From a virus, in IMG/VR virus record IMGVR_UViG_3300037418_000264, positions 4,297 through 68,296 of that record: DNA of 64,000 nucleotides; one strand, given 5' to 3'. Shown here one piece after another: positions 1 to 64,000 of the stretch. Position numbers and translations under genes: made by a program. Position 1 is the first letter of the stretch, and every line of letters begins with the position of its first letter. The notes beneath the pieces are model-generated. The model had not been told where the DNA came from and did not search any database. It saw only the letters and a list, made by a program, of their open reading frames with translations.

Positions 1-1
1 T

Positions 2-271
2 AAGTACGACACGACTTGGAACCCTCCGGCGCGGTTTGATCATGCTTTCGGCGGCAAGCTTATCCTGTATCGTTTGCCTCAAAAAGAGGTTGTTCGTGTC
101 TGTCAGAATATGCCGGGTGCTGGAATGTTGCAGCATGGTTGTTCTGAATTGAAGGGTGACACCTGTACGGTTATCACCATTAACAAGACGTTCATGGGCG
201 CTACTCCTGCGGCGGTCCTTCGTCATGAAATAGGCCATTGCAACGGTTGGCCGTCTAATCATCCTGATTAA
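2..271 (+). CDS. 5'-truncated protein with HEXXH zinc-metallopeptidase-like motif
   Basis: The frame is open from base 2, so the gene starts before the window; the C-terminal part contains LRHEIGHCNGW. Confidence 0.6.
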   Translation, partial: KYDTTWNPPARFDHAFGGKLILYRLPQKEVVRVCQNMPGAGMLQHGCSELKGDTCTVITINKTFMGATPAAVLRHEIGHCNGWPSNHPD

Positions 272-281
272 TGGGGAAATC

Positions 282-506
282 ATGCGCTACAAAATTGAAG
301 TCGCTCATAAGCCCCTCCCTCACATGGCGTCGATGGGTTTTGAGCGTGAAGTGTCACACGTCGTGACGATTGAAGTCGCGCGTAATAGCAAGGGCCAAGA
401 GTACCTTGCTAAGACTGTCGAACGCATTTGGGTTCACGGAACTGATGACGTAAAACCGAGAGATATTCTTGAGGTAATCGTCACGGCGTATCGGGAGAAG
501 TTGTGA
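282..506 (+). CDS. hypothetical protein
   Basis: ATG preceded by GGGG; follows the upstream stop closely. Confidence 0.6.
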   Translation: MRYKIEVAHKPLPHMASMGFEREVSHVVTIEVARNSKGQEYLAKTVERIWVHGTDDVKPRDILEVIVTAYREKL

Positions 507-813
507 TGTTATATATCATCTTGTACTTTCTCGGCGTTCCAATCTCAACTCTTATCTTGCTGGCAATCCTCGCGAGTGTAAATCGTGGTTGTCGGCGGTA
601 CTGATGTTTCTATACGGAACAAACCAGCGTGACACATGTGTTAGTCTCTTGTCCTGTCCACGCAAGGTTTACCTATTGGCCGGCTTCAATAGGGTTTAGT
701 TTTAGGTGTCTTGTGGCAGCCTGCCGGATCAAAAACGGCGAATGAGTATCATCCACAAGCATAGTTAGTAGCGGTGACTATGTGGCGAAAGCATCACCGG
801 CACGTATGTAGAC

Positions 814-845
814 TAACGTCCTAAGCAAGACGTTAAACTGCTTAG
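814..845 (+). ncRNA. compact H-type pseudoknot in an intergenic structured region
   Basis: Stem 1 TAACGTC (814-820) pairs with GACGTTA (829-835); stem 2 CTAAGCA (821-827) pairs with TGCTTAG (839-845). Confidence 0.5.
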
Positions 846-968
846 CATTTAGTTTCCCGTCATCACATGGACTCCCCTCCAACTTCGTTGGGGAACGGCG
901 CGTGCGCCTATGGGTCGTAGCGATTGCGAGCGGCGGGCTTTTTATCTAAACAAATGAAGGAGTGCGAA

Positions 969-1253
969 ATGGCACGGTATCGTGTGGCACACTACCCACG
1001 TCGTAACACATGGTTGGCCTATAAGGAAGATGGTTCTTTCTATTGGCAAGAGGGTATCAAGGGATCACACTTGTTCCCAAACTATAAGTCGGCGCGTGAT
1101 GCCTTGGATACTTTGCCCGATGAAAAGCTTATGTACGGCGAGTCTTATAAACTGCGCTGCACATTCATGAAGTTCTACGACTCGAACGAGCACTTCAAAC
1201 AAGAACAAGAATACTTATACAACAAGCGTCTGCTGCGTTCGTTCGGCTATTGA
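969..1253 (+). CDS. hypothetical protein
   Basis: AAGGAG Shine-Dalgarno (SD) before ATG 969 (MARYRV...). Confidence 0.65.
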   Translation: MARYRVAHYPRRNTWLAYKEDGSFYWQEGIKGSHLFPNYKSARDALDTLPDEKLMYGESYKLRCTFMKFYDSNEHFKQEQEYLYNKRLLRSFGY

Positions 1254-1265
1254 AAGGAGAAGACC

Positions 1266-1469
1266 ATGAAAATCAAAGGCTCATCCTCAATCGATGCAAT
1301 CTCCTATAATAAAAAGACTTCTGAGTTAACTGTCCAGATGAAGGACAATTCTGTCGTTGTGTATCTCGGCGTCCCGGAGCATGTATACCATGACTTTATC
1401 GACGCGCCATCGGCGGGTATCTATTACAATACTACCGTAAGGGGACAGTATAAGTTCCGATACGCATAA
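1266..1469 (+). CDS. KTSC domain protein
   Basis: SSSIDAISY...L.V......Y.GVP..VY..F..APS.G.YYN..VRG.Y pattern; AAGGAG SD. Confidence 0.85.
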   Translation: MKIKGSSSIDAISYNKKTSELTVQMKDNSVVVYLGVPEHVYHDFIDAPSAGIYYNTTVRGQYKFRYA

Positions 1470-1582
1470 TCTTTTTCGCTTGGAAGTTGGGGCGGTCTTC
1501 CTTTAGCATGGAGTTGCTCGGGGCATCTTCATGGTCATGTAATGCCTGCTTCTTAGAAGGGGCGTGTAGAGGGAATACCACA

Positions 1583-1795
1583 ATGCCTATCGTCATGTTC
1601 GATAACGACATGATCTATGTTATCTTTCCGAATACATTCGTCGCAGATACACATGAAGGATGGTTCGACCGTTCTATGTGGCGGCGGGTTTACGTCGAGA
1701 GTGACATGAAAGTCTCAGTATCAGACAGGGGCAATGCTTATCGTGCCCCCTTCAGTAAGGTTGGGGTACCTGACTTCATAGTGAAGGATTTGTGA
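1583..1795 (+). CDS. hypothetical protein
   Basis: GAGGG SD before ATG 1583. Confidence 0.55.
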   Translation: MPIVMFDNDMIYVIFPNTFVADTHEGWFDRSMWRRVYVESDMKVSVSDRGNAYRAPFSKVGVPDFIVKDL

Positions 1796-1889
1796 TGAGG
1801 TCCCTCATATACCTTATCGCTCTCGTCTTGTATTTGCTAGTGGCCGTGGCCTTCGGCAAGTACTTAAAGCATAGGCGTTAACTCGCCTA

Positions 1890-1966
1890 GCCCACGTCGT
1901 CTAAGTGCAGGACGCATACGCGGAGTCGGTGTAATGCTAGGCCGGTCAACCTAGCCGTGGGTACCT
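1890..1966 (+). ncRNA. tRNA-like (non-canonical or degenerate) RNA
   Basis: 7-bp acceptor GCCCACG/CGTGGGT plus A-CC(T); D-like arm GTC...GAC; T-like arm GCTAGG/CCTAGC; lacks the TTC loop and a clean 7-nt anticodon loop. Confidence 0.45.
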
Positions 1967-1991
1967 AATTCAGATGGGCGTTAACTCGCCC

Positions 1992-2044
1992 GCGTGTGGT
2001 GGAGACCGGCCGTAAGCCGTAAGTCAATGAGGCCACACGCACCA
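1992..2044 (+). ncRNA. short CCA-ended stem-loop RNA (minihelix-like)
   Basis: 9-bp stem GCGTGTGGT/GCCACACGC followed by ACCA; internal hairpin CGGC-CGTAA-GCCG. Confidence 0.4.
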
Positions 2045-2062
2045 ATTCTCTGGGAGGCTACG

Positions 2063-2305
2063 ATGGAACGTGCGACTGTCGTTGAATACAAGCGTATCCC
2101 GATGTGCCATGATTGTGCACTCTTCTGGCGTGGTGCCAATATGTGTCATGCGTTTGAATTACTTGACGAACGGTTCAATCCGTCTGATGCCGTAGCCAAT
2201 CGTCTCGACGAAGAGCTGTGTGGTCTCGGCGGCAGATATTATATCCCGCGTCCACCGAAGGCTTCGTTCCTATCACGAATTTTGGCGTGGGCTTTTGGAG
2301 GCTAG
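2063..2305 (+). CDS. Cys-rich hypothetical protein with C-terminal amphipathic helix
   Basis: GGGAGG SD; CxxC...C...C; ends KASFLSRILAWAFGG. Confidence 0.65.
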   Translation: MERATVVEYKRIPMCHDCALFWRGANMCHAFELLDERFNPSDAVANRLDEELCGLGGRYYIPRPPKASFLSRILAWAFGG

Positions 2306-2307
2306 TT

Positions 2308-2661
2308 ATGTGGGACATCAAAGTTGGTGACAAAGTAACGCCCGTTCGGAGTTGGACTAAAAGGAGCGAAAGATACGAACACGAAATCTTCCCTTCTTTA
2401 GGCACAGTGTACACTGTTCGTTCCGTGTTCGTCGTTAACGGACTTCCAAGTATTCATTTGGTTGAAATTGTGAACAAACCAGATGTTTACTCGGTCGATG
2501 GTTGCAATCAAGTGTCTGAAGTGTGCTTTATCTTGAAGTACTTCCGCAAGGTCATTTCGAACAAAGGAATGGATGAGTTGACCAAATTTCTCTCCAATCC
2601 TCAGTCCAAAGTGACCAACAACGGCTTCGGCAAGAAAGTCAAGAGGAAAATTAGGGCCTAA
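2308..2661 (+). CDS. hypothetical protein with SH3/KOW-like N-terminus
   Basis: GGAGG SD; starts MWDIKVGDKV. Confidence 0.65.
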   Translation: MWDIKVGDKVTPVRSWTKRSERYEHEIFPSLGTVYTVRSVFVVNGLPSIHLVEIVNKPDVYSVDGCNQVSEVCFILKYFRKVISNKGMDELTKFLSNPQSKVTNNGFGKKVKRKIRA

Positions 2662-2867
2662 TACTTCTAAAAGCAACAATAATCCAATGGGAAGGCAACA
2701 AAGATGTGGCGAGTGGGTATCGTGTCTTATCGTGAGAGCGGTTGGACTTTTTCATTCTATGACGAATGCGATATCATCCATGAATGGTGTGGTCCGGGGT
2801 TTGAGAGGGCAACTTTGGCCAAACAGTATATGAGAGAATTGATCAAAGCCCTTAACGGAGAAAAATA

Positions 2868-3551
2868 GTGCAGATGATGACTTCATACTCCTATACGATG
2901 GAGGCGCGTGGTGGTTTTAGTGGTGGTTCGCGTTCTTTCTCTGCTCCTCGCGTTAGTGTGCCTCGTATTAGCACTCCTAGCGTCCCGCGAGTTTCTGTTC
3001 CCTCCGCTCCTAGGGTTTCTGCGCCGCGCGTATCATCGCCTCCGGCTGCCGTTTCCACTCCGAGTGCTCCGCGTGTTTCTACGCCGGCTGCTGGTAGTCG
3101 TATTAGCAATTCCCCTGTATCTTCTGCTCCCCGCGTCAGTACGCCGGGTTATACTACGCGCTCGAATTACACTTCGCAGACGCGAAGCGGCCAGTACACG
3201 GTAGTCAACAACCACTACTACAGTCCTCGTGGTACTGGTTACGGCTACTACTACCATCCGGGGTATGGCTACTATCCCGATACTTTCTTCTACCATTACT
3301 TCTGGTGGTCGATGTTCTGGAATGCCTCTCAGCAGCCACAGCAAGTGATCATCCAGCAGCCTGCGGCTCAGAGTGTTCCCTACCCTTCCACTCAGGGGCC
3401 TTACCAACCCCAGCCGCAGGATCAATATCAACAGGTTCAACAGCCGATGCCGCAGGACGATACGAACTTCCTCGGCCTGACCACGGTTGGTGTCCTCATC
3501 GGCCTGTGCATTCTCGGCTACTTGGCCTATCGCGGTATGAAAACCGCATGA
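2868..3551 (+). CDS. low-complexity repeat protein with C-terminal transmembrane anchor
   Basis: Repeated (S/A)PRVS/PRIS units, a Tyr/Gly-rich block, a Gln-rich linker and the hydrophobic segment FLGLTTVGVLIGLCILGYLAY. Confidence 0.7.
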   Translation: MQMMTSYSYTMEARGGFSGGSRSFSAPRVSVPRISTPSVPRVSVPSAPRVSAPRVSSPPAAVSTPSAPRVSTPAAGSRISNSPVSSAPRVSTPGYTTRSNYTSQTRSGQYTVVNNHYYSPRGTGYGYYYHPGYGYYPDTFFYHYFWWSMFWNASQQPQQVIIQQPAAQSVPYPSTQGPYQPQPQDQYQQVQQPMPQDDTNFLGLTTVGVLIGLCILGYLAYRGMKTA

Positions 3552-3712
3552 ACAAGTCGAAAACTTCCCGTATTAACGAGTGTCGGCGTAGAATACTCGG
3601 GATGTTCAACTCGTATGCCTTACACGTACGAGATTGGGAACCCAAGAAAGAAGGCGACTACGACGACCTCGAAGAGACTATCAATCGAATTCTAGAAGAG
3701 TTCGTAACTTAA
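3548..3712 (+). CDS. hypothetical protein
   Basis: ATGA overlap with the upstream stop. Confidence 0.55.
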   Translation: MNKSKTSRINECRRRILGMFNSYALHVRDWEPKKEGDYDDLEETINRILEEFVT

Positions 3713-3724
3713 CGGAGAACTCAA

Positions 3725-4186
3725 ATGCGTACTGGCTCTCTTCGCTCGCCGATGAGAACGCTCATTGGTATCGGCTTCGCCGCCTGCGTGGCTTCTGCCA
3801 CAGCCTTTCTTCTTCTCGCTTCTACCGTGTCTTCTCATGCCTACGATGTCGGAAATGACCTCGGTGGGACTGTCTATGACTACGTAATGAACGCGTCAGG
3901 AATGAAGGATACCAATGAGCCCGTACGTTTCAATGGTGTGTGTGCCAGTGCGTGTACTCTGTATATCGAGTTGCCCAAGACGTGTGTCACACCGGAGGCA
4001 GAGTTTATCTTCCATAAACCTTTCGGCGGGACGGAAGAACAGATTGCGTACACCGAAAACTATTTGATGACCCATTATCCCAAGTGGGTCCAAGTCTGGA
4101 TTGATGCCCATGGCGGTCTTCAGGCTAATCCAATCATCATGCCCTATTCAATAATCAAGAAACACATGAGGCGATGCCCAGAATGA
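3725..4186 (+). CDS. exported protein with C-x-S-A-C ... H motif (ClpP/crotonase-like peptidase family, putative)
   Basis: Signal-peptide-like N-terminus ending SSHA; DLGG, GVCASACTLY and FIFHKP motifs. Confidence 0.55.
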   Translation: MRTGSLRSPMRTLIGIGFAACVASATAFLLLASTVSSHAYDVGNDLGGTVYDYVMNASGMKDTNEPVRFNGVCASACTLYIELPKTCVTPEAEFIFHKPFGGTEEQIAYTENYLMTHYPKWVQVWIDAHGGLQANPIIMPYSIIKKHMRRCPE

Positions 4187-4458
4187 ACGTCTACGTTCTT
4201 ACCAAAGGCGACTTGAATGACTACGACGCTCCCGCTCCGGGGGCTGTCTTTTTGACTGAACGGGAAGCGTGGGAACACGTAAGTAAATCCCTTCAGTTCT
4301 TGACGTACGAAAACGGTGACGTCTACTATACGACAGAATACTCATATATGTACGAAATGCCTGTCGGAGTGGACATCGACATGAATGACGTTCGTGTTTT
4401 CGAAGTACCTACGTGGTATAAAATCTCTAACGAAATCGGGAGGCATTGGCAACCATGA
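4183..4458 (+). CDS. hypothetical protein
   Basis: ATGA overlap with the upstream stop. Confidence 0.6.
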   Translation: MNVYVLTKGDLNDYDAPAPGAVFLTEREAWEHVSKSLQFLTYENGDVYYTTEYSYMYEMPVGVDIDMNDVRVFEVPTWYKISNEIGRHWQP

Positions 4459-4649
4459 TTAAGTTCATCTGTGTGATCTACATGATGTTACCCCAACCGA
4501 TAGGTGAGCAGATGCAGATCATTAAGCTCGAGAAGCCGTTTCATTCTTTGCAGGAATGCAGAGCGTGGGCTCATGAACAGGAGTATTCGCCGACCATTCG
4601 TTCTATCGGCGGTACGCTATTCTTCTGTGAAAAGCAGTGGGAAGTCTGA
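4455..4649 (+). CDS. small hypothetical protein
   Basis: ATGA overlap; GGGAGG upstream. Confidence 0.5.
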   Translation: MIKFICVIYMMLPQPIGEQMQIIKLEKPFHSLQECRAWAHEQEYSPTIRSIGGTLFFCEKQWEV

Positions 4650-4809
4650 TGTTCAAACTCATCATCATTCTGTGGATGAACGGCGTCGCCATGCAAGACG
4701 TCTCTTGGTACCAGACGCTCGAAGACTGCAAATACGGTGGTGATCAGGCCGTCACCCAAAATCGATACTTGACATACGTATGTATACCTGACCACAAACC
4801 TAAATACAA

Positions 4810-5196
4810 ATGAGTTCCTCTTCGCTACGCTCATCAGCGTTGCAGTACTTTGACCTACTAAAGGACGTGGCAGAAGACGCCACTCTTGTCAGACATTCCC
4901 GCCACGCCGCCTGTGTTGTACATCGTGATAGGATGCTCGCCATAGGCACCGCGAAGTACAAAACCCATCCGATTATGACGCGGTTCGCAACCAATCCAGA
5001 ACAGGTATATCTCCATGCTGAAGTGGATGCTATTATCCGTACTGTTAATCGGTATGGACCTGACGTTCTTAGGAACTCTGACCTATACGTCTTACGTCTC
5101 ACTAAAGGTGGGTCAGTCGCCTTAAGCAAACCGTGTGAGGTGTGTCAGCGGGCAATAAACGAGTTCGGGATCAAACAAGTCTACTGGAGTGAGTGA
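4810..5196 (+). CDS. zinc-dependent deaminase (cytidine/dCMP deaminase fold)
   Basis: HAE (LHAEVDAI) and PCxxC (SKPCEVC) zinc-binding motifs. Confidence 0.85.
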   Translation: MSSSSLRSSALQYFDLLKDVAEDATLVRHSRHAACVVHRDRMLAIGTAKYKTHPIMTRFATNPEQVYLHAEVDAIIRTVNRYGPDVLRNSDLYVLRLTKGGSVALSKPCEVCQRAINEFGIKQVYWSE

Positions 5197-5381
5197 TGAC
5201 AATCTTTTTGGTAGTCTACATGTACTTCATCGTCTTCTGTCTGAGCATGTCTATTTTTGCTCTTGACCAGAGGACAGCAGGAAAGAAGTATCCTTTCGTC
5301 CTTCTATGGGCGTTAGGTTGGCCGATTACTTGGCCTCTTATCTGTATCGTGGCGTTAGTCTTAGCGTCGATGAAGGAGTAA
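5193..5381 (+). CDS. small membrane protein
   Basis: Two hydrophobic segments and a WP motif. Confidence 0.6.
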   Translation: MMTIFLVVYMYFIVFCLSMSIFALDQRTAGKKYPFVLLWALGWPITWPLICIVALVLASMKE

Positions 5382-5384
5382 ACG

Positions 5385-5651
5385 ATGCGTGCAATGGACA
5401 GAAGAGGGCCTTTCTTGCCGATAGGCCACGTCAACGAGGAAGAAAAGGAAACCACGATGCAGTGCTTGAAGCATATTCCTGCCCGTGAAGCCCATATGCA
5501 GATTGTTCCGGGGCGGATTGTGGACAACGTGTTTGTCTACCCACAGGCTAACGGCAACGTCAACCTGATGATTCCGTCAAGTGACCAGTTCACCAAGAAC
5601 AGTATCTATGAACTCGGAAAGGCACTTCTCCAACTGTCGGAGTTCATGTAG
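5385..5651 (+). CDS. hypothetical protein
   Basis: AAGGAG SD; tightly packed with neighbours. Confidence 0.65.
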   Translation: MRAMDRRGPFLPIGHVNEEEKETTMQCLKHIPAREAHMQIVPGRIVDNVFVYPQANGNVNLMIPSSDQFTKNSIYELGKALLQLSEFM

Positions 5652-6030
5652 TGCTTGAAAAGCCATTCGAGAAAACCAAGAATGACTTAGTACAGTACTG
5701 TCGCCAGATCGAAGACGAGAACAGACAATTGAAGGTGCAAGTCCGTGTCCTTCAAGAGACTTTAATCGGCCAGAGGGCCACAACCAAGGAGGTAGACTAT
5801 GAACTCGATGACGAACACATCTAGCCCGAACCGTATCAAGAATGTACGCAAGTACGTCTCCGCCGTCATGGGATCGAACTTTGGCCAGAAGTGTCTCGAA
5901 AGAAACAACGCCTTCGCTCTGGCCTTCAAGAAGGCTTTGTCGGCTTGATTAAAGCTTTCTATTGGGGCCTGACCATCATTATAGTGTTGGGCCTCATTTC
6001 ATCCATCTATATGAATGTCTAGGAGATTTT

Positions 6031-6264
6031 ATGTCTAAGAAATTGTTTGTACTGATAAATATTTCAGACCCAGAATGCGAAGAGGTGTACGACTACTACG
6101 AGAGTATGGATGACCTCCACGATAACTTTTATATTCCGGGAAATTCATCCGAACTCAAGGACCACCGTATCCGAGAGTACGATCTAGTAAAAGAACACAA
6201 GTTGAAAATCGTTACAGAAACTATAACTGTCGAAAAGCAAGTAAAGAAGATTGCTCTGAAATGA
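6031..6264 (+). CDS. hypothetical protein
   Basis: AGGAG SD before ATG 6031. Confidence 0.65.
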   Translation: MSKKLFVLINISDPECEEVYDYYESMDDLHDNFYIPGNSSELKDHRIREYDLVKEHKLKIVTETITVEKQVKKIALK

Positions 6265-6497
6265 AACTGTCTTTTACCCGCCGACCACAGTATTACGGGA
6301 GTACCCATACGTCGCGTGAACTGTCCGTTCAGTTCTTCGAAGACCACAATGGCAAGGACATGTTGAAGGTCCGCGACAACTTCCAGTGCATCTATGTCCC
6401 TGTCTCTTTGATCAACAAAGCTTTGGAGGACCAATGGGCTCGCGACTCCGCAGAACGTGCAGAACGTATCGAAGCAGTAAAATCCGAGTCAGCATAG
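6261..6497 (+). CDS. hypothetical protein
   Basis: ATGA overlap. Confidence 0.6.
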   Translation: MKLSFTRRPQYYGSTHTSRELSVQFFEDHNGKDMLKVRDNFQCIYVPVSLINKALEDQWARDSAERAERIEAVKSESA

Positions 6498-6566
6498 TTT
6501 TTCCCCACTATGATGACTTCTTCATCGATTTCATTTTAAAACCAAGGGCGTTAGCTTGAGAGCAGC

Positions 6567-7424
6567 ATGAAATATCCTGTTATTCCTGAGAAGTTCCTGA
6601 ATGACATGCATCGTTTTAACCTCTCCGGCACGGGAAGCTATTGTTTTTCCATTCTGACTCGTGACGATCTTACAGGTTACCAATTGCACGAACGTCCAAG
6701 TCAACCCTGCTTCGGTGAACTACGGAAGTACCGGGACACACATGGTATCGAGTGCACTCAGCCCGATGACCGTCGTCCCACCGACCTTCACCACCCCTTC
6801 CCCCATGGAACACCAGTGGCCGTCGGCGTCAAACTACAAAGCAACGTTTTCGGACCTGAAAGTCAGTCTTCTGAGAAGTCAATCCTCCTTCGGTGTATGT
6901 TCACGGAGGGTTCCCATTGGGAACGTGGCTTCAAGGACGTCGAATTCACTCTGAACAGCAAGAAGCAGATCGTTGGATTGATCGTCAAGAATACCAAGAT
7001 CGATCCTACCGTCCTCGTCAATGCCCTTAAAGTGGCTGTCAACACCGGACAGCCCGAGAATATCCTGTTCATCGAGTTGCATGAGGCTGGTTTGAGTGTG
7101 GATGATGCTCTCCTTGTGGCACGTCACTTCCCTCATTTCCACAGATATGGAATTGGTGACGTCGGTTCGCGGATATGGAATTTTCCACGTCTCGACTTGA
7201 AGCGTTGGAAGTCACGCGATCCTCATGACTTTACGAGAGGTACACTGTACGACCGCTTCGATTACTGCCGCAAGCAGGCAGAAAACATCTACAACGCTGT
7301 GGGTGCTGATCCTTTCGTCAACATCGGTACGGCAGTTCGTCAGAGATTCAACTACTACGGTTATCATGCCCACAAAGTACCTCTTCGTGAATTTGTCCAA
7401 GCTGCACAGGATGTCTTGAAGTGA
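6567..7424 (+). CDS. hypothetical protein heading the ligase cluster
   Basis: 285-aa ORF directly upstream of the COOH-NH2 ligase; no motif recognised. Confidence 0.75.
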   Translation: MKYPVIPEKFLNDMHRFNLSGTGSYCFSILTRDDLTGYQLHERPSQPCFGELRKYRDTHGIECTQPDDRRPTDLHHPFPHGTPVAVGVKLQSNVFGPESQSSEKSILLRCMFTEGSHWERGFKDVEFTLNSKKQIVGLIVKNTKIDPTVLVNALKVAVNTGQPENILFIELHEAGLSVDDALLVARHFPHFHRYGIGDVGSRIWNFPRLDLKRWKSRDPHDFTRGTLYDRFDYCRKQAENIYNAVGADPFVNIGTAVRQRFNYYGYHAHKVPLREFVQAAQDVLK

Positions 7425-7459
7425 TCGAAGATCACATGAGCGATAACGGAGTTATCTGA

Positions 7460-8155
7460 ATGAAACTGCTCTACGGTGCCGATCCCGAGCTTTTCGTCTA
7501 TGAACGTGGCCGGTATAAGTCGGCGCATGACCTGATACCCGGCACGAAAGAATGTCCTCATCCTGCCTCATATGGTGCCATTCAAGTCGATGGTGTCGCG
7601 GCGGAATTTAACATCTGGCCTGCGTCGAACTGTGATGAATTTGTCCGGAACATTCTAGAAGTCAAGAACTTCCTATCACGCGAAGTCCAGAAAAGGTTGC
7701 CGAATGCCGATTTGGTGGCTGATCCAACAGCAAGGTTCACCCCCGAGTACTTTGACTCTCTACCGTTTGAAACCAAGCTTTTGGGGTGTACCCCTGACTT
7801 TGATGCATACACGGGTGCAGAGAACGAACCGCCAGCAACCGACAAACCCATTAGGACTGGTGGGGGACATATTCATATTGGTTGGACACAAGACGTCGAT
7901 CCTTTTGACCACGAGCATTTCGCCTTGTGCCGCGAGTTGACCAAGCGTTTAGACGATCAACTCTACAATGCGTCTCTAGATTGGGACAGTGACCAAACAC
8001 GTCGAGAACTTTACGGCAAGATGGGTTCTTTTCGTCCGAAGTCATATGGTCTCGAATACCGACCTCTCTCAAATGCTTGGGTCGCTGACGAACGGTTGAT
8101 CGAACGTGTCTTCTATTTAACTGACGGTACCACTCGTCGATTTTTCAATCTTTAA
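7460..8155 (+). CDS. phiEco32-like COOH-NH2 ligase type 2 (glutamine-synthetase-fold amidoligase)
   Basis: GADPELF, QVDGVAAEFNI, GCTPDFDAY, RTGGGHIHIG, RRELYG and RPKSYGLEYRPLSNAW motifs. Confidence 0.88.
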   Translation: MKLLYGADPELFVYERGRYKSAHDLIPGTKECPHPASYGAIQVDGVAAEFNIWPASNCDEFVRNILEVKNFLSREVQKRLPNADLVADPTARFTPEYFDSLPFETKLLGCTPDFDAYTGAENEPPATDKPIRTGGGHIHIGWTQDVDPFDHEHFALCRELTKRLDDQLYNASLDWDSDQTRRELYGKMGSFRPKSYGLEYRPLSNAWVADERLIERVFYLTDGTTRRFFNL

Positions 8156-8187
8156 GAACTGAAATCGACAGAACTAGGAGATTTTTG

Positions 8188-8370
8188 ATGCGTGAGCATG
8201 AATTGAATAACAATTTCTACGACTCGTTTAATCTCAACGAACCTATCGACACCGATTGGGACGACTGGTCGTACGACGACTTCGACTATTGGCATGACCG
8301 GGATGACGACTACGGTGGTTCCTATGAAGAAGAGTACGAGGAAGACCTAGACGAAGAAGAGGACTGGTAA
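8188..8370 (+). CDS. small, extremely acidic protein
   Basis: AGGAG SD; Asp/Glu/aromatic-rich; ends EEEYEEDLDEEEDW. Confidence 0.65.
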   Translation: MREHELNNNFYDSFNLNEPIDTDWDDWSYDDFDYWHDRDDDYGGSYEEEYEEDLDEEEDW

Positions 8371-8585
8371 TGAAGTTTCCGAAAGTCCAACATAAGTTGC
8401 CTCCTTCATTTGAAGAAAAGATCGAGTGGGACAATGAACTCGAATGCCTGCTGTCCGCGCCTGTCGTCCCTTTCGGACAATACCGATACGTCAAGGAACA
8501 GCAGGGACTGTCCCGATACTCCTGTATACGACATATCAAAGAACAACGTGGAGGCGGTGGTTCTGCCGGGTCTGGTCGTGGATAA
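8370..8585 (+). CDS. hypothetical protein
   Basis: TAATG overlap with the upstream gene; also overlaps the next ORF, so uncertain. Confidence 0.4.
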   Translation: MKFPKVQHKLPPSFEEKIEWDNELECLLSAPVVPFGQYRYVKEQQGLSRYSCIRHIKEQRGGGGSAGSGRG

Positions 8586-8862
8586 AACAACTCACCCGGG
8601 TTATGGAGTCTGCTCTTGGCCTTTCAAAGTAGGCACAAAGATTAGGTCTATGTATTGGGATGGATTACATTCTTCGGATTACTATAAAGTTCTTAAATAC
8701 GAGGGCGATCGAGTATTCCTAGAGCAACATGGTGTCGAGTACCTCCAAAACTACGGTAAGAATGCTTTTGGTGACTTGAACGACTGGTACTACAGTTCTC
8801 CATTGGAAAGACAGAAGACCGGCTTCGGAAAGTTCGTAACGAGGATCGAAAAGAATGAATAA
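8578..8862 (+). CDS. GF[AG]K[FW]-tail family protein 1 (start uncertain; frame open from 8410)
   Basis: FKVGTKI near the N-terminus; C-terminus RQKTGFGKFVTRIEKNE. Confidence 0.7.
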   Translation: MDKTTHPGYGVCSWPFKVGTKIRSMYWDGLHSSDYYKVLKYEGDRVFLEQHGVEYLQNYGKNAFGDLNDWYYSSPLERQKTGFGKFVTRIEKNE

Positions 8863-9148
8863 GCTTGTCTATTTCGGACCGTCTGGTCTTGGTCAAGTCA
8901 CAATTCACGAAGGCGACTTTGTAGAGTTCAGTAATGGTATGAAGGGAGTTGCAATTTTCTCTCCACAATATTCTGGTGGCATGCCGATCACCTATCGTTG
9001 GGATGAATACGATCACTATCAGTTGTCTAACCCAGATAGTTGTCATTCTGGTTCAACGACTGGATTAGTTAAACATATTCCTGTGGAGTCAAGAATTCGT
9101 ACCCGTAGGGGCTTTGGCGCGTTTGTTCACCGTATTGAGTCGTCATGA
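8855..9148 (+). CDS. GF[AG]K[FW]-tail family protein 2
   Basis: IHEGDFV; C-terminus RTRRGFGAFVHRIESS. Confidence 0.75.
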   Translation: MNKLVYFGPSGLGQVTIHEGDFVEFSNGMKGVAIFSPQYSGGMPITYRWDEYDHYQLSNPDSCHSGSTTGLVKHIPVESRIRTRRGFGAFVHRIESS

Positions 9149-9411
9149 CATTCAGGGTTGGTGATGTCGTAAGCAGAATTGCAAACTACAGCCATGGTGG
9201 TGTCCATCCGGGGCAAACAGTCACTGTCGAGTGGATTTCTGACAATGGTCGGAATCTTCATTTCGTAGAAGACACCACATTGACGTCCGATGGAAGTCGT
9301 TATCTCCATAGTACACAAAACTACCATCTTGTTTCTAGTCGTAAAGAAAAGAAACTCTCTGGTTTCGGTAAGTTTATCAAGAACTTAGAGTCAAGAAAGG
9401 AAACTCAGTGA
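9145..9411 (+). CDS. GF[AG]K[FW]-tail family protein 3
   Basis: MTFRVGDVV; C-terminus KKLSGFGKFIKNLESRKETQ. Confidence 0.75.
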   Translation: MTFRVGDVVSRIANYSHGGVHPGQTVTVEWISDNGRNLHFVEDTTLTSDGSRYLHSTQNYHLVSSRKEKKLSGFGKFIKNLESRKETQ

Positions 9412-9833
9412 CCTCACTCGTACATCCTGTCTCATGGTGGAAGTCAAAAGAATTGACACAATCCGGTCGAGTGTCTTACGTCCTAGTAAGCAATGTCGCC
9501 GACGGTCTTGTCCATTTCTTTGCCCATGACGCCGGTCATCCAGAGGGGAAGCAAGCCTGTACTCGTCTGTTGAGCAAGTGGCACGAGAGGTACGAAGAGG
9601 TCTCGTTTGCTGAAGTTCCGGAGAATTGGGGACGACGTGCTAGCCCTTATGTTCCAAGAGCAGATCGCTTTAGAAATTATTACAACCCGTTCCTGTACTT
9701 GGAAGAACCTGACTTCGTCACTATCCATTCAACAGACTACGTTGGTTACGGAATGTACCGGCATAAGACCGAGATTCCTCCTAAGAAGAAATCTGGGTTC
9801 GCTAAATTTATCAACAAGGTTGAAGGCAAGTAA
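9408..9833 (+). CDS. GF[AG]K[FW]-tail family protein 4
   Basis: GTGA overlap; C-terminus KKKSGFAKFINKVEGK. Confidence 0.75.
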   Translation: MTSLVHPVSWWKSKELTQSGRVSYVLVSNVADGLVHFFAHDAGHPEGKQACTRLLSKWHERYEEVSFAEVPENWGRRASPYVPRADRFRNYYNPFLYLEEPDFVTIHSTDYVGYGMYRHKTEIPPKKKSGFAKFINKVEGK

Positions 9834-9834
9834 C

Positions 9835-10728
9835 ATGGTTTCTTACATTCTTCGTCGTCGTAAATTGGGTCGTACAAGTGCCCGCGAGATTGCTCGTGGC
9901 AGTAGTCAGGGTATCGTCGTCTATCGTAATGATGGAAGGAAGTATAACCACGTGACGAACAAGTACGAACGTATTCCGGGTGGTTTGCCTCATCAAGTCG
10001 ATTACGTCTTCCGTTGGGGTTGTACTTCCGTCGTCAACGGCAATGGTCAGGTTGTCAACAAGTCGGCTGCTATTTCTGCCGTAGGTGACAAGAGGGCTTT
10101 CCGTAAGATGACTGCCGATGCCGGTCTGGCACCAAAAACTTGGTTGTCTGTCAATGAGGAAGGCATTGTCTATCCAGTTGTTCTTCGTCGGAGTACCCAC
10201 GCACAAGGCCGGAATTTGCACGTATGCAATAACATCCAAGAACTTCGCTCCGCCGCTGCGAGGTACGGAGAAGGCAACTACTATATCTCGGCCTTAATCC
10301 AGAAAGTATCGGAGTATCGTGTGGCTGTCGTGTCGGGACGTGTATGTTGGGTAGCCAAGAAGACTCCATCCAATCCGAATGCCGTTGCTTGGAATGTCGC
10401 ACAAGGTGGTCGGTTTGATAACGTTCCGTGGTCTGATTGGCCTCTGAAGGCCGTCAAGGTTGCCATTCAGGCTTTCAAGATGACGGAACTAGACTTCGGC
10501 GGTGTCGATGTCATGCTGGATGCGCAAGGTAATGTTTTCGTCCTTGAAATCAATTCGGCACCTTCCCAGACTTCCCCGTATCGTCAGTCGTGCTTTACGA
10601 AGTGCTTTGACTACATCGTCCAGTTCGGTAAGGACCACATTCCTCTGACCGAAGAACCCGGTGGTTGGAAGAAGTTCATCCATCCTGCCCTAAGCAATGA
10701 GGCGATCCTTGCCCAATCTGAAGTATAA
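9835..10728 (+). CDS. ATP-grasp ligase (RimK/phiEco32-like)
   Basis: RWG, DK, YPVVLR, EYRVAV, WN..QGG, LDFGGVDV and VLEINSAP motifs; ATG 9835 follows the upstream stop. Confidence 0.88.
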   Translation: MVSYILRRRKLGRTSAREIARGSSQGIVVYRNDGRKYNHVTNKYERIPGGLPHQVDYVFRWGCTSVVNGNGQVVNKSAAISAVGDKRAFRKMTADAGLAPKTWLSVNEEGIVYPVVLRRSTHAQGRNLHVCNNIQELRSAAARYGEGNYYISALIQKVSEYRVAVVSGRVCWVAKKTPSNPNAVAWNVAQGGRFDNVPWSDWPLKAVKVAIQAFKMTELDFGGVDVMLDAQGNVFVLEINSAPSQTSPYRQSCFTKCFDYIVQFGKDHIPLTEEPGGWKKFIHPALSNEAILAQSEV

Positions 10729-10960
10729 AGTCGGGGATAAGTGTAAGTTGAACTGCCGTCCTTTTCTTGGTTACAATCATTCCTGTGGACTGGGAGACGG
10801 GAGCATCGTTACACTTCGCAAACCTAATACGAATAACTTCGGTTGGCTTGTCAACGAATTTCCCACTGTCGATTATTATTTTCTTGAGGAATGGTTGATA
10901 CCACTTGAGAAAACAAAATCCGGGTTCGCGAAGTGGATATCAAGACATGACTCAGTTTAA
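10697..10960 (+). CDS. GF[AG]K[FW]-tail family protein 5
   Basis: YKVGDKC; C-terminus KTKSGFAKWISRHDSV. Confidence 0.72.
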   Translation: MRRSLPNLKYKVGDKCKLNCRPFLGYNHSCGLGDGSIVTLRKPNTNNFGWLVNEFPTVDYYFLEEWLIPLEKTKSGFAKWISRHDSV

Positions 10961-11243
10961 AATAGGAGACCGAGTATCTTGGTCACCTCTACAAGAGTAC
11001 GGCCACGCATTCGGTGATGTCACGATAGAAGGATGTATATACGCAGTCTCTCCAATGTTGTCTTGGGAATGGTGGTTTATTGCGGACACACCACATGATT
11101 CACTGACCCACAACGCTCGCGGTCAGTGCCCAAAAGGAAAGCACTCTAGGTATGTCAAGAGTCGGGATTTGATTTTAATAGGTCCTAAACCCAAGTCTGG
11201 TTTTGCAAAATTTATTGAGAGGATAGAGAGTCCAAATGGCTAA
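10947..11243 (+). CDS. GF[AG]K[FW]-tail family protein 6
   Basis: MTQFKIGDRV; C-terminus KPKSGFAKFIERIESPNG. Confidence 0.75.
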   Translation: MTQFKIGDRVSWSPLQEYGHAFGDVTIEGCIYAVSPMLSWEWWFIADTPHDSLTHNARGQCPKGKHSRYVKSRDLILIGPKPKSGFAKFIERIESPNG

Positions 11244-11472
11244 AGACAATTTCGGTAAGTGGCAGGGTGGAGACAATTTCGTCTATTCCCCACAGTGGGC
11301 ATCCGGTCAGTCGCGAGACGGTTCGCAGGGTAAGAAGAAGTATGGTGACGCCGCTATGCGTAAGCGTACCCGCTTCAACCCCAATCCCACGGCTTGTTCA
11401 CATCCGGGTTGCCAGATCAAGGCCCGCAGCAAGCGTGACAAAGAAAACTATCTGAGGAGTAAGTCGGTATGA
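11236..11472 (+). CDS. small basic hypothetical protein
   Basis: Overlaps the upstream stop; Lys/Arg-rich; CSHPGC. Confidence 0.6.
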   Translation: MAKDNFGKWQGGDNFVYSPQWASGQSRDGSQGKKKYGDAAMRKRTRFNPNPTACSHPGCQIKARSKRDKENYLRSKSV

Positions 11473-11617
11473 GTGGAATGTACGTAATCGGTGGTGCAAT
11501 AGGGGGTGCTTGTACCGTCGCCATGATTACCCAACCCGGAGTTGGTTTTGGTGGTGGTCTCCTATTGGCGGCAGTGGTGGTCTTTATTTCGGCAATCATG
11601 GAATATAAAAAATAATC

Positions 11618-13312
11618 ATGACTGAGTTTGTTTTTAAATTTGAAACCAAAGAATTTTCAGTAGAAAAGACTTTTGATCCACGTTACAATCCTATTCTTAG
11701 GATGAACAATGATACTTCCGAAGATCGTAAGAAGATTGTCAAGGCAGTCTTTGAGGATAACGGAGAAGAAATTCTCTCGAATTGGGCCAAGCAATCTGTT
11801 CATGCTGGCCGGTGGATCGAGACTTTTAAATCCCGTTTTCCAAAGGAGAACTGGTACGGTCTCGCCCTATTCAAAGAGTTCTATTTGAACGCCTCAGACG
11901 TCCAGTTCTCTCAGAGGGCTGGTGGTACGTATTCGTGTCGGAAGTACGCCTCTCTGTCTGAACAATTTGTGACAGAGTTTTTGAATGTACTTTCTTCGGA
12001 CTATTCCTTTGCCAAGGCCCTGTCTCCTGTCTCGGGTGTCTTTGGAAGTTTCATAAACTTCGCAACAGGTAAAAACCCAATTACAGGCAGAAAACCTACT
12101 TATCTGTCTGACCTTCTTGAAGCAACAAAAGTAGGGGTTGACTATTCTATTGAAGCTACGACTATTGAAAACAGTCACGGTGTAACTGAACTATCAACCA
12201 TGAGGATTAAAATGCCACTTCTCTACGCCAATCGCAAGGAACTGTACAAGAAGTTTGAGTACAGCACCAATATCATTGATACTGTCGGTTGGTCCCGCCC
12301 GTCTGAAATCGTATCTGAGAGTCTATTTGGTGTCGAACTTGAAGTCTCAACAGACTACTCGGAAGCCAATATCATCGACGCCTTCCCTGAAATCTTCGCC
12401 ATCGTGAAGAAGGACAGCACTATTACCGGAACGAAGTCAAATATGGGTGAGATTGTCACCATTCCTGCCACCCTGCGTACTCATCGCAAGATGTGGATGA
12501 ACTTCTTCAAGAACCTGAACGAAGACATGTTCGATTGTCTGGACAAACATAATAACGGTATGCACGTCCATATCGACCGTGAGACGTTTGACAAAGATAC
12601 GATGCACCTGAAGAAGTTCTGCTGGTTCTTTGCCAATCCGGCTAACCACAAGTTCCTTCAGGACATTTCTGAACGTTCGCAGGACAGCATCAACAAGTTC
12701 GCCAAGTTCGTCTCTGCTCCGAAGATTTCTAAGACCGTCCCCGGTAAAACTGCCGCTGGTCTGTCCTTCGTCAACTCGGACCGTGCACTCCGTCAGTCGG
12801 ACAAACATACCGTCGTCAATCTCGGTAAGTCGGCAACCGTCGAAGTCCGTCTCTTTAAGGGTATCGTCAGCTATGCGAGTATCGTCAAAAACCTCGAATT
12901 CGTTGACTCTCTAGTCGAATTCAGCCGTTGGAACAATTATAAGGACATGAATTTATCTTCTTACATCAAGTGGCTCAAGAAGCTCCATACCACGAAATAC
13001 CGTGTTCTCAAGCTTATCATTGAGGAAATGGACCTCGATGCCATCCTGTTGGAAGCCGAAATCGAAAAGGTCATCAAGGGTTCGGGTCTTAGCACTTCGT
13101 CTATTGCTCTCGAATTGAACAAGATGAACCTGAACAACAAGTTCAGCAAGATTGCTATCAAGTTGTTCAACGGTACCTATGAGGCTTCCGGCAAGACTTT
13201 GGAAAAGGATGATCGTCCGGGTGCACAGTTTGTCGTCGTCGCAAAGGGTACTCGCTTTGCTAAGTACAACGACATCGCTTTTGCGATGCAGAACGGTACG
13301 TATCGCCGTTGA
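11618..13312 (+). CDS. putative amidoligase (Amidoligase_2-type COOH-NH2 ligase) with N-terminal extension
   Basis: FGVELEV, KKDSTI, GEIVTIP, GMHVHI, VNL...TVEVRLFKG motifs. Confidence 0.85.
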   Translation: MTEFVFKFETKEFSVEKTFDPRYNPILRMNNDTSEDRKKIVKAVFEDNGEEILSNWAKQSVHAGRWIETFKSRFPKENWYGLALFKEFYLNASDVQFSQRAGGTYSCRKYASLSEQFVTEFLNVLSSDYSFAKALSPVSGVFGSFINFATGKNPITGRKPTYLSDLLEATKVGVDYSIEATTIENSHGVTELSTMRIKMPLLYANRKELYKKFEYSTNIIDTVGWSRPSEIVSESLFGVELEVSTDYSEANIIDAFPEIFAIVKKDSTITGTKSNMGEIVTIPATLRTHRKMWMNFFKNLNEDMFDCLDKHNNGMHVHIDRETFDKDTMHLKKFCWFFANPANHKFLQDISERSQDSINKFAKFVSAPKISKTVPGKTAAGLSFVNSDRALRQSDKHTVVNLGKSATVEVRLFKGIVSYASIVKNLEFVDSLVEFSRWNNYKDMNLSSYIKWLKKLHTTKYRVLKLIIEEMDLDAILLEAEIEKVIKGSGLSTSSIALELNKMNLNNKFSKIAIKLFNGTYEASGKTLEKDDRPGAQFVVVAKGTRFAKYNDIAFAMQNGTYRR

Positions 13313-13432
13313 GAGTAAGTCTTGTTTTCTTTTCTGGCCAATTTTGGAGGAAATTAGAGCCTCCGTGGATTAAAGGCCGTAGACCAACTATTACCTACCA
13401 ACCCGTAAACTTGCCTTAGAAGGAACGAGATT

Positions 13433-14536
13433 TTGTGTCAATTAATTTGGAAGCCTGCGGGTTTTACAATCCCACGAAACCTGATCGAGAGTACCTGTAT
13501 CGTCAATCCTGACGGCTTCGGCCTGATGTATGGTACGGGATCGGTCGAGAATGGTGAACTTCAGACGTTCAAACTGTACAACGGTGACAACGACCCTGAC
13601 GTTCTATTCCCGATACTAGAAGGTCTACACGACATCAATGCTTTCATCCACTTCCGTTACAGGACCAAGGGTGTGATCAACGAGGCGTCGTGTCATCCGT
13701 TTGTCTGTTATGACAACAATGATCGTAAAGTCGCTTTGATGCATAACGGAACTCTGACGGGATATGGTACGACTGACAAAGTAGATAGTGAAGAGTTTGC
13801 TGAAAAGCTTGTAGGCCCTCTTTATAATCGCTTCCTTCTGTCTGGTGTTCGTCAACCGTTGTCTGACGGTTTCTTCCAAGAGATTGTTCAGAAGTTCATC
13901 GGATCGGAAAGTAAGATTGCTGTGGCCGACAATACCGGTGACTCTGTGATCTTCAACTATGCGAAGGGTGATGTCCGCAAGAACAAAATTGATCGTATAG
14001 ACACAGAGACGGGCGAGGCATTTGAGCAGGAAATTGAGTGGTGGGTGTCAAATACCTATTCATTCAATACTGGACACAGGAAGTCATATAACTACGGGAA
14101 CAGCCACGACTATTCTCAGTATCGTCACGGTAGCCAGAGTGGGGGTACCTCAACAGGAGGTCCCCCCCCTTTTCGTCAGAATGGGACAAGTTCATCAACG
14201 ACTACTCAGACAGAGACGACTATTCAGACTGGTGGTGGGAACAAGTCTACGGACAAGACGACTGGAAAGACCCCAGAGACAAGCGCTTCGGCCACACCGG
14301 AGACTAAGAAAAAGGAGACTGGTAAGGTGCCTCAAAGAACTATGGTCGCGAGCTACTGGCAAGATGTTCTTGGTCTCGATGATATTGATGAGCTTCGTGC
14401 GATGACGAGAGAAAATATCTCTGAGCTTGTCGATCTAGAACCAGAGAATGCCAAGTTGTTTATCAATGACCTATTGATTGAGTTGTTTGAGAACACACCT
14501 TGGGATGACGAAGTTGATGAGGATGAAGACGCATGA
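13433..14536 (+). CDS. class II (Ntn) glutamine amidotransferase with low-complexity C-terminal extension
   Basis: N-terminal Met-Cys (TTG start); NPDGFG, HFRYRTKG, CHPF, MHNG and DSE motifs. Confidence 0.88.
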   Translation: MCQLIWKPAGFTIPRNLIESTCIVNPDGFGLMYGTGSVENGELQTFKLYNGDNDPDVLFPILEGLHDINAFIHFRYRTKGVINEASCHPFVCYDNNDRKVALMHNGTLTGYGTTDKVDSEEFAEKLVGPLYNRFLLSGVRQPLSDGFFQEIVQKFIGSESKIAVADNTGDSVIFNYAKGDVRKNKIDRIDTETGEAFEQEIEWWVSNTYSFNTGHRKSYNYGNSHDYSQYRHGSQSGGTSTGGPPPFRQNGTSSSTTTQTETTIQTGGGNKSTDKTTGKTPETSASATPETKKKETGKVPQRTMVASYWQDVLGLDDIDELRAMTRENISELVDLEPENAKLFINDLLIELFENTPWDDEVDEDEDA

Positions 14537-14841
14537 GCGAGCCTAAAAAAGTAAATCGAGAATTCGCGTGTAAGTACCAAACACTAACCGAAGTCTTAGC
14601 TCATGCTGAGTGGGTCATTGAAAACAATCCCGGTATGACGCTTTCTGACTTCTGTTTTGACACATACCATCCAGACCCATACGAAGACTACGAGTATCCT
14701 TGTATGTCATACGAGACGCCTGAAACTCCCCCTGAAAAACAAAAGCGTCTAGCAGATGAAGCTAAAACTAAGGCAACTCGTGAAGAGTGGGAACGCAAAC
14801 AGTTTGAACAGTTGAAGGCGAAGTATGGCACAGATAACTAG
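14533..14841 (+). CDS. hypothetical protein
   Basis: ATGA overlap; charged helical C-terminus. Confidence 0.65.
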   Translation: MSEPKKVNREFACKYQTLTEVLAHAEWVIENNPGMTLSDFCFDTYHPDPYEDYEYPCMSYETPETPPEKQKRLADEAKTKATREEWERKQFEQLKAKYGTDN

Positions 14842-15430
14842 GCAGGGTGAGTTGGGTTTGTTCTTTTCGTTTGACTTCAAGAAAGTCTTGCAAGATCAGG
14901 CGAAATGGACAAGCGATATTCCTTATTTAAACCAATTTGAAAACCACTACGTCTTTGTCTACGGTACACTGAAACGTGGAATGAGACGGTCTGAAATCCT
15001 GACCAAGAACCAGCAGTGTAAGTTCTGTGGTGTGGCTGTCACAGAGTTCAATGAACTCGATCTTCTATTATTCGTCGATGAGAGTTCGGCGGAGGGTCAC
15101 TTCCCTGTCCTATTTGATCACGTATCGAAGTCAAGGAATGCAAAAGTCAAAGGAGAACTTTGGCTTGTTCCTACTGAGGTTCTTCTACAGCTCGACAAGA
15201 TCGAAGGCAACGGATATATGTTCGAACGTGAGTGGACATCTGTCTGGGTAGGCACAGAGAAGGTACATGCATTCTGTTACTATGGGATCAAGGAATTTTG
15301 GCGTTTCCAGAATTTGATTGACCTTCCTATCATGAAGTCAAATGGCAAGCAATACCACTTCTACCACGGAATGCAAGCAGACAAGTTGGCTTCGATGTGG
15401 AAGAATACAGGATCATTAGAGGCACATTAG
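14825..15430 (+). CDS. gamma-glutamylcyclotransferase (AIG2/GGCT-like)
   Basis: VFVYGTLKRG, VKGELW and LDKIEG motifs. Confidence 0.88.
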   Translation: MAQITRQGELGLFFSFDFKKVLQDQAKWTSDIPYLNQFENHYVFVYGTLKRGMRRSEILTKNQQCKFCGVAVTEFNELDLLLFVDESSAEGHFPVLFDHVSKSRNAKVKGELWLVPTEVLLQLDKIEGNGYMFEREWTSVWVGTEKVHAFCYYGIKEFWRFQNLIDLPIMKSNGKQYHFYHGMQADKLASMWKNTGSLEAH

Positions 15431-15438
15431 GGGTCTAA

Positions 15439-15720
15439 ATGGAAGACCATAACAAGTACATTAAAGTAGGTGACTTTGTCAAGGACCAGACATATGCCTG
15501 GGTCGATTGGTATAGAGTTCATAGTATTGGTAGTGATGACCTCCATGGCAAATACATTCTGATTGAGGTAATTCCTGATCATCCATCTGAGACTAGGTAT
15601 TACTTTAACGTCGAACCAGAACGTCATTTCTTGATCAAGGGTTTCACGGCAGGGAAGCGCGAAAGACCTAAGAGAGGGTTCGGTAAGTGGATTTCTAAGA
15701 TTGAGGGTGAAGATGCCTGA
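15439..15720 (+). CDS. GF[AG]K[FW]-tail family protein 7
   Basis: IKVGDFV; C-terminus RPKRGFGKWISKIEGEDA. Confidence 0.75.
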   Translation: MEDHNKYIKVGDFVKDQTYAWVDWYRVHSIGSDDLHGKYILIEVIPDHPSETRYYFNVEPERHFLIKGFTAGKRERPKRGFGKWISKIEGEDA

Positions 15721-15997
15721 ACCATATTTTGACGTAGGCGACGAAGTCGAAGTACTCCAGAACCATTCGGGTTGGTTCTGGTCAGGGATAGTTGCAGGGA
15801 CGAGAGGTACTGTTCGTGAAGCCAATATTCGTGATGGTGATGCTGAGTACCACATTGACTTCACCATAGGTGGAGACACTTGGGGACAGTACTACGAACA
15901 CCGTCTTGGAATTGTCAAGAGGGCCAAACCACTAGAAAAGAAGCTTTCTGGATTTGCTCGTTTTATCAAAAAGATTGACAACGAAGCGAAAACGTGA
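15713..15997 (+). CDS. GF[AG]K[FW]-tail family protein 8
   Basis: FDVGDEV; C-terminus KKLSGFARFIKKIDNEAKT. Confidence 0.75.
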   Translation: MPEPYFDVGDEVEVLQNHSGWFWSGIVAGTRGTVREANIRDGDAEYHIDFTIGGDTWGQYYEHRLGIVKRAKPLEKKLSGFARFIKKIDNEAKT

Positions 15998-16012
15998 GAT
16001 AATAGATATCCT

Positions 16013-16258
16013 ATGACACATAAATACAAGATTATCGAAATTGAGACAGAACCGAAAGTCTCGGTTTTCAAACTGTATGTGAAGTCCGAAACACCATTTT
16101 GGTGCAGATTTATTGTTTCGATGCCTGCTTGGGAGTTCGCTGGTAACTTTCCTTCAAAGTCTGCTGCCGTGGAGCAAATGAGGATCATTATGAAATACCC
16201 ACGTGAGGTCAATTCCTCGTACTACTACGACACTGGTGTAGAAGACAATATGTGGTAG
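16013..16258 (+). CDS. hypothetical protein
   Basis: ORF in operon orientation. Confidence 0.6.
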   Translation: MTHKYKIIEIETEPKVSVFKLYVKSETPFWCRFIVSMPAWEFAGNFPSKSAAVEQMRIIMKYPREVNSSYYYDTGVEDNMW

Positions 16259-16260
16259 GC

Positions 16261-16360
16261 CCCTACTTATACCTAGGTATAATACTTAAGGTTACTTAGG
16301 TAAGACTTAGTTAACAATAAAAATAGTTAGGTATTATACCTAGGTATTACCTTAGGTATT
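16261..16360. repeat. AT-rich island with palindromes and TAGGTA repeats (candidate origin or regulatory site)
   Basis: 16-bp palindrome TTATACCTAGGTATAA (16267-16282); TTATACCTAGGTAT repeated at 16334; TAGGTA at 16274, 16297, 16328, 16341 and 16353. Confidence 0.65.
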
Positions 16361-16362
16361 AT

Positions 16363-16391
16363 ATTATAACGTCATTTTATGTGTTTGTCAA
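16363..16391 (-). promoter_or_regulatory. perfect sigma70 promoter, antisense to the surrounding genes
   Basis: On the minus strand: TTGACA (16391-16386), 17 bp, TATAAT (16368-16363). Confidence 0.75.
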
Positions 16392-16691
16392 GTGCTTTTT
16401 AAGCACATATCGCCGATAAATCGGCAGAGAAAGATTTTTAGTGTGAGTGCAATTAATTTTAAATTTGATAACGAACCTACGTCTTATATCGAAGACGATT
16501 TTATTGATTATGAATATAACTCAGATAGTAACCTTCGATGCACAGTCTGTAATTGTGTGTCTTCTGCATCTATTTCTGATGATGGCTGGAACGTCACGGG
16601 AAACCGTATGGTGCGGGACAAACGTGACGAAACAAGGATTATCTGTTCTGGGTGCCTCGACGATATCAACAGTTCGTTGGGAGAATTTTGA
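16392..16691 (+). CDS. putative zinc-ribbon protein (start uncertain)
   Basis: CTVC...CSGC pair. Confidence 0.45.
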   Translation: MLFKHISPINRQRKIFSVSAINFKFDNEPTSYIEDDFIDYEYNSDSNLRCTVCNCVSSASISDDGWNVTGNRMVRDKRDETRIICSGCLDDINSSLGEF

Positions 16692-16885
16692 TGTATACCC
16701 TTAAAGCATTTGCCTATGGTGCATCTTGGTTATTGGGAATAATTGCATTGGTTAGTCTATTGATCACAGCTTTTGCTTTCGCGCCAATGTGGTTCCTTTT
16801 TGTAGATGTAGCCTTCGTCTTTATTGTGTTCTCATTGGTAATAGGTTTTGAACACTATTCGGACTACGACAGCCACGGTACATGA
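16691..16885 (+). CDS. small membrane protein
   Basis: TGATG overlap; two hydrophobic helices. Confidence 0.55.
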   Translation: MYTLKAFAYGASWLLGIIALVSLLITAFAFAPMWFLFVDVAFVFIVFSLVIGFEHYSDYDSHGT

Positions 16886-18483
16886 GTAAATTTGCAGAGA
16901 CGGGTCTTCCCTGTCCTTGCGGAGCGTCGTCAGATGCCTATTCGATAGATCATGATGGTGACGGTTTTTGTTTCGGACAGTGTGGGGGCAGATATTTTAA
17001 GAATAAAGAGGAAGATGAGATAATTTTGTCAGAAGAAGAAGTCCTTGAAAAGGAACTGACGCCGAAGGGCAAAGAGACATATGGTTTTCAAGAAAATTAT
17101 CGTGGGATATACAAACGGACACAAGAGTTTTACGGTGTTCACACAAAGTTCATCGACGGCACTCCTTTCTCACTGGCGTATGTTTACCCCAACGAGTCGC
17201 TTAAAGTACGTATTCTACCCAAGAAATTTTATGCCACTGGTCCTATAGGTGAAGCCCACCTTTTTGGTGAAAACCTATTCTCTCCGGGTTCGTATGACTC
17301 TGTGACCATCGTAGAGGGCGAAGACGACGCCCTGAGCGCGTTCCAGATGCTTTGGAGCAGGAATGCTGTCGTCTCGGTTAAAAACGCTTCTACGGCCCTA
17401 GGAGACGTCAAAGCGCGAAGGGAGTATTTGAATGCGTTTAAGAAAATCATCCTCTGTCTGGACAACGACAAAGCAGGGCAAGAAGCGACCCGTCTTATTA
17501 CCAACTCGGGTTTATTTGACTACGAAAAAGTCTACCGTGTTACACTCAGCCGCCATAAAGACGCCCATGCTTATCTCGAAGCCGGGGAAGTCGAGGACTT
17601 TATTCGTGCATGGGATACGGCTAAACGCTATACCCCGGATGCAGTCATCAACTCTTTCGAAGATATTGAAGAGGCTCTTAAAGCAAAGAGCGATGGACCG
17701 ATAGGCTCATGGCCGTTTGCCGAACTAAATGACTGCCTCATAGGTCTCCACAAGTCTGAATTTATCCTGATCAAGGGATTAGAGAAGATCGGTAAGACGG
17801 AGGTCTGTCGTGCTATTGTTCATGAGTTTCTGCGTAATAGTCCTGACATCAACATTGCGACTATTTTCCTTGAAGAGTCTACAAGTACCACTATCAAAGG
17901 GGTTGCGACCTATGAACTCGAAACACCATGTGCCCTTCAACAATCCGGGGTGTCCGACGAAGATATCCTTAATGGATACAAGAAAGCACTCGGGGGTAAC
18001 TCGTCCAGACTGTACATCCACACGCACTTCTCGACAGAGGACGAGGGAGAGTTAATTGACAACATTCGTTTCTTGGTTACTGTGGCTGGCTGTAAACTTG
18101 TCCTTCTGGATAATCTTACCATGCTCACTACGGGCAGAGAAGACGAGGACGAACGACTTAGGATTGATCGAATTATCCATCGTCTCCGTGATCTTGTTAA
18201 CGAGCTTGATTTCTGTCTTGTTCTCGTTGCCCACGTTAACGACAACGGTCAGACACGCGGTTCTCGGTTGCCTGACAAGTTGGCTAACACGATAGTCCAT
18301 CTAGAACGTAATAAGATGGCTGCCAATGTCCAAGAACGTAATTCTCTGAAGTTCTTTATCGAGGGTGCCCGTGCACAAGGGACTAAGACTGGTCCTGCTG
18401 GTTTTGCATTCTTTGATCCTATTACCTTCAAACTCCGTGATGTTAAACCCGAAGACGAGATTATTCTTCCAGAGGTAGACTGA
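16882..18483 (+). CDS. T7 gp4-like primase-helicase
   Basis: N-terminal zinc finger (CPC..SSDA...C...C), TOPRIM motifs VEGEDDA and LDNDKAG, Walker A GLEKIGKT, LLDNL, AH and RGS. Confidence 0.92.
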   Translation: MSKFAETGLPCPCGASSDAYSIDHDGDGFCFGQCGGRYFKNKEEDEIILSEEEVLEKELTPKGKETYGFQENYRGIYKRTQEFYGVHTKFIDGTPFSLAYVYPNESLKVRILPKKFYATGPIGEAHLFGENLFSPGSYDSVTIVEGEDDALSAFQMLWSRNAVVSVKNASTALGDVKARREYLNAFKKIILCLDNDKAGQEATRLITNSGLFDYEKVYRVTLSRHKDAHAYLEAGEVEDFIRAWDTAKRYTPDAVINSFEDIEEALKAKSDGPIGSWPFAELNDCLIGLHKSEFILIKGLEKIGKTEVCRAIVHEFLRNSPDINIATIFLEESTSTTIKGVATYELETPCALQQSGVSDEDILNGYKKALGGNSSRLYIHTHFSTEDEGELIDNIRFLVTVAGCKLVLLDNLTMLTTGREDEDERLRIDRIIHRLRDLVNELDFCLVLVAHVNDNGQTRGSRLPDKLANTIVHLERNKMAANVQERNSLKFFIEGARAQGTKTGPAGFAFFDPITFKLRDVKPEDEIILPEVD

Positions 18484-18731
18484 TGTCTTTCTATACTAAC
18501 CATTCCAACGGCCTTCCTATTAAAGAGGGTGATTTAGTAGAAAGAATTGATAAGGGTGTTTTGTCTCCTATAGGTTTTAGGACAAGAGTTTATTCCGCTC
18601 ATAACAGATTTAGCATAACCCATCACACAGGTCTCGAAGACATGTATATTGCAGACTACTGGAACTTTATTAGTAGGTACGAGAGGGAAAAATCCCGATT
18701 TGGTAAGTTCTTGGAGAAACACCAACTATGA
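18483..18731 (+). CDS. GF[AG]K[FW]-tail family protein 9
   Basis: IKEGDLV; C-terminus REKSRFGKFLEKHQL. Confidence 0.7.
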   Translation: MSFYTNHSNGLPIKEGDLVERIDKGVLSPIGFRTRVYSAHNRFSITHHTGLEDMYIADYWNFISRYEREKSRFGKFLEKHQL

Positions 18732-18737
18732 AAGTCA

Positions 18738-19004
18738 TTGGTGACTGATATGATCTATCGCGATGGTCAAGAAGTACGGAATGGTGACACGTGGAGAACG
18801 TATGCCAATGAACAGTATACGTACACGGCGATTGATGAGGGGTTTAGGTTTGTATGGCGGTGTATCCAAGTGCCGACGTCTTATGGAACTATGGAACCCT
18901 CTGCGTGTTCTAATGCCTATATTTTAATTCGTCGTAAAGAGTCCCCAAAGTCTGGTTTCGGTAAGTTTATTAAACGTATTGAAGGTTCAAATGCCAAAAT
19001 TTGA
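18738..19004 (+). CDS. GF[AG]K[FW]-tail family protein 10
   Basis: VRNGDTW; C-terminus SPKSGFGKFIKRIEGSNAKI. Confidence 0.72.
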   Translation: MVTDMIYRDGQEVRNGDTWRTYANEQYTYTAIDEGFRFVWRCIQVPTSYGTMEPSACSNAYILIRRKESPKSGFGKFIKRIEGSNAKI

Positions 19005-19317
19005 AGTAGGTGATCGCGTACGCATCGTGGCGTCTTATGAAAGTTCATCAAACGATGAAGGCACGGTTACTTCAATTGAGTATTGGGCCGAGGACGATGA
19101 TGTCTCCGAATACGTAGTTACTTATGACGTCCCTCGTAATAATCCTTATTGGGCACCACAGGACTCGGACGAAGAGATAATCTCTGACTGGACAGAACCA
19201 CAATACCACTACGAAGGTTATTATACCGACGGTGAGCTCGAACTAATAAGTCGTCAGAGAGTGGCCCGTAAAAAGACGGGTTTCAGTGCATGGATTAGAA
19301 AACAAGAAAATGGTTGA
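18991..19317 (+). CDS. GF[AG]K[FW]-tail family protein 11
   Basis: MPKFEVGDRV; C-terminus RKKTGFSAWIRKQENG. Confidence 0.75.
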   Translation: MPKFEVGDRVRIVASYESSSNDEGTVTSIEYWAEDDDVSEYVVTYDVPRNNPYWAPQDSDEEIISDWTEPQYHYEGYYTDGELELISRQRVARKKTGFSAWIRKQENG

Positions 19318-19585
19318 CCTTTACCAATCAATAGGAAAAAGGGTTTATTTAATTAACTCTTATAGTGGTGTCGCAGATAAAGTACCCGGCATTCTTGTCG
19401 AAGCAACTGTTTTCCGGGCAGATGAGCATACTCCCGGATTACATGATGGTGGTGGTCGAGGCCCTAAAGGTTACTATTGGTTTGTCACATCTGACATGAT
19501 CATTCTAAGAGAGTCTTTGGTCAGAAAAACTACGGGCTTTGCTAAGTTCATTAAGCGCATCGAACAAAAACAGTTAAATGTTTGA
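19310..19585 (+). CDS. GF[AG]K[FW]-tail family protein 12
   Basis: SIGKRV; C-terminus RKTTGFAKFIKRIEQKQLNV. Confidence 0.75.
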   Translation: MVDLYQSIGKRVYLINSYSGVADKVPGILVEATVFRADEHTPGLHDGGGRGPKGYYWFVTSDMIILRESLVRKTTGFAKFIKRIEQKQLNV

Positions 19586-19610
19586 CACACCTCGTTTTTC
19601 GTGTTACAAT
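19582..19610 (+). promoter_or_regulatory. sigma70 promoter upstream of the DNA polymerase operon
   Basis: TTGACA (19582-19587), 17 bp, TACAAT (19605-19610), with an extended -10 TG. Confidence 0.7.
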
Positions 19611-19632
19611 ATATATGTAGACTGGAAAAAGT

Positions 19633-19792
19633 GATGAAACACAGGACAGTGCGTCGCTCAGATCAGACTTGCGTCATTCAGTGTCGTAAATACTATCTAG
19701 GTTTTCTTCCCTATTGGGAGGACACAGGTTGGACTCATTCGGAAATGCTTGTAGCTCATAAGATTGAAAAGATACTAGAGGGTCATTCATGA
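19633..19792 (+). CDS. small hypothetical protein
   Basis: ORF between the promoter and the polymerase. Confidence 0.5.
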
Positions 19793-19807
19793 ACCGATTG
19801 GAGGGCT

Positions 19808-21691
19808 ATGGCTAAATACATATTCGACATAGAAACTGACGGCTTAAATCCGACTGTCATATGGTGTTTAATTCTAAAGGACATTGATACAAGTGAAGTC
19901 TTTATTTACGCAAGTGGTCTCGGATACCCTAGCATTTTTGAAGGTGTTCAGCGCCTTGCTGATGCTGATTATTTCGTTTTTCATAATGGTATCTGGTTTG
20001 ACTTACCAGTACTCAACCGTCTGGCAGACGCCAATCTCGATCCAACAAGAGCCATTGATACCCTAGTTTGTTCTAGATTGTTCAACTCTTGGGATTACTC
20101 CCAACACGGTCTTGAAGTATGGGGCGAGCGGTTAGGCTTTCCCAAGACACATTTCAACGACTGGTCCAAATTGACACAAGAAATGATTGACTACTGTGTC
20201 AATGATGTCGAGGTCAATTACAGACTGTGGAAACTGTTTGAACCCCTTGTCTACTCTCCTGAGTGGAAAGGTCCTCTTAGGATAGAGCATGACACGGCGA
20301 TTTACTATCGTGAAATGCATGAGAACGGATTTCCGTTTGACATAGAAAAGGCCAAGAAACTTCGTGTTGATATCGAAGTCGAACGAGAAAAACTGAATGT
20401 CATCATTCAGGAACAATTTCCTCCTAAATCGAAACTCCTAAAAGAGATTTATCCAAAGGTAACAAAAGATGGGCGCTTATCAAAGGTCAACTTTAAATGG
20501 CTTGAAGGCATACCTGAAGAGCGAGGGTTTCAACCTAACGCCCCATTTTCTCTTATTGAATGGGAAACCTTCAATCCAGCTTCTCCCTCCCAAGTCATTG
20601 AAAGAATGTGGGAATTTGGGTGGCAACCTACCGAAAAAACCAAAGGACACATAGTTGCAGAACGAGAACACGATTGGGAAAAGCTTGAAAAGTTCCAACG
20701 AACAGGATGGAAGGTCTCAGAAGAAAACCTCAATACCCTCCCACCTGATGCCCCTTCCGCAGCCCATTCGTTGGTCCGATGGCTCCTACTTAATTCCCGC
20801 GTCACTACGCTCACTACTTGGATCGAAGCGTACAGAGAGGCTACCGGCTGTATTCATGGCGAGGTTAGACACATCGGAACTTGGACCCACAGGGCAAGCC
20901 ACAAAAACCCAAACACCGGAAATATCACACGAGTTAACTTCGATGGAGACAAAAGAGTCCTTCGAGGGGAAGCTGGTGCCTTCGGTGCCGACATGCGGGA
21001 GCTTTGGACTTGTCTTCCCGGATGGAAGCTGGTCGGTTGCGATGCAGAAGGTATCCAACTAAGGGTACTCGCACACTACATGGAAGATGAAGCCTTTACG
21101 AAGGCTCTTGTCTCGGGCAGTTCCAAAGACGGAACCGATGCCCATACGATGAACATGAGGAAGTTAGGACATGTCTGTAAAAACCGAGACGTCGCGAAGA
21201 CTTTTATCTACTCATGGGTACTGGGGGCGTCTGCCACCAAAACAGCGCAAGTTCTTAATTGTAGAGTGGGAGAGGCAGTTGTCGCGCGGAAATCTTTTCT
21301 TGAAGGATATCCCGGACTCAAACGACTAAAAGAAGAAATTATCCCCGACGATGCCGCTAGAGGCTACTTCGTGGGATTTGATGGACGGAAAGTCTTCTGT
21401 GACTCCGAACATCTTATGTTGGCCGGTTATCTTCAGAATGGTGAAAACCTTATAATGAAGTACGCCGAGCGATTGTGGTACAACAAGCTTAAAGAGCTTC
21501 GCATACCATTTAAGTTGGCTAATATGGTTCATGATGAATGGCAAACACAAGTCCTCGATGAGGATGGAATGCCTGAAATTGCTGGACAGGAAATGGCCAA
21601 TTCGATTGTACAGGCGGGTATAGACCTTGGTGTCAAATGCCCGCAAGCCGGAACACCCAAGTATGGGTACAACTGGCTTCAAACGCATTAA
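19808..21691 (+). CDS. family A (T7-like) DNA polymerase with 3'-5' exonuclease
   Basis: Exo I FDIETDG, Exo II HNGIWFD, Exo III YCVNDV; motif A CDAEGIQLR, motif B AKTFIYSWVLG, motif C VHDEWQ. Confidence 0.95.
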   Translation: MAKYIFDIETDGLNPTVIWCLILKDIDTSEVFIYASGLGYPSIFEGVQRLADADYFVFHNGIWFDLPVLNRLADANLDPTRAIDTLVCSRLFNSWDYSQHGLEVWGERLGFPKTHFNDWSKLTQEMIDYCVNDVEVNYRLWKLFEPLVYSPEWKGPLRIEHDTAIYYREMHENGFPFDIEKAKKLRVDIEVEREKLNVIIQEQFPPKSKLLKEIYPKVTKDGRLSKVNFKWLEGIPEERGFQPNAPFSLIEWETFNPASPSQVIERMWEFGWQPTEKTKGHIVAEREHDWEKLEKFQRTGWKVSEENLNTLPPDAPSAAHSLVRWLLLNSRVTTLTTWIEAYREATGCIHGEVRHIGTWTHRASHKNPNTGNITRVNFDGDKRVLRGEAGAFGADMRELWTCLPGWKLVGCDAEGIQLRVLAHYMEDEAFTKALVSGSSKDGTDAHTMNMRKLGHVCKNRDVAKTFIYSWVLGASATKTAQVLNCRVGEAVVARKSFLEGYPGLKRLKEEIIPDDAARGYFVGFDGRKVFCDSEHLMLAGYLQNGENLIMKYAERLWYNKLKELRIPFKLANMVHDEWQTQVLDEDGMPEIAGQEMANSIVQAGIDLGVKCPQAGTPKYGYNWLQTH

Positions 21692-21754
21692 TAGCACAGC
21701 CAAACTCTACTTCGATTGAGCGAAGCGAGAGAGATAAAAAGGATACATAAAGTA

Positions 21755-22246
21755 TTGGCTACAATTTATCTTAAGGTAACTGGTAAGATCGAGTGGGCTC
21801 ATAAGCTCTTTATTCCAGATGAATACAACGGGGCCAAGAGGTATATTTGCTCCTTCTTCCCCGATAAAGAAAGCAAGCAGAAAATCAAGGACTCAGGTCT
21901 GAAGCTTGTATATAAGAGCAATTCTAAGAACTTCCCGGGTGAAGAATACGTTTCACCACGTCGTGATCTACAGAAACTAATCAAGGGTGAGATCGTTGAA
22001 TTCGGTCGCCCTAGGATTGTCAACAAGGACTACTCGGATATCGATCCCAATGTACGTATTGGTGCGGGTACTCAAGTAGAATTGACAATTGCTGTCTATG
22101 ATGCTGGTCGCTATAAGGGCCACCGTCTTGAGACCGTCCGTATTCTTGACCTAGTGACGTACGAGAAGGAACAGACAGAAGGCCAGAAAGAAGCCGCTAA
22201 GTCTGAGCCAACTACTAAGGTCATCAAGCCAAAGTTGCCTTTCTAA
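21755..22246 (+). CDS. single-stranded DNA-binding protein (T7 gp2.5-like OB fold, putative)
   Basis: Lies between polymerase and exonuclease; G...WA, P.IV and IG.GT.V motifs; ends PF. Confidence 0.65.
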   Translation: MATIYLKVTGKIEWAHKLFIPDEYNGAKRYICSFFPDKESKQKIKDSGLKLVYKSNSKNFPGEEYVSPRRDLQKLIKGEIVEFGRPRIVNKDYSDIDPNVRIGAGTQVELTIAVYDAGRYKGHRLETVRILDLVTYEKEQTEGQKEAAKSEPTTKVIKPKLPF

Positions 22247-23119
22247 TTGAAGACAATTGACAGCCTGATCGAAGATATTCACAAGGTGCTTATGGAGGGG
22301 GTTGAAGAAATCCCTTCCGAAGTTCTCGATGCTTTCTCTAGTTCAATCGCAGATATCGTAAAGACGAGACTGACGAAACCTAGAGAGCACGAACCCGCCC
22401 TGCGTTTTAGTAACATGGGCTCACCTTGTGAACGCAAACTGTGGTACGCCATAAACCGTGCCGACGAGGGAGGAGAGTTGTCCCCCGATACCAAATTGAA
22501 GTTCATGTTCGGAGACGTAGTTGAACAACTTCTTATTCTTCTTGCCAAGGTTTCTGGCCATCGTGTGGAAGGCCAACAGACCGAGTTTGATTTTCATGGA
22601 ATTAAAGGACATCGTGACCTTGTACTTGATGGAGTTGTCACAGACTGTAAGTCGGCTTCGTCATTTTCTTACAAGAAGTTTAAAGAACATACTCTGAAGG
22701 ATGACGATGCCTTCGGTTACATTCCCCAACTCATGGGATACTTAGAGGCCTCCCAAGATGATCCTATTGTTACTGATAAGTCTAGGGCTGCTTTTCTGGC
22801 CTTTGATAAGTCTCTTGGTCATATTTGTCTTGACTTCCATACCCGCCCTGATTGGGATTGGGAACACATTATCGAGTACAAGAAAAGCATCGTCAATGCC
22901 GAGAGTCCACCGGGTAGAGGTTTCGAACCCGAAGATTTCGGGAAGTCTGGTAATAAGAAACTCGGATCGTTCTGTTCTTATTGTTCATTCAAGGAACTTT
23001 GTTACCCCGAGTTGAGGACGTTCATCTACTCTACTGGTCCTGTCTACATGACGGAGACTGTCGTTACTCCTGCTGTCTACGAGAAAGTAAAGAATGCCAC
23101 AGACACCGGAGGAACGTAA
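22247..23119 (+). CDS. Cas4-like PD-(D/E)XK exonuclease
   Basis: RFSNMG.PC.R.LWY, GHRD...D.KSAS, Q...Y and C-terminal CSYC...C (1+3 Cys). Confidence 0.85.
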   Translation: MKTIDSLIEDIHKVLMEGVEEIPSEVLDAFSSSIADIVKTRLTKPREHEPALRFSNMGSPCERKLWYAINRADEGGELSPDTKLKFMFGDVVEQLLILLAKVSGHRVEGQQTEFDFHGIKGHRDLVLDGVVTDCKSASSFSYKKFKEHTLKDDDAFGYIPQLMGYLEASQDDPIVTDKSRAAFLAFDKSLGHICLDFHTRPDWDWEHIIEYKKSIVNAESPPGRGFEPEDFGKSGNKKLGSFCSYCSFKELCYPELRTFIYSTGPVYMTETVVTPAVYEKVKNATDTGGT

Positions 23120-23435
23120 AGAGAAAGCCCGATGGTATCGGATCAAGAAAACCTACGGAATAGACAAGGAACAATACGATGCTATCCGAACTGATCGGTG
23201 TCCTATTTGCCTTCGTGAGTTTAGCGATAGTGTTAGGCCCGTCATTGATCATAACCACAAAACTGGAGAAATCAGGGGCATCATTTGTGCTTACTGCAAT
23301 TTCCGGGTTGTCGGTCGGCATACTGATGGTGACCTTTTACTTCGAGTTGTTGATCACCTTAGACGCTCTACTGGCTGGATAGTTCCTCCGAAGCCCAAAA
23401 GGCGGAAACGCCGTACGAAGCGAAAAGCTTCTTAA
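23094..23435 (+). CDS. endonuclease VII family (Holliday junction resolvase-like)
   Basis: YGI...Y, CPIC, DHNHKTGEIRGIICAYCN. Confidence 0.88.
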   Translation: MPQTPEERKEKARWYRIKKTYGIDKEQYDAIRTDRCPICLREFSDSVRPVIDHNHKTGEIRGIICAYCNFRVVGRHTDGDLLLRVVDHLRRSTGWIVPPKPKRRKRRTKRKAS

Positions 23436-23457
23436 GAAAAGAAAAACAAAAAAGAAA

Positions 23458-23724
23458 ATGAAGACATACAAAGTCTATTTTAGGGATACTCCCTTTTCAA
23501 TCAATAAGCACAGGATTGTTTCATCTAATTCTTCATACTCTATCGACGAACAGGGTAATCTCCGTGTTGGTGAGAACATCTATAAGTCAGATATCTGGTC
23601 TGATGTAGAGTTTATGTACGATAATAGTGTTGGTGGTCCAGTAGGATATGCTCTAGGAGCAGAAGCGGCACCTGACTACTATTACGATAGCCCTAATGTA
23701 CAAGGGGTTTATTCGAATGGGTAA
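23458..23724 (+). CDS. hypothetical protein
   Basis: ORF in operon. Confidence 0.6.
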   Translation: MKTYKVYFRDTPFSINKHRIVSSNSSYSIDEQGNLRVGENIYKSDIWSDVEFMYDNSVGGPVGYALGAEAAPDYYYDSPNVQGVYSNG

Positions 23725-24478
23725 GACATATGTCGTTTTACCTGATCAGCACGCAGTAGAGTATCATAATAATGACCGAGCTATTTGGGCTGGTAAGCTT
23801 ATTGCTGAGATTAAGCCTGATGTGGTTGTCAATATGGGTGACGCGGCAGATATGCCATCCCTTTCTTCATATGACAAGGGAACTCGTCGATTTGTCGGTA
23901 AGAGTTATAAGGGTGACGTAGATGCTCACCTAGACTTCCAAGAGAAGCTTTGGGAGCCTGTCTATCGCCAGAAGAAGAGAATGCCATATCGTGTTGTCCT
24001 CGAAGGGAACCATGAACACCGTGTTGAAAAAGCCCTTGACCTTTCTCCGGAACTTATCGGAACTGTTGGTTTTAATGACTTTCGGTTTAATGACTATTAT
24101 GATGATGTCATACGTTACGACGGTGGTAATCCGGGGATTGTTGAACTAGATGGTATTCTTTTTGCCCATTATTTTATATCTGGCGTTTCTGGACGGCCTA
24201 CAGGCGGAGAACATCCCGCCCATATGCTCTTGGCAAAAACCAAGCAGTCCTCGATTGCGGCACACTCCCACCTACTAGACGTCTGTTTTCAGACAACGCA
24301 GGCAGGAAAGCCGTGGAACGGCGCTATCGTCGGATGTTTCCAAGACTACGACAACGATTGGGCTGGTAACACTGCCCGCCTTTGGAAGCGCGGTATTGTC
24401 GTTCTTCGGAATGTCGATGCTGGTAATTTTGATTTCCAATGGATTAGTATCGAAGAACTGAAACGGGAATACGAGTGA
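23717..24478 (+). CDS. calcineurin-like metallophosphoesterase
   Basis: PDQH, MGDAAD, GNHE and AHSH motifs. Confidence 0.88.
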   Translation: MGKTYVVLPDQHAVEYHNNDRAIWAGKLIAEIKPDVVVNMGDAADMPSLSSYDKGTRRFVGKSYKGDVDAHLDFQEKLWEPVYRQKKRMPYRVVLEGNHEHRVEKALDLSPELIGTVGFNDFRFNDYYDDVIRYDGGNPGIVELDGILFAHYFISGVSGRPTGGEHPAHMLLAKTKQSSIAAHSHLLDVCFQTTQAGKPWNGAIVGCFQDYDNDWAGNTARLWKRGIVVLRNVDAGNFDFQWISIEELKREYE

Positions 24479-24641
24479 CATCTGAGAAATATAGAGAAAT
24501 CATGACTGAGGCTCGTCACAGGATGTTTAAATGGGCCGTGGCCCAAGATCATACCGACGAAATTTACCCACGGGATCAAGATGATATTACTTGGTGGGTA
24601 GCTGAAGTTGCAATCGAATATGGTGAATGGAAGAATTGGTA

Positions 24642-25151
24642 ATGTCAAGAGAAATCTGGGTTATTTCCGATACACATTTTGGACATACCAATATCATTAA
24701 GTACTGTAATCGTCCCTTCGAGAGTGTTCGGCAGATGGACGACGCCATGATCCAAAACTGGAACTCCGTAGTCAAACCGGGTGATAAAGTCTATCACCTA
24801 GGGGACGTCTATATGGGTGACGGTGAGGGGATGTCCAAAATCTTTCCTAAGTTGAACGGAAGGAAGCGTCTTATTCTTGGAAATCATGACGACCTAAAAC
24901 GTCCTATGGGATCGATCAAATTGGGTGATGTCTTTGAGAAGATTTATCTCTTCCGTTGCTTCAAAGAACTCGGCCTGATGCTTACCCATGTTCCTGTCCA
25001 CCCCGAGAGTATCATTAGGGCAGGAGAAGGTGCTATCAATGTTCACGGACATATTCATGACAACCCTTCACCAGAAGGTCCTTACAAATGTGTTTGTGTC
25101 GAGCAGATTAACTATACACCAATCAATATTGAGGAACTACGAGTCAACTAA
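24642..25151 (+). CDS. calcineurin-like metallophosphoesterase (second, shorter type)
   Basis: SDTHFGH, HLGD, GNHD, THVP and HGHIH motifs. Confidence 0.9.
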   Translation: MSREIWVISDTHFGHTNIIKYCNRPFESVRQMDDAMIQNWNSVVKPGDKVYHLGDVYMGDGEGMSKIFPKLNGRKRLILGNHDDLKRPMGSIKLGDVFEKIYLFRCFKELGLMLTHVPVHPESIIRAGEGAINVHGHIHDNPSPEGPYKCVCVEQINYTPINIEELRVN

Positions 25152-25351
25152 TGGCAAAGCCAAACAGTACCGCATCGCAGTCGCGAAGCGACAAGAAGGC
25201 CCCTCTGGGCCAAGGTGGGCGCTTCGCAGCCCTAGAGAAGAAGGTCTCGAAAGAGAAGGGGGTTACCGATCCCGGTGCCCTAGCCGCAAGTATCGGACGT
25301 AGAAAGTACGGTGCAAAGAAGTTCAACTCATTGGCGAAGAACGGTAAATGA
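25151..25351 (+). CDS. small basic protein
   Basis: TAATG overlap; LGQGGRFAAL...PGALAASIGRRKYG. Confidence 0.65.
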   Translation: MAKPNSTASQSRSDKKAPLGQGGRFAALEKKVSKEKGVTDPGALAASIGRRKYGAKKFNSLAKNGK

Positions 25352-25622
25352 GCTTCTTACCTATATTCATAGCGGTTAACCAAATGAACCAAGCCAACCG
25401 TCGCCGTCGGGAAGAAGAAATAAGGCAGAAGAATTCACAGAAAAAGAATGGAAAGTAAATGGTTGGATTTGTTCCACCACCAATTATGCCTCCACCTACT
25501 AGCCCCTATTGGTATCTACATATAAAAAATGTCAAGCCCGGAAGAAAAACAGAAACACGAACGCCGTCGTCAATACGAGAAGAAGGACAAGGCCGAGTAC
25601 AAGAAAAAGAAAGAGAAGATTG

Positions 25623-25802
25623 ATGAGTGAGATTGATAACGAGATTGCGGATTTTGTCCGTTCAGAATTGAATGATGGTATTTCCTTTGAGGAATTCCTA
25701 GAGGCATACGATTTGACACCAGAGAATGTATTCGTACATCTGTTCAATACAGGTATGATTGACGAAGAAGTCCTTAAAGAACACCTACTTGATTTTGAGT
25801 AA
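25623..25802 (+). CDS. small acidic hypothetical protein
   Basis: MSEIDNE... helical acidic ORF. Confidence 0.55.
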   Translation: MSEIDNEIADFVRSELNDGISFEEFLEAYDLTPENVFVHLFNTGMIDEEVLKEHLLDFE

Positions 25803-25807
25803 ACCTG

Positions 25808-26065
25808 TTGAAGATTGATATCTATGGAAAAGAGAACTGTGTCTGGTGCACTAGGGCGAAAGACGAGTGCTTCAAATTCAGTCGATTATATGACTACTAT
25901 GATGTATATAAGGACCTAGATACGGATAAATACAAAGAACTCTTCGAGACTATAGCACCTTACGCCAAGACATTTCCGATTGTCGTCGTTGACGATAACT
26001 ATATCGGTGGATATACGGAGCTTAAACAACTATTGAATGAACTTTATTTAGAGGAACGAGAATGA
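25808..26065 (+). CDS. glutaredoxin
   Basis: IYGKENCVWC, TFPIV and IGGYTEL motifs. Confidence 0.9.
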   Translation: MKIDIYGKENCVWCTRAKDECFKFSRLYDYYDVYKDLDTDKYKELFETIAPYAKTFPIVVVDDNYIGGYTELKQLLNELYLEERE

Positions 26066-26817
26066 ATATTAAGTCCATCCTACTTGCAGCTATTCTGGCC
26101 CTGTCGCCGGTTCTTTCGTACGCAGACCCTCTGGTTGATCAGGTCTTCACACCTTCGGTCCATATCACGATTGGTACGGCCAACTCACCAGACGGCTTTT
26201 GCTCGGGTGAGATTATCAAGTCAGACCGTGATGCCAAGAGTGGTAAGGTTTCTACATACGTCCTGACGGCCAAGCATTGTGTCAAGGACAACGAGAAGGC
26301 TGACTTCACGGTTACGAAGAAACTCTATGACAAGAACAACAAAGAGATTGGTTCAAAGACCTATCTGGCTGACTCGTTCGGTACTTCTTATAAGTCTGAC
26401 CTAGCTCTCCTTAAGCTTCGCGATCAGGACACGTATTTTGATACAGTGGCGACTGTGGCCAAGAAGGACACTACTTTGACGTTTGGTCAGACTGTCGAGC
26501 TTATCGGCTATCCTCTAGGCCGGAGTATGACTTGGACTGAGGGCAAGCTTGGTTATATCGAGAAGGTTGATCAGTTCTCTGATGTATCTCAGAGTACGTA
26601 CTTCCAGCGAGCCACCCCTGAAATGGCCCCGGGCTCTAGTGGTTCCAGTATGTTTGTCTACAACGACACGGACAAGAAGTACGAAGTCATTGGTGTGCTG
26701 ACGGGTGGTCCTAAGAATTGGTCATGGATGGGCTTCTACACCCCGATTGACGAAATCAATGACTACCTCGATACGGCTCTTAAGACTGACACTCCTGCCA
26801 AGACTGGTCACGAGTAA
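26062..26817 (+). CDS. exported trypsin-like serine protease
   Basis: Signal peptide (ends SYA); triad motifs LTAKHC, DLALL and PGSSGS. Confidence 0.88.
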   Translation: MNIKSILLAAILALSPVLSYADPLVDQVFTPSVHITIGTANSPDGFCSGEIIKSDRDAKSGKVSTYVLTAKHCVKDNEKADFTVTKKLYDKNNKEIGSKTYLADSFGTSYKSDLALLKLRDQDTYFDTVATVAKKDTTLTFGQTVELIGYPLGRSMTWTEGKLGYIEKVDQFSDVSQSTYFQRATPEMAPGSSGSSMFVYNDTDKKYEVIGVLTGGPKNWSWMGFYTPIDEINDYLDTALKTDTPAKTGHE

Positions 26818-26898
26818 TGTTGCCTTTCTATATTCTATTCGGTGTGGCCGGAGCGGTAGTTCTTACTGTTGCGGCCAACTGGATTATCGACTGGATTG

Positions 26899-27165
26899 AT
26901 GGAGCATTTTTTGACGAGTAAGAGAGACTATAGGAAAGAGTATGATAATTACCAAGGGACCCCACAGCAAATCGCTCGCCGAGCTGAACGCAATAAAGCA
27001 AGACGAGAGCTCGGACTCAAAAAAGGTGATCCCAGAGAAGCAGCTCATCAAAATGCACCAAGAACTGGAAGCCTCAAAGGCGTTAAAGTCAAGGCGGAGT
27101 CGTTTGAGAAAAATCGAACAAGCCAACCAAAACGCCACGGCAAAAATCAACGATCAGGAGTCTAA
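26899..27165 (+). CDS. basic protein resembling a degenerate phage HNH-type protein
   Basis: RDYRKEY...RRAERNKARR...KKGD pattern without a clear DH...N set. Confidence 0.5.
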   Translation: MEHFLTSKRDYRKEYDNYQGTPQQIARRAERNKARRELGLKKGDPREAAHQNAPRTGSLKGVKVKAESFEKNRTSQPKRHGKNQRSGV

Positions 27166-27461
27166 TGACTAATACCAAAGTTAAAACACCTAAGTTTATC
27201 TCGGCAGCAAACGACAAGAAGACTGAAACGAGTATCTTTGCAGATGCCAATAAAATCCTAGACGACGCAAAGGATAAGTTCCCTGTCGTTATGGTCATTG
27301 GCCTGACGAAGGAAAACCTCCTAGACGTCACGACGAACATCCCTCAGTACCCCACCCTTCAGTGGCTATTGAACCGTGCTTCGTTTGAACTCCTACTGCA
27401 TGAAAAGCAGACAGCCCAAACTGCAAGCCAGAAAGAAGAAAATGGAAGTCAAGCTAATTGA
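27165..27461 (+). CDS. hypothetical protein
   Basis: AGGAG SD; TAATG overlap. Confidence 0.65.
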   Translation: MTNTKVKTPKFISAANDKKTETSIFADANKILDDAKDKFPVVMVIGLTKENLLDVTTNIPQYPTLQWLLNRASFELLLHEKQTAQTASQKEENGSQAN

Positions 27462-28155
27462 TTTTATGGGAGGGGACGTGCGGACGGCTAATGCCGCACG
27501 TGTCTCTTTCAAGAAAGTTGTACCCGATGATATCCTTCGAGGCGAAGATCAAAAATTAATTGTTTATCTGTCAAAGCATGGACACTGGACACCATTCGGT
27601 CATTCAGTAATTACTCTTTGGCAAAAAATGCCAATCTTTGTCGCAAGACAATTTGCTAAACATACAGTCGGCTTCGTCACAAATGAAGTTTCAAGACGGT
27701 ACGTTGATGATCAACCAGAGTTCTTTATCCCAGATGTCTGGCGTGGTCGTCCTGAAGGATCAGTAAAACAGGGATCGTCGGACGAAGTAATCATCGAATT
27801 CACAGAAGGCTTATGTAAAGGCGATATCACTGATACCGTTGATGGACTATACCAACATGCTTTTTGTGTGTATCAATCAATGTTAGATAGTGGAGTAGCC
27901 CCTGAGCAAGCTCGGATGGTTCTTCCTCAGAGTATGTACACAGAGATGTACACAACAGGATCATTAGCTGCGTGGGCTCGTGCTTATCGTCTTCGGTCTG
28001 ACCTACATGCTCAGAAAGAAATTAGAGACCTGGCCCAGATGTGGCAGGATACTATTGGGAGTATTAAAGAATTAGAACACTCATGGGCCGCATTGACTAC
28101 AGACTATACCACCCCGATTATTACTAAAGAAAAGAGGACAGATGACTTTACCTAA
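27442..28155 (+). CDS. thyX: flavin-dependent thymidylate synthase
   Basis: NAARVSF, HWTPFGH, PIFVARQ..KH, NEVSRRY, PEQARMVLPQS and HAQKEI motifs. Confidence 0.93.
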   Translation: MEVKLIDFMGGDVRTANAARVSFKKVVPDDILRGEDQKLIVYLSKHGHWTPFGHSVITLWQKMPIFVARQFAKHTVGFVTNEVSRRYVDDQPEFFIPDVWRGRPEGSVKQGSSDEVIIEFTEGLCKGDITDTVDGLYQHAFCVYQSMLDSGVAPEQARMVLPQSMYTEMYTTGSLAAWARAYRLRSDLHAQKEIRDLAQMWQDTIGSIKELEHSWAALTTDYTTPIITKEKRTDDFT

Positions 28156-28429
28156 TATGGACGAGAAGCTCATCTGGTTCAAACTGGCCACCAAATTGGC
28201 TGATATTGGTATCCCACCACAAACGCTGTCAGTAAAAACTAGTCAAGATGAACACACTATTGCTGTGACTTACGGTGGTTACTATATTAAATATTATCTA
28301 GAACCAGAAAGTGTTAGTGACAGTTGGGTGGACTTAGCTATAGATAGGGCATTCTTCTACATTAAAGACAAAGTCTACCCAGACATCATCAATTATCGAT
28401 TGTACATAAAAGAGTATATGGATCAATGA
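28142..28429 (+). CDS. hypothetical protein
   Basis: GAGGA SD; overlaps the thyX end. Confidence 0.6.
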   Translation: MTLPNMDEKLIWFKLATKLADIGIPPQTLSVKTSQDEHTIAVTYGGYYIKYYLEPESVSDSWVDLAIDRAFFYIKDKVYPDIINYRLYIKEYMDQ

Positions 28430-28629
28430 ACATTCATACATTTAAAGATGAGTATACTAGTTTGTCGAACGACCGTAAGGTACGTGGTCTACGGGCGTTG
28501 ACCAACGCTTTGACAGATGACATTGTAGAAGGAACACACTACCTTGAAAATCTCGTATTTGACATTCTCGATCTTGCCGAACTGGCAGAGGAAAACGATT
28601 ATTTTGGAACAGAAGGGTTGAACGTCTGA
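28426..28629 (+). CDS. small acidic hypothetical protein
   Basis: ATGA overlap; ends DYFGTEGLNV. Confidence 0.6.
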   Translation: MNIHTFKDEYTSLSNDRKVRGLRALTNALTDDIVEGTHYLENLVFDILDLAELAEENDYFGTEGLNV

Positions 28630-28697
28630 TGAGTTTCTTTGGTTTTCTTGCAGTCATGCTTATTTGTTTTACACTAATAGAAATTTTTGGTGAATAA

Positions 28698-29183
28698 TTG
28701 GCGCAATTGACTAATCCATTTCCATCATTCTATGTATACTCTCATTTTGATCCAGACACAGAAGAAATTCTTTACGTAGGAATGGGAAAAGGACAACGAG
28801 CGTACACTATGAAAACTGTTCGTGGTCCTACTGAAGCTCACTACGTTCACAGGAGTCCTGAACATGCAGACCACTTAGAGATACTGTACGAAAAGGGCTT
28901 TCTTCCCCACGAATGGATTAAGTTTTGGGCGAGAGGTCTGGATAAAAAGGCCGCTCTAAAACTAGAGCGTAATCTTATAGATGATTTGAAGCCTAAGTAC
29001 AATAGGCCCCACGGTACTAAAACTCTTAAGTTTAATTTAGAGGAAGTTAAAAAGATTAAAGAATTACGGGAAGATGGTTTATTTTATAGTCACATAGCAG
29101 ACGAAATGGGTTGTTCTGTTATGGTAGCCCACCGTATCGTTAATGATTTAAGCCCACGGTACAAGGAGCTACTAAATGCCTGA
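28698..29183 (+). CDS. GIY-YIG-like putative homing endonuclease with C-terminal HTH
   Basis: FYVY...YVGMG..R, a LE...I...P.YN motif and a C-terminal helix-turn-helix-like segment. Confidence 0.65.
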   Translation: MAQLTNPFPSFYVYSHFDPDTEEILYVGMGKGQRAYTMKTVRGPTEAHYVHRSPEHADHLEILYEKGFLPHEWIKFWARGLDKKAALKLERNLIDDLKPKYNRPHGTKTLKFNLEEVKKIKELREDGLFYSHIADEMGCSVMVAHRIVNDLSPRYKELLNA

Positions 29184-31098
29184 TATTTCTTATCACCCTT
29201 TTCCCGATATGTACTCTTCTTTTATCTATAAGTCCCGGTACTCCCGCTGGTTAGACGAAGAGAACCGACGAGAGAATTGGGACGAAACTGTCAATCGATA
29301 TCTAGACTTTATTGAAGAACGTACCGTAGAGAAGTCCTATAAAGTAACGAAAGAATTACGCAAGGAACTCTTCGACGCCATCTATAATCTAGAAGTCCTA
29401 CCTAGTATGCGGACAGTAATGACCGCAGGAAAGGCAGCGGAACGTGACAACACTTGCACGTATAATTGCTCGTATCTACCGATTGATGACATCAAGTCTT
29501 TTGACGAAGCGATGTTCATCAGCCTATGCGGGACAGGGGTTGGATTTTCAGTCGAGCGACAGTATATATCCAAGTTGCCTGAAATCCCAGACCGACTTTT
29601 CGACTCTGCTACGACAGTTGTGGTTAAAGACAGCAAGGAAGGCTGGGCTAAATCCCTCCGACAACTTATATCACTTTTGTATTCAGGTGAGATACCCAAA
29701 TGGGATGTCACGAGGGTTCGCCCTGCGGGCTCTCGACTTCGAACGTTTGGAGGACGTGCGAGCGGTCCGGGTCCTTTGGAGGACCTTTTCCGGTTTACCA
29801 TATCTAAATTTAAAGGTGCAACTGGTAGACGACTCAACTCGTTGGAGTGTCATGACATCCTGTGTAAAATTGGAGAAGTCGTCGTTGTCGGAGGGGTTCG
29901 CCGTTCTGCAATGATTTCGCTCAGCAACTTGAGCGATGATAGGATGCGAAAGGCCAAGACCGGAAGTTGGTGGACGACAGAACCCCAAAGGGCATTGGCA
30001 AACAACTCGGTCTCCTATACAGAGAAACCGGAGGTCTCTTCATTTTTACAGGAATGGTTATCACTATATGAGTCCAAGTCAGGTGAACGAGGTATCTTCA
30101 ATCGCAGAGCCGCCCAAAGGCAGGCAGCCAATAACGGACGAAGAGATAGCGAAAGAGACTTTGGAACTAATCCTTGCTCTGAAATTATCCTTCGACCATA
30201 TCAGTTCTGCAACCTCGCCGAAGTCGTTGTCCGATCATGGGACACGCAGGAGACTCTTGCTCGTAAGGTACGACTTGCAACAATTCTTGGAACTTTCCAA
30301 AGTACTCTTACCTACTTCCCGTACCTAAGAAAAATCTGGACACAGAACACAGAAGAAGAACGCCTGTTAGGTGTTTCACTGACGGGTCAACTGGATAACA
30401 GAACTTTCTTCGAGAAGAAGATTGATCTAGACAAACTGAAGGAACACGCAATTGCGGTTAATGCTGAGTATGCTGGTCTTTTGGGTATTAACCCCTCTAC
30501 TGCAATTACTTGTGTCAAACCTTCTGGCACCGTATCTCAATTGGTGGACAGCGCCTCTGGTCTTCACCCTAGGTATTCTGATTATTACATCAGGACTGTG
30601 CGTGGCGATATCAAAGACCCGATGACTGCTTTCCTGAAGTCTACGGGTGTTCCATGGGAGCCTGAAAGGGCTCATCCTGAGGATGTCGTAGTCTTCTCAT
30701 TCCCGATGAAGTCACCTGAAGGTTCAGTAATTCGTGGTGAACAAACGGCAATCGATCAGTTAGAATACTGGAAGTACATACAGAGTGAGTGGTGTGAACA
30801 CAAACCTTCAGCCACGATTTATGTAAAAGAAAGTGAATGGCCGGAAGTCGCTGGTTGGGTCTATAAGAACTTCGATTTGATCTCTGGACTTTCATTCTTA
30901 CCCTTCGAAGACCACGTATATGAACAGGCACCTTACCAACCTTGTACCAAAGAACAGTATGAGGAAGCCAAATCCAAGATGCCTACAGAAATTGATTGGA
31001 GTAAGCTGTCAGAGTATGAATTAGTAGATAGTACGGTCGGTATGCAGACGCTTGCATGTTCTTCTGATGGTTGCGAAATTGTGGATATAACAAGGTAA
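29176..31098 (+). CDS. nrdJ: class II (adenosylcobalamin-dependent) ribonucleotide reductase
   Basis: YNCSY, GTGVGFS, VGGVRRSA, TNPCSEI..QFCNL, TCVKPSGT and a C-terminal CSSDGC; no small-subunit gene nearby. Confidence 0.93.
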   Translation: MPDISYHPFPDMYSSFIYKSRYSRWLDEENRRENWDETVNRYLDFIEERTVEKSYKVTKELRKELFDAIYNLEVLPSMRTVMTAGKAAERDNTCTYNCSYLPIDDIKSFDEAMFISLCGTGVGFSVERQYISKLPEIPDRLFDSATTVVVKDSKEGWAKSLRQLISLLYSGEIPKWDVTRVRPAGSRLRTFGGRASGPGPLEDLFRFTISKFKGATGRRLNSLECHDILCKIGEVVVVGGVRRSAMISLSNLSDDRMRKAKTGSWWTTEPQRALANNSVSYTEKPEVSSFLQEWLSLYESKSGERGIFNRRAAQRQAANNGRRDSERDFGTNPCSEIILRPYQFCNLAEVVVRSWDTQETLARKVRLATILGTFQSTLTYFPYLRKIWTQNTEEERLLGVSLTGQLDNRTFFEKKIDLDKLKEHAIAVNAEYAGLLGINPSTAITCVKPSGTVSQLVDSASGLHPRYSDYYIRTVRGDIKDPMTAFLKSTGVPWEPERAHPEDVVVFSFPMKSPEGSVIRGEQTAIDQLEYWKYIQSEWCEHKPSATIYVKESEWPEVAGWVYKNFDLISGLSFLPFEDHVYEQAPYQPCTKEQYEEAKSKMPTEIDWSKLSEYELVDSTVGMQTLACSSDGCEIVDITR

Positions 31099-31104
31099 AA
31101 AAGA

Positions 31105-31296
31105 ATGAAAGATATCACACTCGAAGTCTTCTCCGATCTTGATGACGCACTACTTTGGATGGAAAATGAACTCTTCGCACATGAATTGACACACCCAGAT
31201 ATCAAAGCAGAAATCTCTCTAATCGACGGTAAATGGAGAGTGGGTATCATTCTAAATGACCGTCAATATGAATTCAAATTTAAAGAAAGTGTATAA
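31105..31296 (+). CDS. hypothetical protein
   Basis: Tightly packed ORF. Confidence 0.6.
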   Translation: MKDITLEVFSDLDDALLWMENELFAHELTHPDIKAEISLIDGKWRVGIILNDRQYEFKFKESV

Positions 31297-31532
31297 TGGC
31301 TCCTAAGTACACAATGGAACCTAGAATAAAAGACACCGTGCCGGAAGGCTTGAAGGTGCATAAGAAGTGGGAATACACACAGGAGAATGTTGGTGGTTCA
31401 CCTAACGTCCTTAACCAGTTTGGTGAGCAGGGTTGGGAAGTCGTCAACATCGAACGTGGTTGGGTCCTCTTTAAACGCGAAAAACTAGACGTCCAAGAAC
31501 AAAAAGAAGAAGTAAATGACGGAAACACCTGA
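31296..31532 (+). CDS. hypothetical protein (DUF4177-like motif)
   Basis: KWEY...LNQFGEQGWEVV...FKRE pattern. Confidence 0.6.
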   Translation: MAPKYTMEPRIKDTVPEGLKVHKKWEYTQENVGGSPNVLNQFGEQGWEVVNIERGWVLFKREKLDVQEQKEEVNDGNT

Positions 31533-31851
31533 AACTGAACAACCAAAAGATATGAAGTATGACGCTGGAAAGCCTCTGGCCCACATTATCTTTGAAGACT
31601 TCCCCTTGGCTCTTAAAGAGGTTGTCAAAGTCGCTACGTTCGGTGCCAAGAAATATTCTCGATCTTCATGGAAGACCGTACCTAACGCCGTTGTGCGGTA
31701 TGCAGATGCTAAGGCACGACACTTCCTCGACGCAGCAGCAGGAATTGAACTCGATGAAGAGTCCAAGCTAGACCACCTTGCCCATGAGGCTTGGAATGCT
31801 CTAGCCACTCTTCAACTGAGACTAGAAGAGAAGGTTAAAACCAAACTATGA
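31516..31851 (+). CDS. dATP/dGTP diphosphohydrolase domain protein (DUF5664-like)
   Basis: KYDAGKP, V.TFGAKKY...W, Y.DA..RH and D.ES.L.HLAH.AWN motifs. Confidence 0.82.
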   Translation: MTETPETEQPKDMKYDAGKPLAHIIFEDFPLALKEVVKVATFGAKKYSRSSWKTVPNAVVRYADAKARHFLDAAAGIELDEESKLDHLAHEAWNALATLQLRLEEKVKTKL

Positions 31852-32120
31852 TCATAGCCCTCGATTGGGATAATACTTTTACCCGGGATCAAGACGGTTG
31901 GCAAGACTTTATTCTAGGCATGAAAGCACGAGGACATAAAATCTGGATCGTAACTGCTCGTGGGGAGGATACACCAATCGAGATGACTCCTGAGGGATTG
32001 TCTGGTATCGTCTATTGTAATTACCGAGCAAAGATGAGAGTGACAGAACTAATGGGTCTGAAGATAGATGTATGGATTGATGATGATCCTGAAATGATTA
32101 TAGATGGATTTGTAGTATGA
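31848..32120 (+). CDS. HAD-superfamily small phosphatase-like protein
   Basis: IALDWDNT, IVTAR, K and IDVWIDDDP motifs. Confidence 0.78.
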   Translation: MIIALDWDNTFTRDQDGWQDFILGMKARGHKIWIVTARGEDTPIEMTPEGLSGIVYCNYRAKMRVTELMGLKIDVWIDDDPEMIIDGFVV

Positions 32121-32455
32121 ATATCGCCCTCGACTACGACAAGACGTATAATTTAGACAAACCCTTTTGGAATAGCTTTATTAGTGATACTCTATTTAAA
32201 GGATATAAGGTTTACCTTGTAACGGCTCGTTCCAAAGAACTGGATGCTTTAACAGCAGATCAGTGGGGTTGGCCTGAGTCAGCAGTACCAATTATTTATT
32301 GCAATGGTGTGGCAAAGCGGTGGTGCCTTCAGATGCATCATGGGATCAATATCGACATTTGGATCGACGACCGTCCCGATAATATTTTGAATAACTCCAA
32401 TGCTACTCCGGAGTTTCTAGTCGAGTGGCGCAATTCAGAAGAGTATAGTAGGTGA
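32117..32455 (+). CDS. HAD-superfamily small phosphatase-like protein (paralogue)
   Basis: IALDYDKT, LVTAR, AK and IDIWIDDRP motifs. Confidence 0.78.
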   Translation: MNIALDYDKTYNLDKPFWNSFISDTLFKGYKVYLVTARSKELDALTADQWGWPESAVPIIYCNGVAKRWCLQMHHGINIDIWIDDRPDNILNNSNATPEFLVEWRNSEEYSR

Positions 32456-32541
32456 CTATGACTACCCTCCTTGTTTTAGTACTTATTGCTGCCCTTGTAG
32501 CAATGCTTTTTACAACAGATGAGTTCTAAAATTTAGGCAAT

Positions 32542-32584
32542 AAAAAACCCCCTTGGAATTAATTTTCCTTGGGGGTTTTCTTTT
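32542..32584. terminator. bidirectional rho-independent terminator between the two gene arms
   Basis: AAAAAACCCCC-TT-GGAA...TTCC-TT-GGGGGTTTTCTTTT, with A/T tracts on both sides, at the point where the arms converge. Confidence 0.88.
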
Positions 32585-35500
32585 AGTTTCTATTATTCTT
32601 TTTATCAGACTGCATCATGTCTTGAGTCTGTTGGTCTTCGTTGTACTTTTTTACCTGTGATTGCCACTGGTCGAAAGATGTACTGTTGGAGAGTCTTGTT
32701 CGGACCGCCCAATTGAACACCATTCTAGATGTCTTAGGGTCACCAAGACCTGAGATACGAACGTTCTTAAGCATTCGCTGTGCTTCCTCTGGGTCAGACC
32801 AGAAAGCCTCATTGATTTTCTCAGCTGCTCGTTCAGGTTGTAGATGTTCTACGAGAGCACCAGTCACACCACCAATCTGTGTTCCCAGATGGCTCAAAGG
32901 ACCGAGAATAAAACCGGTAATCCGGTTCTGTGCACTCTTGACTTCTTTATACGAGACACCCGGTTGAGCGCCCTTAGCTGCCTGTGCAGATCGTCCTAGT
33001 TGGGATTGGATCGCCGGATCAGCCAAGTTCTTTACAGCTTCTAGGAGGTCTGGTTTGTCAGCTAGAACCTTATCAGCCACAGACATCAGATGTTGATTGT
33101 TCTGTACAGCCTGTGCAGTATTGATGACATTCTTACCTGTATTTGCGTCAGGTGTGCCCTTAAACAACGTGTCTTGGAGTGTCTTACCGAATGCCGCCTG
33201 CATACCTTCTTTGGCTACAGGATCATTACTGGCATTGACACGAGATATGACGTCATTCAATTTGGTGGCATTCTCTGGTTGTGAGAAGAGGTCACTAAAC
33301 GCCTTATATCCGTCGACCTTGGTCTTACCATCTCCAGTAAAGAAGTTACTCAGTCGGTCACCGTAGACTCTCTGTTGGATATCAGAGACGGACTCGTCGT
33401 TGGCCTTAATGTCTTGGACGAACTTATCATAAGACTTTCTATTACTTAGGATATCATTCTGAAGCTTATCAAGTTGATTGGCCTGATCGGTCATACCCTT
33501 GGCCTTGAACATCTGACGATAGTCATCGATCTTACTGAGAACGACATCTGGCTTGATGTCTTTTAGATCACCAGTCCTAGTCTGTGCTCTCATTGTGTCA
33601 CCAAGGTCTGCCTTGAAGACATCGATTGCATCACCCTGTGAAGAGCCAAATTCAGGTTTACTGAGTTGATCGATCAAATGAGACACCTTGTTCGGTTGAT
33701 CCGACTTCAGAGTACTCTCGATCATCTGGTAAGTGTTATCAGCCCTAGTAGGCTCGTCAAAACGATTGACGTAGTTATTAGTCCTGACATCACCGACGAC
33801 ACCAGACTCGACAGGGGACTGTACCGTCTTATAGTAGTCAGCAGCCTTTTGGATTGCTGCGGCACCTTCAGGATTGGTCTTTGCTAGCTCTTCAACCTGT
33901 GTATTTACTAGGTTGTCACGTAGGGCAGAGAGCTTGCCAAAGGCATCGCCATTAGTACCCTTGGCTGCGTTGATTGCCAGTCCGAGAGGTTGGCGTAGTT
34001 GCTGTAGTTTAGTCAGATCACCTTCTATGAGTTCACCACTCTCAGGGTCAACCTTGACGGCATCCTGTAGTATCTTGACTGCATTTGGTGGTAGATACTG
34101 ACGTGCACCAACGAGAGCTTCTTCAAACGACTGTGGATCACCTAGAGGTAGACCTTCTGGAATACTCTTCCACTGAGCCTTTCCTGCTTCATCTGTCGCT
34201 TTAATACCCTTTTGAAGGTTCTGATCGATCCTAGAAAGAGCAGCATTCTTGTCGTTATACATCGCAGAACCGGGTTCAGCACCCTTAGTAGTCAGGTCAC
34301 CTGTAGCCTTACCATTCATAATATTGGGGTAGGCTTCATTCAGTTGATTGGCCTGACCCTCTAGTTCATGACCCTTTGCGATCTGTGAACCAACTTCCTG
34401 TTGCCCCGATGTCTGTACTGCATTCGTCGCAGCTTGGACACCTTTCGGACCACCCAGAGCTTCATGCGTCTGGGTCAACACATTATTCAGGGCATCCTGT
34501 GGGGCTTCAGAAGCCACCCTCGTAGCATCACCGCCTGCTGCATTGCTCATCGCTTGCGCGCGTTTTGTCATTGAGAGGACATCAGGATTGTCTAACTGAC
34601 CAGTCTTTGCAGCGTATCTAGACAAGGCAGAAGCCGTATCGAGTTTGACTGTCTGTGGGCCTTTCCCTAAACCAGCATCGTACGAAATCGTGCTGTTCTC
34701 AGGTTTCATAGCTTCGACACCAAAGCGACGTAGCCTATCCATTTGCTCAGGAGTTCTATCCTTAGCCAGTAGATCATCAAGGATGTTGTCTGTGATCTTC
34801 TGCTCATGTAGACTCTGTGAGAACAGAGAACCGACAGGCATCACAAGACCCTTGGTGACTAGAGACAATGTACCTTTGATTATAGGTGCAGTCAACTTGG
34901 CACCAGTAGCAATAGCCATGTTGTCAAGAGCAGTGTTATACATATTCGCAAAGCGGTTATGTACGTCACTAGAACTGTTCTCATCCATTCCCTTGAGGAA
35001 ACGGTCGTAGGCGACAGGGACTTTGAACTCTGCGTTAGGACCAGTAAAGACGTGTCCACCGTTAGATGTCAGACCGACACCAGCACCACCAGCAATAGTA
35101 GAGGCAGCCCAAGCAGCTGTCTTATTGACGATAGCCGGTAGTTTAGAGGCAAGAGGACTTAGCGCCTCGACCCCTTCGACACCGGCAGAGAGCTTGTTAC
35201 CAAGTGCAATACCGGCTGCGATCTGTGTACCTTGATCACCAATCCGTTGTGCCTCACCACGAGGTTGGAACGATGGAAGAGTGTTATCAACAGCCTTATA
35301 GACCTTATTCTGGGTACTTTCAGGTACGTCGTTTGTACCGTTAAGTAGTTCCATTCCTAAGGCTGTGGCACCTGTACCGATGTTGTGGGCCGTATTGATG
35401 ACACCACCAGCAGCACCTTTACTTAGGTCACTGGCCGTCTGGGACACATCATGTTTGTCTTCCTCGGGCGTACCAGCTAAATAGTTAGTCATTGGGTTGT

Positions 35501-35873
35501 TGTTACCCATCAAATAACCACCGACCTTACCAGCAGCATTTGTCAAACCACTTATAAAGTCGTCATTCTGCCCCGGCTTAGGGACAGGTTGACCATTATA
35601 AATGACGTTACCAGCCTTATCCACTTGGGCATTAGGATGGTTTTTATATGAATTGTATACCGCATCTGCCGTTTGATCGTCCATATTCTGGAACATCGTT
35701 TTGCTAGGAGGCGGTAGATTTGTCATTGCGAGGTTCTGTTGTCCACCCTGAGGGGTATTCGGATCATAGACCGGAATACTCTCCCAAGGGGATTTAGGAG
35801 CAGCAGGAGCCGCCCCTTGCGGGGCAGCCTGAGGGGTATACTGAGGGATATTGTCCCAAACACTTCCTGCCAT
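32583..35873 (-). CDS. large internal virion (ejection) protein, putative
   Basis: 1096 aa, Ala/Gln/Gly-rich and helical; last gene of the structural arm. Confidence 0.65.
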   Translation of the reverse strand: MAGSVWDNIPQYTPQAAPQGAAPAAPKSPWESIPVYDPNTPQGGQQNLAMTNLPPPSKTMFQNMDDQTADAVYNSYKNHPNAQVDKAGNVIYNGQPVPKPGQNDDFISGLTNAAGKVGGYLMGNNNPMTNYLAGTPEEDKHDVSQTASDLSKGAAGGVINTAHNIGTGATALGMELLNGTNDVPESTQNKVYKAVDNTLPSFQPRGEAQRIGDQGTQIAAGIALGNKLSAGVEGVEALSPLASKLPAIVNKTAAWAASTIAGGAGVGLTSNGGHVFTGPNAEFKVPVAYDRFLKGMDENSSSDVHNRFANMYNTALDNMAIATGAKLTAPIIKGTLSLVTKGLVMPVGSLFSQSLHEQKITDNILDDLLAKDRTPEQMDRLRRFGVEAMKPENSTISYDAGLGKGPQTVKLDTASALSRYAAKTGQLDNPDVLSMTKRAQAMSNAAGGDATRVASEAPQDALNNVLTQTHEALGGPKGVQAATNAVQTSGQQEVGSQIAKGHELEGQANQLNEAYPNIMNGKATGDLTTKGAEPGSAMYNDKNAALSRIDQNLQKGIKATDEAGKAQWKSIPEGLPLGDPQSFEEALVGARQYLPPNAVKILQDAVKVDPESGELIEGDLTKLQQLRQPLGLAINAAKGTNGDAFGKLSALRDNLVNTQVEELAKTNPEGAAAIQKAADYYKTVQSPVESGVVGDVRTNNYVNRFDEPTRADNTYQMIESTLKSDQPNKVSHLIDQLSKPEFGSSQGDAIDVFKADLGDTMRAQTRTGDLKDIKPDVVLSKIDDYRQMFKAKGMTDQANQLDKLQNDILSNRKSYDKFVQDIKANDESVSDIQQRVYGDRLSNFFTGDGKTKVDGYKAFSDLFSQPENATKLNDVISRVNASNDPVAKEGMQAAFGKTLQDTLFKGTPDANTGKNVINTAQAVQNNQHLMSVADKVLADKPDLLEAVKNLADPAIQSQLGRSAQAAKGAQPGVSYKEVKSAQNRITGFILGPLSHLGTQIGGVTGALVEHLQPERAAEKINEAFWSDPEEAQRMLKNVRISGLGDPKTSRMVFNWAVRTRLSNSTSFDQWQSQVKKYNEDQQTQDMMQSDKKNNRN

Positions 35874-35875
35874 TT

Positions 35876-37825
35876 TTACCTCTGTATTGGTGGTTGAGCC
35901 TGTTGCGGGCTAGGTGCAGCCTGTTGAGCCTTCAAAAATGCTTTGACATCAGAAACCCTATGGGTTGTACCATCTGGGCTCGCAACAATATTGTCATTAC
36001 CATTTTGGTCTTTATCTGGGATATTAGCCACATCAGCGGGATCATTGACAGCAATTGCTTTCTGACCATTCTGAAGTGTAATAAGATGAGACTGTGAAGT
36101 CGGGTCTTGACGATTGTACTTCTGAAGCTTTGCTAGGACACCGGTTAACTGCTTATCATTTCTGAGGGCAGCGTCGTCTGTAGTCTTGTAGGTATTTGGA
36201 TCAAGAGACGAATGGTTCAAACCATACATATCTTCACCCTTGTCGTTGACACGCTGCGTCATGTAACCACGGACTTCAGGCGACTTATCGAAGATTGCCT
36301 GTTGGTCGGAGTCAAGCTCTTTCTTAAGATTGAGCATAGTATCCGCCATACCTTGCTTGAACGTATCTGGGTTATTAAGCTCAGTGTGCTCACCATAAAT
36401 CTTAGAAATGAATTCACCGGAGGACATACCACCCGACTGTTTCATTGCCTTCATCATGTGGAGTGCGAAGTTATCACGGTTCAGATCGAACAAGGCAGCC
36501 TTAGTACCGAGGTCTTCTTGGGAACCAGAATGTAGGATTTTCTCCTGCTGCTGTTTGACCCAGCTAATACCGCCATCGATTGTACCATTACCACCAACAC
36601 CAAGGAACTTAGCAACGTTATCAGCCGTAACTGTGGCGTCTGCACCATACTGCTGCATCTTCTTGGCACCTTCAGAGGCCCAACGAGCGAGAACACCGTT
36701 CCCTCCGGGTGAGTCTAGGATATCCATCATGTTGTCAGCAGAACGCAGAGCTTCGTTGTACTCTGTCACACGATCCTGATGCTCTTTAAGAGCAGGAGCG
36801 ATAGCATGTTGAGCAGCGTTCAACTCTTTCTGAGCCTCGACACGATCTTGTACTTCGAAGGCCATTTGGTTTTCGACCTTCTTATTGCCAATTGCAGCAT
36901 CGTAACGAGTCTGTAGGTTCTTAATAAGAGTGCTGTCACCCTTAGCCTTTGCATCTGCCAGAGCAGTAGCGAGCTTCGGAAGTGTGTCGTACTGATCCAG
37001 TTTAGGGTCGATTACAGCACCCGGAGTGAAGTTAATACCCTTCGTACTGACCTGTGTTGGCATAACAGGGGCGCCAATGACATTCTCAATCTGCGAAGGA
37101 TCGACACCAGCAGCAGCCCCAATACGCTGATTAGCCATATTGACATTTCTCTGGTACTGTCCCTGACGAAGATTATCAAAAAATCCACGGATACCGCCCT
37201 GAGGCTGAGGTTGACCCATCTGATCCTGAGTACCACCGAATTGTTGGTCGGGAGACTGAGGCTGTTGAGGACCGACATTGCCGGGTGGTGTAGGATGTTG
37301 ACCTACGGCAGGGGCCATATTACCGAGTAGTTTAGGATGAGCACCAGCACCTTGACCTTGTGGTCCTGCGTTCTGTTGGGCTGTACCTTGTGGCTGACCA
37401 TTCATCATTCCAGCGGGTGAACTGCCTGCCTGATCGTTACTCTGGCCTCCAAAAGCCTGATTACTCTGGCCGTATATATCGCCATATTTAGGCATCTGTG
37501 GCTGTTGGTAAGCATTCTTATCAATGGTAAAATTACCACGAACTAGGTTATCCCGGATCGTTGCATCGTCGAGACCAGCCTTCTTCCATGCATAGACCTG
37601 AGGCCACGCTTCAGGAGGAATAGCCCCACCGACACTCTGAATAAGAGCCTGTGAGTCATTGGCATCCTTGACGTCTTGTGCCTTCTGTTGTATCAACTGT
37701 TGACGCTTATCCATAAATAATTGGTAAGACATCTTGAATTGATCTTCACGCATCTGAGCCTGTTGGGCCTGAGCGGCATTGAAGGACTGAGCAAAACTCT
37801 CACCGAAACCTTCTGCGAAACTCAT
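35876..37825 (-). CDS. internal virion protein, putative
   Basis: MSFAEGFGESF start; Gln/Gly-rich; position in the arm. Confidence 0.62.
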   Translation of the reverse strand: MSFAEGFGESFAQSFNAAQAQQAQMREDQFKMSYQLFMDKRQQLIQQKAQDVKDANDSQALIQSVGGAIPPEAWPQVYAWKKAGLDDATIRDNLVRGNFTIDKNAYQQPQMPKYGDIYGQSNQAFGGQSNDQAGSSPAGMMNGQPQGTAQQNAGPQGQGAGAHPKLLGNMAPAVGQHPTPPGNVGPQQPQSPDQQFGGTQDQMGQPQPQGGIRGFFDNLRQGQYQRNVNMANQRIGAAAGVDPSQIENVIGAPVMPTQVSTKGINFTPGAVIDPKLDQYDTLPKLATALADAKAKGDSTLIKNLQTRYDAAIGNKKVENQMAFEVQDRVEAQKELNAAQHAIAPALKEHQDRVTEYNEALRSADNMMDILDSPGGNGVLARWASEGAKKMQQYGADATVTADNVAKFLGVGGNGTIDGGISWVKQQQEKILHSGSQEDLGTKAALFDLNRDNFALHMMKAMKQSGGMSSGEFISKIYGEHTELNNPDTFKQGMADTMLNLKKELDSDQQAIFDKSPEVRGYMTQRVNDKGEDMYGLNHSSLDPNTYKTTDDAALRNDKQLTGVLAKLQKYNRQDPTSQSHLITLQNGQKAIAVNDPADVANIPDKDQNGNDNIVASPDGTTHRVSDVKAFLKAQQAAPSPQQAQPPIQR

Positions 37826-37835
37826 GTGTTATTCC

Positions 37836-38486
37836 TTACTGTCCGAAAAGGTTGCCTTGTGGAGCCGGTGTAGGTGCGATTGATGGAGCGGGACCTAACT
37901 GTGGGGGTGTAGGATTAGGTGGAAGACTTGGACCACCAGCAGCCATACCTCCTAAACCAGTCTTAGGAAGACCGGAGGAAGGAGGGGTTTCTGGGGCTGC
38001 GTGACCTTCAGCCTGTTGTTCGATGGCTTGGAGGTTGACGTTAAACAACGCCTTACGAGACTCTTTGAAATTGACCTTTTTCATGGCCTTGATATAAGAA
38101 CTCGTAGGAACTGTACCGGGTTCATTGTAACCCATGTCGATACTCTTGACACCATAGCCTTCACCCATCAGATAGATAATATGGGCAACTGGACCGGCCA
38201 GAAGAAGTGCAAAATCGACTGTCCATTTACCTGTTTGAATGCCTTTCATCAAAAGCATGTCGGTAATAGCGCAGACAGTCGTACCCATTTCGAGCATAGT
38301 AATGATACCGACACTGATCTCTTTAGACAGCATTTTCTTGTAGATGTCTTCAAGAGCCTGATCGAGATTGTTATGCTGTGGGGGGCGATGCCAAGGAAAG
38401 TTCCTAGTATCTCTAAGAAACTCAGCACCGGGAATTTCTCCTCGAAGAACACCTTTACCAGACTTAGGACCACTACTCGGCTGCAT
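37836..38486 (-). CDS. conserved-type phage protein (virion-associated, putative)
   Basis: IPG...T...PW.RPP and G...G.WT.D..LL.A motifs; Pro-rich tail. Confidence 0.6.
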   Translation of the reverse strand: MQPSSGPKSGKGVLRGEIPGAEFLRDTRNFPWHRPPQHNNLDQALEDIYKKMLSKEISVGIITMLEMGTTVCAITDMLLMKGIQTGKWTVDFALLLAGPVAHIIYLMGEGYGVKSIDMGYNEPGTVPTSSYIKAMKKVNFKESRKALFNVNLQAIEQQAEGHAAPETPPSSGLPKTGLGGMAAGGPSLPPNPTPPQLGPAPSIAPTPAPQGNLFGQ

Positions 38487-38661
38487 CTTGATCCTCCTGA
38501 TCTACGTAAGGCTCGATGCCGAACGATTTACCCATCTTGTCAAAGTACTTTTTTGTATACTTCGCCTTCTTGCCGCTGCCTTGCGTTTTAAATAACTGCT
38601 CAGGCTGTTGTCCATTGAAGTAGGCTTTTACTGACGCACGTAGAGCTTGTGAGAAATCCAT
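38473..38661 (-). CDS. small hypothetical protein
   Basis: Packed ORF in the structural arm. Confidence 0.55.
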   Translation of the reverse strand: MDFSQALRASVKAYFNGQQPEQLFKTQGSGKKAKYTKKYFDKMGKSFGIEPYVDQEDQDAAE

Positions 38662-38672
38662 TTATTAAACCC

Positions 38673-40307
38673 TTAAAATAGGTGACCTACGATTGCACCA
38701 GCGATAGAACCTAGAACATCACCAATACCCTTAGTCGTAGCAGCTTGCTGCGCACCGTGGTTTTGTAGTGAAATCTGGGCCAATTTGTTGTCACGATCCA
38801 ACTGATTTTCAGCACTTGTCCAAGTGTCTTGAAGAAGGGCGTCTGATCTAGTCCAAATCTGGTTTAGTGCTTCCTGTTGAATACCAACGAGGTTTTTGAC
38901 ATCTGCGGCAGCTGCTTGGAACTGTTGGTCAGAGTTTGCCTGAGTGACAGTCTGACGCCATTTAGCATTTGAGACGTCAACGTTATACGCCATATTACTG
39001 TAGAATTGCTGACGGTTATTTTCTAGGTCAGCATTGAAACGATCTTGTGCGTTAGCCTCAGTCGTATTGAACTGCTGCATCTGGTTATACTGGGATGCAT
39101 TGTACTGAGAAATCGAAGCGGAAAGATTGTCATAGAATTTGTTCATGTCGTTAGTGCTAGTGGCCGTAAAGAGCCTCTGGGCATTAACAGCATTTTGATC
39201 TTGTAGGAGACTCTGGACTTTATCCTGAGTATTAATTATCTCGGCCTGCTGCTCATTGCTGAGGTTAGCAAGGTCCAAATCCATGAAGTTTTTACTGTTT
39301 TGAATGGCTGCTGCCATCCTGTTATCAGCGTTTACTTCATCCATCTTTGACAGAACATTGGCCCGATTGATGACCGATGCCTGTTGGTTTGAAAGGTTCT
39401 GGAGGGTCAGAGTCTGAAAGAATTGAGCATCTGACTGAGCAATAGGAATGGAAGCTTCCAGCAATGCTTGAGACATTGCAGCCGTCGCGGCTGTGCCCGT
39501 CATGCCTGTAAAAGCAGCAATCTTTGCTACTGAACGAGCTGTTGCAGATGCCCACGCAGGGATGACTGCCTCACCATTTGGACCCTGAAACTGTGACTGT
39601 AACGCAGCAATTTGGCCCGCTACAGTGGCTTTAGGATCAACTGTATTGAGGTCTTGAGAGGCAAAGTCTTTAAGGGCTTGACCAGTATAGTTGATACTAC
39701 CGTCGGCATTAGTACCAGTGGCTTCACCCTGCATATCGATCGTACCTGAATTAGGTTGAACGATAGCATTGGGGTCCATAGTACCCTGAGCAGCAGTAGC
39801 CTGAGGTACGTTGCCCTGTGTAGTCTGAGCATTATATGTAGCAGCCTGACGAGGATCAACCTGTTGTGCTGTCTGTAGTTGAGCCTGATTTGTCTGTGCG
39901 TTATCCGCCGAAGGTTCACCATTATAAGCAGCCTTAGTACCGTCGATATTGGTTCCGGCAGCATTAGGATCAATCGGTGCTAGATTTTTGGAAAGCGTCT
40001 CTTGGTTAGTCAGTGCCAAAGAAGGATCAGTAGCAACCTGACCGGAATAGTCAGCGACGTTAATCGTATTTGCTGTGGTAGTCTTACCGGGGGTTACCTG
40101 TGGGGAGGCATCGGTAGTAGCACCTGTGCCAGTAGCAGTTGTAGTGGTGGTAGGCGTCGAAGAAGTAGAGGTACCCGTGTTACTGGATGAAGGTTGTGAC
40201 CCACCAGTAGTGCTCGTAGAACTGGTGTTAGAACCAGTCGTAGTACCGGTTGAGCCTCCGGAAGAACCGCCAGTAACACTAGTTAGAAGTGGGTTTAGAT
40301 CGGTCAT
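38673..40307 (-). CDS. internal virion protein, putative
   Basis: Ser/Thr-rich N-terminus, Gln/Asn/Ala-rich repeats and hydrophobic C-terminal GIGDVLGSIAGAIVGHLF. Confidence 0.62.
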   Translation of the reverse strand: MTDLNPLLTSVTGGSSGGSTGTTTGSNTSSTSTTGGSQPSSSNTGTSTSSTPTTTTTATGTGATTDASPQVTPGKTTTANTINVADYSGQVATDPSLALTNQETLSKNLAPIDPNAAGTNIDGTKAAYNGEPSADNAQTNQAQLQTAQQVDPRQAATYNAQTTQGNVPQATAAQGTMDPNAIVQPNSGTIDMQGEATGTNADGSINYTGQALKDFASQDLNTVDPKATVAGQIAALQSQFQGPNGEAVIPAWASATARSVAKIAAFTGMTGTAATAAMSQALLEASIPIAQSDAQFFQTLTLQNLSNQQASVINRANVLSKMDEVNADNRMAAAIQNSKNFMDLDLANLSNEQQAEIINTQDKVQSLLQDQNAVNAQRLFTATSTNDMNKFYDNLSASISQYNASQYNQMQQFNTTEANAQDRFNADLENNRQQFYSNMAYNVDVSNAKWRQTVTQANSDQQFQAAAADVKNLVGIQQEALNQIWTRSDALLQDTWTSAENQLDRDNKLAQISLQNHGAQQAATTKGIGDVLGSIAGAIVGHLF

Positions 40308-40315
40308 TCTTCACC

Positions 40316-40525
40316 TTATTTAAAAAACCCTAAGTGGATTTTATCCCAGAGGGCAATGAAACCAACAATACTTCCACCAATGACCCATATCCAAGATGCC
40401 TTGATCTTACCTGTGTAAGTCTTAAAAGCTTCCCGCTCTTTGAGTATTTCTTTTAGTATTAAATATTGTGCGCGTGGTAACTTGATTGTAATAAGTTCGT
40501 CTTCTTCGAAATCTTCATCACTCAT
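40316..40525 (-). CDS. small membrane protein (lysis cassette, putative)
   Basis: Single C-terminal transmembrane helix. Confidence 0.55.
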   Translation of the reverse strand: MSDEDFEEDELITIKLPRAQYLILKEILKEREAFKTYTGKIKASWIWVIGGSIVGFIALWDKIHLGFFK

Positions 40526-40899
40526 TTTCTTAATATCCTTGCCGTACCACGCACTGTGGTATCTACGAAATAACCACCAATGACAATCCACATCAGTTGA
40601 TTGAGGTCAGAAGACAAACCGTCGGTCGCACCCCAATGGAGAACTTTGTCCCAAAGGACGAGTTTGTTTATATAAATGACAAAAGGCAGAGCAAAACCGA
40701 CACGAACCCATCGTTCAATAGGGTCTGACTGTGCTGCCAAAATGGAAGACTTTCGAGCTTCCAAGATAGATATACGTTCATCAGCAGCTATCCTTTCCGC
40801 ATCATTTGTCGCCGCCAACTTAGCTTGATACGCGGCTGTCAAATCATGAGAGATAGACGTCAAAGGTCCTGATACCAAGCTAAGAAGGAGGCTTAACAT
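40522..40899 (-). CDS. holin-like membrane protein
   Basis: Amphipathic N-terminus plus two hydrophobic segments (WVRVGFALPFVIY, LMWIVIGGYF). Confidence 0.6.
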   Translation of the reverse strand: MLSLLLSLVSGPLTSISHDLTAAYQAKLAATNDAERIAADERISILEARKSSILAAQSDPIERWVRVGFALPFVIYINKLVLWDKVLHWGATDGLSSDLNQLMWIVIGGYFVDTTVRGTARILRK

Positions 40900-40900
40900 A

Positions 40901-41173
40901 TTAGGCTGCCGGTGCTGGTTCGACCGTTGCGTGTGCAGCAACGAGTTTTGCAGTCAGATCGGCAACCTGAGTTTCAGCAGCGGCTAGGTCAGCCTGTGCC
41001 TGAGCAAGTGCAGCCTTAGTGGCGTCTGCATCTGCGAGTTCGGTTGCAGTGGCCGCAAGTTTGTCAGAAGCAGCCTTAAGATCGGCTACAATGACGTCAA
41101 CAGCGGCAGAAAGATTAGTAAAATCTACCAATTTTTTGTTCCTCTTGAAGAAGTTAATTAGTCTTTGGAGCAT
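40901..41173 (-). CDS. Ala-rich coiled-coil protein (start uncertain)
   Basis: Heptad-like Ala/Leu pattern within the lysis cassette. Confidence 0.55.
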   Translation of the reverse strand: MLQRLINFFKRNKKLVDFTNLSAAVDVIVADLKAASDKLAATATELADADATKAALAQAQADLAAAETQVADLTAKLVAAHATVEPAPAA

Positions 41174-41402
41174 TAGTATTCACCGTTGCTTCCACTTCGG
41201 CCTTGATCTGGTGGTACTTAGTGTCCAACCAGTACCAAGCTTCGGTTCCACTAGCAATTAGAAGACCAAGTCCGGCTTCTAGTGCCATCTGGATATCTGG
41301 GTCAGTGCTAAAGGTACTGGCGTCACCCGAGCCGATAAGACCACGAGTCACTAGGATACCAGCACCATAGCGAAGTATAATTCGTGCGATTACTGAGAGC
41401 AT
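41154..41402 (-). CDS. small holin-like protein
   Basis: Two hydrophobic helices, RIILRYGAG.LV..G and TEAWY; adjacent to the endolysin. Confidence 0.62.
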   Translation of the reverse strand: MLSVIARIILRYGAGILVTRGLIGSGDASTFSTDPDIQMALEAGLGLLIASGTEAWYWLDTKYHQIKAEVEATVNTNAPKTN

Positions 41403-41534
41403 TTAATTGTTCCACTTTGTGGGATCGTAGCTACTACCAGCAGTATTGTCACTAGGGTAGTCACCAAAATCCTTTAGATTGTCTTTATGGAGCACCCGCT
41501 CCTGTGATATTAACAGAGTCTTTAATGCCCATAT

Positions 41535-42194
41535 TTATTGTCCGTATTTGGCTTTTATAAACCATTTGATTGCATTTGCCACGATAGAGAGCCACGATGT
41601 AGAAACGGGTACAGGAGGCTCTATAGGGGCAACAGTAGTTACTAGCACTGTGGATGCCGGAGAAGGTTGAACAGGCTGTGGGGTAGGTGTAGGGCTTGCT
41701 GCGGGGCTATCCACCCCGTAACCTATATCGAGTAGGAGTTTTTCGTAGGTCTCCGCGTATCCAGCAATTAGTGCAGCCTTATCCATACCGTTAATCTCTC
41801 TACGAGAGTCCAGATAGTCGGAGCCTTGAAGTGTCTCATAGTCAGACAACTTCTTACCAGTAAACCAACCTTCGAGCATACCAATTACAAGAATTGGTGC
41901 AGCATATTGTGGTTGTAGGAGAAGGCTTGGTTGAGAAATGAAGTCAACACCCAATTTAGCTCCGGCCTTTTTATAGTTGTAATCCCACGTCAACTGGACG
42001 TAACCACGTCCATAATAAGGATAGTATTCCTTAGACTTCAGGTATGTAGGACCACCCATTTCAGAGATTGGTTTCATCGTGTGGGCTGTTTCATGGTATG
42101 CCGTCGCTAGGACGTAAGCCACCTGATTTCGTAGAAGACCGTGGCTTTTACAAGTATCGATAATTAGTTTAGTATCACCTAGATTTAGGTCCAT
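41535..42194 (-). CDS. endolysin (GH19/lysozyme-like)
   Basis: AYVLATAYHET, YYGRGYVQLT..YNY and RREING motifs; Pro-rich linker and amphipathic C-terminus. Confidence 0.85.
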   Translation of the reverse strand: MDLNLGDTKLIIDTCKSHGLLRNQVAYVLATAYHETAHTMKPISEMGGPTYLKSKEYYPYYGRGYVQLTWDYNYKKAGAKLGVDFISQPSLLLQPQYAAPILVIGMLEGWFTGKKLSDYETLQGSDYLDSRREINGMDKAALIAGYAETYEKLLLDIGYGVDSPAASPTPTPQPVQPSPASTVLVTTVAPIEPPVPVSTSWLSIVANAIKWFIKAKYGQ

Positions 42195-42202
42195 TTTTCA
42201 CC

Positions 42203-42877
42203 TTAAGAAGGACTGAATGATGCGACCGTTCCAGCAGACCAGCCGTTATTTGTGCTAGTACCACCGACAGTCACTGCGTAAGAACCACTGGCAGACATCG
42301 GGAAGTCCCATGCGACACTTACGTCGTGTGAGCCTATTAGAGTCGCATCTGGAATGCGTTCAGTCAATGTGGACCAGCCAATAGAACTAGAACCCAATGA
42401 GCTATTCTGGACTACACCTAAAGTCAGTCCCTTAGCTGGAATTGCAATATTTGGAGAAGGACTGCCTGAACCTAACGAGGTGTCTGATGCAAATGCCGAC
42501 CCCATGTTGTACCCACTGACACTCAAGACATAAAAACTACCCTGATTGCTCGTTCCTGTGCCGCTTAACGTTACAGTACCTGAAGTTCCTGTTGGCTGGC
42601 CGACGAAAATTGCAACACCTGTCGCATGTGTCGTTCCATCACCAGTCGATGTTCTACTAATAATAGTAGCCGGAGAACCACTAATTGTAGCAGCGAAAGT
42701 TCCTGTATAAGTAAAAGTCGAGTCACCACCGAGACCTATGACTACGATCCACCGTCCCGGAAATGCAGGACCATAGTTCGCAGTTGCGGACAGCGATGTA
42801 CTTGTGTGGACAAGAGTTACACCGGGTGGGGGTTTGGATAATGCCGAGAGTATACAACCAGTCATTCCGGGTAGCAT
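42203..42877 (-). CDS. tail fibre-associated or receptor-binding protein, putative
   Basis: Gly/Ser/Thr-rich beta protein immediately downstream of a fibre gene. Confidence 0.55.
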   Translation of the reverse strand: MLPGMTGCILSALSKPPPGVTLVHTSTSLSATANYGPAFPGRWIVVIGLGGDSTFTYTGTFAATISGSPATIISRTSTGDGTTHATGVAIFVGQPTGTSGTVTLSGTGTSNQGSFYVLSVSGYNMGSAFASDTSLGSGSPSPNIAIPAKGLTLGVVQNSSLGSSSIGWSTLTERIPDATLIGSHDVSVAWDFPMSASGSYAVTVGGTSTNNGWSAGTVASFSPS

Positions 42878-44583
42878 TAACCGACTCCGTTTACTAGTGA
42901 ACCGAAGATAAAGGTTGAACTGATTACTTGGTAGAACAGGAGGTCAGTGGCGTTTGCAGTAGTCGTCAATGTCGGGGCTGTTGCAGAAGCAAACTTCCAG
43001 TTCGTCCCAAAAGCAATAGTCCTAGAACCAGTAGCATCCTGCACAAGCCTGATGACACCGGTCTGGCCTACTTTAGGGTTAGTAGGGTTAGCGAGTGTCA
43101 GGTTACCAGTCAGCGTGATCACCGTGTTGAGAAATGTACTCATGTCCAAAGCGACTGAAGCAGCGTAAGTCGTAGTTACTTCAGCAGCAGATGCCCATGT
43201 CTGGTCTACAACAAGTGCTTTAGTCGTGTCAGTGCCCGTCCTAAAGACGGCAGCGGTAGCGAACTGTGAGACACCGATATAAGAAGTCGTGGCCTGTTGC
43301 TTCAGAGCATCGAAGGCAGCTAGAGCAGTCGTTTGACCAGTACCACCACCAGCAATGCTGATTGTGCCGACACTAGAAATTAACTGTATAGTACTACCGT
43401 TGATCTGTGCGAAGACCCCACTAGTTGTCGTCCATACGTCACCGTTGACAGGTGAGGAAGGCGCAGCACCATGCGGAAGTCTGAAGTTTGCACTTCCAGA
43501 GGCAGAAGCAGTAGTCAGGATTTTGCCTGAAGTACTAGTCAGTGCTGTAAACGTACCCGCCGCAGGAGTCGTCCCACCTATGACCATACCATCTATAGTA
43601 CCACCTGTAAGTGTGGCAGACGCTGTAGTGAGGCTGCTTAGTGTAGCGAGACCAGTTGACTGAAGTGTAGTGAACTTACCAGCGACGGCAGTCGTACCAC
43701 CAATAACCATGTTATCAATCGTACCACCGGTTCCCGTAATAGAGTTGCTAGTGATACCACCAGAAGTCCAAGTTCCTGAGAACGAACCGCTATAAGTCCC
43801 GCTTGTGAACGTACCACTACTAAAGGTACCACCTGTTACCGTCTTGCCTGAGAATGTCAGACTAGAAGGAAGACTAAGTGAAGGATTAGCAGCGACACCA
43901 TCACCATTAGTAACTGTGATTTCATTAGCAGTGCCAGTGATTGTACGACCAACAAAAGTGTTAGTAGCGGTTTGAGTAAGAAGACCATTACTGTTGTAGC
44001 TAGAGAAAGCCGCAAGAGTCGACGAATAAGCTTGGACATTGGTACCGGGCACCAGAGCTAGAGTGGTCTGCATCGCTGCCGTTGTACTACCCGCGACGAG
44101 GGATTGTGCGAGAGCAGTAAATGAAATCATCGAGAAGGTAGAGACACCAGTCGCCAAAATAATCTGGTTAGCAGCAGTCGTCAGGGCACCAATGGCAGTG
44201 TCGTTAGCCGAGTACTTACCCATACGAACCCAGACAGCATTACCTGTCGTTGCACTCATACAGACATACTGGATGTTGTTAGTTGTGTCGAACCACCAAG
44301 AACCTACGGCGTAACTCTGTGTCGTGTCTGAGTTGACCGTAGGAGCGGTCGTCGCAGAGGTATTATGTATACCAGCAACACCACCATTCGCCACTGGGAG
44401 AATGCCAGTAATACTGGTCGTAAGAATAATCTTAGGACCATTACCGACGTTCCCGTCATGGACGTGTCCAGAACTGCCGTTAAAAGCAGACTGAAGTTGG
44501 TTATACTCGTTGTTGATATCAACAGCTTGGACAATGGCCCCATTGACAATGTTGGCAGCGGATTGTCTTGTGTAACCAGTCAT
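42877..44583 (-). CDS. tail fibre protein
   Basis: MTGYTRQS...NNEYNQL..AF....GH.HDG anchor-type N-terminus; Gly/Thr repeats; C-terminal beta domain. Confidence 0.8.
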   Translation of the reverse strand: MTGYTRQSAANIVNGAIVQAVDINNEYNQLQSAFNGSSGHVHDGNVGNGPKIILTTSITGILPVANGGVAGIHNTSATTAPTVNSDTTQSYAVGSWWFDTTNNIQYVCMSATTGNAVWVRMGKYSANDTAIGALTTAANQIILATGVSTFSMISFTALAQSLVAGSTTAAMQTTLALVPGTNVQAYSSTLAAFSSYNSNGLLTQTATNTFVGRTITGTANEITVTNGDGVAANPSLSLPSSLTFSGKTVTGGTFSSGTFTSGTYSGSFSGTWTSGGITSNSITGTGGTIDNMVIGGTTAVAGKFTTLQSTGLATLSSLTTASATLTGGTIDGMVIGGTTPAAGTFTALTSTSGKILTTASASGSANFRLPHGAAPSSPVNGDVWTTTSGVFAQINGSTIQLISSVGTISIAGGGTGQTTALAAFDALKQQATTSYIGVSQFATAAVFRTGTDTTKALVVDQTWASAAEVTTTYAASVALDMSTFLNTVITLTGNLTLANPTNPKVGQTGVIRLVQDATGSRTIAFGTNWKFASATAPTLTTTANATDLLFYQVISSTFIFGSLVNGVG

Positions 44584-44595
44584 TAATTGGTTCCT

Positions 44596-46230
44596 TTATT
44601 TACGACCGTCCACTGCAAAATTGACAGCGACTGCTTGGATAGAATAGGGTGAACTGACATCAGATGTACTGAATGTGAATTTTTGTGAGAATCCACTACC
44701 CTCTAAATTAGTAAAGGTAATGGGGAGAGGTGCGACTGCGTAAGTGTCTGTACCGTAAACCGCCGTACCGTAGACAGCACCTGATAGATTGTCTGCGAGA
44801 GCGTATGTACTAGGGTTGAAGACGTCTGATCTGTCCCAGTCATATTGGAGAGCTACGTTTAACTGTAGATTGCCTTCTGCGAAGACAAAGACATTGGCCT
44901 TATGGAGTGTCTTACGGACAAATACATCACCGTAGTCTAGGTAAGGTGTGCTGTAGATGGCTGTAATATTCGAACCATTAAAACTATTACCCGACTCCTG
45001 TCTGTAGACGACACCATCGAAGTCTCCGTGAAGGACATATTCTTGTGGACCGATGTAACCTGAAGCCGTACAAGAAGTTCTAATTCCCTGTAAGAGACCC
45101 CATTCCCATACGAAACCGTTGTTATTACCCCAGTAACTGTTCTGGTCTGCCTTACCTCTAAAGCCGCCGATGATACCAGTATTGACGTCCGATGTAACGT
45201 TAGGGTTAGAGAAGAAACAACGTACTTGAGACTTCCTACGTATGACAACACAGTTGACTGAGTTCAAATCGACACCAGACAAAATCTGATTAGTGACATC
45301 AAACTGAATGGCCTTACTCTGAGAAGCCAATTCGACATCACCAATACGATCAGTACCGGCGACGTTTCTAAAGCCGTCTTCTGCGAGATATAAGAGGTCA
45401 CCGTTGATTTCTACGACTGAGTCTGGGCATAGACACCCGACTTCTGTAGCTACATCGTTGATGACAAAGTTAGTTCCTGAAACAGAAATCTTCTTAATTC
45501 GTGTTTTACCGAAGACGAAGAGGTCTTCACGAAATGGTTTGATTGCTACGACATCCATTCCTGCATTTATCTGTCCAGCACCGGATGCAGCGGTCCAATC
45601 GTAGTCAGAGTTAGGAGCAGAGTAAGCAACGATCTGAGGGTTAGTAGGATCACCAGCCACAAAGATACTTTGCTTGAACATGGTGACGTACTTAGGTGAC
45701 GTCAGAGCCTGATTACCACCCGCCTGAGCGAAAGAACCTCCTGTGTGGGCTGATGTAACCGCTGCGAAGTTTGTCTGATCCCACAGTGTAGGTGGATTGA
45801 TACCATCTACCATGATCATATGGGCAGTACCGTTAAAATTATACCAAGCGAAGCGGCATTTATCGATATTTACGGTGGTAAGTGTAAGTCCTGTAGTAAA
45901 CTTGGACCAAGCACCTCCTGAAACCCATTTATAGATCGAATAAGTAGTTCCCGGATTGTCTTGACGTGTGGCAATGATTGTCGAACCGTTGAAAATAGTG
46001 ACACCAAGAACTTTGCCCTGTGCACCTGTACCACCTACAGCAGGATTTGATGGTTCTAACTGAGAATAACCATTAATTCGACGGTATCCACCATACAAAG
46101 AGGGTTCGAAATTGACTAGAGTGGTCGCCATACCGGGTTTAGTATCTGCGAGATACACCACATTTTGGTTGGAGTTCAGACCTCCTTCACAGACGACCTT
46201 ATAAGTCTGAAGTTTCTCCATTTGAGGCAT
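44596..46230 (-). CDS. tail nozzle / tubular protein B-like
   Basis: CEGGL...NFEPSL.GGYRRINGY; propeller-like composition; follows the adaptor gene. Confidence 0.72.
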   Translation of the reverse strand: MPQMEKLQTYKVVCEGGLNSNQNVVYLADTKPGMATTLVNFEPSLYGGYRRINGYSQLEPSNPAVGGTGAQGKVLGVTIFNGSTIIATRQDNPGTTYSIYKWVSGGAWSKFTTGLTLTTVNIDKCRFAWYNFNGTAHMIMVDGINPPTLWDQTNFAAVTSAHTGGSFAQAGGNQALTSPKYVTMFKQSIFVAGDPTNPQIVAYSAPNSDYDWTAASGAGQINAGMDVVAIKPFREDLFVFGKTRIKKISVSGTNFVINDVATEVGCLCPDSVVEINGDLLYLAEDGFRNVAGTDRIGDVELASQSKAIQFDVTNQILSGVDLNSVNCVVIRRKSQVRCFFSNPNVTSDVNTGIIGGFRGKADQNSYWGNNNGFVWEWGLLQGIRTSCTASGYIGPQEYVLHGDFDGVVYRQESGNSFNGSNITAIYSTPYLDYGDVFVRKTLHKANVFVFAEGNLQLNVALQYDWDRSDVFNPSTYALADNLSGAVYGTAVYGTDTYAVAPLPITFTNLEGSGFSQKFTFSTSDVSSPYSIQAVAVNFAVDGRK

Positions 46231-46276
46231 TCGTCAATTCTCCGAATTGCTTGATTGATCTTCGATCATGAAAGGG

Positions 46277-47005
46277 TTACATTCCTTTCCAAACCCAAGA
46301 ATTGTGATTTCCACCACCAAAGTTGACCCTACCATCGTATAGATGCTCAGGATTTGGCAGATAAGTCCTAGTCATGTCGTCTAGACCGTCTTTAAAAGTC
46401 TTTTCCATCGCAGTAGCACCATCGTTGTTCTCTCTGAAGAGGTTCATAATGGCTAGAGCACCATCTACTATGACGTAATCAAACTTACTAGGAATAGTAG
46501 GTTGATCTGTGTAGATCGATAAGTCAGTAGGTGTCGAGTAGTACCGATACTTTACTGTATAAGCTTTGTCTGGAACAGGTGAGATACCGAAGCCAGCACC
46601 ATGAGACGGGAAGACATACTCAGGGGCACGTAAACCAGTTCCGAGGTTGTCGTAGTCTTCGTCCCGAAAGTAACTATACCACTGTTCGCGCTCTATATTG
46701 CGTAGCTGACGATAAGTAACGCCTAGTGTGTCGTCCTTCTGTAGTTGGAAAGAGAGCCAATCGGCTTCTGCGAACTGTGAAGGCCATGCGTATTCATTGA
46801 CGCCGATAGTCAAAAGCTGTGTGTGTTCGACGGCATTAAACGGCCAGTCGTTACGGACACCATTGATACGACGGCAAGTGTCGACGACAGCATCTTTTGC
46901 CAATGCTTGAATATTTGCAGCAGAAGCAAAGTTACTAGCCGTCATCTGAACTTCGTTGACGCGTCGTAGAACTCGGTTTGTTAGATCAAGGAATTGGGTG
47001 GGCAT
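46277..47005 (-). CDS. head-tail adaptor / tail tubular protein A-like
   Basis: FLDLTNRVLRRVNEV, WPF and P.PDKAY.V.Y.YY motifs. Confidence 0.72.
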   Translation of the reverse strand: MPTQFLDLTNRVLRRVNEVQMTASNFASAANIQALAKDAVVDTCRRINGVRNDWPFNAVEHTQLLTIGVNEYAWPSQFAEADWLSFQLQKDDTLGVTYRQLRNIEREQWYSYFRDEDYDNLGTGLRAPEYVFPSHGAGFGISPVPDKAYTVKYRYYSTPTDLSIYTDQPTIPSKFDYVIVDGALAIMNLFRENNDGATAMEKTFKDGLDDMTRTYLPNPEHLYDGRVNFGGGNHNSWVWKGM

Positions 47006-47637
47006 GGGTCTACATCGACTCCGTACGGTGAACCGGCTAAATCTGAGGAAGTTGTGCTATAGAGTGTACCACCAGACCCCATTGTGTAGGTCATTATAGT
47101 ACCGGAAGTAGTTGATGTCGTACTGAATAGAGTACCACCAGAACCAGAGTCAGTCGTATAGGGAGAACCTGTGACGCCAGACGTAAATTCGTAGGGTGAA
47201 ACTATAGGACATGATAGGGTCAGACCAGTAAAGGTGACAGTCGTAGCGCCGAGAAGCTTACCAGTCCCATGTATATTACTAGAACCAGAAAATATGAAGT
47301 TTGCATTCGAACTTATGTTGACGAAAGCATGTAGAAAACCAGTAGCGGTGAAGACTAGAGAACTAGAATTCGATAACTTACCCGTACCACGTATCGTGAC
47401 AGTCGATGAGAAAAGGAATGTCGAGGCATTCGATAACTTACCGGTTGCATGAAGTGTAGTATTCCCTGTAAAAGGGAAAGTCGCAGCATTTACTAGTTTG
47501 CCAGAAGCGTGGTTTGTCACGGCATTGGTAAACGTAAGGCTCGACGCACCGGGTTGGTTTTCCATCAATATACTTCCAGAAGAGTCTTCTAGGAGTATAT
47601 GTCCCGAGCCGTCTTCTAGTAGTATATAATTCGCCAT
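46981..47637 (-). CDS. virion structural protein, putative
   Basis: ILLEDGSG repeats; repeated (A/G)TGKL units; Ser/Thr-rich. Confidence 0.55.
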   Translation of the reverse strand: MANYILLEDGSGHILLEDSSGSILMENQPGASSLTFTNAVTNHASGKLVNAATFPFTGNTTLHATGKLSNASTFLFSSTVTIRGTGKLSNSSSLVFTATGFLHAFVNISSNANFIFSGSSNIHGTGKLLGATTVTFTGLTLSCPIVSPYEFTSGVTGSPYTTDSGSGGTLFSTTSTTSGTIMTYTMGSGGTLYSTTSSDLAGSPYGVDVDPCPPNSLI

Positions 47638-48020
47638 CAGAGAGGTGCCAGTATTACAGTTGGGTCTAGATTAAGGGCTTTTACAAATGCTACGGCATCC
47701 GGATCATCACACTCGACATCTGGTTTGTCGGGGGCGAACCACCTAGCAAATAGAATAGGCTGTGAAGTCAGTCCTTGGTATGCTTGGACCATCATGTTAG
47801 CTGCAATTATACGAGCCATGACAACCGATTTAGGTATTGTTGTCACAGGGGGATTAATAACGACAGGTGGACTTGAGAACACACCATTCGTATAAGTCCC
47901 GCCTATGAAACAAGGCTCGACGGCTTCGACGATAGTCATTTCCGGAAGCGTAAAACTAGTGTCTATCGCTTCAATGATGTTGACAACAGTTCCTGTACTA
48001 TCTATAACTGCTAGACGCAT
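47637..48020 (-). CDS. tail fibre assembly/chaperone-like protein
   Basis: MRLAVID..G.VVNII...IG.TY..G.F..P pattern; follows the Gly-rich fibre gene. Confidence 0.55.
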   Translation of the reverse strand: MRLAVIDSTGTVVNIIEAIDTSFTLPEMTIVEAVEPCFIGGTYTNGVFSSPPVVINPPVTTIPKSVVMARIIAANMMVQAYQGLTSQPILFARWFAPDKPDVECDDPDAVAFVKALNLDPTVILAPL

Positions 48021-49033
48021 TACTTGAACTCCAAAATGAGAACTACGCCAGCGGCACCAGCACCACCTGTACTGTTAGAACCAGCGCCAGCACCACCACC
48101 GCCAGCACCGTAAGCGTTGGCTGCGTTACCAGTCGTGTTGTTGCGGATACCGTCTCCACCTCCACCCCAGAAACTACCACCACCTGTACCTCCTAAGAAG
48201 GAGGTCACCGAGGTAATACCAAGGGCTGGTCCACCGTCAGCACCTGTAATTGCAAGTGTACTTCCGGCTGTCGTAGAACCACCAGAACCACCAGCAGAGC
48301 CTGTACCAGTTCCCGCTAAACCTCCACCGCCACCGGCAGCAGTAATTGTTCCAAGTGATGTCGTACCGCCAGCATTACCAGTACCAGTTGAAACACCAGT
48401 TCCACCAGCACCAATCGTAACTGTCAGAGTACTAGGTGTGATGTAGGCTATATTAGTTGCCCCTGCTCCACCACCACCAGCGGCAGTATTCGAAGCGCCA
48501 CCACCTCCTGCTCCACCACCACCTGTGACGATAGCTAGAGCTTTAGCAGCACCAGCAGTCGGAGTGTAAGTCCCAGAAGCGGTAAAGGCTTGGACACCCA
48601 CTAGGACACCGGCTGTAATACCTCCTGCGATAGCAGTGGTGACAAAAGCTGTCGTTGCGATCTGAGTAGTATTAGTGCCAGCAGTTGCGGTAGGAGCAGC
48701 AGGGGTACCTGTAAAGGTGGGCGAGGCTAGAGGTGCGTAGTTCTGAGTGACACCGTTGATACGACCAAATAGTCCACCAGCTGAAGTCGTCCAAAGATCA
48801 CCGTTGACAGGTGCTGTAGGAGCCGCCCCATGGGGGAGGTTAAAACCAGAGGTGCCAGTTGCAGAAGCTACTGTAGTCAGTAACCCTGTCAAAGTGTCAC
48901 CACTGGTATTGACATATCGTGTATCAAATAGAGCAGTCGTGTATGACTTATTGACGCCTAGGGTTTCTCCTGCGAGAACCATGCTTGTCAAGTCAGAGGC
49001 GACTGTCATCGCAGAGATTTTAGTATCAGCCAT
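48020..49033 (-). CDS. glycine-rich tail fibre-like protein
   Basis: APLASPTFTGTP.APT...NTTQIATTAFV fibre motif; FTASGTYTP and a GGGG-rich C-terminal domain. Confidence 0.75.
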   Translation of the reverse strand: MADTKISAMTVASDLTSMVLAGETLGVNKSYTTALFDTRYVNTSGDTLTGLLTTVASATGTSGFNLPHGAAPTAPVNGDLWTTSAGGLFGRINGVTQNYAPLASPTFTGTPAAPTATAGTNTTQIATTAFVTTAIAGGITAGVLVGVQAFTASGTYTPTAGAAKALAIVTGGGGAGGGGASNTAAGGGGAGATNIAYITPSTLTVTIGAGGTGVSTGTGNAGGTTSLGTITAAGGGGGLAGTGTGSAGGSGGSTTAGSTLAITGADGGPALGITSVTSFLGGTGGGSFWGGGGDGIRNNTTGNAANAYGAGGGGAGAGSNSTGGAGAAGVVLILEFK

Positions 49034-49044
49034 AGTGACTCCAA

Positions 49045-49488
49045 TTAGTCAGCAGTAATAGTCAAATCCCCGGTGTTGTAGTTAGGGGTAATGCCGTTTG
49101 AGACGGCCAAAGATGATGTCAGAGCACCAGAAAATAGAAGAGTACCAGTACCAGAAGATGCAAGACCGACACCAAAGAAGGTCAGAGTGTTAGAGCCACC
49201 GGTACAAAGGGGAAATGTGATGTTAGCTGCGTTAGAAACTGTAGCTGTAGTAGAGCCAGAGACCGTCCAACCACCCGTAGTTCTGGCGACAGAGACACGA
49301 GCGTAGCCTGTATACGTGGCTTCTGAGGATGTCTGGTTACCAGTCTTGGTGGGATCAGCAGTATGTAGGGAGACGTAGAGGACCGTAGCAGGACTTGTCG
49401 CTGTATTATCAGCAATACTGGCCCAGTTGGTCGCATTGAAAATCAGTTTGAGTACGTTGGTATCAAGACCATTAGAGCCAGCAGCCAT
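49045..49488 (-). CDS. phage structural protein (fibre-associated type)
   Basis: LYVSLHTADP...E..YTGYARV...N...ITFP motif. Confidence 0.65.
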   Translation of the reverse strand: MAAGSNGLDTNVLKLIFNATNWASIADNTATSPATVLYVSLHTADPTKTGNQTSSEATYTGYARVSVARTTGGWTVSGSTTATVSNAANITFPLCTGGSNTLTFFGVGLASSGTGTLLFSGALTSSLAVSNGITPNYNTGDLTITAD

Positions 49489-49736
49489 TAGCCAATCTTC
49501 CAGTTAGTACCGTCAGAATAGACGGGGACTTTGTTAGAACCACTACCAGAGACAGTACTAGCAAACGTAGTAGCCGTGGCATCAGAGACGAAAGCACGGG
49601 CACCAGCACCAGCCGTAGCTGCTGAAGGAAGACCCGCTACAGTAGTAGGGATCATAGGCAGATAAGGAAAAGATGTGTCCTTACCAGTACCTTTATTCAG
49701 GACGAGAGCGTCCGTAAAATTGAGACGATTTGACAT
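49488..49736 (-). CDS. small structural protein
   Basis: TVAGLPSA...GARAFVSDA...PVYSDGTNW pattern seen in fibre and decoration modules. Confidence 0.6.
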   Translation of the reverse strand: MSNRLNFTDALVLNKGTGKDTSFPYLPMIPTTVAGLPSAATAGAGARAFVSDATATTFASTVSGSGSNKVPVYSDGTNWKIG

Positions 49737-49745
49737 CAAAGTTCC

Positions 49746-50948
49746 TTAAGTTGTCATTGCTTGCATAGCAGCATCAGAGAATGTTAGATTAGCAGTAATC
49801 TTAAATCTTTCTGTCCAACCATTCAAAGGAATAGTAGCACCGCCGTTATTACCCAGGACAAAGTGTGTAGCTGATGGAGACATCGCACCACCAGTTCTCG
49901 TATAGACCGTGCCGGCGTTGACACATAGTTTCATATTACCGGCAGCATCGAGACTTGCGACGACTTTGTTTAACTGACCGTTTGGTTTCCATTCACCACC
50001 TGTCGTCGGTAAGTTGACGTTTGCCGCGAAATTAACGTTATTGCCCGTTGTCAGCTGACAGTTTGTAACACCATCAGAAATCCACAGACCACCACTGTCA
50101 GTTACATAGTTGTAACCTTGCCAGTAGGCACAGTATGGCCCTTTAATAATAGGATAAAGGGGGCCGGCGTCAGTATTCAACGCCCAAGGAACTTCGTGAA
50201 AGATCGAGCCCGGGTTACTAGAAGTAATAGTTACGAAATGATGACCGGAAATATTGGCACCAGTGATTGTTCCATGACACATAACTAGATCGACAGCGAT
50301 AGCATCACCAGACGTCGCTAGACGAAAACCATACACCGGGTTGGTAACACTAGCTTGTGAGATTACGCAGAGAGCATACGCACCAGAACCGGGAGTAATA
50401 GTCTGCCAAGTAGTCCCACCGTCAAGCGTCATTTGGACTGTGCCTGTACCAGTAACCCGCTTGACCCAAGCTTCTAAGATACGAGTATTCACGGTAGCTG
50501 TGGTCGTTTGAAGCAACGTCGCGTTAGCACCAGCAGCTGTAAGAAGAGTAGCAGCATTGGCTGTACCATCTACACCGGTCTGGGTCTTAGCCGTTGTCAT
50601 CGTAGTGGCTACCCAGACGGCATTCGTCAAGTCACGGTTCCAAAGACCAAGAGTACCGACGTTAGGAAAGCCCGGAGTACCTTTACTAGACCGACGCATA
50701 CCAGCAGCAGCAGTAGAGACCACGCTAATCATACTAGCGTCAGGAATAAAAGCCGCCTGAGAAACACCAGAGTCACGGAAGAAACGCCCATCGTTGCTAT
50801 TGTTTCCGTAAGTCTGGAAACCACCAACTACGACGTTATTGACGAAATCGATATCATAAATAAAGTCTGTAGGGTAGCCGGGTCCATGACCAACACCAGT
50901 CCCTACACTTAAAGAATTTCGAGTTCTAGTATAGGGATTAGTCCACAT
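49746..50948 (-). CDS. putative receptor-binding or head-fibre protein (concanavalin/LamG-like C-terminus)
   Basis: Beta-rich; C-terminal LG......LNG...RF......SDA.MQAMT pattern. Confidence 0.55.
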   Translation of the reverse strand: MWTNPYTRTRNSLSVGTGVGHGPGYPTDFIYDIDFVNNVVVGGFQTYGNNSNDGRFFRDSGVSQAAFIPDASMISVVSTAAAGMRRSSKGTPGFPNVGTLGLWNRDLTNAVWVATTMTTAKTQTGVDGTANAATLLTAAGANATLLQTTTATVNTRILEAWVKRVTGTGTVQMTLDGGTTWQTITPGSGAYALCVISQASVTNPVYGFRLATSGDAIAVDLVMCHGTITGANISGHHFVTITSSNPGSIFHEVPWALNTDAGPLYPIIKGPYCAYWQGYNYVTDSGGLWISDGVTNCQLTTGNNVNFAANVNLPTTGGEWKPNGQLNKVVASLDAAGNMKLCVNAGTVYTRTGGAMSPSATHFVLGNNGGATIPLNGWTERFKITANLTFSDAAMQAMTT

Positions 50949-51244
50949 TAGGTAAACTCCGTCATATTTGCTTGGCCGTTAGCGGATGCCCAGATACCCG
51001 AGACAGCACCAGTAAAACCGTAAGGCACTTCATAATAGCCGTTAGCTGGAATTTGGACTGAGTGGGCAGTTGTTGCAGTTGCTGTACCACCACCTAGTAG
51101 GATATATAGAATAGCCGTACTGGTGTTCTGTATAGCTAGACCACGACGCTGTGCATTAGCAGCAATAAGTGAGACAGAAGAAGCAGACGAGGCGACAGAA
51201 GTCTGTGTCGCAGCATTACTCGTACGAAGTGTAGTTTCAGACAT
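50948..51244 (-). CDS. small beta-rich structural protein
   Basis: AAN..RRGL.IQN.S...LYI.LG pattern. Confidence 0.6.
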   Translation of the reverse strand: MSETTLRTSNAATQTSVASSASSVSLIAANAQRRGLAIQNTSTAILYILLGGGTATATTAHSVQIPANGYYEVPYGFTGAVSGIWASANGQANMTEFT

Positions 51245-51291
51245 CTTGTTTCCTGTTCTGAGAGAATTAGTGGCTACGACTGAGCGTAGCG

Positions 51292-51323
51292 AAAAAGTAC
51301 CTAGGGGTTTTTAGGCCCCTAGG
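51292..51323 (-). terminator. rho-independent terminator after the capsid and decoration genes
   Basis: CCTAGGGG...CCCCTAGG stem with an A-tract on its left, which is a U-tract on the minus strand. Confidence 0.65.
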
Positions 51324-51335
51324 ATTTTAGGTAGA

Positions 51336-51821
51336 TTACGAACCAACCTGTGCGATACCGACGTTGTTACCGAGTGGCGAGACATCCATGATCAGCGCCC
51401 AGACGCGGATAACACCGGTCGAGAGAGTGCCAGTCATAGTGGAGAGAGTCACGTCAACAGAACCAGCGGTAGCACCGAAGTTGTTGTAAGCCGCAACAGC
51501 GGTAGAGTAGGCACCGGCAGCACCACCCTGAATGTCAAAGCCAGAGGCCCAAGCCGAAGCAGAGCCGACATAACCAACACCAATGGTGCAAGTCGTGGAG
51601 TTAACAGGGGTGACGATTGAGGCACCAGCCGCAAGGACAATGCACCCAACCGGGACGTTAAGAGCCTTGATGACGTCTGAGGCAGCAAGGGCAGAGCCCT
51701 TAGCGGTCAGAGCAGCAGCAAAGTCAATCTTAGCATCCAGCATTACTGGCTGGCGGGCGTCGCCGTTGCGCGAGGGGATACCAGAGGTACCCCCAACGAG
51801 TAGTGAAGAAATAGTAGCCAT
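51336..51821 (-). CDS. capsid decoration/cement protein, putative
   Basis: Directly after the major capsid gene; beta-sandwich-like D.I....VP.G..V...G.IRVWA pattern. Confidence 0.65.
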   Translation of the reverse strand: MATISSLLVGGTSGIPSRNGDARQPVMLDAKIDFAAALTAKGSALAASDVIKALNVPVGCIVLAAGASIVTPVNSTTCTIGVGYVGSASAWASGFDIQGGAAGAYSTAVAAYNNFGATAGSVDVTLSTMTGTLSTGVIRVWALIMDVSPLGNNVGIAQVGS

Positions 51822-51851
51822 ATGATCTTAATCCTTTTCTTTAGATTTCTA

Positions 51852-52925
51852 TTAGCCGACGTTCGAGTTCCACCAGACGCGAAGCAGGGCTTCAGGACGG
51901 AGGATTTTACGACCGTAGAGGTTCATACCACGGACGATATCAGCGAAGGAGTTAGGATCACGATACTTTTCCGTCTTGTCGATCTGCTGTGCAGCGGCAA
52001 GAGCCGAGTCCTGACCAGCGAGAATGACACCATAGTTCGAGGTAGAACCAGAAGTAGCAGCAGTGCCGGGACCAGTACCAACCTTTGGAAGGTTGTTTGA
52101 CTCGTAGACACGGAAGCCACGGATATTGGTGTGGATTAGACGGTTAGTGTATAGCTGACCACCAGCATTCTGATTGGTAGCAAAGTCGTTGTTCACGTAC
52201 TTGCTATTCTCATCGAGCAAGAGCTCTTTGAAGACTGGATCAACTACAACCCAACGACCATCTGGATCGACGTTATTGATGTCGAGTAGGCGGTTAAAGC
52301 GGTTAAGCAGCTGTAGCGGAGTGATGTCGAACGTACCAGCAGTACCAATCGCGACCGAAGTCGTAGCACCGCCACCAGAGATAAAGCTGGCGCGGGTCAA
52401 TTTGTTGGCAGAAAGTAGTTCATCAGTACCGGCAAGCGTGTTAGCATTCGTACCCGAAGCAGTGCTGTTGACAGTCCAAAGACCGGTAGTTGCACTGTAG
52501 GTATAACCCGAAGCGTAAGCGAGGACGTTAAGATCGTACTGGTCGGCCATTTTATAGGCGGCACGGTTAGTAGCGAGTTCCATCCAGTTTACATGGGCCT
52601 GCTGAATTTCGATGTCATCCAGTTTGAAGGCAAAGTAGTTCGCCTGATCAACAGTCAGAATGAAATCAGTATCAGTTAGGTCCTGAGGGGTGATCTGCGT
52701 ACCACGACGGTAGGCATTGACCACAATTTCAGGCTCTTTCAGAATACGGACAGAGTCACCGAAGTTAGCAATTTCACCGAAGTATTCCGAGTTCGTAATG
52801 TCCTGCGCGACGGCAGTCTTACGGAAAGCCTTCTGGGCCTTCTTCGAAAAGAGAGTCGGTGAGAATACACCATTGGGTAGGTTGTTGTAGTTAGCCGCTG
52901 TTGGGAAAGTATACGGAGCACTCAT
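51852..52925 (-). CDS. major capsid protein
   Basis: NLPNGVFSP..FSKK.Q.AFRK, ITNSEYFGEIANFGDSVRILKEPEI and RDPNSFADIVRGMNLYGRKILRPEAL, typical of cobavirus-like capsids. Confidence 0.9.
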   Translation of the reverse strand: MSAPYTFPTAANYNNLPNGVFSPTLFSKKAQKAFRKTAVAQDITNSEYFGEIANFGDSVRILKEPEIVVNAYRRGTQITPQDLTDTDFILTVDQANYFAFKLDDIEIQQAHVNWMELATNRAAYKMADQYDLNVLAYASGYTYSATTGLWTVNSTASGTNANTLAGTDELLSANKLTRASFISGGGATTSVAIGTAGTFDITPLQLLNRFNRLLDINNVDPDGRWVVVDPVFKELLLDENSKYVNNDFATNQNAGGQLYTNRLIHTNIRGFRVYESNNLPKVGTGPGTAATSGSTSNYGVILAGQDSALAAAQQIDKTEKYRDPNSFADIVRGMNLYGRKILRPEALLRVWWNSNVG

Positions 52926-53105
52926 AATTAATTATCCTTAGTTTTGTTAATTTTGTCGATGTTTTGACTAATCAAACAAAAGCAAAGAGGCTAATCACAC
53001 AGAGTGTCTAACGGGTAATTATGCCGTTAGGGTCTAGGTCTTAGGTATTCTTTCTTTATGCAGATAGTGTTACGTTGCTTTAAAAGGTGTCTTCGTAGAA
53101 GGGCT

Positions 53106-53906
53106 TTAACGGGCAGCGCCAGAGATGTCATAGAACGCAGGGTTTTTGGCCGCTTCGTCAATTTCATCAGAGAATTTATCGTAGTCTCTCGAAGACAACT
53201 TCTGTACTTTACTCTCGGTCCACTTGAGACTAGTTTCAGTAGAAGGGGCTTCTGAGCGTGAAGGACGTACGGCTTGGGCCGAGGGAGCGACCTCCCGGGT
53301 TGCAGGCTTTGTGACCTTCTTAGTATCAGCCTTGTACAAATCGACAGCGCGAATTGCAGCTAATGCATCTAGACTGTTCCTGTATAGAGCGTCGTAGATG
53401 TACCGTGGCTGTTTTTCAAGCCAATCCTGATATTCCTGAGTCTGTTGGATTTCAGGGAAATCTGAATGGGCTTCAATAAACTGTTTGTATGCGGCTTTCT
53501 CAGCCGACTCCCGTTCTCTTTTCTCGACGGCAACCAGTCGATCGTCGATGTCTTTCTTAGCCTCAGCGGCTGTCTTCATCGCAATCGTCTGAACGATCTT
53601 ACCAACATCAGGGAAACGTTCCAGCCAATCGTTGATTTCATCTTCGGATTTGGGGAACTCAATCTGCTTTGCAGTACTAGCCTGTAGCTGACGTAGAAGG
53701 TCTGCTTTTTCTTTATTCCAATCGTCTTCCTTCTTCTGAAGATGAGAGCGTAGGTCACCATAACGCTTCTTGAACGTCTTTTCTTCTGGCGTCTCTGGCT
53801 CTAGTTCATCTTCGACAGGAACCTGATTGGACTTTTCAATTGCCTCGATTTCATCATCGAGTTCTTTTTCACGAGCAAAGGTACGGTATTTATTTACAGT
53901 ATTCAT
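53106..53906 (-). CDS. capsid scaffolding protein
   Basis: Immediately upstream of the capsid gene; charged and helical; EEKTFKKRYGDLR and C-terminal YDISGAAR. Confidence 0.8.
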   Translation of the reverse strand: MNTVNKYRTFAREKELDDEIEAIEKSNQVPVEDELEPETPEEKTFKKRYGDLRSHLQKKEDDWNKEKADLLRQLQASTAKQIEFPKSEDEINDWLERFPDVGKIVQTIAMKTAAEAKKDIDDRLVAVEKRERESAEKAAYKQFIEAHSDFPEIQQTQEYQDWLEKQPRYIYDALYRNSLDALAAIRAVDLYKADTKKVTKPATREVAPSAQAVRPSRSEAPSTETSLKWTESKVQKLSSRDYDKFSDEIDEAAKNPAFYDISGAAR

Positions 53907-53958
53907 TATTCTTTTCTTTTTAGGGGCCTAGTAGCCATTGAAGGGGGTAGGGTAGTCC

Positions 53959-55119
53959 TTAGTAAGTATCACCACCGGCAGAATATCCACCTCCACCACC
54001 GCCAGTGCCGGGACCGCGCCCGTTAGGAGAACCGGATGAACCGAAACCTCCACCACTGTCGTTAGAAGCGAAGCCGCCACTTCCGTATGAACCGGAGCCG
54101 GGGGCGGCAGTATGAGAACCACCATCACTCCAACTAGAACCACCACCTCCATAAGTACCGGGGCGAGTTCCTGCGTTGGCATCCGCCCATGAGCCACCAT
54201 AAGAAGTAGACATATTGTCTACCGTACTTGTAGAAGATGGGGCAGAAGGGAAGGAGTCTGGTGATGCATAAGTTGGGTTCGATGGAGAGAACATGTTGTC
54301 AAAAAATGACGCGACACTATTCTTAAACCGACCTAACATAGTTGTGTGAGCCGGGCTGTAATCCTGATTATTGAACGCCTGATTATTGGCAGCCAGTTGG
54401 TCAGGTGGTGTAAGTGAGATTTTTTGGTTAGCGAGTGCAGCCCTTGTGACTGCCTCGGCAGGTGTCAGGTTTGTCTGCCCTGTAGGAGAGAGAGCTTCAA
54501 AACCAACATGGTAACTGTTGTCACCAATATTGACGTTGGCAACCTGACCCTGATTACCGTTTAATGCCGCTCCTGCATTATCCATAAAGGATTGGTTGGG
54601 AGCAAGCCCCATCATTGCGCGAGCATCTTGTACGGCATTCATATTGTTTAGATTGACACCTAGGTTAGCTGCTTTAGCGGCCAACCCGATCATGCCCGGA
54701 GCGTATGACGCGTAAGACATCACGTCTGGTTTAGAATAGTAGCCGAAGTTATTGCTGGCATTTCTAGCCATCGCACGACCAGCAGCTGTATCACCACCAA
54801 CCCCACCATCGGCACCCCTCATTCCATTACCACCGAATGAGTTGGGATTTATTACTTTCTGTGCCGTTGTAGGTTTGGGTGGAGTGTTATCCTTTTTAGG
54901 ATTTAACCCCAGATTGTCTAAATTCTGGATGTAAGAACCTTGGTCTTCTATCGTGTAACCATTGGTATTCGATAGAGGGACACCGGTATTCGCATCTACC
55001 ATTACAATCTTGGTAGTACCGTCAGGTTGTTTCTGTAGGACTCTTCGGGCCATCTTCTCGGTAGGAGAAGGAACATTATTGATGGCATTAATGACTGGAT
55101 TTTTAGATTGTGTTGTCAT
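53959..55119 (-). CDS. Gly/Ser/Asn-rich protein, paralogous at its N-terminus to the upstream gene
   Basis: Low-complexity C-terminus; shared RR...G.T.I..VDA...P.....GY...D motif. Confidence 0.65.
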   Translation of the reverse strand: MTTQSKNPVINAINNVPSPTEKMARRVLQKQPDGTTKIVMVDANTGVPLSNTNGYTIEDQGSYIQNLDNLGLNPKKDNTPPKPTTAQKVINPNSFGGNGMRGADGGVGGDTAAGRAMARNASNNFGYYSKPDVMSYASYAPGMIGLAAKAANLGVNLNNMNAVQDARAMMGLAPNQSFMDNAGAALNGNQGQVANVNIGDNSYHVGFEALSPTGQTNLTPAEAVTRAALANQKISLTPPDQLAANNQAFNNQDYSPAHTTMLGRFKNSVASFFDNMFSPSNPTYASPDSFPSAPSSTSTVDNMSTSYGGSWADANAGTRPGTYGGGGSSWSDGGSHTAAPGSGSYGSGGFASNDSGGGFGSSGSPNGRGPGTGGGGGGYSAGGDTY

Positions 55120-57248
55120 AGTCCGCCATAACCTCCGGCACCATTACTTCTAGTTCCGGCACCACCACCACCGGTATCACCATTTTCATCGCCTCCGTCC
55201 GAAGACTGCCCTCCGTAACCGCCACCACCGTAACCCATGCCACCTAGGCCAGAGCCACGTCCATTGCCGTTACCTGAGCTTGAGGAGTAACCTCCGCTTC
55301 CCGAAGAACTTCCACCATAACCCGCTCCAGATGATCCACGACCATTTCCATTGCCGGAGTTTGAAGAGTAACCTCCGCCTCCAAAGTTTGAATTACCGGG
55401 ACCTCCGTAGCCAGAACCGGAAGAACCCCTTCCGTTACCGTTACCAGAGTTAGAAGAGTACCCACCAGAACCAGAGTCCGAGTTGTCTCCGCCGAAAGCA
55501 CCACTTGAGTCTCCGATACCACCCGAGTAAACACCACCAGCAAATCCACCCCAACCGGGATCGACTGCCGACTGTCCATAACCATAACCGAAGCCGTTGT
55601 TAGGATTGGAGGGATTGTCAAATGGAGAGGCAAAACCACCCCATGCAGCGGAAGGACCGAAGTCAGGTGAGGCTTGGTAGGCACCTAACGAACCAAGATT
55701 AGCCATAGTGGCAGAGTAGTTTGCCTGAGCGTCAGGACTCCACTTACTTGGGTTGCTATACATAGGATCAGTACCGAATGTAAAAGGTCCTACGATAGCC
55801 GTGTTTTGTAGTCTGCTCAACCATCCGGGCGGAGTGTATCCGGGGAAGGGTTTAGTGTTCGCGTAGTTCGTCAGACTGTAATCAGTCGGAAGATTGAGAC
55901 CAGTATAATAGTCTTTGATCGTCTGCATCAGTGGGTCTTGGAATTTTGCGAAGTTATTCTTCGACGTATTTAGATTTTTACCGGTATCGAGAGAGTCGTA
56001 CATACCGGGAGTGACTGACTGATCGACAGAAGACAGGGCTGCACGGTTTTCCATAGTAGTTTGGACGTCAGCGACCTGTTGTCTTGCAGCCGCAGCTACA
56101 GAAGGATCAGGAGAAGAAAGATCAGACAAAGTCTTAGGTGTGACTTCACCGGCAATTGCTAGACCGATACGATCGAGTTCAGCCGGTGATCTAGTAACCA
56201 TACCACGAGCTGCGTTAGCAGCAGGAGTATTAGCAGCGGAAGCAATAGAGCTTCTTTCGGCAGCACTCTGTGGTGTCCCGGCAGATGAAACAGTCTGTTG
56301 ACCTATATCATTATCCGGAGTGTAGCCACCACCGTAACCTACATCCCCATACATACTTCCGTAGCTGGATTGTGATGGAGTTGAGGGAGCAGAAGGTGAA
56401 GGCTCATTACCAATAGCAGGACCAGAATTACTGAAGTAAGCACCAGCACCTCTACCGTTGTTGTTACCTGACTGTGAAGTATATCCACCGAAAGACGAAG
56501 CGTCCACAGTGTTACCCATGCCAGCTGGTGTTCCAAAACCTTGTCCAGACACAGAAGAACTAGTCTGTGTGGACTGACCGGGGGAGGTAGCGGTACCACC
56601 ATAACCACCCCAGTTAGTCGTGTTGTTCGTCCCACCCCATCCGTATCCCTGATCGGCACCATAGGCACCGTTGTTGTTCATATCGTTAGGGCCTGTACTG
56701 GCCTGACTTGAGTCTGAACTAGAAGGAGAAGGGGTCGTGTCCTGTGTATTTCCGAAAGACGGAGAACTAGGTTGTGAATAACCCGGAGGATTGTTAGATT
56801 GAGCGGGTGTTGAAGGTGTCTGCGTAGGAGTAGAAGGAGCCGAGGGCGGAGCAGGGGCTCTTGTTATTGGACCCGAAGACAACTGTGGGGCTGAAGGAAA
56901 TGCTCCCGGATGTGCCCTTGAAGGAGCAGATGGAGAGACATTTCTAGTTCCTGCGTTGTTAAATCCCGGACTTTGATTGGCGTCTCTTCCGAGAGAACCA
57001 GCAAACTCAGAACCGTTATGATCGTTACTCGCTACCTTTACATCTTTAGATACAGGCTTTTCTGCGTCAGGTGTAGAGACTGAGGCGACCTGTTCAGGAA
57101 CGTCTTGGACGTCTACGACTTTATAACCAGAAGGATCGTTGACAGGTTGATACGAATAAGCATCAACCAACATGATCCTTGTGTTGCCGGCTGAGTCCCG
57201 GACTAGGCGTCTAATAGCGAGAGGCTGTGGTCCGGAACTTGCCGTCAT
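55116..57248 (-). CDS. low-complexity protein with an embedded SleB-like (Hydrolase_2) cell-wall hydrolase domain, putative
   Basis: LAIAGE...V...M.NR...P..Y.S...T.Y.N...P.W...VG..TFG pattern flanked by Ser/Gly/Pro-rich tracts. Confidence 0.6.
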   Translation of the reverse strand: MTASSGPQPLAIRRLVRDSAGNTRIMLVDAYSYQPVNDPSGYKVVDVQDVPEQVASVSTPDAEKPVSKDVKVASNDHNGSEFAGSLGRDANQSPGFNNAGTRNVSPSAPSRAHPGAFPSAPQLSSGPITRAPAPPSAPSTPTQTPSTPAQSNNPPGYSQPSSPSFGNTQDTTPSPSSSDSSQASTGPNDMNNNGAYGADQGYGWGGTNNTTNWGGYGGTATSPGQSTQTSSSVSGQGFGTPAGMGNTVDASSFGGYTSQSGNNNGRGAGAYFSNSGPAIGNEPSPSAPSTPSQSSYGSMYGDVGYGGGYTPDNDIGQQTVSSAGTPQSAAERSSIASAANTPAANAARGMVTRSPAELDRIGLAIAGEVTPKTLSDLSSPDPSVAAAARQQVADVQTTMENRAALSSVDQSVTPGMYDSLDTGKNLNTSKNNFAKFQDPLMQTIKDYYTGLNLPTDYSLTNYANTKPFPGYTPPGWLSRLQNTAIVGPFTFGTDPMYSNPSKWSPDAQANYSATMANLGSLGAYQASPDFGPSAAWGGFASPFDNPSNPNNGFGYGYGQSAVDPGWGGFAGGVYSGGIGDSSGAFGGDNSDSGSGGYSSNSGNGNGRGSSGSGYGGPGNSNFGGGGYSSNSGNGNGRGSSGAGYGGSSSGSGGYSSSSGNGNGRGSGLGGMGYGGGGYGGQSSDGGDENGDTGGGGAGTRSNGAGGYGGL

Positions 57249-57250
57249 AA

Positions 57251-57481
57251 TTAATAGCGTCCTTCAGTGATTGCTTGGGCATCCTTACGAATGTTTTTAA
57301 TTTTCTTAAGGGCTGCGATAGAACCTTGAATGTACTTTACTTTTTGGATGTCTTCAGCAAAGTCGAGTGACTTACGTAGCTCGTCGATTTCTAAATCGAT
57401 AAACTCATGGAAGTCATTTAAAACAGGTTGCGTAAATCCTTGTAGGAGATTATGCGCCAGTGCTTTATTGATGATTATCAT
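57251..57481 (-). CDS. small conserved-type protein downstream of the portal
   Basis: Helical; ...YIQGSIAALKKI motif. Confidence 0.65.
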   Translation of the reverse strand: MIIINKALAHNLLQGFTQPVLNDFHEFIDLEIDELRKSLDFAEDIQKVKYIQGSIAALKKIKNIRKDAQAITEGRY

Positions 57482-59628
57482 TGCTTAATCGAACCACCGT
57501 TTGCAGCAGCAGCGTTGGCACTGCCACCCCCTGAGCCTGTATTCCCTGCCGTCTGAGGGGCAGGAGCGTTACCGGGAGCAATATTGCCGCCACCAGTACC
57601 AGTCGGATCAGAAGGAGAAGGAGCACCCGCTGCATTTGAACCACCCTGACCGCCTTGACCCTGTGGTTGAATACCCTGTGCTTGGTTCATCTGTCCCATG
57701 ATAAAGGCTTGTACACCGGCCTCACGAGGATCATTGACCATCTTGTCTGGGTCGAGGTCCAGCGTCTTGGCGAGTTCCCGTAGGAGATAGTCGCGCTTGA
57801 TGAACGGAGCATCCATTGGATTGCTTGCGATCTGCATGAACTGTAGTAGTTTCTGTCCACGGACTTCGTTACGAAGAAGGGCTTCAGTACCTCTTGCTAC
57901 TACTTCGACATCACCGATGAACTTCTTATCGAAGTTGAACTGCATATTGAAAGCAAAGAGAGCCTTGCCTAGTGGGACTAGTAGATAGTCATCAACGTTA
58001 CGAAGAACGCCTTTGATATTCTCATCGGCAGCACCCATAAGCATGGACATACCTGAAGCCGTACGACCTGTACTCTGGATGCCAGAGATACCATGGGCAT
58101 ACGAAGGCATACCTGTGGCTTCATCGGCCAACTGACGTGCCTTGTCAAATAGAAGCATACACTCCTGCGTGACGTTAGGAAACTTAGTAGCAAAGAGTGT
58201 TTGACCCGGTTGACCACCTTGACGCCGGAAAATTTTACCGGGGTAGAGTTTCATATCCTGACCGGGTGAAAGCAAAGTCTCATCCAATTCGAAGATGATA
58301 TTAGAAGAAAGAGCAGCATTATCGATAGCGAGTCGCATAAACCCGTTCATGATAAGCTGAGTGTCTTCCATGTTCTCCGCAATGCCGACACCGAAGAATG
58401 AATAAGGGTTCAGTTCGAACGGACAGGCATAGTAGGGGATACGAGCAGGAGTAAACTGGTTAAGGACCAACCGTAGGATTTGGTTATTGGCAATCCAGAT
58501 GTTCACTTGGACTTCATTACGGTCCTTGAAAGCCTCAGGAATTTCAATACCATGATCTTCAGCAATCTGTTTGTCAAGTAAACCCCAATACTCTAGGACT
58601 TCATAACGATCTACCTGATCGACGATGAGGTTATCCTTTAGATCATTTTCCCAATACTTAAACATATAGTGGGTGCCATCGGCAATAGCTGCCTCGATGC
58701 TTTCTTTTCTAAAGCCGGGGCGTGAGTTAAGCTTTCGGAGTTCAGAACGAGACATCTTATGACGCTGGATGACAAACTCACACTCTTCCATGTTCCTTGC
58801 GTCAGGATCGGGATACATATCCCAGATAGAGACGTGGGAGACGTCAGGAATGAGCCTCTCGATGGGAGCGTAAGTACCGTCTTCAGTCCAGTGAGCATAC
58901 TCTTTGTTAAGAATGAATGGACCTTTGAAGACACCAGTACCGAAGAGGGAGCAGTCGAAGACAAAACGACGTATGGCCTTGTCTGCATTGCTCTCTTCAA
59001 GCTGATCTTGGATAGCCTTCGTCATTAACTCGGCTGCAATACGTGCGGGTTCCCAAGTATAAGACGTAGGAGTAAGTCCCGGACCGTCTTCAAGCTTGTC
59101 AGAGACGGGCTTTAAGTCTTTCTTTAGTGGTCCAACCTCATCAAATATGTCCTGACGGGTAAATGTACCGGGTAGACCCTCGTCTTCATCCTGATCGTCT
59201 GGCATTTCGGGTGCCTTAGGATCAAAATGGACTGCATCCTTAATTCCCTGTGGATTATTAGTGGGTTCAACACCAATCGGGAACTGATTGTTAGCAAAAA
59301 GGACCTGAACAATCTTATTATAAGCCGCAAGGACCTTAGTCTTGGTGATCTTCATGAACGCCTGAGACTTTTCGTCATCAGTGAACTGAACATCAGGTCC
59401 GTAGAGACCTCTGTAGTTGTGGTAAGCCAGCAACCACCGTTGTTCATCCCACCGACGTTGGTCTTCCGACCTTTTCATCTTGCCCTTGACGTACTGGACG
59501 AGAGAATTTAGCGTCTGGTTCTCATTCTTAGCGGCTTCAGCGTCCTTTGGTTCCTCTAGAGTGAGGACGTTGGGGTTACTTGGAACCGGCATTTCGAGAG
59601 AAGAGTTATTTCCGTCTGCAATTGGCAT
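57478..59628 (-). CDS. portal protein
   Basis: Follows TerL; NYRGLY, KITKTKVLAAY, FGTGVFKGP, YPDPDA, PYSFFGVG and RTASGMSMLM motifs. Confidence 0.9.
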   Translation of the reverse strand: MPIADGNNSSLEMPVPSNPNVLTLEEPKDAEAAKNENQTLNSLVQYVKGKMKRSEDQRRWDEQRWLLAYHNYRGLYGPDVQFTDDEKSQAFMKITKTKVLAAYNKIVQVLFANNQFPIGVEPTNNPQGIKDAVHFDPKAPEMPDDQDEDEGLPGTFTRQDIFDEVGPLKKDLKPVSDKLEDGPGLTPTSYTWEPARIAAELMTKAIQDQLEESNADKAIRRFVFDCSLFGTGVFKGPFILNKEYAHWTEDGTYAPIERLIPDVSHVSIWDMYPDPDARNMEECEFVIQRHKMSRSELRKLNSRPGFRKESIEAAIADGTHYMFKYWENDLKDNLIVDQVDRYEVLEYWGLLDKQIAEDHGIEIPEAFKDRNEVQVNIWIANNQILRLVLNQFTPARIPYYACPFELNPYSFFGVGIAENMEDTQLIMNGFMRLAIDNAALSSNIIFELDETLLSPGQDMKLYPGKIFRRQGGQPGQTLFATKFPNVTQECMLLFDKARQLADEATGMPSYAHGISGIQSTGRTASGMSMLMGAADENIKGVLRNVDDYLLVPLGKALFAFNMQFNFDKKFIGDVEVVARGTEALLRNEVRGQKLLQFMQIASNPMDAPFIKRDYLLRELAKTLDLDPDKMVNDPREAGVQAFIMGQMNQAQGIQPQGQGGQGGSNAAGAPSPSDPTGTGGGNIAPGNAPAPQTAGNTGSGGGSANAAAANGGSIKQ

Positions 59629-59641
59629 TCAAAGGAACCTT

Positions 59642-61579
59642 TTAATATCCAAATCTGAGTGAAGCCGGTCGATAAGGCTGTACTATTTGAGGTTTAGAGA
59701 ACCAATCTGACGCATTCTGCGGTCTAGTTTGAATTCCATAACGGATAGAGTCATAAGCATGGTCGTCTGGGTACTTCTGATCGATATCGTCTGAGTCTTT
59801 GTCACTCGGAATGATCGGTAGAGTAGCTATAATATGACGACAAGTGTTGAAAAAGATGATACCGGGTTTGCCGTTTACCTTGTCAACACGTAGAAGTTCA
59901 TGTAACCTATTCTTAGAGTTCACACGAGAGCCCGGAGTTCTGTCAGACATCCTCCAACGGCATCCGTTTTGGATCATTTCCTCGGCAATCGATGGTCCAT
60001 TCTGGCCTCTATTGGCCCAAACAGACGAGTCAAGGACGCCGTAGGCGATCTTTTCACCCTTCTCAAGCTCTAGGACACGACGAGCAAGCTCGATACCAGT
60101 ATGCTTGTTGATGTATAACTCACGGTAGACATAGAGAATACCGGTATGAGGTTCTACGGCATACCAATGGACAGCCGTTGCCTGACGTTCTGAGTAGCCG
60201 TAGTCACAAGACCGGAAGCGTAACCAGTGATCGGGTATCTCGAAAGGCTCACACGTATGGATAGACGTCCGGAATTCTGAAAATGCCGCACCGTCAGCCA
60301 CACTCCAATCTCCTTCTAGGAGACGTCTCCGCTGGTTCTCTTGTAGAGACATCAGGGAGGCTTCGTAGCGACCATCATTATAGAGGTATGGGTTATCGGA
60401 CAACCGTGCTTGGATGAACTTTCGAAAGAAAAGAGGTTGTCCTTCCTTACCATGTCCTTTAGGATAGCGTAGTTCTTCACCAGTATCGATATCAGTGGCA
60501 CAGAAAGATGTACCCGGGATGGCAGGATCGACAAACATTCTCTTGACCCAACCGTGTCCCGGACCACCGGGGTTAGTTGTAGCTCTCATATAGAGAGGCA
60601 AAGTAGGATCAGTAGTTCTTAGGCGAGAACGAAGATAGTCCCAAGCGAATTGCGTCGGGTGCTGAGTCAATTCGTCAAAGCCGATGTATGTGAATGCCTG
60701 TCCCTGATATCGCATGACGTCCTCGTCACGCTCAAGGTAGGTGAACCAAAGATGAGAACCCGACGGGAATGTCCAAGAGGACTTCTGTTGATGGAAGACA
60801 GCCTTAGGCCATATCTGTCGATAGAGCTCTTGGGACTTCCAGATTAGTTCACGTAGTTCGTCGTTAGTCCGACGAAGGATCAAACCATTAAAATTAGGGT
60901 TGTCGAAGAACCTCATAGGATCGGCAATGAGGGCGTAAGACTTGCCGCCACCGGCCGAGCCACCATATAGGACTTCCATTTCCGAGGCCGCAAAGAATTG
61001 TGTCTGCGGACCGGGGTTAGGAACGAACACAGGTTCTAATTCTTCCTTGATCTCTTCGAGACCCTCTAGTGTGTAGTCGAGAGTGACTAGGGGCTTCTTG
61101 AGTTCTTCTTGGGTTGCTTTCTGCTCCGCAATAAACCCGGAGAGTTCTGCTTCTTGCCTCTCGATGCGTTTCTGAGTCATCGTCAGTCGCTTTCGGTCTT
61201 GGGCAAGCTTATTCTTTTTGATGTAGGCCGACCGTTCTTCTCTTGTCCTGCGACGGCCCTTACTGTTGGCCGGAAGTTTGAATTTAACAGGATGATCGGG
61301 GCGTGCCTTGTCATAGACATCACGGATGCCAGTATGACTGATGACTGGAAAGCCCTTCTCTGTAGCGGTCGCATTGAACCACTCAGAGACGAGACGGAGA
61401 GAGATACCTGAGTCGAGCTGATCAAAGGCTTCGTCGAAAATCTTGGTCAGAGTTTCTATAGGATAGAAGTACTGCTCAGGACTTTCAGGAACAAGACCTT
61501 CATGCTTCGAAGGATCGTATTTCTCAAAGCCGTGGGGCAGACGTTTGGTCTTAAGCCGGGGCTTCCAGTAATCGTTCAT
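59642..61579 (-). CDS. terL: terminase large subunit with N-terminal extension
   Basis: PNPGPQ, YGGSAGGGKS (Walker A), FDEL (Walker B), TTNPGG, LLEGDW, DYG and DHAYDSIRY motifs. Confidence 0.93.
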   Translation of the reverse strand: MNDYWKPRLKTKRLPHGFEKYDPSKHEGLVPESPEQYFYPIETLTKIFDEAFDQLDSGISLRLVSEWFNATATEKGFPVISHTGIRDVYDKARPDHPVKFKLPANSKGRRRTREERSAYIKKNKLAQDRKRLTMTQKRIERQEAELSGFIAEQKATQEELKKPLVTLDYTLEGLEEIKEELEPVFVPNPGPQTQFFAASEMEVLYGGSAGGGKSYALIADPMRFFDNPNFNGLILRRTNDELRELIWKSQELYRQIWPKAVFHQQKSSWTFPSGSHLWFTYLERDEDVMRYQGQAFTYIGFDELTQHPTQFAWDYLRSRLRTTDPTLPLYMRATTNPGGPGHGWVKRMFVDPAIPGTSFCATDIDTGEELRYPKGHGKEGQPLFFRKFIQARLSDNPYLYNDGRYEASLMSLQENQRRRLLEGDWSVADGAAFSEFRTSIHTCEPFEIPDHWLRFRSCDYGYSERQATAVHWYAVEPHTGILYVYRELYINKHTGIELARRVLELEKGEKIAYGVLDSSVWANRGQNGPSIAEEMIQNGCRWRMSDRTPGSRVNSKNRLHELLRVDKVNGKPGIIFFNTCRHIIATLPIIPSDKDSDDIDQKYPDDHAYDSIRYGIQTRPQNASDWFSKPQIVQPYRPASLRFGY

Positions 61580-61595
61580 TATTTTGTTATTTACC

Positions 61596-61832
61596 TTACG
61601 ACCCCATTGCGACGTCTTTAGGGGTTTTCTTATTCATTGATGGGAAGGAAGGTGAATTCTTAGGCTTGCTGTCGTTGTAATCCGTATCGTCGTCTGTATC
61701 TAGGAATAGATAGTTACGCTTGATATTCGGACCCGGACAATTGTTGTCGCCCTTGCCTTCCGGTGCATTGATGATACCGCCAAGCTTGCCCAACGTGGGT
61801 TCGACAAACTTCGCTGAAGCAATCTTGACCAT
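61596..61832 (-). CDS. hypothetical protein
   Basis: Packed ORF upstream of terL. Confidence 0.55.
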   Translation of the reverse strand: MVKIASAKFVEPTLGKLGGIINAPEGKGDNNCPGPNIKRNYLFLDTDDDTDYNDSKPKNSPSFPSMNKKTPKDVAMGS

Positions 61833-61838
61833 ATTGAA

Positions 61839-61955
61839 TTACTTACCCTTGTTGACGGGGATATTAGCCATACCCTTCTTAGGAGCAAGCTTCGTGCCCT
61901 TGGCACCGACTTTGGCCGAGGCAGTAGCCTTGCCACCAGACATCTTCTTAACCAT
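61839..61955 (-). CDS. very small Lys-rich protein
   Basis: MVKKMSGGKATASAKVGAKGTKLAPKKG...; AAGGA SD. Confidence 0.5.
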   Translation of the reverse strand: MVKKMSGGKATASAKVGAKGTKLAPKKGMANIPVNKGK

Positions 61956-62364
61956 TTTCTGTTTCCTTAGTGTCATTAATATTTGAAGGAACTTCCTTTG
62001 CAGGCATAATGAAGAGGCCGCCTGCCGGCACTTTGAGGTCCACACCATCAGTCTTGGGAGCGGACACACCAACTCGGTTCAGGATTTCAGTAGCAGTCTT
62101 CATTACTGTTACCGCACCACTCTTAGTAGGATTGGCCATGACGTCGGTTAACTCATGAGCAGCCTTAGGAGCGTTCAAAGCCAAATGGTTTAGTGAGGCA
62201 TCGATGATCTCTTGACGGAGGGATTTGATTAGATCAGACGCCCTTGTATTCTCTGAATAACCAGCAAGGACTAGGGCCTTCTTGTAGTCGCCCTTGGCTT
62301 CGCCTAGTAGATAATCGATGAAGTCCTTCTGTTGCTGGGTCAATTCTCTTGTCTTCTCTACCAC
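61948..62364 (-). CDS. terminase small subunit, putative
   Basis: LTQQQKDF...A...AGYS HTH-type N-terminus and IL.RVG motif; lies upstream of terL. Confidence 0.75.
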   Translation of the reverse strand: MVEKTRELTQQQKDFIDYLLGEAKGDYKKALVLAGYSENTRASDLIKSLRQEIIDASLNHLALNAPKAAHELTDVMANPTKSGAVTVMKTATEILNRVGVSAPKTDGVDLKVPAGGLFIMPAKEVPSNINDTKETENG

Positions 62365-62365
62365 A

Positions 62366-62572
62366 TCAGCCTCCTAGGTAACCATTCTTAAATGAACGAT
62401 TGAAGGAGAGGTCGAATTTACCGGGTGTGACCTGAGAGGTATACCCACGCTTGTTTTTCATACTGGAAAGGCCCTTATCGGCTTGAGGAGCAAGAGCCTT
62501 CGAGACAGAGGGTAGTTGCATCGCTGAGGGTGTCTTGGTCTTTAACCCTCTAGGGCGGATTGGATTGGCCAT
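62366..62572 (-). CDS. small basic hypothetical protein
   Basis: GGAG SD; packed ORF. Confidence 0.55.
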   Translation of the reverse strand: MANPIRPRGLKTKTPSAMQLPSVSKALAPQADKGLSSMKNKRGYTSQVTPGKFDLSFNRSFKNGYLGG

Positions 62573-62674
62573 TAGATAACTCCGTCATCGGCAAGGGTAC
62601 TTCGTACCATAAGGTTTAAACTTTCTAAGGGTTTTGTGAGACCACTGATAAATTGGAAATTGAATTGTTTACAG

Positions 62675-62914
62675 TCAGGAAAGGACTTCTAATTCCATAT
62701 GGGTGTCCATAGTCGCTGTAGCAGCATGCCATGCGACATTCCAAGCAAGCGTCTTCCACTGATTACTGTCTAAAGGAGTGGTCTCAGGATGTATAATTAC
62801 ACCTTGTTTTCGATTGACTTGGGTATAAGTCTTGTGGAATACCTGTTGACCTATGGGACCCCACATCTGCCATACATCTTCTGGTATATGGTGGAAATTC
62901 CTCAAGTAAATCAA
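62675..62914 (-). CDS. hypothetical protein
   Basis: First ORF of the structural arm; GAGG SD. Confidence 0.5.
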   Translation of the reverse strand: MIYLRNFHHIPEDVWQMWGPIGQQVFHKTYTQVNRKQGVIIHPETTPLDSNQWKTLAWNVAWHAATATMDTHMELEVLS

Positions 62915-63519
62915 CCTCTTAACTTCGTTTAACCTTTAAGACTTTACAGTTCGTTTTTTCTGAAATTATGTATTTGACGTATACGATACCCCCTACCCCC
63001 ACCATGTCACTCGCCCCACCCTCGGATAAAGTATAGCTGAAGAATAGTTGTCTAGCTGCACAGTCTAGTTGCAAGATGTACTTCACGAATACTTAAACGA
63101 CAATGGGCCTTAAGTACTTGATACTTCAAGAGGAGTATATTTTAGGGGACGATATTTCGGAGGGTAGTAACGCCAACGTTTTAGACTGTCTATCTTTGTA
63201 TAGTTTTGTAGCATCGAAGATGCGTGAGGCAACGTAGTTGCTAGACACATACCAAAGGACAGACCTATTCATTGATTACTCTTAGGCCCTAGTCTTTAAG
63301 GACATTTACCTAAGTCTTACTGTCAATGTTGGTTGGTCTAGCTGAATTAACTAGTTGATTGTTATTAGGTCTAATATCTAGGTCTTATCTCAACTACTCT
63401 TACACGCAGTGTATTCTATACATAGGCAGAATAGAGACTATTGATTGTCTATTCTATTGTGTCAGCTTCACTAACTCTAGCTTGCTTACTCTAGTTGTTA
63501 TTGTCTTATCTACATATAT

Positions 63520-63548
63520 ATTATAACATTATTTGAAAATGTTGTCAA
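63520..63548 (-). promoter_or_regulatory. perfect sigma70 promoter facing the structural arm
   Basis: On the minus strand: TTGACA (63548-63543), 17 bp, TATAAT (63525-63520). Confidence 0.78.
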
Positions 63549-63563
63549 GAACAAAATGAGAAC
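63549..63563. promoter_or_regulatory. alphaproteobacterial LexA (SOS) box
   Basis: GAAC-AAAATGA-GAAC (GAAC-N7-GAAC) directly abutting the -35 element. Confidence 0.7.
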
Positions 63564-63736
63564 AAACACCTAAAAATCACTAAATAATTTAAATTCTTGA
63601 AATAGACCATTCATTCTAACCTAGGATGTGGCTAGAACGAACGTTCCAAGTCGTCTGCGGTCAGCGTTATATCCAAAACACCATAACGTGATTAAGGCCA
63701 AATACGACATGTCAAATCACGAATTATTTCCGAGTG

Positions 63737-63762
63737 TAACACAAATAGAACAAACAGGGATC
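63737..63762. promoter_or_regulatory. degenerate tandem LexA-like boxes
   Basis: TAAC-ACAAATA-GAAC-AAACAGG-GATC. Confidence 0.4.
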
Positions 63763-63919
63763 AAAACGTGAAAAGATTGTATGTGTACAAACGACTTTGT
63801 TCAAAGCTGGACAAATTCTACGGTACCTAGCAGGCTCATACAGAGGCACGGACGTTTGGAGGTAATCGGACACCAACTATCAAGAGAACACGCTTCCTAG
63901 GGCTTCTACGGCCTTTTTG

Positions 63920-63934
63920 GAACAAATCATGAAC
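63920..63934. promoter_or_regulatory. alphaproteobacterial LexA (SOS) box
   Basis: GAAC-AAATCAT-GAAC. Confidence 0.6.
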
Positions 63935-64000
63935 CCACGAAAATTCGTATGTATACAAACGATATCGCCTTGTCCCAAGCTGACTAGGGCTTGCCTGCCT

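Follow-up and report, generated by a model that had tools for sequence, protein, structure and literature searches.

A known ligase cassette and twelve small proteins that share a C-terminal tag, possibly a docking peptide

What do a dozen small proteins with a common C-terminal tag do among and beside the genes of a peptide-ligase cassette? The window analysed here, a stretch of 64,000 nucleotides from the IMG/VR virus record IMGVR_UViG_3300037418_000264, carries both, and all of the features described below lie on its + strand.

The enzyme cassette and its neighbours

A preliminary description had placed five enzymes in one co-directional run, and all five were found. The first is a COOH-NH2 ligase type 2 of the phiEco32-like kind (7460..8155), matching PF14395 at 28.9 bits (cut-off 25) and phrog_3815 at 5e-63. 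Its relatives occur in 319 phage records, it retains the invariant acidic, His and Arg columns (alignment A4), and it is 34-52% identical to the ligases of isolates. The RimK-like ATP-grasp ligase (9835..10728; PF08443, 4.5e-9; phrog_2599, 1.4e-24) has D225, E238 and N240 in columns that are invariant in an alignment with 48 homologues (A7). The third enzyme is a 564-aa long form of Amidoligase_2 (11618..13312), which matches phrog_16683 at 9.5e-16 and, over residues 278-432, PF12224 at 21.3 bits, below the cut-off of 22. Its catalytic domain spans approximately residues 236-460, preceded by an N-terminal extension of about 235 aa and followed by a C-terminal one of about 100 aa, and its close relatives were found only in DNA that bears the window's tag (L002, 98%; L295, 43%; L300, 53%). 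The class-II (Ntn) glutamine amidotransferase (GATase, 13433..14536) starts M-C and is weakly assigned, at 19.1 bits against a cut-off of 23, with PF13230 and PF13522 both scoring under their cut-offs. Residues 1-154 match an annotated glutamine amidotransferase of phage phiM6 (E 6e-14), and in tblastn the amidotransferases of loci L009, L011, L012 and L014 match from residue 1 to residues 127-212; after the Ntn part come a linker of low complexity and a C-terminal domain that is acidic. The fifth is a gamma-glutamyl(amine) cyclotransferase of the AIG2/GGACT family (GGCT, 14825..15430; PF06094, 4.6e-13; phrog_2520). The cassette is intact and probably active. A primase/helicase gene (16882..18483; Toprim and DnaB_C domains) lies downstream of all five, and a family-A DNA polymerase gene (19808..21691; PF00476, 3.3e-27) marks the downstream limit of the zone of tagged genes.

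Several further ORFs belong to this region. Directly upstream of the COOH-NH2 ligase is a conserved 285-aa protein (6567..7424) for which Pfam and PHROG searches gave no match; tblastn found homologues at the equivalent position in L002 (90%) and in L011, L012 and L014 (31-36%). A very acidic 61-aa ORF ending ..EEDLDEEEDW (8185..8370) and a 102-aa ORF (14533..14841) have no family match, the latter being 98% identical to its copy in L002. Beside the long amidoligase stand a basic 78-aa ORF (11236..11472), conserved in L002 (99%) and in the metagenome fragment L300 (61%), and a hydrophobic 48-aa ORF (11469..11615), without a Pfam match, whose composition suggests that it is probably a membrane peptide.

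Iyer 2009 is reportedly the founding paper on this cassette. In the portions of the literature used here, the cassette is known from phiEco32-, LUZ24-, RIO-1- and CW02-type podoviruses, in agreement with the preliminary description, which had traced the enzyme set to phiEco32-like phages, and the role proposed for it is the making or breaking of gamma-glutamyl or unusual peptide bonds, or peptidoglycan modification (PMC5498523, PMC4819975, PMC10580990, PMC6256558). The corresponding portions of three of these papers cite Iyer 2009 and Hardies 2013 on the podoviral cassette and do not mention tag families, though phages CW02 and phiM6 have them (PMC5498523, PMC4819975, PMC6256558). The enzyme set is the published cassette; the tag family is the new part. 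As in phiEco32, LUZ24, PA11, RIO-1, PSA-HP1, CW02 and phiM6, the window has the same five families, co-directional and with a primase/helicase directly downstream. It differs from the podoviral cassette in its shuffled gene order, with the ATP-grasp before the amidoligase, in the long form of the amidoligase, in an amidotransferase with a C-terminal half of its own, and in the eight tagged small genes that separate its genes.

Twelve small proteins with a common tag

As the preliminary description had stated, six tagged genes are placed among the enzymes and two come after the GGCT gene. Protein 1 (8584..8862, ending ..KTGFGKFVTRIEKNE) has an uncertain start and a 96-aa orthologue in L002. It is followed by protein 2 (8855..9148, ..RRGFGAFVHRIESS), protein 3 (9145..9411, ..LSGFGKFIKNLESRKETQ), itself a representative (P0010) in a library of 1.84 billion proteins, and the 141-aa protein 4 (9408..9833, ..KSGFAKFINKVEGK), which has relatives P0006 and P0008. 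Beyond the ATP-grasp are protein 5 (10697..10960, ..KSGFAKWISRHDSV) and protein 6 (10905..11243, ..KSGFAKFIERIESPNG), the start of which may be 10947, and after the GGCT gene come proteins 7 (15439..15720, ..KRGFGKWISKIEGEDA) and 8 (15701..15997, ..LSGFARFIKKIDNEAKT). Four further tagged genes at 18483-19585, outside the region first described, bring the family to 12. These encode protein 9 (18483..18731, ..KSRFGKFLEKHQL / ..SRFGKFLEKHQL; P0011 in the library), whose tag is degenerate, and proteins 10 (18738..19004, ..KSGFGKFIKRIEGSNAKI), 11 (18979..19317, ..KTGFSAWIRKQENG) and 12 (19286..19585, ..TTGFAKFIKRIEQKQLNV).

The tag has the consensus E-[RK]-K-K-[ST]-G-F-[GA]-K-[FW]-I-x-[RK]-[IV]-E and is predicted to form a basic amphipathic helix, with hydrophobic positions +1, +4, +5 and +8 on one face and a hydrophobic moment of 0.6-0.8. 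A six-frame search with the pattern G[FW][GAS].[FW][IV] gave 11 matches, all of them on the + strand and at most 20 residues from a stop, compared with means of 0.46 matches overall and 0.05 near a stop in shuffled controls (n=200). Codons vary at synonymous sites among the copies, so the tag is conserved as a peptide and not as DNA. Among 57 distinct instances, the F is present in all 57 and the G in 55; the conserved Lys and near-terminal Glu on which the preliminary description had relied occur in 47 and 44, so that neither is invariant. The C-terminus lies 10-18 residues beyond the G of the tag, and what follows the tag varies in number and kind of residues.

Outside the tag the proteins are divergent, the barrels sharing a mutual identity of only 16-30%. 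An AlphaFold2 model of protein 8, built with 87 sequences, has five strands followed by a helix at residues 81-93 that coincides with the tag, at a moderate mean pLDDT of 71.7. Foldseek matched the model to chromo, Tudor, KOW and SH3-like barrels at E 9e-3 or weaker, with none at E<=1e-3. Each tagged protein is predicted to consist of a small SH3/Tudor-like barrel, a basic linker and the conserved amphipathic helix. A profile search of the 1.84 billion proteins yielded 64 representatives at E<=1e-3, 35 of them 73-135 aa long, and the tag was present in all 30 that were retrieved.

Tag families in other cassette-bearing phages

The window's layout recurs in other cassette phages, uncultured ones included, as analogous multigene families of small barrel proteins with lineage-specific tags, their genes dispersed over the cassette and the replication operon. 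Salinivibrio phage CW02 has 11 ORFs ending ..P-x-[LI]-L-E-E-N-[VI], and Sinorhizobium phage phiM6 has 14 ending ..DY[KR][VI]DQEP[LM]E[DE]EE[CT]L. In the IMG/VR loci the family endings are ..YDPxQ..[DE]DD[VI] (L011, L012 and L014), ..DKxYE[ED]LYT (L037) and ..PEEDIWL (L051). All of these tags are strictly C-terminal and most are acidic. Tagged genes are interleaved with enzyme genes in the window, L002, L011, L012, L014, L037 and CW02, and in L011, L012, L014 and CW02 they also occupy the interval between primase and polymerase. In phiM6 and L051 they are grouped in tandem ahead of the cassette and are not interleaved with it. That related phages keep this layout but have very different tags suggests a protein-addressing system, one that would be previously undescribed.

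The frequency of such families was determined by counting ORFs with a common tail 4-mer within 10 kb on each side of 80 cassette loci and in 240 control loci (2.4 Mb), comprising 120 random loci, 40 20-kb pieces from 12 random viral genomes and 80 DNA-polymerase-related loci. At least six such ORFs were found at 6 of the 80 cassette loci, or 6-7 if L002 is counted, where the 4-mer test recovers four tagged ORFs and the regular expression nine. None of the 240 control loci had a tag family or reached even five ORFs, an enrichment with p ~2e-4 by Fisher's exact test against controls that are modest and were drawn without lineage matching. Every larger DNA piece with the window's own tag likewise carries genes of the cassette or of the neighbouring replication region. 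The co-occurrence of tag and ligases, which the preliminary description had proposed to check, is therefore positive for the window's tag and for the other kinds alike. All of the tag-bearing lineages came from inspection of cassette loci, however, and with controls of this kind the association could belong to the phage group or the early-gene region and not to the enzymes.

Conversely, no tag family was present within 10 kb on either side of 73 of the 80 cassette loci (>90%), nor in the whole genomes of LUZ24 and oyster phage T2S2, nor in the stretches searched from phiEco32 (39 kb) and Vibrio phage 1.293.O (20 kb). Since most cassettes occur without tag families, the tagged proteins are ruled out as the general substrate of the cassette. 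Across phages with different tags or none, the ligase remains 50-58% and the ATP-grasp 46-54% identical.

What the tag may do

The reading we favour, tentatively and as a little short of an even chance, is that the 12 barrel paralogues beside the known cassette use their shared tag as a docking peptide, or address, for one partner. The divergent barrels would give each paralogue a target of its own, and the common tag would bring all of them to the same partner. Because the layout recurs in other cassette-bearing lineages, the tag system appears tied to such phages, and one of the cassette's components may be the partner. Against this docking reading, no partner of the tag was found, tag chemistry differs by lineage (basic and helical in the window, acidic and strictly terminal elsewhere), and 4 of the 12 members are encoded outside the cassette. 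The tags of different lineages may not act by one common mechanism.

Short C-terminal peptides are familiar both as docking motifs, as in the tail of SSB or the acidic C-termini of T7 gp2.5 and gp4, and as the membrane-targeting helices of MinD and FtsA. The phage tags resemble these as short conserved peptides on unrelated or divergent bodies, the peptide being an amphipathic helix in the window and, in the sister lineages, an acidic tail that ends in hydrophobic residues. What sets them apart is that one phage bears its tag on 12 paralogues and that the tag changes from lineage to lineage. The Pup/PafA/Dop system also pairs a small protein whose C-terminal element is conserved with ligases of the glutamine-synthetase-like carboxylate-amine superfamily, to which we take the ligases encoded near the tagged genes to belong. 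However, Pup is one disordered modifier, whereas the tagged proteins are 12 paralogues, predicted to be folded barrels, that lack a terminal GG[QE], and no Mpa or proteasome partner was seen.

An unlikely alternative to docking is that the cassette uses the tagged proteins as substrates or adaptors: its ligases would attach gamma-glutamyl or peptide moieties to the tag or ligate through it, and GGCT and the Ntn enzyme would remove them. Such a write/erase system would be in keeping with the enrichment of tag families in cassette-bearing phages, the interleaving of tagged genes with enzyme genes and the restriction of the long Amidoligase_2 to DNA with the window's tag. GGACT-family enzymes cleave gamma-glutamyl-epsilon-lysine, and RimK- and TTL-type ATP-grasp enzymes act on acidic C-terminal tails, as in ribosomal protein S6 and tubulin; the window has a RimK-like ATP-grasp, and the tags of the sister phages are tails of that kind. 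The window's own tag, by contrast, is basic and 10-18 residues from a variable C-terminus, a poor fit to RimK- or Pup-type C-terminal ligation, and its Lys and Glu are not invariant. The many cassettes without tag families, and ligases and ATP-grasps that stay so similar whatever the tag, argue in the same direction. The ATP-grasp tail GGWKKFIH, previously read as an echo of the tag, proved to be a conserved feature of the enzyme subfamily: in a 47%-identical homologue, encoded by a phage whose tag is entirely different, the corresponding residues are EYLRYIHP.

We regard it as very unlikely that the window's tag is a membrane-targeting helix of the MinD/FtsA kind, holding the barrels against the inner membrane from the cytoplasmic side, for instance close to where cell-wall precursors are made. 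The predicted helix does coincide with the tag, which has a hydrophobic moment of 0.6-0.8, an F/F/I/I face and a flanking basic K/R run, and presumably resembles the MinD tail; the hydrophobic 48-aa ORF also lies inside the cluster. Yet the acidic tags of CW02, phiM6, L011, L012, L014, L037 and L051 cannot bind membranes in such fashion, and the near-invariance of G-F and the conserved E at +9 exceed the needs of a generic membrane helix. Quite unlikely, too, is the reading in which tags and enzymes are functionally unconnected. The tagged genes would then be a lineage-specific expansion of accessory genes of the early or middle class, occupying gaps all through the replication operon, with a tag for self-assembly, barrel-tag binding between members, or turnover. 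The four genes between primase and polymerase, with their counterparts elsewhere, and the separate tandem blocks of phiM6 and L051 would suit this, as would rapid turnover, the tagged members of the window and L002 differing in number and identity while the enzymes are 77-99% identical. But at least five tag types all occur in cassette-bearing phages, and none in the control loci. Moreover, in seven Rhizobium/Rhizobiales genomes the host histidyl-tRNA synthetase (HisRS) has a C-terminal extension identical to the YDP-type acidic tag, and that tag also terminates two small non-barrel proteins, in G007 and L312, which is hard to explain if a tag serves only its own family; tags carry meaning beyond the barrel proteins.

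Tagged proteins of the window and their relatives

Across the whole genome, 11 ORFs match a regular expression for the tag. All are on the + strand with the tag 12-16 residues before the stop, where 0.05 such matches are expected in shuffled sequence; a twelfth ORF (18483-18731) carries a degenerate copy. The preliminary description placed eight tagged copies inside or just after the cassette, which is borne out by the ORF positions, and the remaining four lie between the primase/helicase and polymerase genes. The bodies of the tagged proteins have a mutual identity of only 16-30% and share an N-terminal strand, x-V-G-D-x-V. Their last residues are E, S, Q, K, V, G, A, T, I, G, V and L. The Gly, Phe, Ala and Lys codons vary among the tag copies, which places selection at the level of the peptide, and this variation at synonymous sites rules out a DNA-level repeat such as a promoter, terminator or recombination site.

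An AlphaFold2 model of the tagged protein at 15713-15994, built from an alignment of 87 family members, has five strands and a final helix (residues 81-93) coinciding exactly with the tag, at a mean pLDDT of 71.7. The best Foldseek matches in the PDB are small barrels of the chromo, Tudor, KOW, YorP and ribosomal kinds (E 9e-3 to 6e-2, TM 0.35-0.56), and none reaches E<=1e-3. With all matches at E 9e-3 or weaker, an SH3/Tudor/chromo-like small beta-barrel is likely as the fold class of the tagged proteins, short of proof.

Searching 5.8 billion proteins by a word-based method gave 8 relatives, every one on a contig of 52-68.5 kb. A full search with the profile, over 1.84 billion representatives, gave 64 proteins at E<=1e-3, 35 of them of 73-135 aa, with the tag at the end in all 30 that were fetched. 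The other 29, as given in the match table, are long and have 2-7 matched stretches each; among them P0015, P0016, P0019 and P0020 are up to 2909 aa long and have 5-7 profile stretches. A weak search for a long protein bearing the window's tag found none, its only match being a 580-aa tandem-barrel protein without the tag (P0009, E 0.56). P0009 holds several tandem copies of the K-V-G-D-type barrel domain.

The consensus over 57 distinct instances is E-[RK]-K-K-[ST]-G-F-[GA]-K-[FW]-I-x-[RK]-[IV]-E. The F is present in 57/57, the G in 55/57, the K at +3 in 47/57 and the E at +9 in 44/57; the G lies 10-18 residues from the C-terminus in 55 of the 57. At the DNA level, a strict pattern for the tag identified one IMG/VR relative, L002, which shares the cassette (enzyme identities to the window of 77-99%) and has 9 tagged genes, a partly different set. 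Several short metagenome contigs were also matched. Tagged genes lie beside a ligase in L298, the long amidoligase in L295 and L300, a GGCT in L290, and primase and polymerase in L289 and L291. The pattern matches in L288, L294, L296 and L297 were rejected as internal or chance matches.

Cassette enzymes and their genome setting

The source record is 68,296 bp long with 127-bp direct terminal repeats and is rated complete; the window is its bases 4297-68296. Early, metabolic and replication genes occupy a + strand arm (~2.8 to 31 kb) that includes dCMP deaminase, a Toprim+DnaB_C primase/helicase, a family-A DNA polymerase and ribonucleotide reductase. Genes for the large terminase, the portal and the major head protein lie on the - strand arm, together with tail or lysis genes. 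No near-identical relatives of the window at the DNA level were found among isolate phages.

The cassette is a single co-directional block adjoining the primase/helicase in the early-middle arm. Its COOH-NH2 ligase type 2 (7460-8155, +) scores 28.9 bits with PF14395 (cut-off 25) and matches phrog_3815 at 5e-63. The RimK-like ATP-grasp (9835-10728, +) matches PF08443 (4.5e-9, 36.6 bits against a cut-off of 21), and its D/E/N columns are invariant in 48 homologues; we take these to be the catalytic ATP/Mg residues. A probable Amidoligase_2 domain is encoded at 11618-13312 (+), where the match to PF12224 covers residues 278-432 of a 564-aa protein and falls slightly short of the cut-off (21.3 bits against 22); N-terminal and C-terminal extensions of ~235 and ~100 aa have no family match. 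This long amidoligase also matches phrog_16683 (9.5e-16), a family without known function, and tblastn against phages returned only 3 matches, all weak. The class-II (Ntn) amidotransferase (13433-14536, +) is a weak assignment, with two Pfam scores below their cut-offs (19.1 against 23 and 18.3 against 27). The class has an N-terminal Cys, and the protein begins M-C; tblastn matches a phiM6 gene annotated as amidotransferase (E 6e-14), and the N-terminal 127-212 residues match amidotransferases of phiM6 and three uncultured phages. The AIG2/GGACT gamma-glutamyl cyclotransferase (14825-15430, +) matches PF06094 at 4.6e-13 (50.2 bits against a cut-off of 22.8).

The same set lies upstream of the primase/helicase in oyster phage T2S2, Salinivibrio phage CW02, phiEco32, LUZ24, Sinorhizobium phage phiM6 and Vibrio phage 1.293.O, and ligase relatives are present in 319 isolate phage records. 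The enzymes of the window are an additional member of an already known cassette. A ligase homologue (G029:C1:61949-62626, -; E 5.5e-43) was also seen on a 98-kb fragment rated 23% complete, one of 18 viral records drawn at random, so the ligase is present in much larger phages too. The proposal for the role of the cassette reportedly comes from Iyer et al. 2009. Hundreds of podoviruses have been noted to carry the cassette, whose function has been a proposal since 2009, and a literature search for experiments from 2015 onward found none. Its role is treated as a proposal in PMC5498523, PMC4819975, PMC6256558 and PMC10580990.

Tag families in other cassette phages, and a tag in Rhizobium

Small-gene families with other shared tails were found in two cultured cassette phages. 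In CW02, 11 small genes among the enzyme genes have a similar first strand and end ..L-x-P-x-[LI]-L-E-E-N-[VILA]. In phiM6, 14 tandem genes have the C-terminus ..DY[KR][VI]DQEP[LM]E[DE]EE[CT]L. We surveyed IMG/VR loci around ligase homologues (the best 80 of at least 496 confirmed relatives), scanning each locus for any 4-residue word common to the last 18 residues of several same-strand ORFs. Six of the 80 loci had 6-11 ORFs sharing a word. The shared tails are ..PYDPSQEPDDEDDV in L011, ..YDPTQMGDREDDI in L012, ..LPYDPKQQPDEEDDI in L014, ..DKxYE[ED]LYT in L037 and ..PEEDIWL in L051; the sixth, L077, is apparently CW02 itself. By the same scan L002 has 4 such ORFs. When the same ORFs were scanned at an internal position, one locus had 5 and none had more. 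The maximum was 3 in 120 random IMG/VR loci (1.03 Mb), 4 in 40 pieces of ~20 kb from 12 random viral genomes (0.71 Mb), equal to the internal control, and 3 in 80 loci around polymerase relatives (0.66 Mb), of which only 2 contain a cassette gene. The difference between 6/80 and 0/240 has p = 2e-4 by Fisher's exact test, with L011, L012 and L014 forming one clade and with controls that are short and unmatched by phage lineage.

Comparison by hhalign of the barrel families of different phages gave weak N-terminal matches only (probabilities 18% and 4%), too little to show common descent. The eight tandem small ORFs ending ..PEEDIWL (L051:4510-7023, +) have N-termini without the V-G-D start, and the tag principle may therefore be independent of any one fold. 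In phiEco32, a phage otherwise without a tag family, three adjacent 65-69-aa paralogues, gp71, gp70 and gp69 (L005:30045-30660, +), end ..YY or ..HY and form a small tail-sharing family.

The pattern of a phage placing one C-terminal address on 10-15 divergent small proteins holds for at least five different tags. No description of phage tag families of this kind was found in the openly accessible main texts searched. The families offer a concrete, testable handle on the function of the cassette, and two tag-bearing phages are in culture with tractable hosts: CW02 (Salinivibrio costicola) and phiM6 (Sinorhizobium meliloti 1021).

The YDP-type tag of L011, L012 and L014 extends beyond the barrel family. 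The pattern YDPxQ..D.[DE]DD[VI]-stop matched 16 IMG/VR contigs. Of the eight that are at least 90% complete, seven have the ligase, four by the Pfam model and three by a close-relative profile. One of these seven ligase matches, in the complete 68-kb tag-bearing phage G004 (G004:C1:28584-29339, +), contains 2 TGA and 1 TAA stops; a broken gene, an assembly error or a match overrunning the gene end are possible explanations. The eighth contig is a 45-kb provirus, G007, without the ligase, in which a non-barrel 59-aa ORF (G007:C1:44891-45070, -) ends in the tag; this ORF is at the edge of the provirus record.

In genome contigs the YDP pattern matched 14 stretches. In seven the match is the 3' end of the gene for histidyl-tRNA synthetase (HisRS) of Rhizobium/Rhizobiales genomes (L309:6038-7750, +; L305:40-2229, +; and HisRS ends in L303, L306, L308, L313 and L315), identified by Pfam for two of the seven and by the common C-terminal sequence for the other five. 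One is a 72-aa non-barrel ORF in a Rhizobium genome (L312:3814-4032, +), and the rest are on MAG contigs bearing tandem tagged small ORFs. The HisRS proteins have an extra tail of 18-20 residues that ends ..PYDP[ATN]Q[AIS]GDTDDD[IV], and an uncultured 67-kb cassette phage (G009/L099) has these same 13 residues as its tag. The identical tag on this host synthetase suggests that hosts participate in the tag code. In each of the three genomes searched the motif occurs once. The tagged hisS has an ordinary neighbourhood, hisS-hisZ-hisG-groEL, with no prophage beside it. Among 30 same-family HisRS genes read, the tail is present only in the query genome's own and missing from the other 29, so that the tail is an addition made sporadically by hosts. 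None of 401 genomes searched had the phiM6-type tag; these were from the family of genome record G035.

Readings of the tag

The reading that fits best is that the tag family comprises adaptors or effectors sharing a docking peptide. Conservation is far tighter in the tag than in the body. The tag forms a separate secondary-structure element at the chain end, changes from one phage lineage to the next in the manner of a co-evolving ligand, and in one lineage is also found on unrelated proteins. The receptor would be one of the cassette enzymes, a different protein of the phage or a protein of the host. The C-terminal halves of the amidotransferases, compared as candidate receptors, differ from lineage to lineage in no interpretable pattern. 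Several observations limit any link between the tags and the enzymes. No tag family lies within 10 kb either side in 73 of the 80 cassette loci, and none was found in the whole genomes of LUZ24 and T2S2, in 39 kb of phiEco32 or in 20 kb of Vibrio phage 1.293.O. The window's ligase is 50-58% identical to ligases of phages with other tags or none, and ATP-grasps of the window's subtype (46-54% identical) occur in five tag-free loci. The long amidoligase is the sole enzyme that tracks the window's tag, its close relatives having been found only in tag-bearing DNA (L002, L295, L300), an association that spans two lineages at most. An echo of the tag had also been seen in the ATP-grasp tail; this tail is conserved in the homologue from L037, whose phage has the tag YE[ED]LYT, and the echo is rejected, being a feature of the enzyme subfamily.

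The tags might instead be handles for the cassette, with the ligases extending or ligating via the tag, the GGCT and Ntn enzymes reversing the reaction, and the small barrel adaptors each holding a different host target. We consider this unlikely. It would amount to a phage-encoded protein-tagging code, likened to Pup or the tubulin code, and the Rhizobium HisRS would then be either recruited from the host into the code or a decoy by which the host counters it. The earlier proposal that the tagged proteins are ligase substrates is possible and would be the more interesting outcome; for the basic, non-terminal tag of the window it is not favoured by the present evidence. Pup is one small modifier ending GG[QE] that works with PafA and Dop, whereas none of the 12 C-termini in the window ends GGQ or GGE, the tagged protein is modelled as a folded barrel, and no Pfam match to PafA or Dop was found. 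Substrates of RimK and TTL have conserved acidic C-terminal acceptor residues, whereas the C-terminal residues in the window vary. The tag shares with MinD/FtsA-type membrane-targeting helices a C-terminal amphipathic basic helix, predicted at residues 81-93, and its hydrophobic moment is 0.6-0.8. Two other protein ends in the window were recorded. A very acidic 61-aa ORF (8185-8370, +) has the C-terminus ..EEDLDEEEDW, and the C-terminus of the amidotransferase (14350-14536, +) reads ..WDDEVDEDEDA. Both resemble the acidic tags of sister phages.

What the first reader, a model, noticed from the sequence alone, without database searches (positions are those of the whole stretch)
8578..19585. 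Twelve divergent small proteins share one C-terminal tag (K-K-[ST]-G-F-[AG]-K-[FW]-I-x-[RK]-I-E): candidate undescribed tagged-effector system
Seen in the sequence: 12 ORFs of about 80-140 aa lie in four tandem blocks (8578-9833, four genes; 10697-11243, two; 15439-15997, two; 18483-19585, four). Their ends are RQKTGFGKFVTRIE, RTRRGFGAFVHRIE, KKLSGFGKFIKNLE, KKKSGFAKFINKVE, KTKSGFAKWISRHD, KPKSGFAKFIERIE, RPKRGFGKWISKIE, KKLSGFARFIKKID, REKSRFGKFLEKHQ, SPKSGFGKFIKRIE, RKKTGFSAWIRKQE and RKTTGFAKFIKRIE. Eleven also carry a hydrophobic-x-[VIEN]-G-[DTK]-x-hydrophobic motif near the N-terminus (FRVGDVV, FKIGDRV, IKVGDFV, FDVGDEV, FEVGDRV and so on), while most middles look unalignable by eye. Codons in the tag vary synonymously (GGT/GGC/GGG/GGA, TTC/TTT), which points to selection on the peptide. 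Established knowledge: that N-terminal pattern is typical of the first strand of SH3/KOW/Tudor-like barrels. A basic patch followed by GF and hydrophobic residues at i, i+3/4 and i+7 resembles the MinD membrane-targeting helix (KKGFLKRLF). Inference: this is a library of variable binding domains with a common address label. The label could (a) target the inner membrane, (b) dock on one shared phage or host partner, or (c) be the recognition peptide for the flanking ligases. I know of no description of such a family.
Basis: partly seen in the sequence, partly recalled or inferred. Interest (0 to 1): 0.9.

Follow-up and report, generated by a model that had tools for sequence, protein, structure and literature searches.

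The report
Phage small proteins sharing swappable tails
An uncultured soil phage encodes twelve different small proteins that all end in the same short peptide, and related phages carry quite different shared end-peptides on the same kind of protein, always next to a set of peptide-ligase enzymes, so the peptide looks like an undescribed docking label whose reader has not been shown.

Summary
A loose pattern for the tag occurs 12 times in the six-frame translation of the window. All 12 are on the + strand and 5-10 residues before a stop; shuffled DNA gives 1.5 on average. Synonymous codons within the tags are randomised, so the peptide is under selection, not the DNA.

One member models as an SH3-like barrel followed by a helix that is the tag.

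New here: relatives carry the same arrays with other shared tails.
- Class A is the tag in this window.
- Class B is ...LEDW[ML] or ...SLEEYM at the extreme C-terminus of uncultured relatives.
- Class C is ...Q-x-G-D-T-E-E-D-I in the cultured Rhizobium phage RHph_N3_19.

Every array found lies among the same enzymes: ATP-grasp, two amidoligases, amidotransferases and a gamma-glutamyl cyclotransferase. The ATP-grasp's nearest solved structures are LysX/ArgX and RimK, which act on the tails of small proteins.

Best reading, about 40%: the tails are handles read by this ligase set. This is not shown, and the one docking job gave no answer.

No paper I could search describes the motifs. This scan has noted similar tagged arrays before on other DNA.

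The parts
8578..8862 (+). Tagged small protein 1 (94 aa from GTG 8578). Ends RQKTGFGKFVTRIEKNE. N-terminal motif FKVGTKI.
8855..9148 (+). Tagged small protein 2 (97 aa). Ends RTRRGFGAFVHRIESS.
9145..9411 (+). Tagged small protein 3 (88 aa). Ends KKLSGFGKFIKNLESRKETQ. This is the modelled member: SH3-like barrel plus a C-terminal helix at residues 74-86, which is the tag.
9408..9833 (+). Tagged small protein 4 (141 aa, GTG start). Ends KKKSGFAKFINKVEGK. The only member without the N-terminal motif.
10697..10960 (+). Tagged small protein 5 (87 aa). Ends KTKSGFAKWISRHDSV. Matches the barrel profile at E 6e-15.
10947..11243 (+). Tagged small protein 6 (likely ATG at 10947; ORF open from 10905). 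Ends KPKSGFAKFIERIESPNG.
15439..15720 (+). Tagged small protein 7 (93 aa). Ends RPKRGFGKWISKIEGEDA.
15713..15997 (+). Tagged small protein 8 (likely ATG at 15713; ORF open from 15701). Ends KKLSGFARFIKKIDNEAKT.
18483..18731 (+). Tagged small protein 9 (82 aa). Ends REKSRFGKFLEKHQL.
18738..19004 (+). Tagged small protein 10 (88 aa from TTG 18738, or ATG 18750). Ends SPKSGFGKFIKRIEGSNAKI.
18991..19317 (+). Tagged small protein 11 (likely ATG at 18991). Ends RKKTGFSAWIRKQENG. Barrel profile E 7e-4.
19310..19585 (+). Tagged small protein 12 (likely ATG at 19310). Ends RKTTGFAKFIKRIEQKQLNV.
7460..8155 (+). COOH-NH2 ligase type 2 (Pfam PF14395, 28.9 bits, cut-off 25).
   Evidence: relatives in 319 phage records
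9835..10728 (+). RimK/LysX-like ATP-grasp ligase, between tag blocks 1 and 2. Candidate reader of the tag.
11618..13312 (+). Long-form Amidoligase_2 (564 aa; Pfam 21.3 bits, just under the cut-off of 22). A similar long form occurs in L020, which has class A-like tails.
13433..14536 (+). Class II glutamine amidotransferase-like protein (weak Pfam hits below cut-off).
14825..15430 (+). Gamma-glutamyl cyclotransferase, AIG2/GGACT-like (50.2 bits).
16882..18483 (+). Primase-helicase (Toprim plus DnaB_C). Tag block 4 starts at its stop codon.

Best explanation
The twelve genes encode small, mostly SH3-like, proteins. Each carries a portable C-terminal docking peptide: a basic stretch, then G-F-[AG]-K-[FW]-I as the hydrophobic face of a short helix.

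The most likely reader of the peptide is phage-encoded. It belongs to the peptide-ligase module that the genes are woven into, and the first candidate is the RimK/LysX-type ATP-grasp ligase at 9835-10728. On this reading the tagged proteins are substrates, carriers or adaptors of that ligase set. The tail brings each one to the enzyme, much as LysW's C-terminal tail brings it to LysX, or a microviridin leader helix binds and switches on its ATP-grasp ligase.

Shown:
- The tag is real and is selected as a peptide.
- It is modular and is swapped between phage lineages.
- The arrays are always found interleaved with the ligase genes.
- The ATP-grasp is structurally closest to ligases that act on protein tails.

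Inferred:
- That a covalent change follows.
- What that change is.
For: 1. Context held across deep divergence. Arrays of small proteins with a shared tail were seen in 9 of 13 ATP-grasp-seeded contigs of 3 kb or more that I could judge: L004/L008, L005, L009, L010, L011, L012, L016, L017 and L020.

2. The same was found from seeds that were not the ATP-grasp.
- L043 was reached from a tagged protein, P0088. It holds 12 class B tails around GGACT, ATP-grasp, amidotransferases, COOH-NH2 ligase and amidoligase.
- Rhizobium phage RHph_N3_19 was reached from the COOH-NH2 ligase. It holds 16 class C tails among annotated GGCT, peptidase C26, amidotransferases, amidoligase and ATP-grasp.
- The class B phage L005 has the same enzyme set.

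3. Modularity.
- The same barrel carries class A or class B tails (cross-class BLASTP E 8.6e-5; alignment).
- Tails also sit on bodies without the barrel motif.
- The barrel domain is widespread without any tail: 450 representatives at E <= 1e-3, many as tandem repeats.

4. Tag class tracks the ATP-grasp.
- Class B enzymes form a clade with support 86/94.
- Class A enzymes share an insertion at about residues 33-50. Class B enzymes share a different one. Untagged loci have neither.
- The class C phage has only a distant ATP-grasp, 36% identity over 97 residues.

5. Enzyme kind.
- Pfam RimK 36.6 bits, cut-off 21.
- NCBIfam best hits are rimK_fam, MptN and LysX.
- AF2 model pLDDT 84.5. Foldseek top hits are LysX/ArgX bound to LysW (5k2m, 3vpb) and RimK, including its complex with RpsF (5zk6), at E about 3e-14 and TM 0.64-0.70.

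6. Resemblance to known handles (a lead, not a test).
- The microviridin leader PFFARFL binds the ATP-grasp and is needed for catalysis (PMC8939145, passages). Compare F-A-[KR]-F-I, present in 4 of the 12 tags.
- LysW's C-terminal EDWGE is read by LysX (PMC10433800, passages). Compare the class B tail L-E-D-W-[ML].

7. Selection acts on the peptide, not the DNA.
Against: - No binding, modification or expression has been observed.
- The ligase module occurs without any tail family in several places: L013, L015, L018 and L019 (partial contigs); the Zobellviridae phage T2S2; Pantoea phage TacPo2 (first 30 kb); and the Kuravirus PAS59 (first 40 kb). The enzymes therefore do not need these proteins.
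- Most tagged loci were found by seeding on the enzyme, which biases co-occurrence.
- Tag class following the ATP-grasp clade could be plain shared ancestry.
- Half of the window's tagged genes flank the primase-helicase and the DNA polymerase rather than a ligase.
- Class A tags are basic and not at the very C-terminus, unlike the acidic terminal tails of S6 and LysW.
- No acceptor residue is universal. Relatives have tails such as GFGKWISKHV with no acidic residue after the helix.
- ATP-grasp scores are far below the NCBIfam cut-offs: 49.6 against 143.4 for rimK_fam, and 22.9 against 350 for a graspetide maturase.
Confidence: 0.4

Rival explanations
1. The tail docks the whole set of small proteins on one other hub. 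The hub could be a host protein or the phage's own replisome (DNA polymerase or primase-helicase). This would resemble the way acidic C-terminal tails of T7 gp2.5 and gp4 dock on T7 polymerase, or the way the SSB tail recruits partners (both recalled, not read here). The tag changes between lineages because the hub changes.
For: - Six of the 12 genes flank the primase-helicase and the polymerase.
- In L005 and L043 the largest blocks abut the primase-helicase end of the module.
- Class B and class C tails are acidic with a hydrophobic last residue.
- G and F are nearly invariant in class A, which suggests a specific pocket.
- The ligase module exists without arrays.
Against: - Class A is basic and not terminal, so it cannot use the same kind of site as classes B and C.
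- The arrays were never seen away from the ligase module in the loci I hold.
- No candidate hub is identified.
Confidence: 0.3
2. The class A tail is a membrane-targeting amphipathic helix of the MinD/FtsA kind. It holds the small proteins at the inner membrane.
For: - The tag is a predicted helix.
- Hydrophobic moment is 0.31-0.66 and net charge is +2 to +4. Seven of 12 tags have a higher moment than 95% of their own shuffles.
- A basic patch comes before the G-F.
Against: - Related phages put short acidic tails (LEDWM, SLEEYM, GDTEEDI) at the same position on homologous proteins. These cannot bind membranes.
- The helix is short, about 13 residues.
- G-F is kept far more strictly than a lipid-binding face needs.
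- Five to 10 variable residues follow the tag.
Confidence: 0.12
3. The tail is a shared turnover signal (degron or protease-adaptor handle) that times the removal of a whole class of early proteins.
For: - The position is C-terminal.
- The tail is shared by many early or middle genes.
- It is lineage-specific.
- Conservation ends sharply at the E/D, with variable residues after it.
Against: - No protease gene was identified next to the arrays.
- I made no test of similarity to known degrons.
- The idea does not explain the tie to the ligase module.
Confidence: 0.08
4. The conservation is a by-product of DNA or RNA function. The element could be a ribosome-binding site, a coupling element for the next gene, or a recombination junction, kept alike by gene conversion.
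For: - Many next genes start inside or just after the tail.
- In the relative L004, two tags share an 85%-identical 42-nt insertion, so exchange between tags does happen.
Against: - Synonymous sites are randomised: 39.7% same codon against 42.4% expected.
- Mean DNA identity is only 53% while the peptide pattern holds.
- The conserved core lies 15-30 nt or more upstream of the stop.
- The last member has no overlapping downstream gene.
Confidence: 0.02

Closest known systems
LysW with LysX/ArgX (amino-group carrier protein system) and RimK with ribosomal protein S6
   Same: A RimK-family ATP-grasp ligase reads the C-terminal tail of a small globular protein. These are the top structural matches of the phage ATP-grasp. 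LysW's EDWGE tail is read by LysX (PMC10433800, passages), and class B tails in relatives contain E-D-W.
   Different: - There are twelve or more different proteins rather than one.
- The window's tag is basic, helical and not terminal.
- There is no zinc ribbon and no lysine or arginine pathway genes.
- No terminal Glu.
- No modification has been shown.
Graspetide (microviridin-type) precursors and their ATP-grasp maturases
   Same: Several precursor genes lie beside an ATP-grasp ligase. A conserved helical recognition motif (PFFARFL; PMC8939145, passages) is joined to variable remainders. The tag core F-A-[KR]-F-I is alike.
   Different: - The motif is at the C-terminal end, not in an N-terminal leader.
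- The 'precursors' are folded proteins of 80-140 residues.
- No repeated Thr/Ser/Lys with Asp/Glu core is evident.
- The enzyme scores 22.9 bits against a cut-off of 350 for a maturase family.
phiEco32-like phage amidoligase module (Iyer et al. 2009; Pfam PF14395, PF12224)
   Same: The same enzyme set: COOH-NH2 ligase type 2, Amidoligase_2, ATP-grasp, amidotransferase and GGCT.
   Different: A citing paper says the 2009 work proposed cell-wall modification (PMC10580990, passage). I could not read the 2009 paper itself. A Kuravirus stretch I scanned has no tail family. The tagged arrays are an addition in a group of roughly 65-68-kb phages.
MinD/FtsA membrane-targeting sequence (recalled)
   Same: A basic patch followed by an amphipathic helix with aromatic residues.
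   Different: It is not at the extreme C-terminus. G-F is nearly invariant. It is replaced by acidic tails in relatives.
Acidic C-terminal tails of T7 gp2.5 and gp4 docking on T7 DNA polymerase
   Same: Short C-terminal peptides shared by several phage proteins and read by one partner. Classes B and C are acidic with a hydrophobic end.
   Different: Class A is basic. Here there are 12-17 carriers per genome and a link to a ligase module.

Membership tests
SH3-like small beta-barrel (KOW/Tudor/PsaE-like) for the bodies | Five-stranded small barrel fold | tested here: inconclusive
   One of the 12 was modelled (9145-9411): pLDDT 79.8, four strands called by DSSP plus the tag helix. VIA Z 5.3-7.2 to PsaE, Spt5 KOW, L24, NdhS and Tudor. 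The tool itself says Z under 8 can be a common arrangement. Foldseek found no hit at E <= 1e-3.
SH3-like small beta-barrel (KOW/Tudor/PsaE-like) for the bodies | Sequence membership of all 12 in one domain family | tested here: not met
   A profile of 32 single-domain relatives with tails cut reaches E < 0.01 for 4 of the 12 (9145, 10697, 18979 and 10905 ORFs) among 648 frames. With tails cut, no within-window BLASTP pair reaches E < 1e-3. Eleven of the 12 keep only the N-terminal motif.
RimK/LysX-type ATP-grasp ligase (neighbouring enzyme 9835-10728) | ATP-grasp domain of the RimK family by sequence | tested here: met
   Pfam RimK 36.6 bits, cut-off 21. NCBIfam rimK_fam gives 49.6 bits, below its 143.4 cut-off, so this is a distant member.
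RimK/LysX-type ATP-grasp ligase (neighbouring enzyme 9835-10728) | Fold closest to RimK/LysX | tested here: met
   Foldseek ranks 1-10 are LysX/ArgX and RimK chains, E 3e-14 to 4e-13, TM 0.63-0.70, on a model with pLDDT 84.5.
RimK/LysX-type ATP-grasp ligase (neighbouring enzyme 9835-10728) | Acts on the C-terminal tail of a small protein | not testable with these tools
   Needs biochemistry.
LysW-type amino-group carrier protein | Zinc-ribbon body and a C-terminal EDWGE ending in Glu | tested here: not met
   The window's tails are basic and end in variable residues. Bodies are barrel-like. Only class B tails in relatives share E-D-W.
Graspetide precursor | N-terminal leader with a recognition motif and a C-terminal core with cross-linkable Thr/Ser/Lys and Asp/Glu | tested here: not met
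   The conserved motif is C-terminal. Proteins are 82-141 residues. A strict F-A-[KR]-F-[IL] core occurs in 4 of 12 (table). No conserved core was seen.
Graspetide maturase (for the ATP-grasp) | Score above the family cut-off | tested here: not met
   GRASP_SAV_5884 22.9 bits against 350; MvdC 18.9 bits against 425.
MinD/FtsA-type membrane-targeting sequence | Amphipathic cationic helix | tested here: met
   Helix 74-86 in the model. Hydrophobic moment 0.31-0.66 and charge +2 to +4.
MinD/FtsA-type membrane-targeting sequence | Binds membrane; placed at the extreme C-terminus | not testable with these tools
   Five to 10 residues follow the motif. Membrane binding needs an experiment.
phiEco32-like amidoligase module | Co-located COOH-NH2 ligase type 2, Amidoligase_2, ATP-grasp, amidotransferase and GGCT | tested here: met
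   PF14395 28.9 bits (cut-off 25). PF06094 50.2 bits. PF08443 36.6 bits. PF12224 21.3 bits, just under 22. GATase hits are below cut-off.

The most novel reading that the evidence does not exclude
The tagged proteins are a phage-encoded adaptor or carrier library for a protein-modifying ligase machine. Each variable barrel binds a different host or phage target, or carries a growing gamma-glutamyl-linked product. The shared tail recruits, and perhaps switches on, the ATP-grasp and amidoligase enzymes at that target. This would resemble F-box adaptors for a ubiquitin ligase, or LysW for the lysine pathway. Handle and reader co-evolve, which is why lineages carry entirely different tails (classes A, B and C).
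Probability: 0.15. Interest if true: 0.9.

Novelty: new variant of a known kind. Interest (0 to 1): 0.72.

Why it matters
The phiEco32-like amidoligase module occurs in hundreds of sequenced phages; the COOH-NH2 ligase alone matched 319 records. The only proposal I could trace for its role is cell-wall modification, and that comes second hand from a citing paper.

Arrays of 12-17 small proteins with a lineage-specific shared tail, woven through that module, give concrete candidate substrates, carriers or adaptors. One carrier phage is cultured: Rhizobium phage RHph_N3_19 on Rhizobium phaseoli. The question can therefore be put to mass spectrometry, pull-downs and knock-outs.

If the tails prove to be enzyme handles, this would be a phage protein-tagging or carrier system with interchangeable address peptides. 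If they dock on another hub, they still define a new kind of portable label in phage early proteins.

Tried and rejected
Known families. Pfam and PHROGs gave nothing credible for any of the 12. A PDB sequence search with the family profile gave only chance antibody hits. The ESM Atlas gave unnamed viral clusters at 0.89-0.90 and, as leads only, DUF4314 and an SH3 family.

Close DNA relatives. There are none in the phage collection. The nearest cultured polymerase is 42% identical, from Roseobacter and Lentibacter phages.

Spread of the tags.
- The profile of the 12 against 5.8 billion proteins found 8 hits, all on contigs of about 52-68 kb of the same phage clade.
- A strict class A DNA pattern found only L004's contig in viral contigs.
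- The same pattern gave 48 places in prokaryote genomes. None was a small ORF with the basic lead-in, so I treat them as chance or unrelated.
- A strict class B pattern found only L005's contig plus 11 places that look like chance.
- P0061 has no relative in cultured phages or in viral contigs.

First version of the tail detector. The 5-of-7 setting gave giant families in shuffled DNA too and was discarded. The 6-of-8 version was used.

Docking. Complex prediction with the ATP-grasp (alignment A5) and tagged protein 3 (alignment A4) gave no answer: score 0.00 against a mark of 0.32, and controls were not run. This is neither for nor against binding.

Expression. The look-up of sequencing runs listed no RNA holder. 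The DNA holders are rhizosphere and soil metagenomes, and four of them may be the source sample.

Split amidoligase idea. I asked whether L005's 189-aa protein is the missing N-terminal half of the long amidoligase. No similarity was found (E 4.3).

Papers.
- Iyer et al. 2009 (PMC3268129) is not held. What I say of it comes from one passage of PMC10580990 and from Pfam family names.
- PMC7824862 and PMC4431377 (passages) discuss phage ATP-grasp ligases but not tagged arrays.
- No held paper contains GDTEEDI, GDTEDDI, GFAKFI, GFGKFI or PLEDWM. SLEEYM occurs once, in an unrelated human paper.
- A search for RHph phage names listed no paper on these proteins. I saw the listing only.
Supplements of PMC8939145 may list phage-borne graspetide-like loci that I could not see.

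L014's ORF list was cut from the output, so it is not counted.

Full report
WHAT THE WINDOW IS. The window is bases 4297-68296 of a 68,296-bp virus record with direct terminal repeats, rated complete. Early and replication genes lie on the + strand up to about 32 kb, and virion genes lie on the - strand. There is no close DNA relative among 50,697 phage records. The polymerase is at most 42% identical to those of cultured Roseobacter and Lentibacter podophages. Near-identical DNA occurs in rhizosphere and soil metagenomes.

- A loose pattern for the tag hits the six-frame translation 12 times. Every hit is on the + strand and 5-10 residues before a stop. Shuffled DNA gives a mean of 1.5 hits.
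- A motif-blind detector of shared tails recovers 11 of the 12 as one family. The largest family in shuffles has 3 members.
- The rest of the genome holds no further clear member.
- Codon use inside the tags is as random as the phage's codon usage allows: 39.7% same codon against 42.4% expected over 441 same-residue pairs. The conserved thing is therefore the peptide. It is not a DNA or RNA element, and it is not kept alike by recent gene conversion.
- Several genes start at an ATG that overlaps the previous gene's tail, so the blocks are translationally coupled.

WHAT THE PROTEINS ARE. None matches Pfam or PHROGs credibly.
- With the tails removed, no two of the twelve are alike by BLASTP.
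- One member (9145-9411) has enough relatives for a model: pLDDT 79.8, four strands, then a helix at residues 74-86 that is exactly the tag.
- Its barrel resembles PsaE, KOW domains of Spt5 and L24, NdhS and Tudor domains at Z 5-7. This is an SH3-like small barrel at modest scores. Foldseek found nothing at E <= 1e-3.
- A profile of this subfamily finds 450 representative proteins at E <= 1e-3 among 1.84 billion. Many hold 2-25 tandem copies and carry no tail. Those I scanned give only weak hits to SH3-type Pfam families.
- So the body is a widespread, unnamed SH3-like phage domain, and the tail is an add-on.
- By profile, only 4 of the 12 window proteins join this domain family at E < 0.01. 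For the other eight the fold rests on the N-terminal motif, which 11 of 12 carry, and on nothing else. I had no fold jobs left for them.

THE TAIL IS MODULAR AND IS SWAPPED BETWEEN LINEAGES. This is the main new result.
- Loci fetched through the ATP-grasp gene show class A tails in the close relatives: L004 has 14, and L009-L012 have them too, some shortened to G-F-G-K-W-I-S-x-H.
- A diverged class A form occurs in the distant L020.
- L005, L016, L017 and L021 instead carry arrays whose members end in K-P-L-E-D-W-[ML], K-S-L-E-D-Y-L or N-L-D-x-[FY]-[ML] at the very C-terminus. This is class B.
- A class B protein of L005 and a class A protein of L009 are recognisably the same barrel (E 8.6e-5). 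In the alignment the two tails replace each other right after the last strand.
- Starting from a class B protein found in the big profile search, not from the enzyme, I reached a 64.6-kb viral contig (L043). It has 12 tails of the form [IV]-T-S-L-E-E-Y-M. Some sit on bodies that lack the barrel motif.
- Starting from the COOH-NH2 ligase, I reached the cultured Rhizobium phage RHph_N3_19 (68,656 bp). It has 16 annotated 'hypothetical proteins' that begin like the barrel and end in [FY]-x-Y-[DN]-(P)-x-Q-x-G-D-[TR]-[ED]-[ED]-D-I. This is class C.

THE COMPANY THE ARRAYS KEEP. In the window the four blocks are interleaved with these genes:
- a COOH-NH2 ligase type 2;
- a RimK-like ATP-grasp;
- a long Amidoligase_2;
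- a class II amidotransferase-like protein;
- a GGACT-type gamma-glutamyl cyclotransferase;
- then the primase-helicase and the polymerase.
The class B phage L005 has the same set plus a peptidase C26 type amidotransferase. L043 and RHph_N3_19 have the same set too.

The converse does not hold. The module occurs without any tail family in L013, L015, L018 and L019, in phage T2S2 (Zobellviridae), in the first 30 kb of Pantoea phage TacPo2, and in the first 40 kb of a Kuravirus.

WHO READS THE TAIL? The ATP-grasp is the best-conserved neighbour, at 41-95% identity across the loci.
- Its model (pLDDT 84.5) is closest to LysX/ArgX, solved with their carrier LysW, and to RimK, solved with ribosomal protein S6. 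These enzymes work on the C-terminal tails of small proteins.
- NCBIfam ranks rimK_fam, MptN and LysX first and graspetide maturases after them. All are well under their cut-offs.
- Tag class follows the enzyme. Class B enzymes form a clade with support 86/94. Class A and class B enzymes each have their own insertion, which untagged loci lack. The class C phage has only a distant ATP-grasp.
- The long Amidoligase_2 also goes with class A. It is alignable in L020 (E 1e-24) but barely in L005 (E 0.45).
- Two known handles of this enzyme clade look like the tails. The microviridin leader motif PFFARFL binds the ligase and is needed for catalysis (PMC8939145, passages). LysW's C-terminal EDWGE is read by LysX (PMC10433800, passages). 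These likenesses cover five residues or fewer and are leads only.

All of this fits a ligase-module reader, but it is also what shared ancestry would give. Most loci were found through the enzyme. No acceptor residue is universal. The one complex prediction gave no answer (see Tried and rejected). I put the ligase-handle reading at about 0.4.

RIVALS.
- Another hub, about 0.3. It could be the replisome that half of the genes flank, or a host protein. Classes B and C look like the acidic tails with a hydrophobic end that dock on replisome proteins in other phages (recalled).
- A membrane-targeting helix, about 0.12. This fits class A taken alone: moment 0.31-0.66 and charge +2 to +4. It does not fit the acidic tails that replace class A in relatives.
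- A shared degron, about 0.08.
- A DNA-level by-product, about 0.02. argues strongly against it.

NOVELTY. I found no family model and no paper with these motifs. I could not read the 2009 paper that defined the enzyme module. A citing paper says it proposed cell-wall modification.

This scan has noted like arrays before on other DNA:
- a Rhizobium-type phage with an acidic tail, which my class C result reproduces independently;
- a 109-kb phage with SH3/KOW-like bodies;
- a low-GC phage with an acidic tail.
These are unchecked notes, not evidence. They do show that the pattern recurs.

I file the finding as a new variant of a known kind, a C-terminal handle on small proteins beside a RimK/LysX-type ligase. 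What is new is a many-membered library and lineage-specific, interchangeable handles.

Noticed in passing
window 10660-10695 (residues 276-286 of the ATP-grasp, 9835-10728): The ATP-grasp's own C-terminal tail has low model confidence and carries G-G-W-K-K-F-I-H-P-A-L. This is nearly invariant in 11 of 12 homologues, whether their phages have class A tails, class B tails or none. It resembles the class A core G-[FW]-x-K-[FW]-I. It could be a built-in pseudo-handle, or coincidence.
   Followed up: partly
L004:9476-9590 and L004:19579-19690: Two different tags of the close relative carry an in-frame 42-nt insertion. The two copies are about 85% identical to each other. The insertion holds the hairpin GGCACC-N3-GGTGCC and is flanked by an 11-nt direct repeat, so R-V-E...K-R-I-E is duplicated. 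It looks like a small mobile or converted element that the tag tolerates.
   Followed up: partly
window 8185-8370: A 61-residue, extremely acidic and aromatic-rich protein lies directly after the COOH-NH2 ligase and ends EEEDW. A like gene sits at the same place in L009. It could be a DNA mimic or a partner for basic tails. No Pfam hit.
   Followed up: no
window 8370-8585: A 71-residue protein (MKFPKVQHKLP...) ends in a glycine-rich tail, RGGGGSAGSGRG. It is conserved in L009 and L011 just before the first tagged gene. No Pfam hit.
   Followed up: no
window 2218-2661, and genome 1457-1672 (outside the window): These are two possible diverged members. The 147-residue ORF ends NNGFGKKVKRKIRA and hits the barrel profile at E 1.1e-3. 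A 71-residue ORF upstream of the window ends FHPSCFAKYISERC.
   Followed up: partly
window 5385-5651: An 88-residue ORF ends L-S-E-F-M, which looks like class B. Its orthologue in L004 ends the same way. There is a single copy, so it may be chance.
   Followed up: no
L020:1011-1113: Just before the ATP-grasp of this distant relative, two tag-like peptides follow each other in different frames (SGLCKFLNNVGE, then KGFAKFIRAIE). This may be a remnant of a lost tagged gene.
   Followed up: no
proteins P0009, P0011, P0016, P0020 and others (no locus held): The barrel domain occurs in proteins with up to 25 tandem copies (1824 and 2448 residues). It has no Pfam model of its own. The ones I scanned gave only weak SH3_15, NHase_beta_C, NifZ and SH3_13 hits.
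   Followed up: partly
window 16652-16885: A 77-residue protein with a long hydrophobic stretch, a likely membrane protein, is encoded just upstream of and overlapping the primase-helicase. L012 has several like ORFs at the same place.
   Followed up: no
window 11618-13312 versus L005:9338-10180: Amidoligase_2 comes in a long form (564 residues here, 562 in L011/L012, 478 in L020) and a short form (280 residues in L005 and L043). The two barely align, and the long form goes with class A tails.
   Followed up: partly
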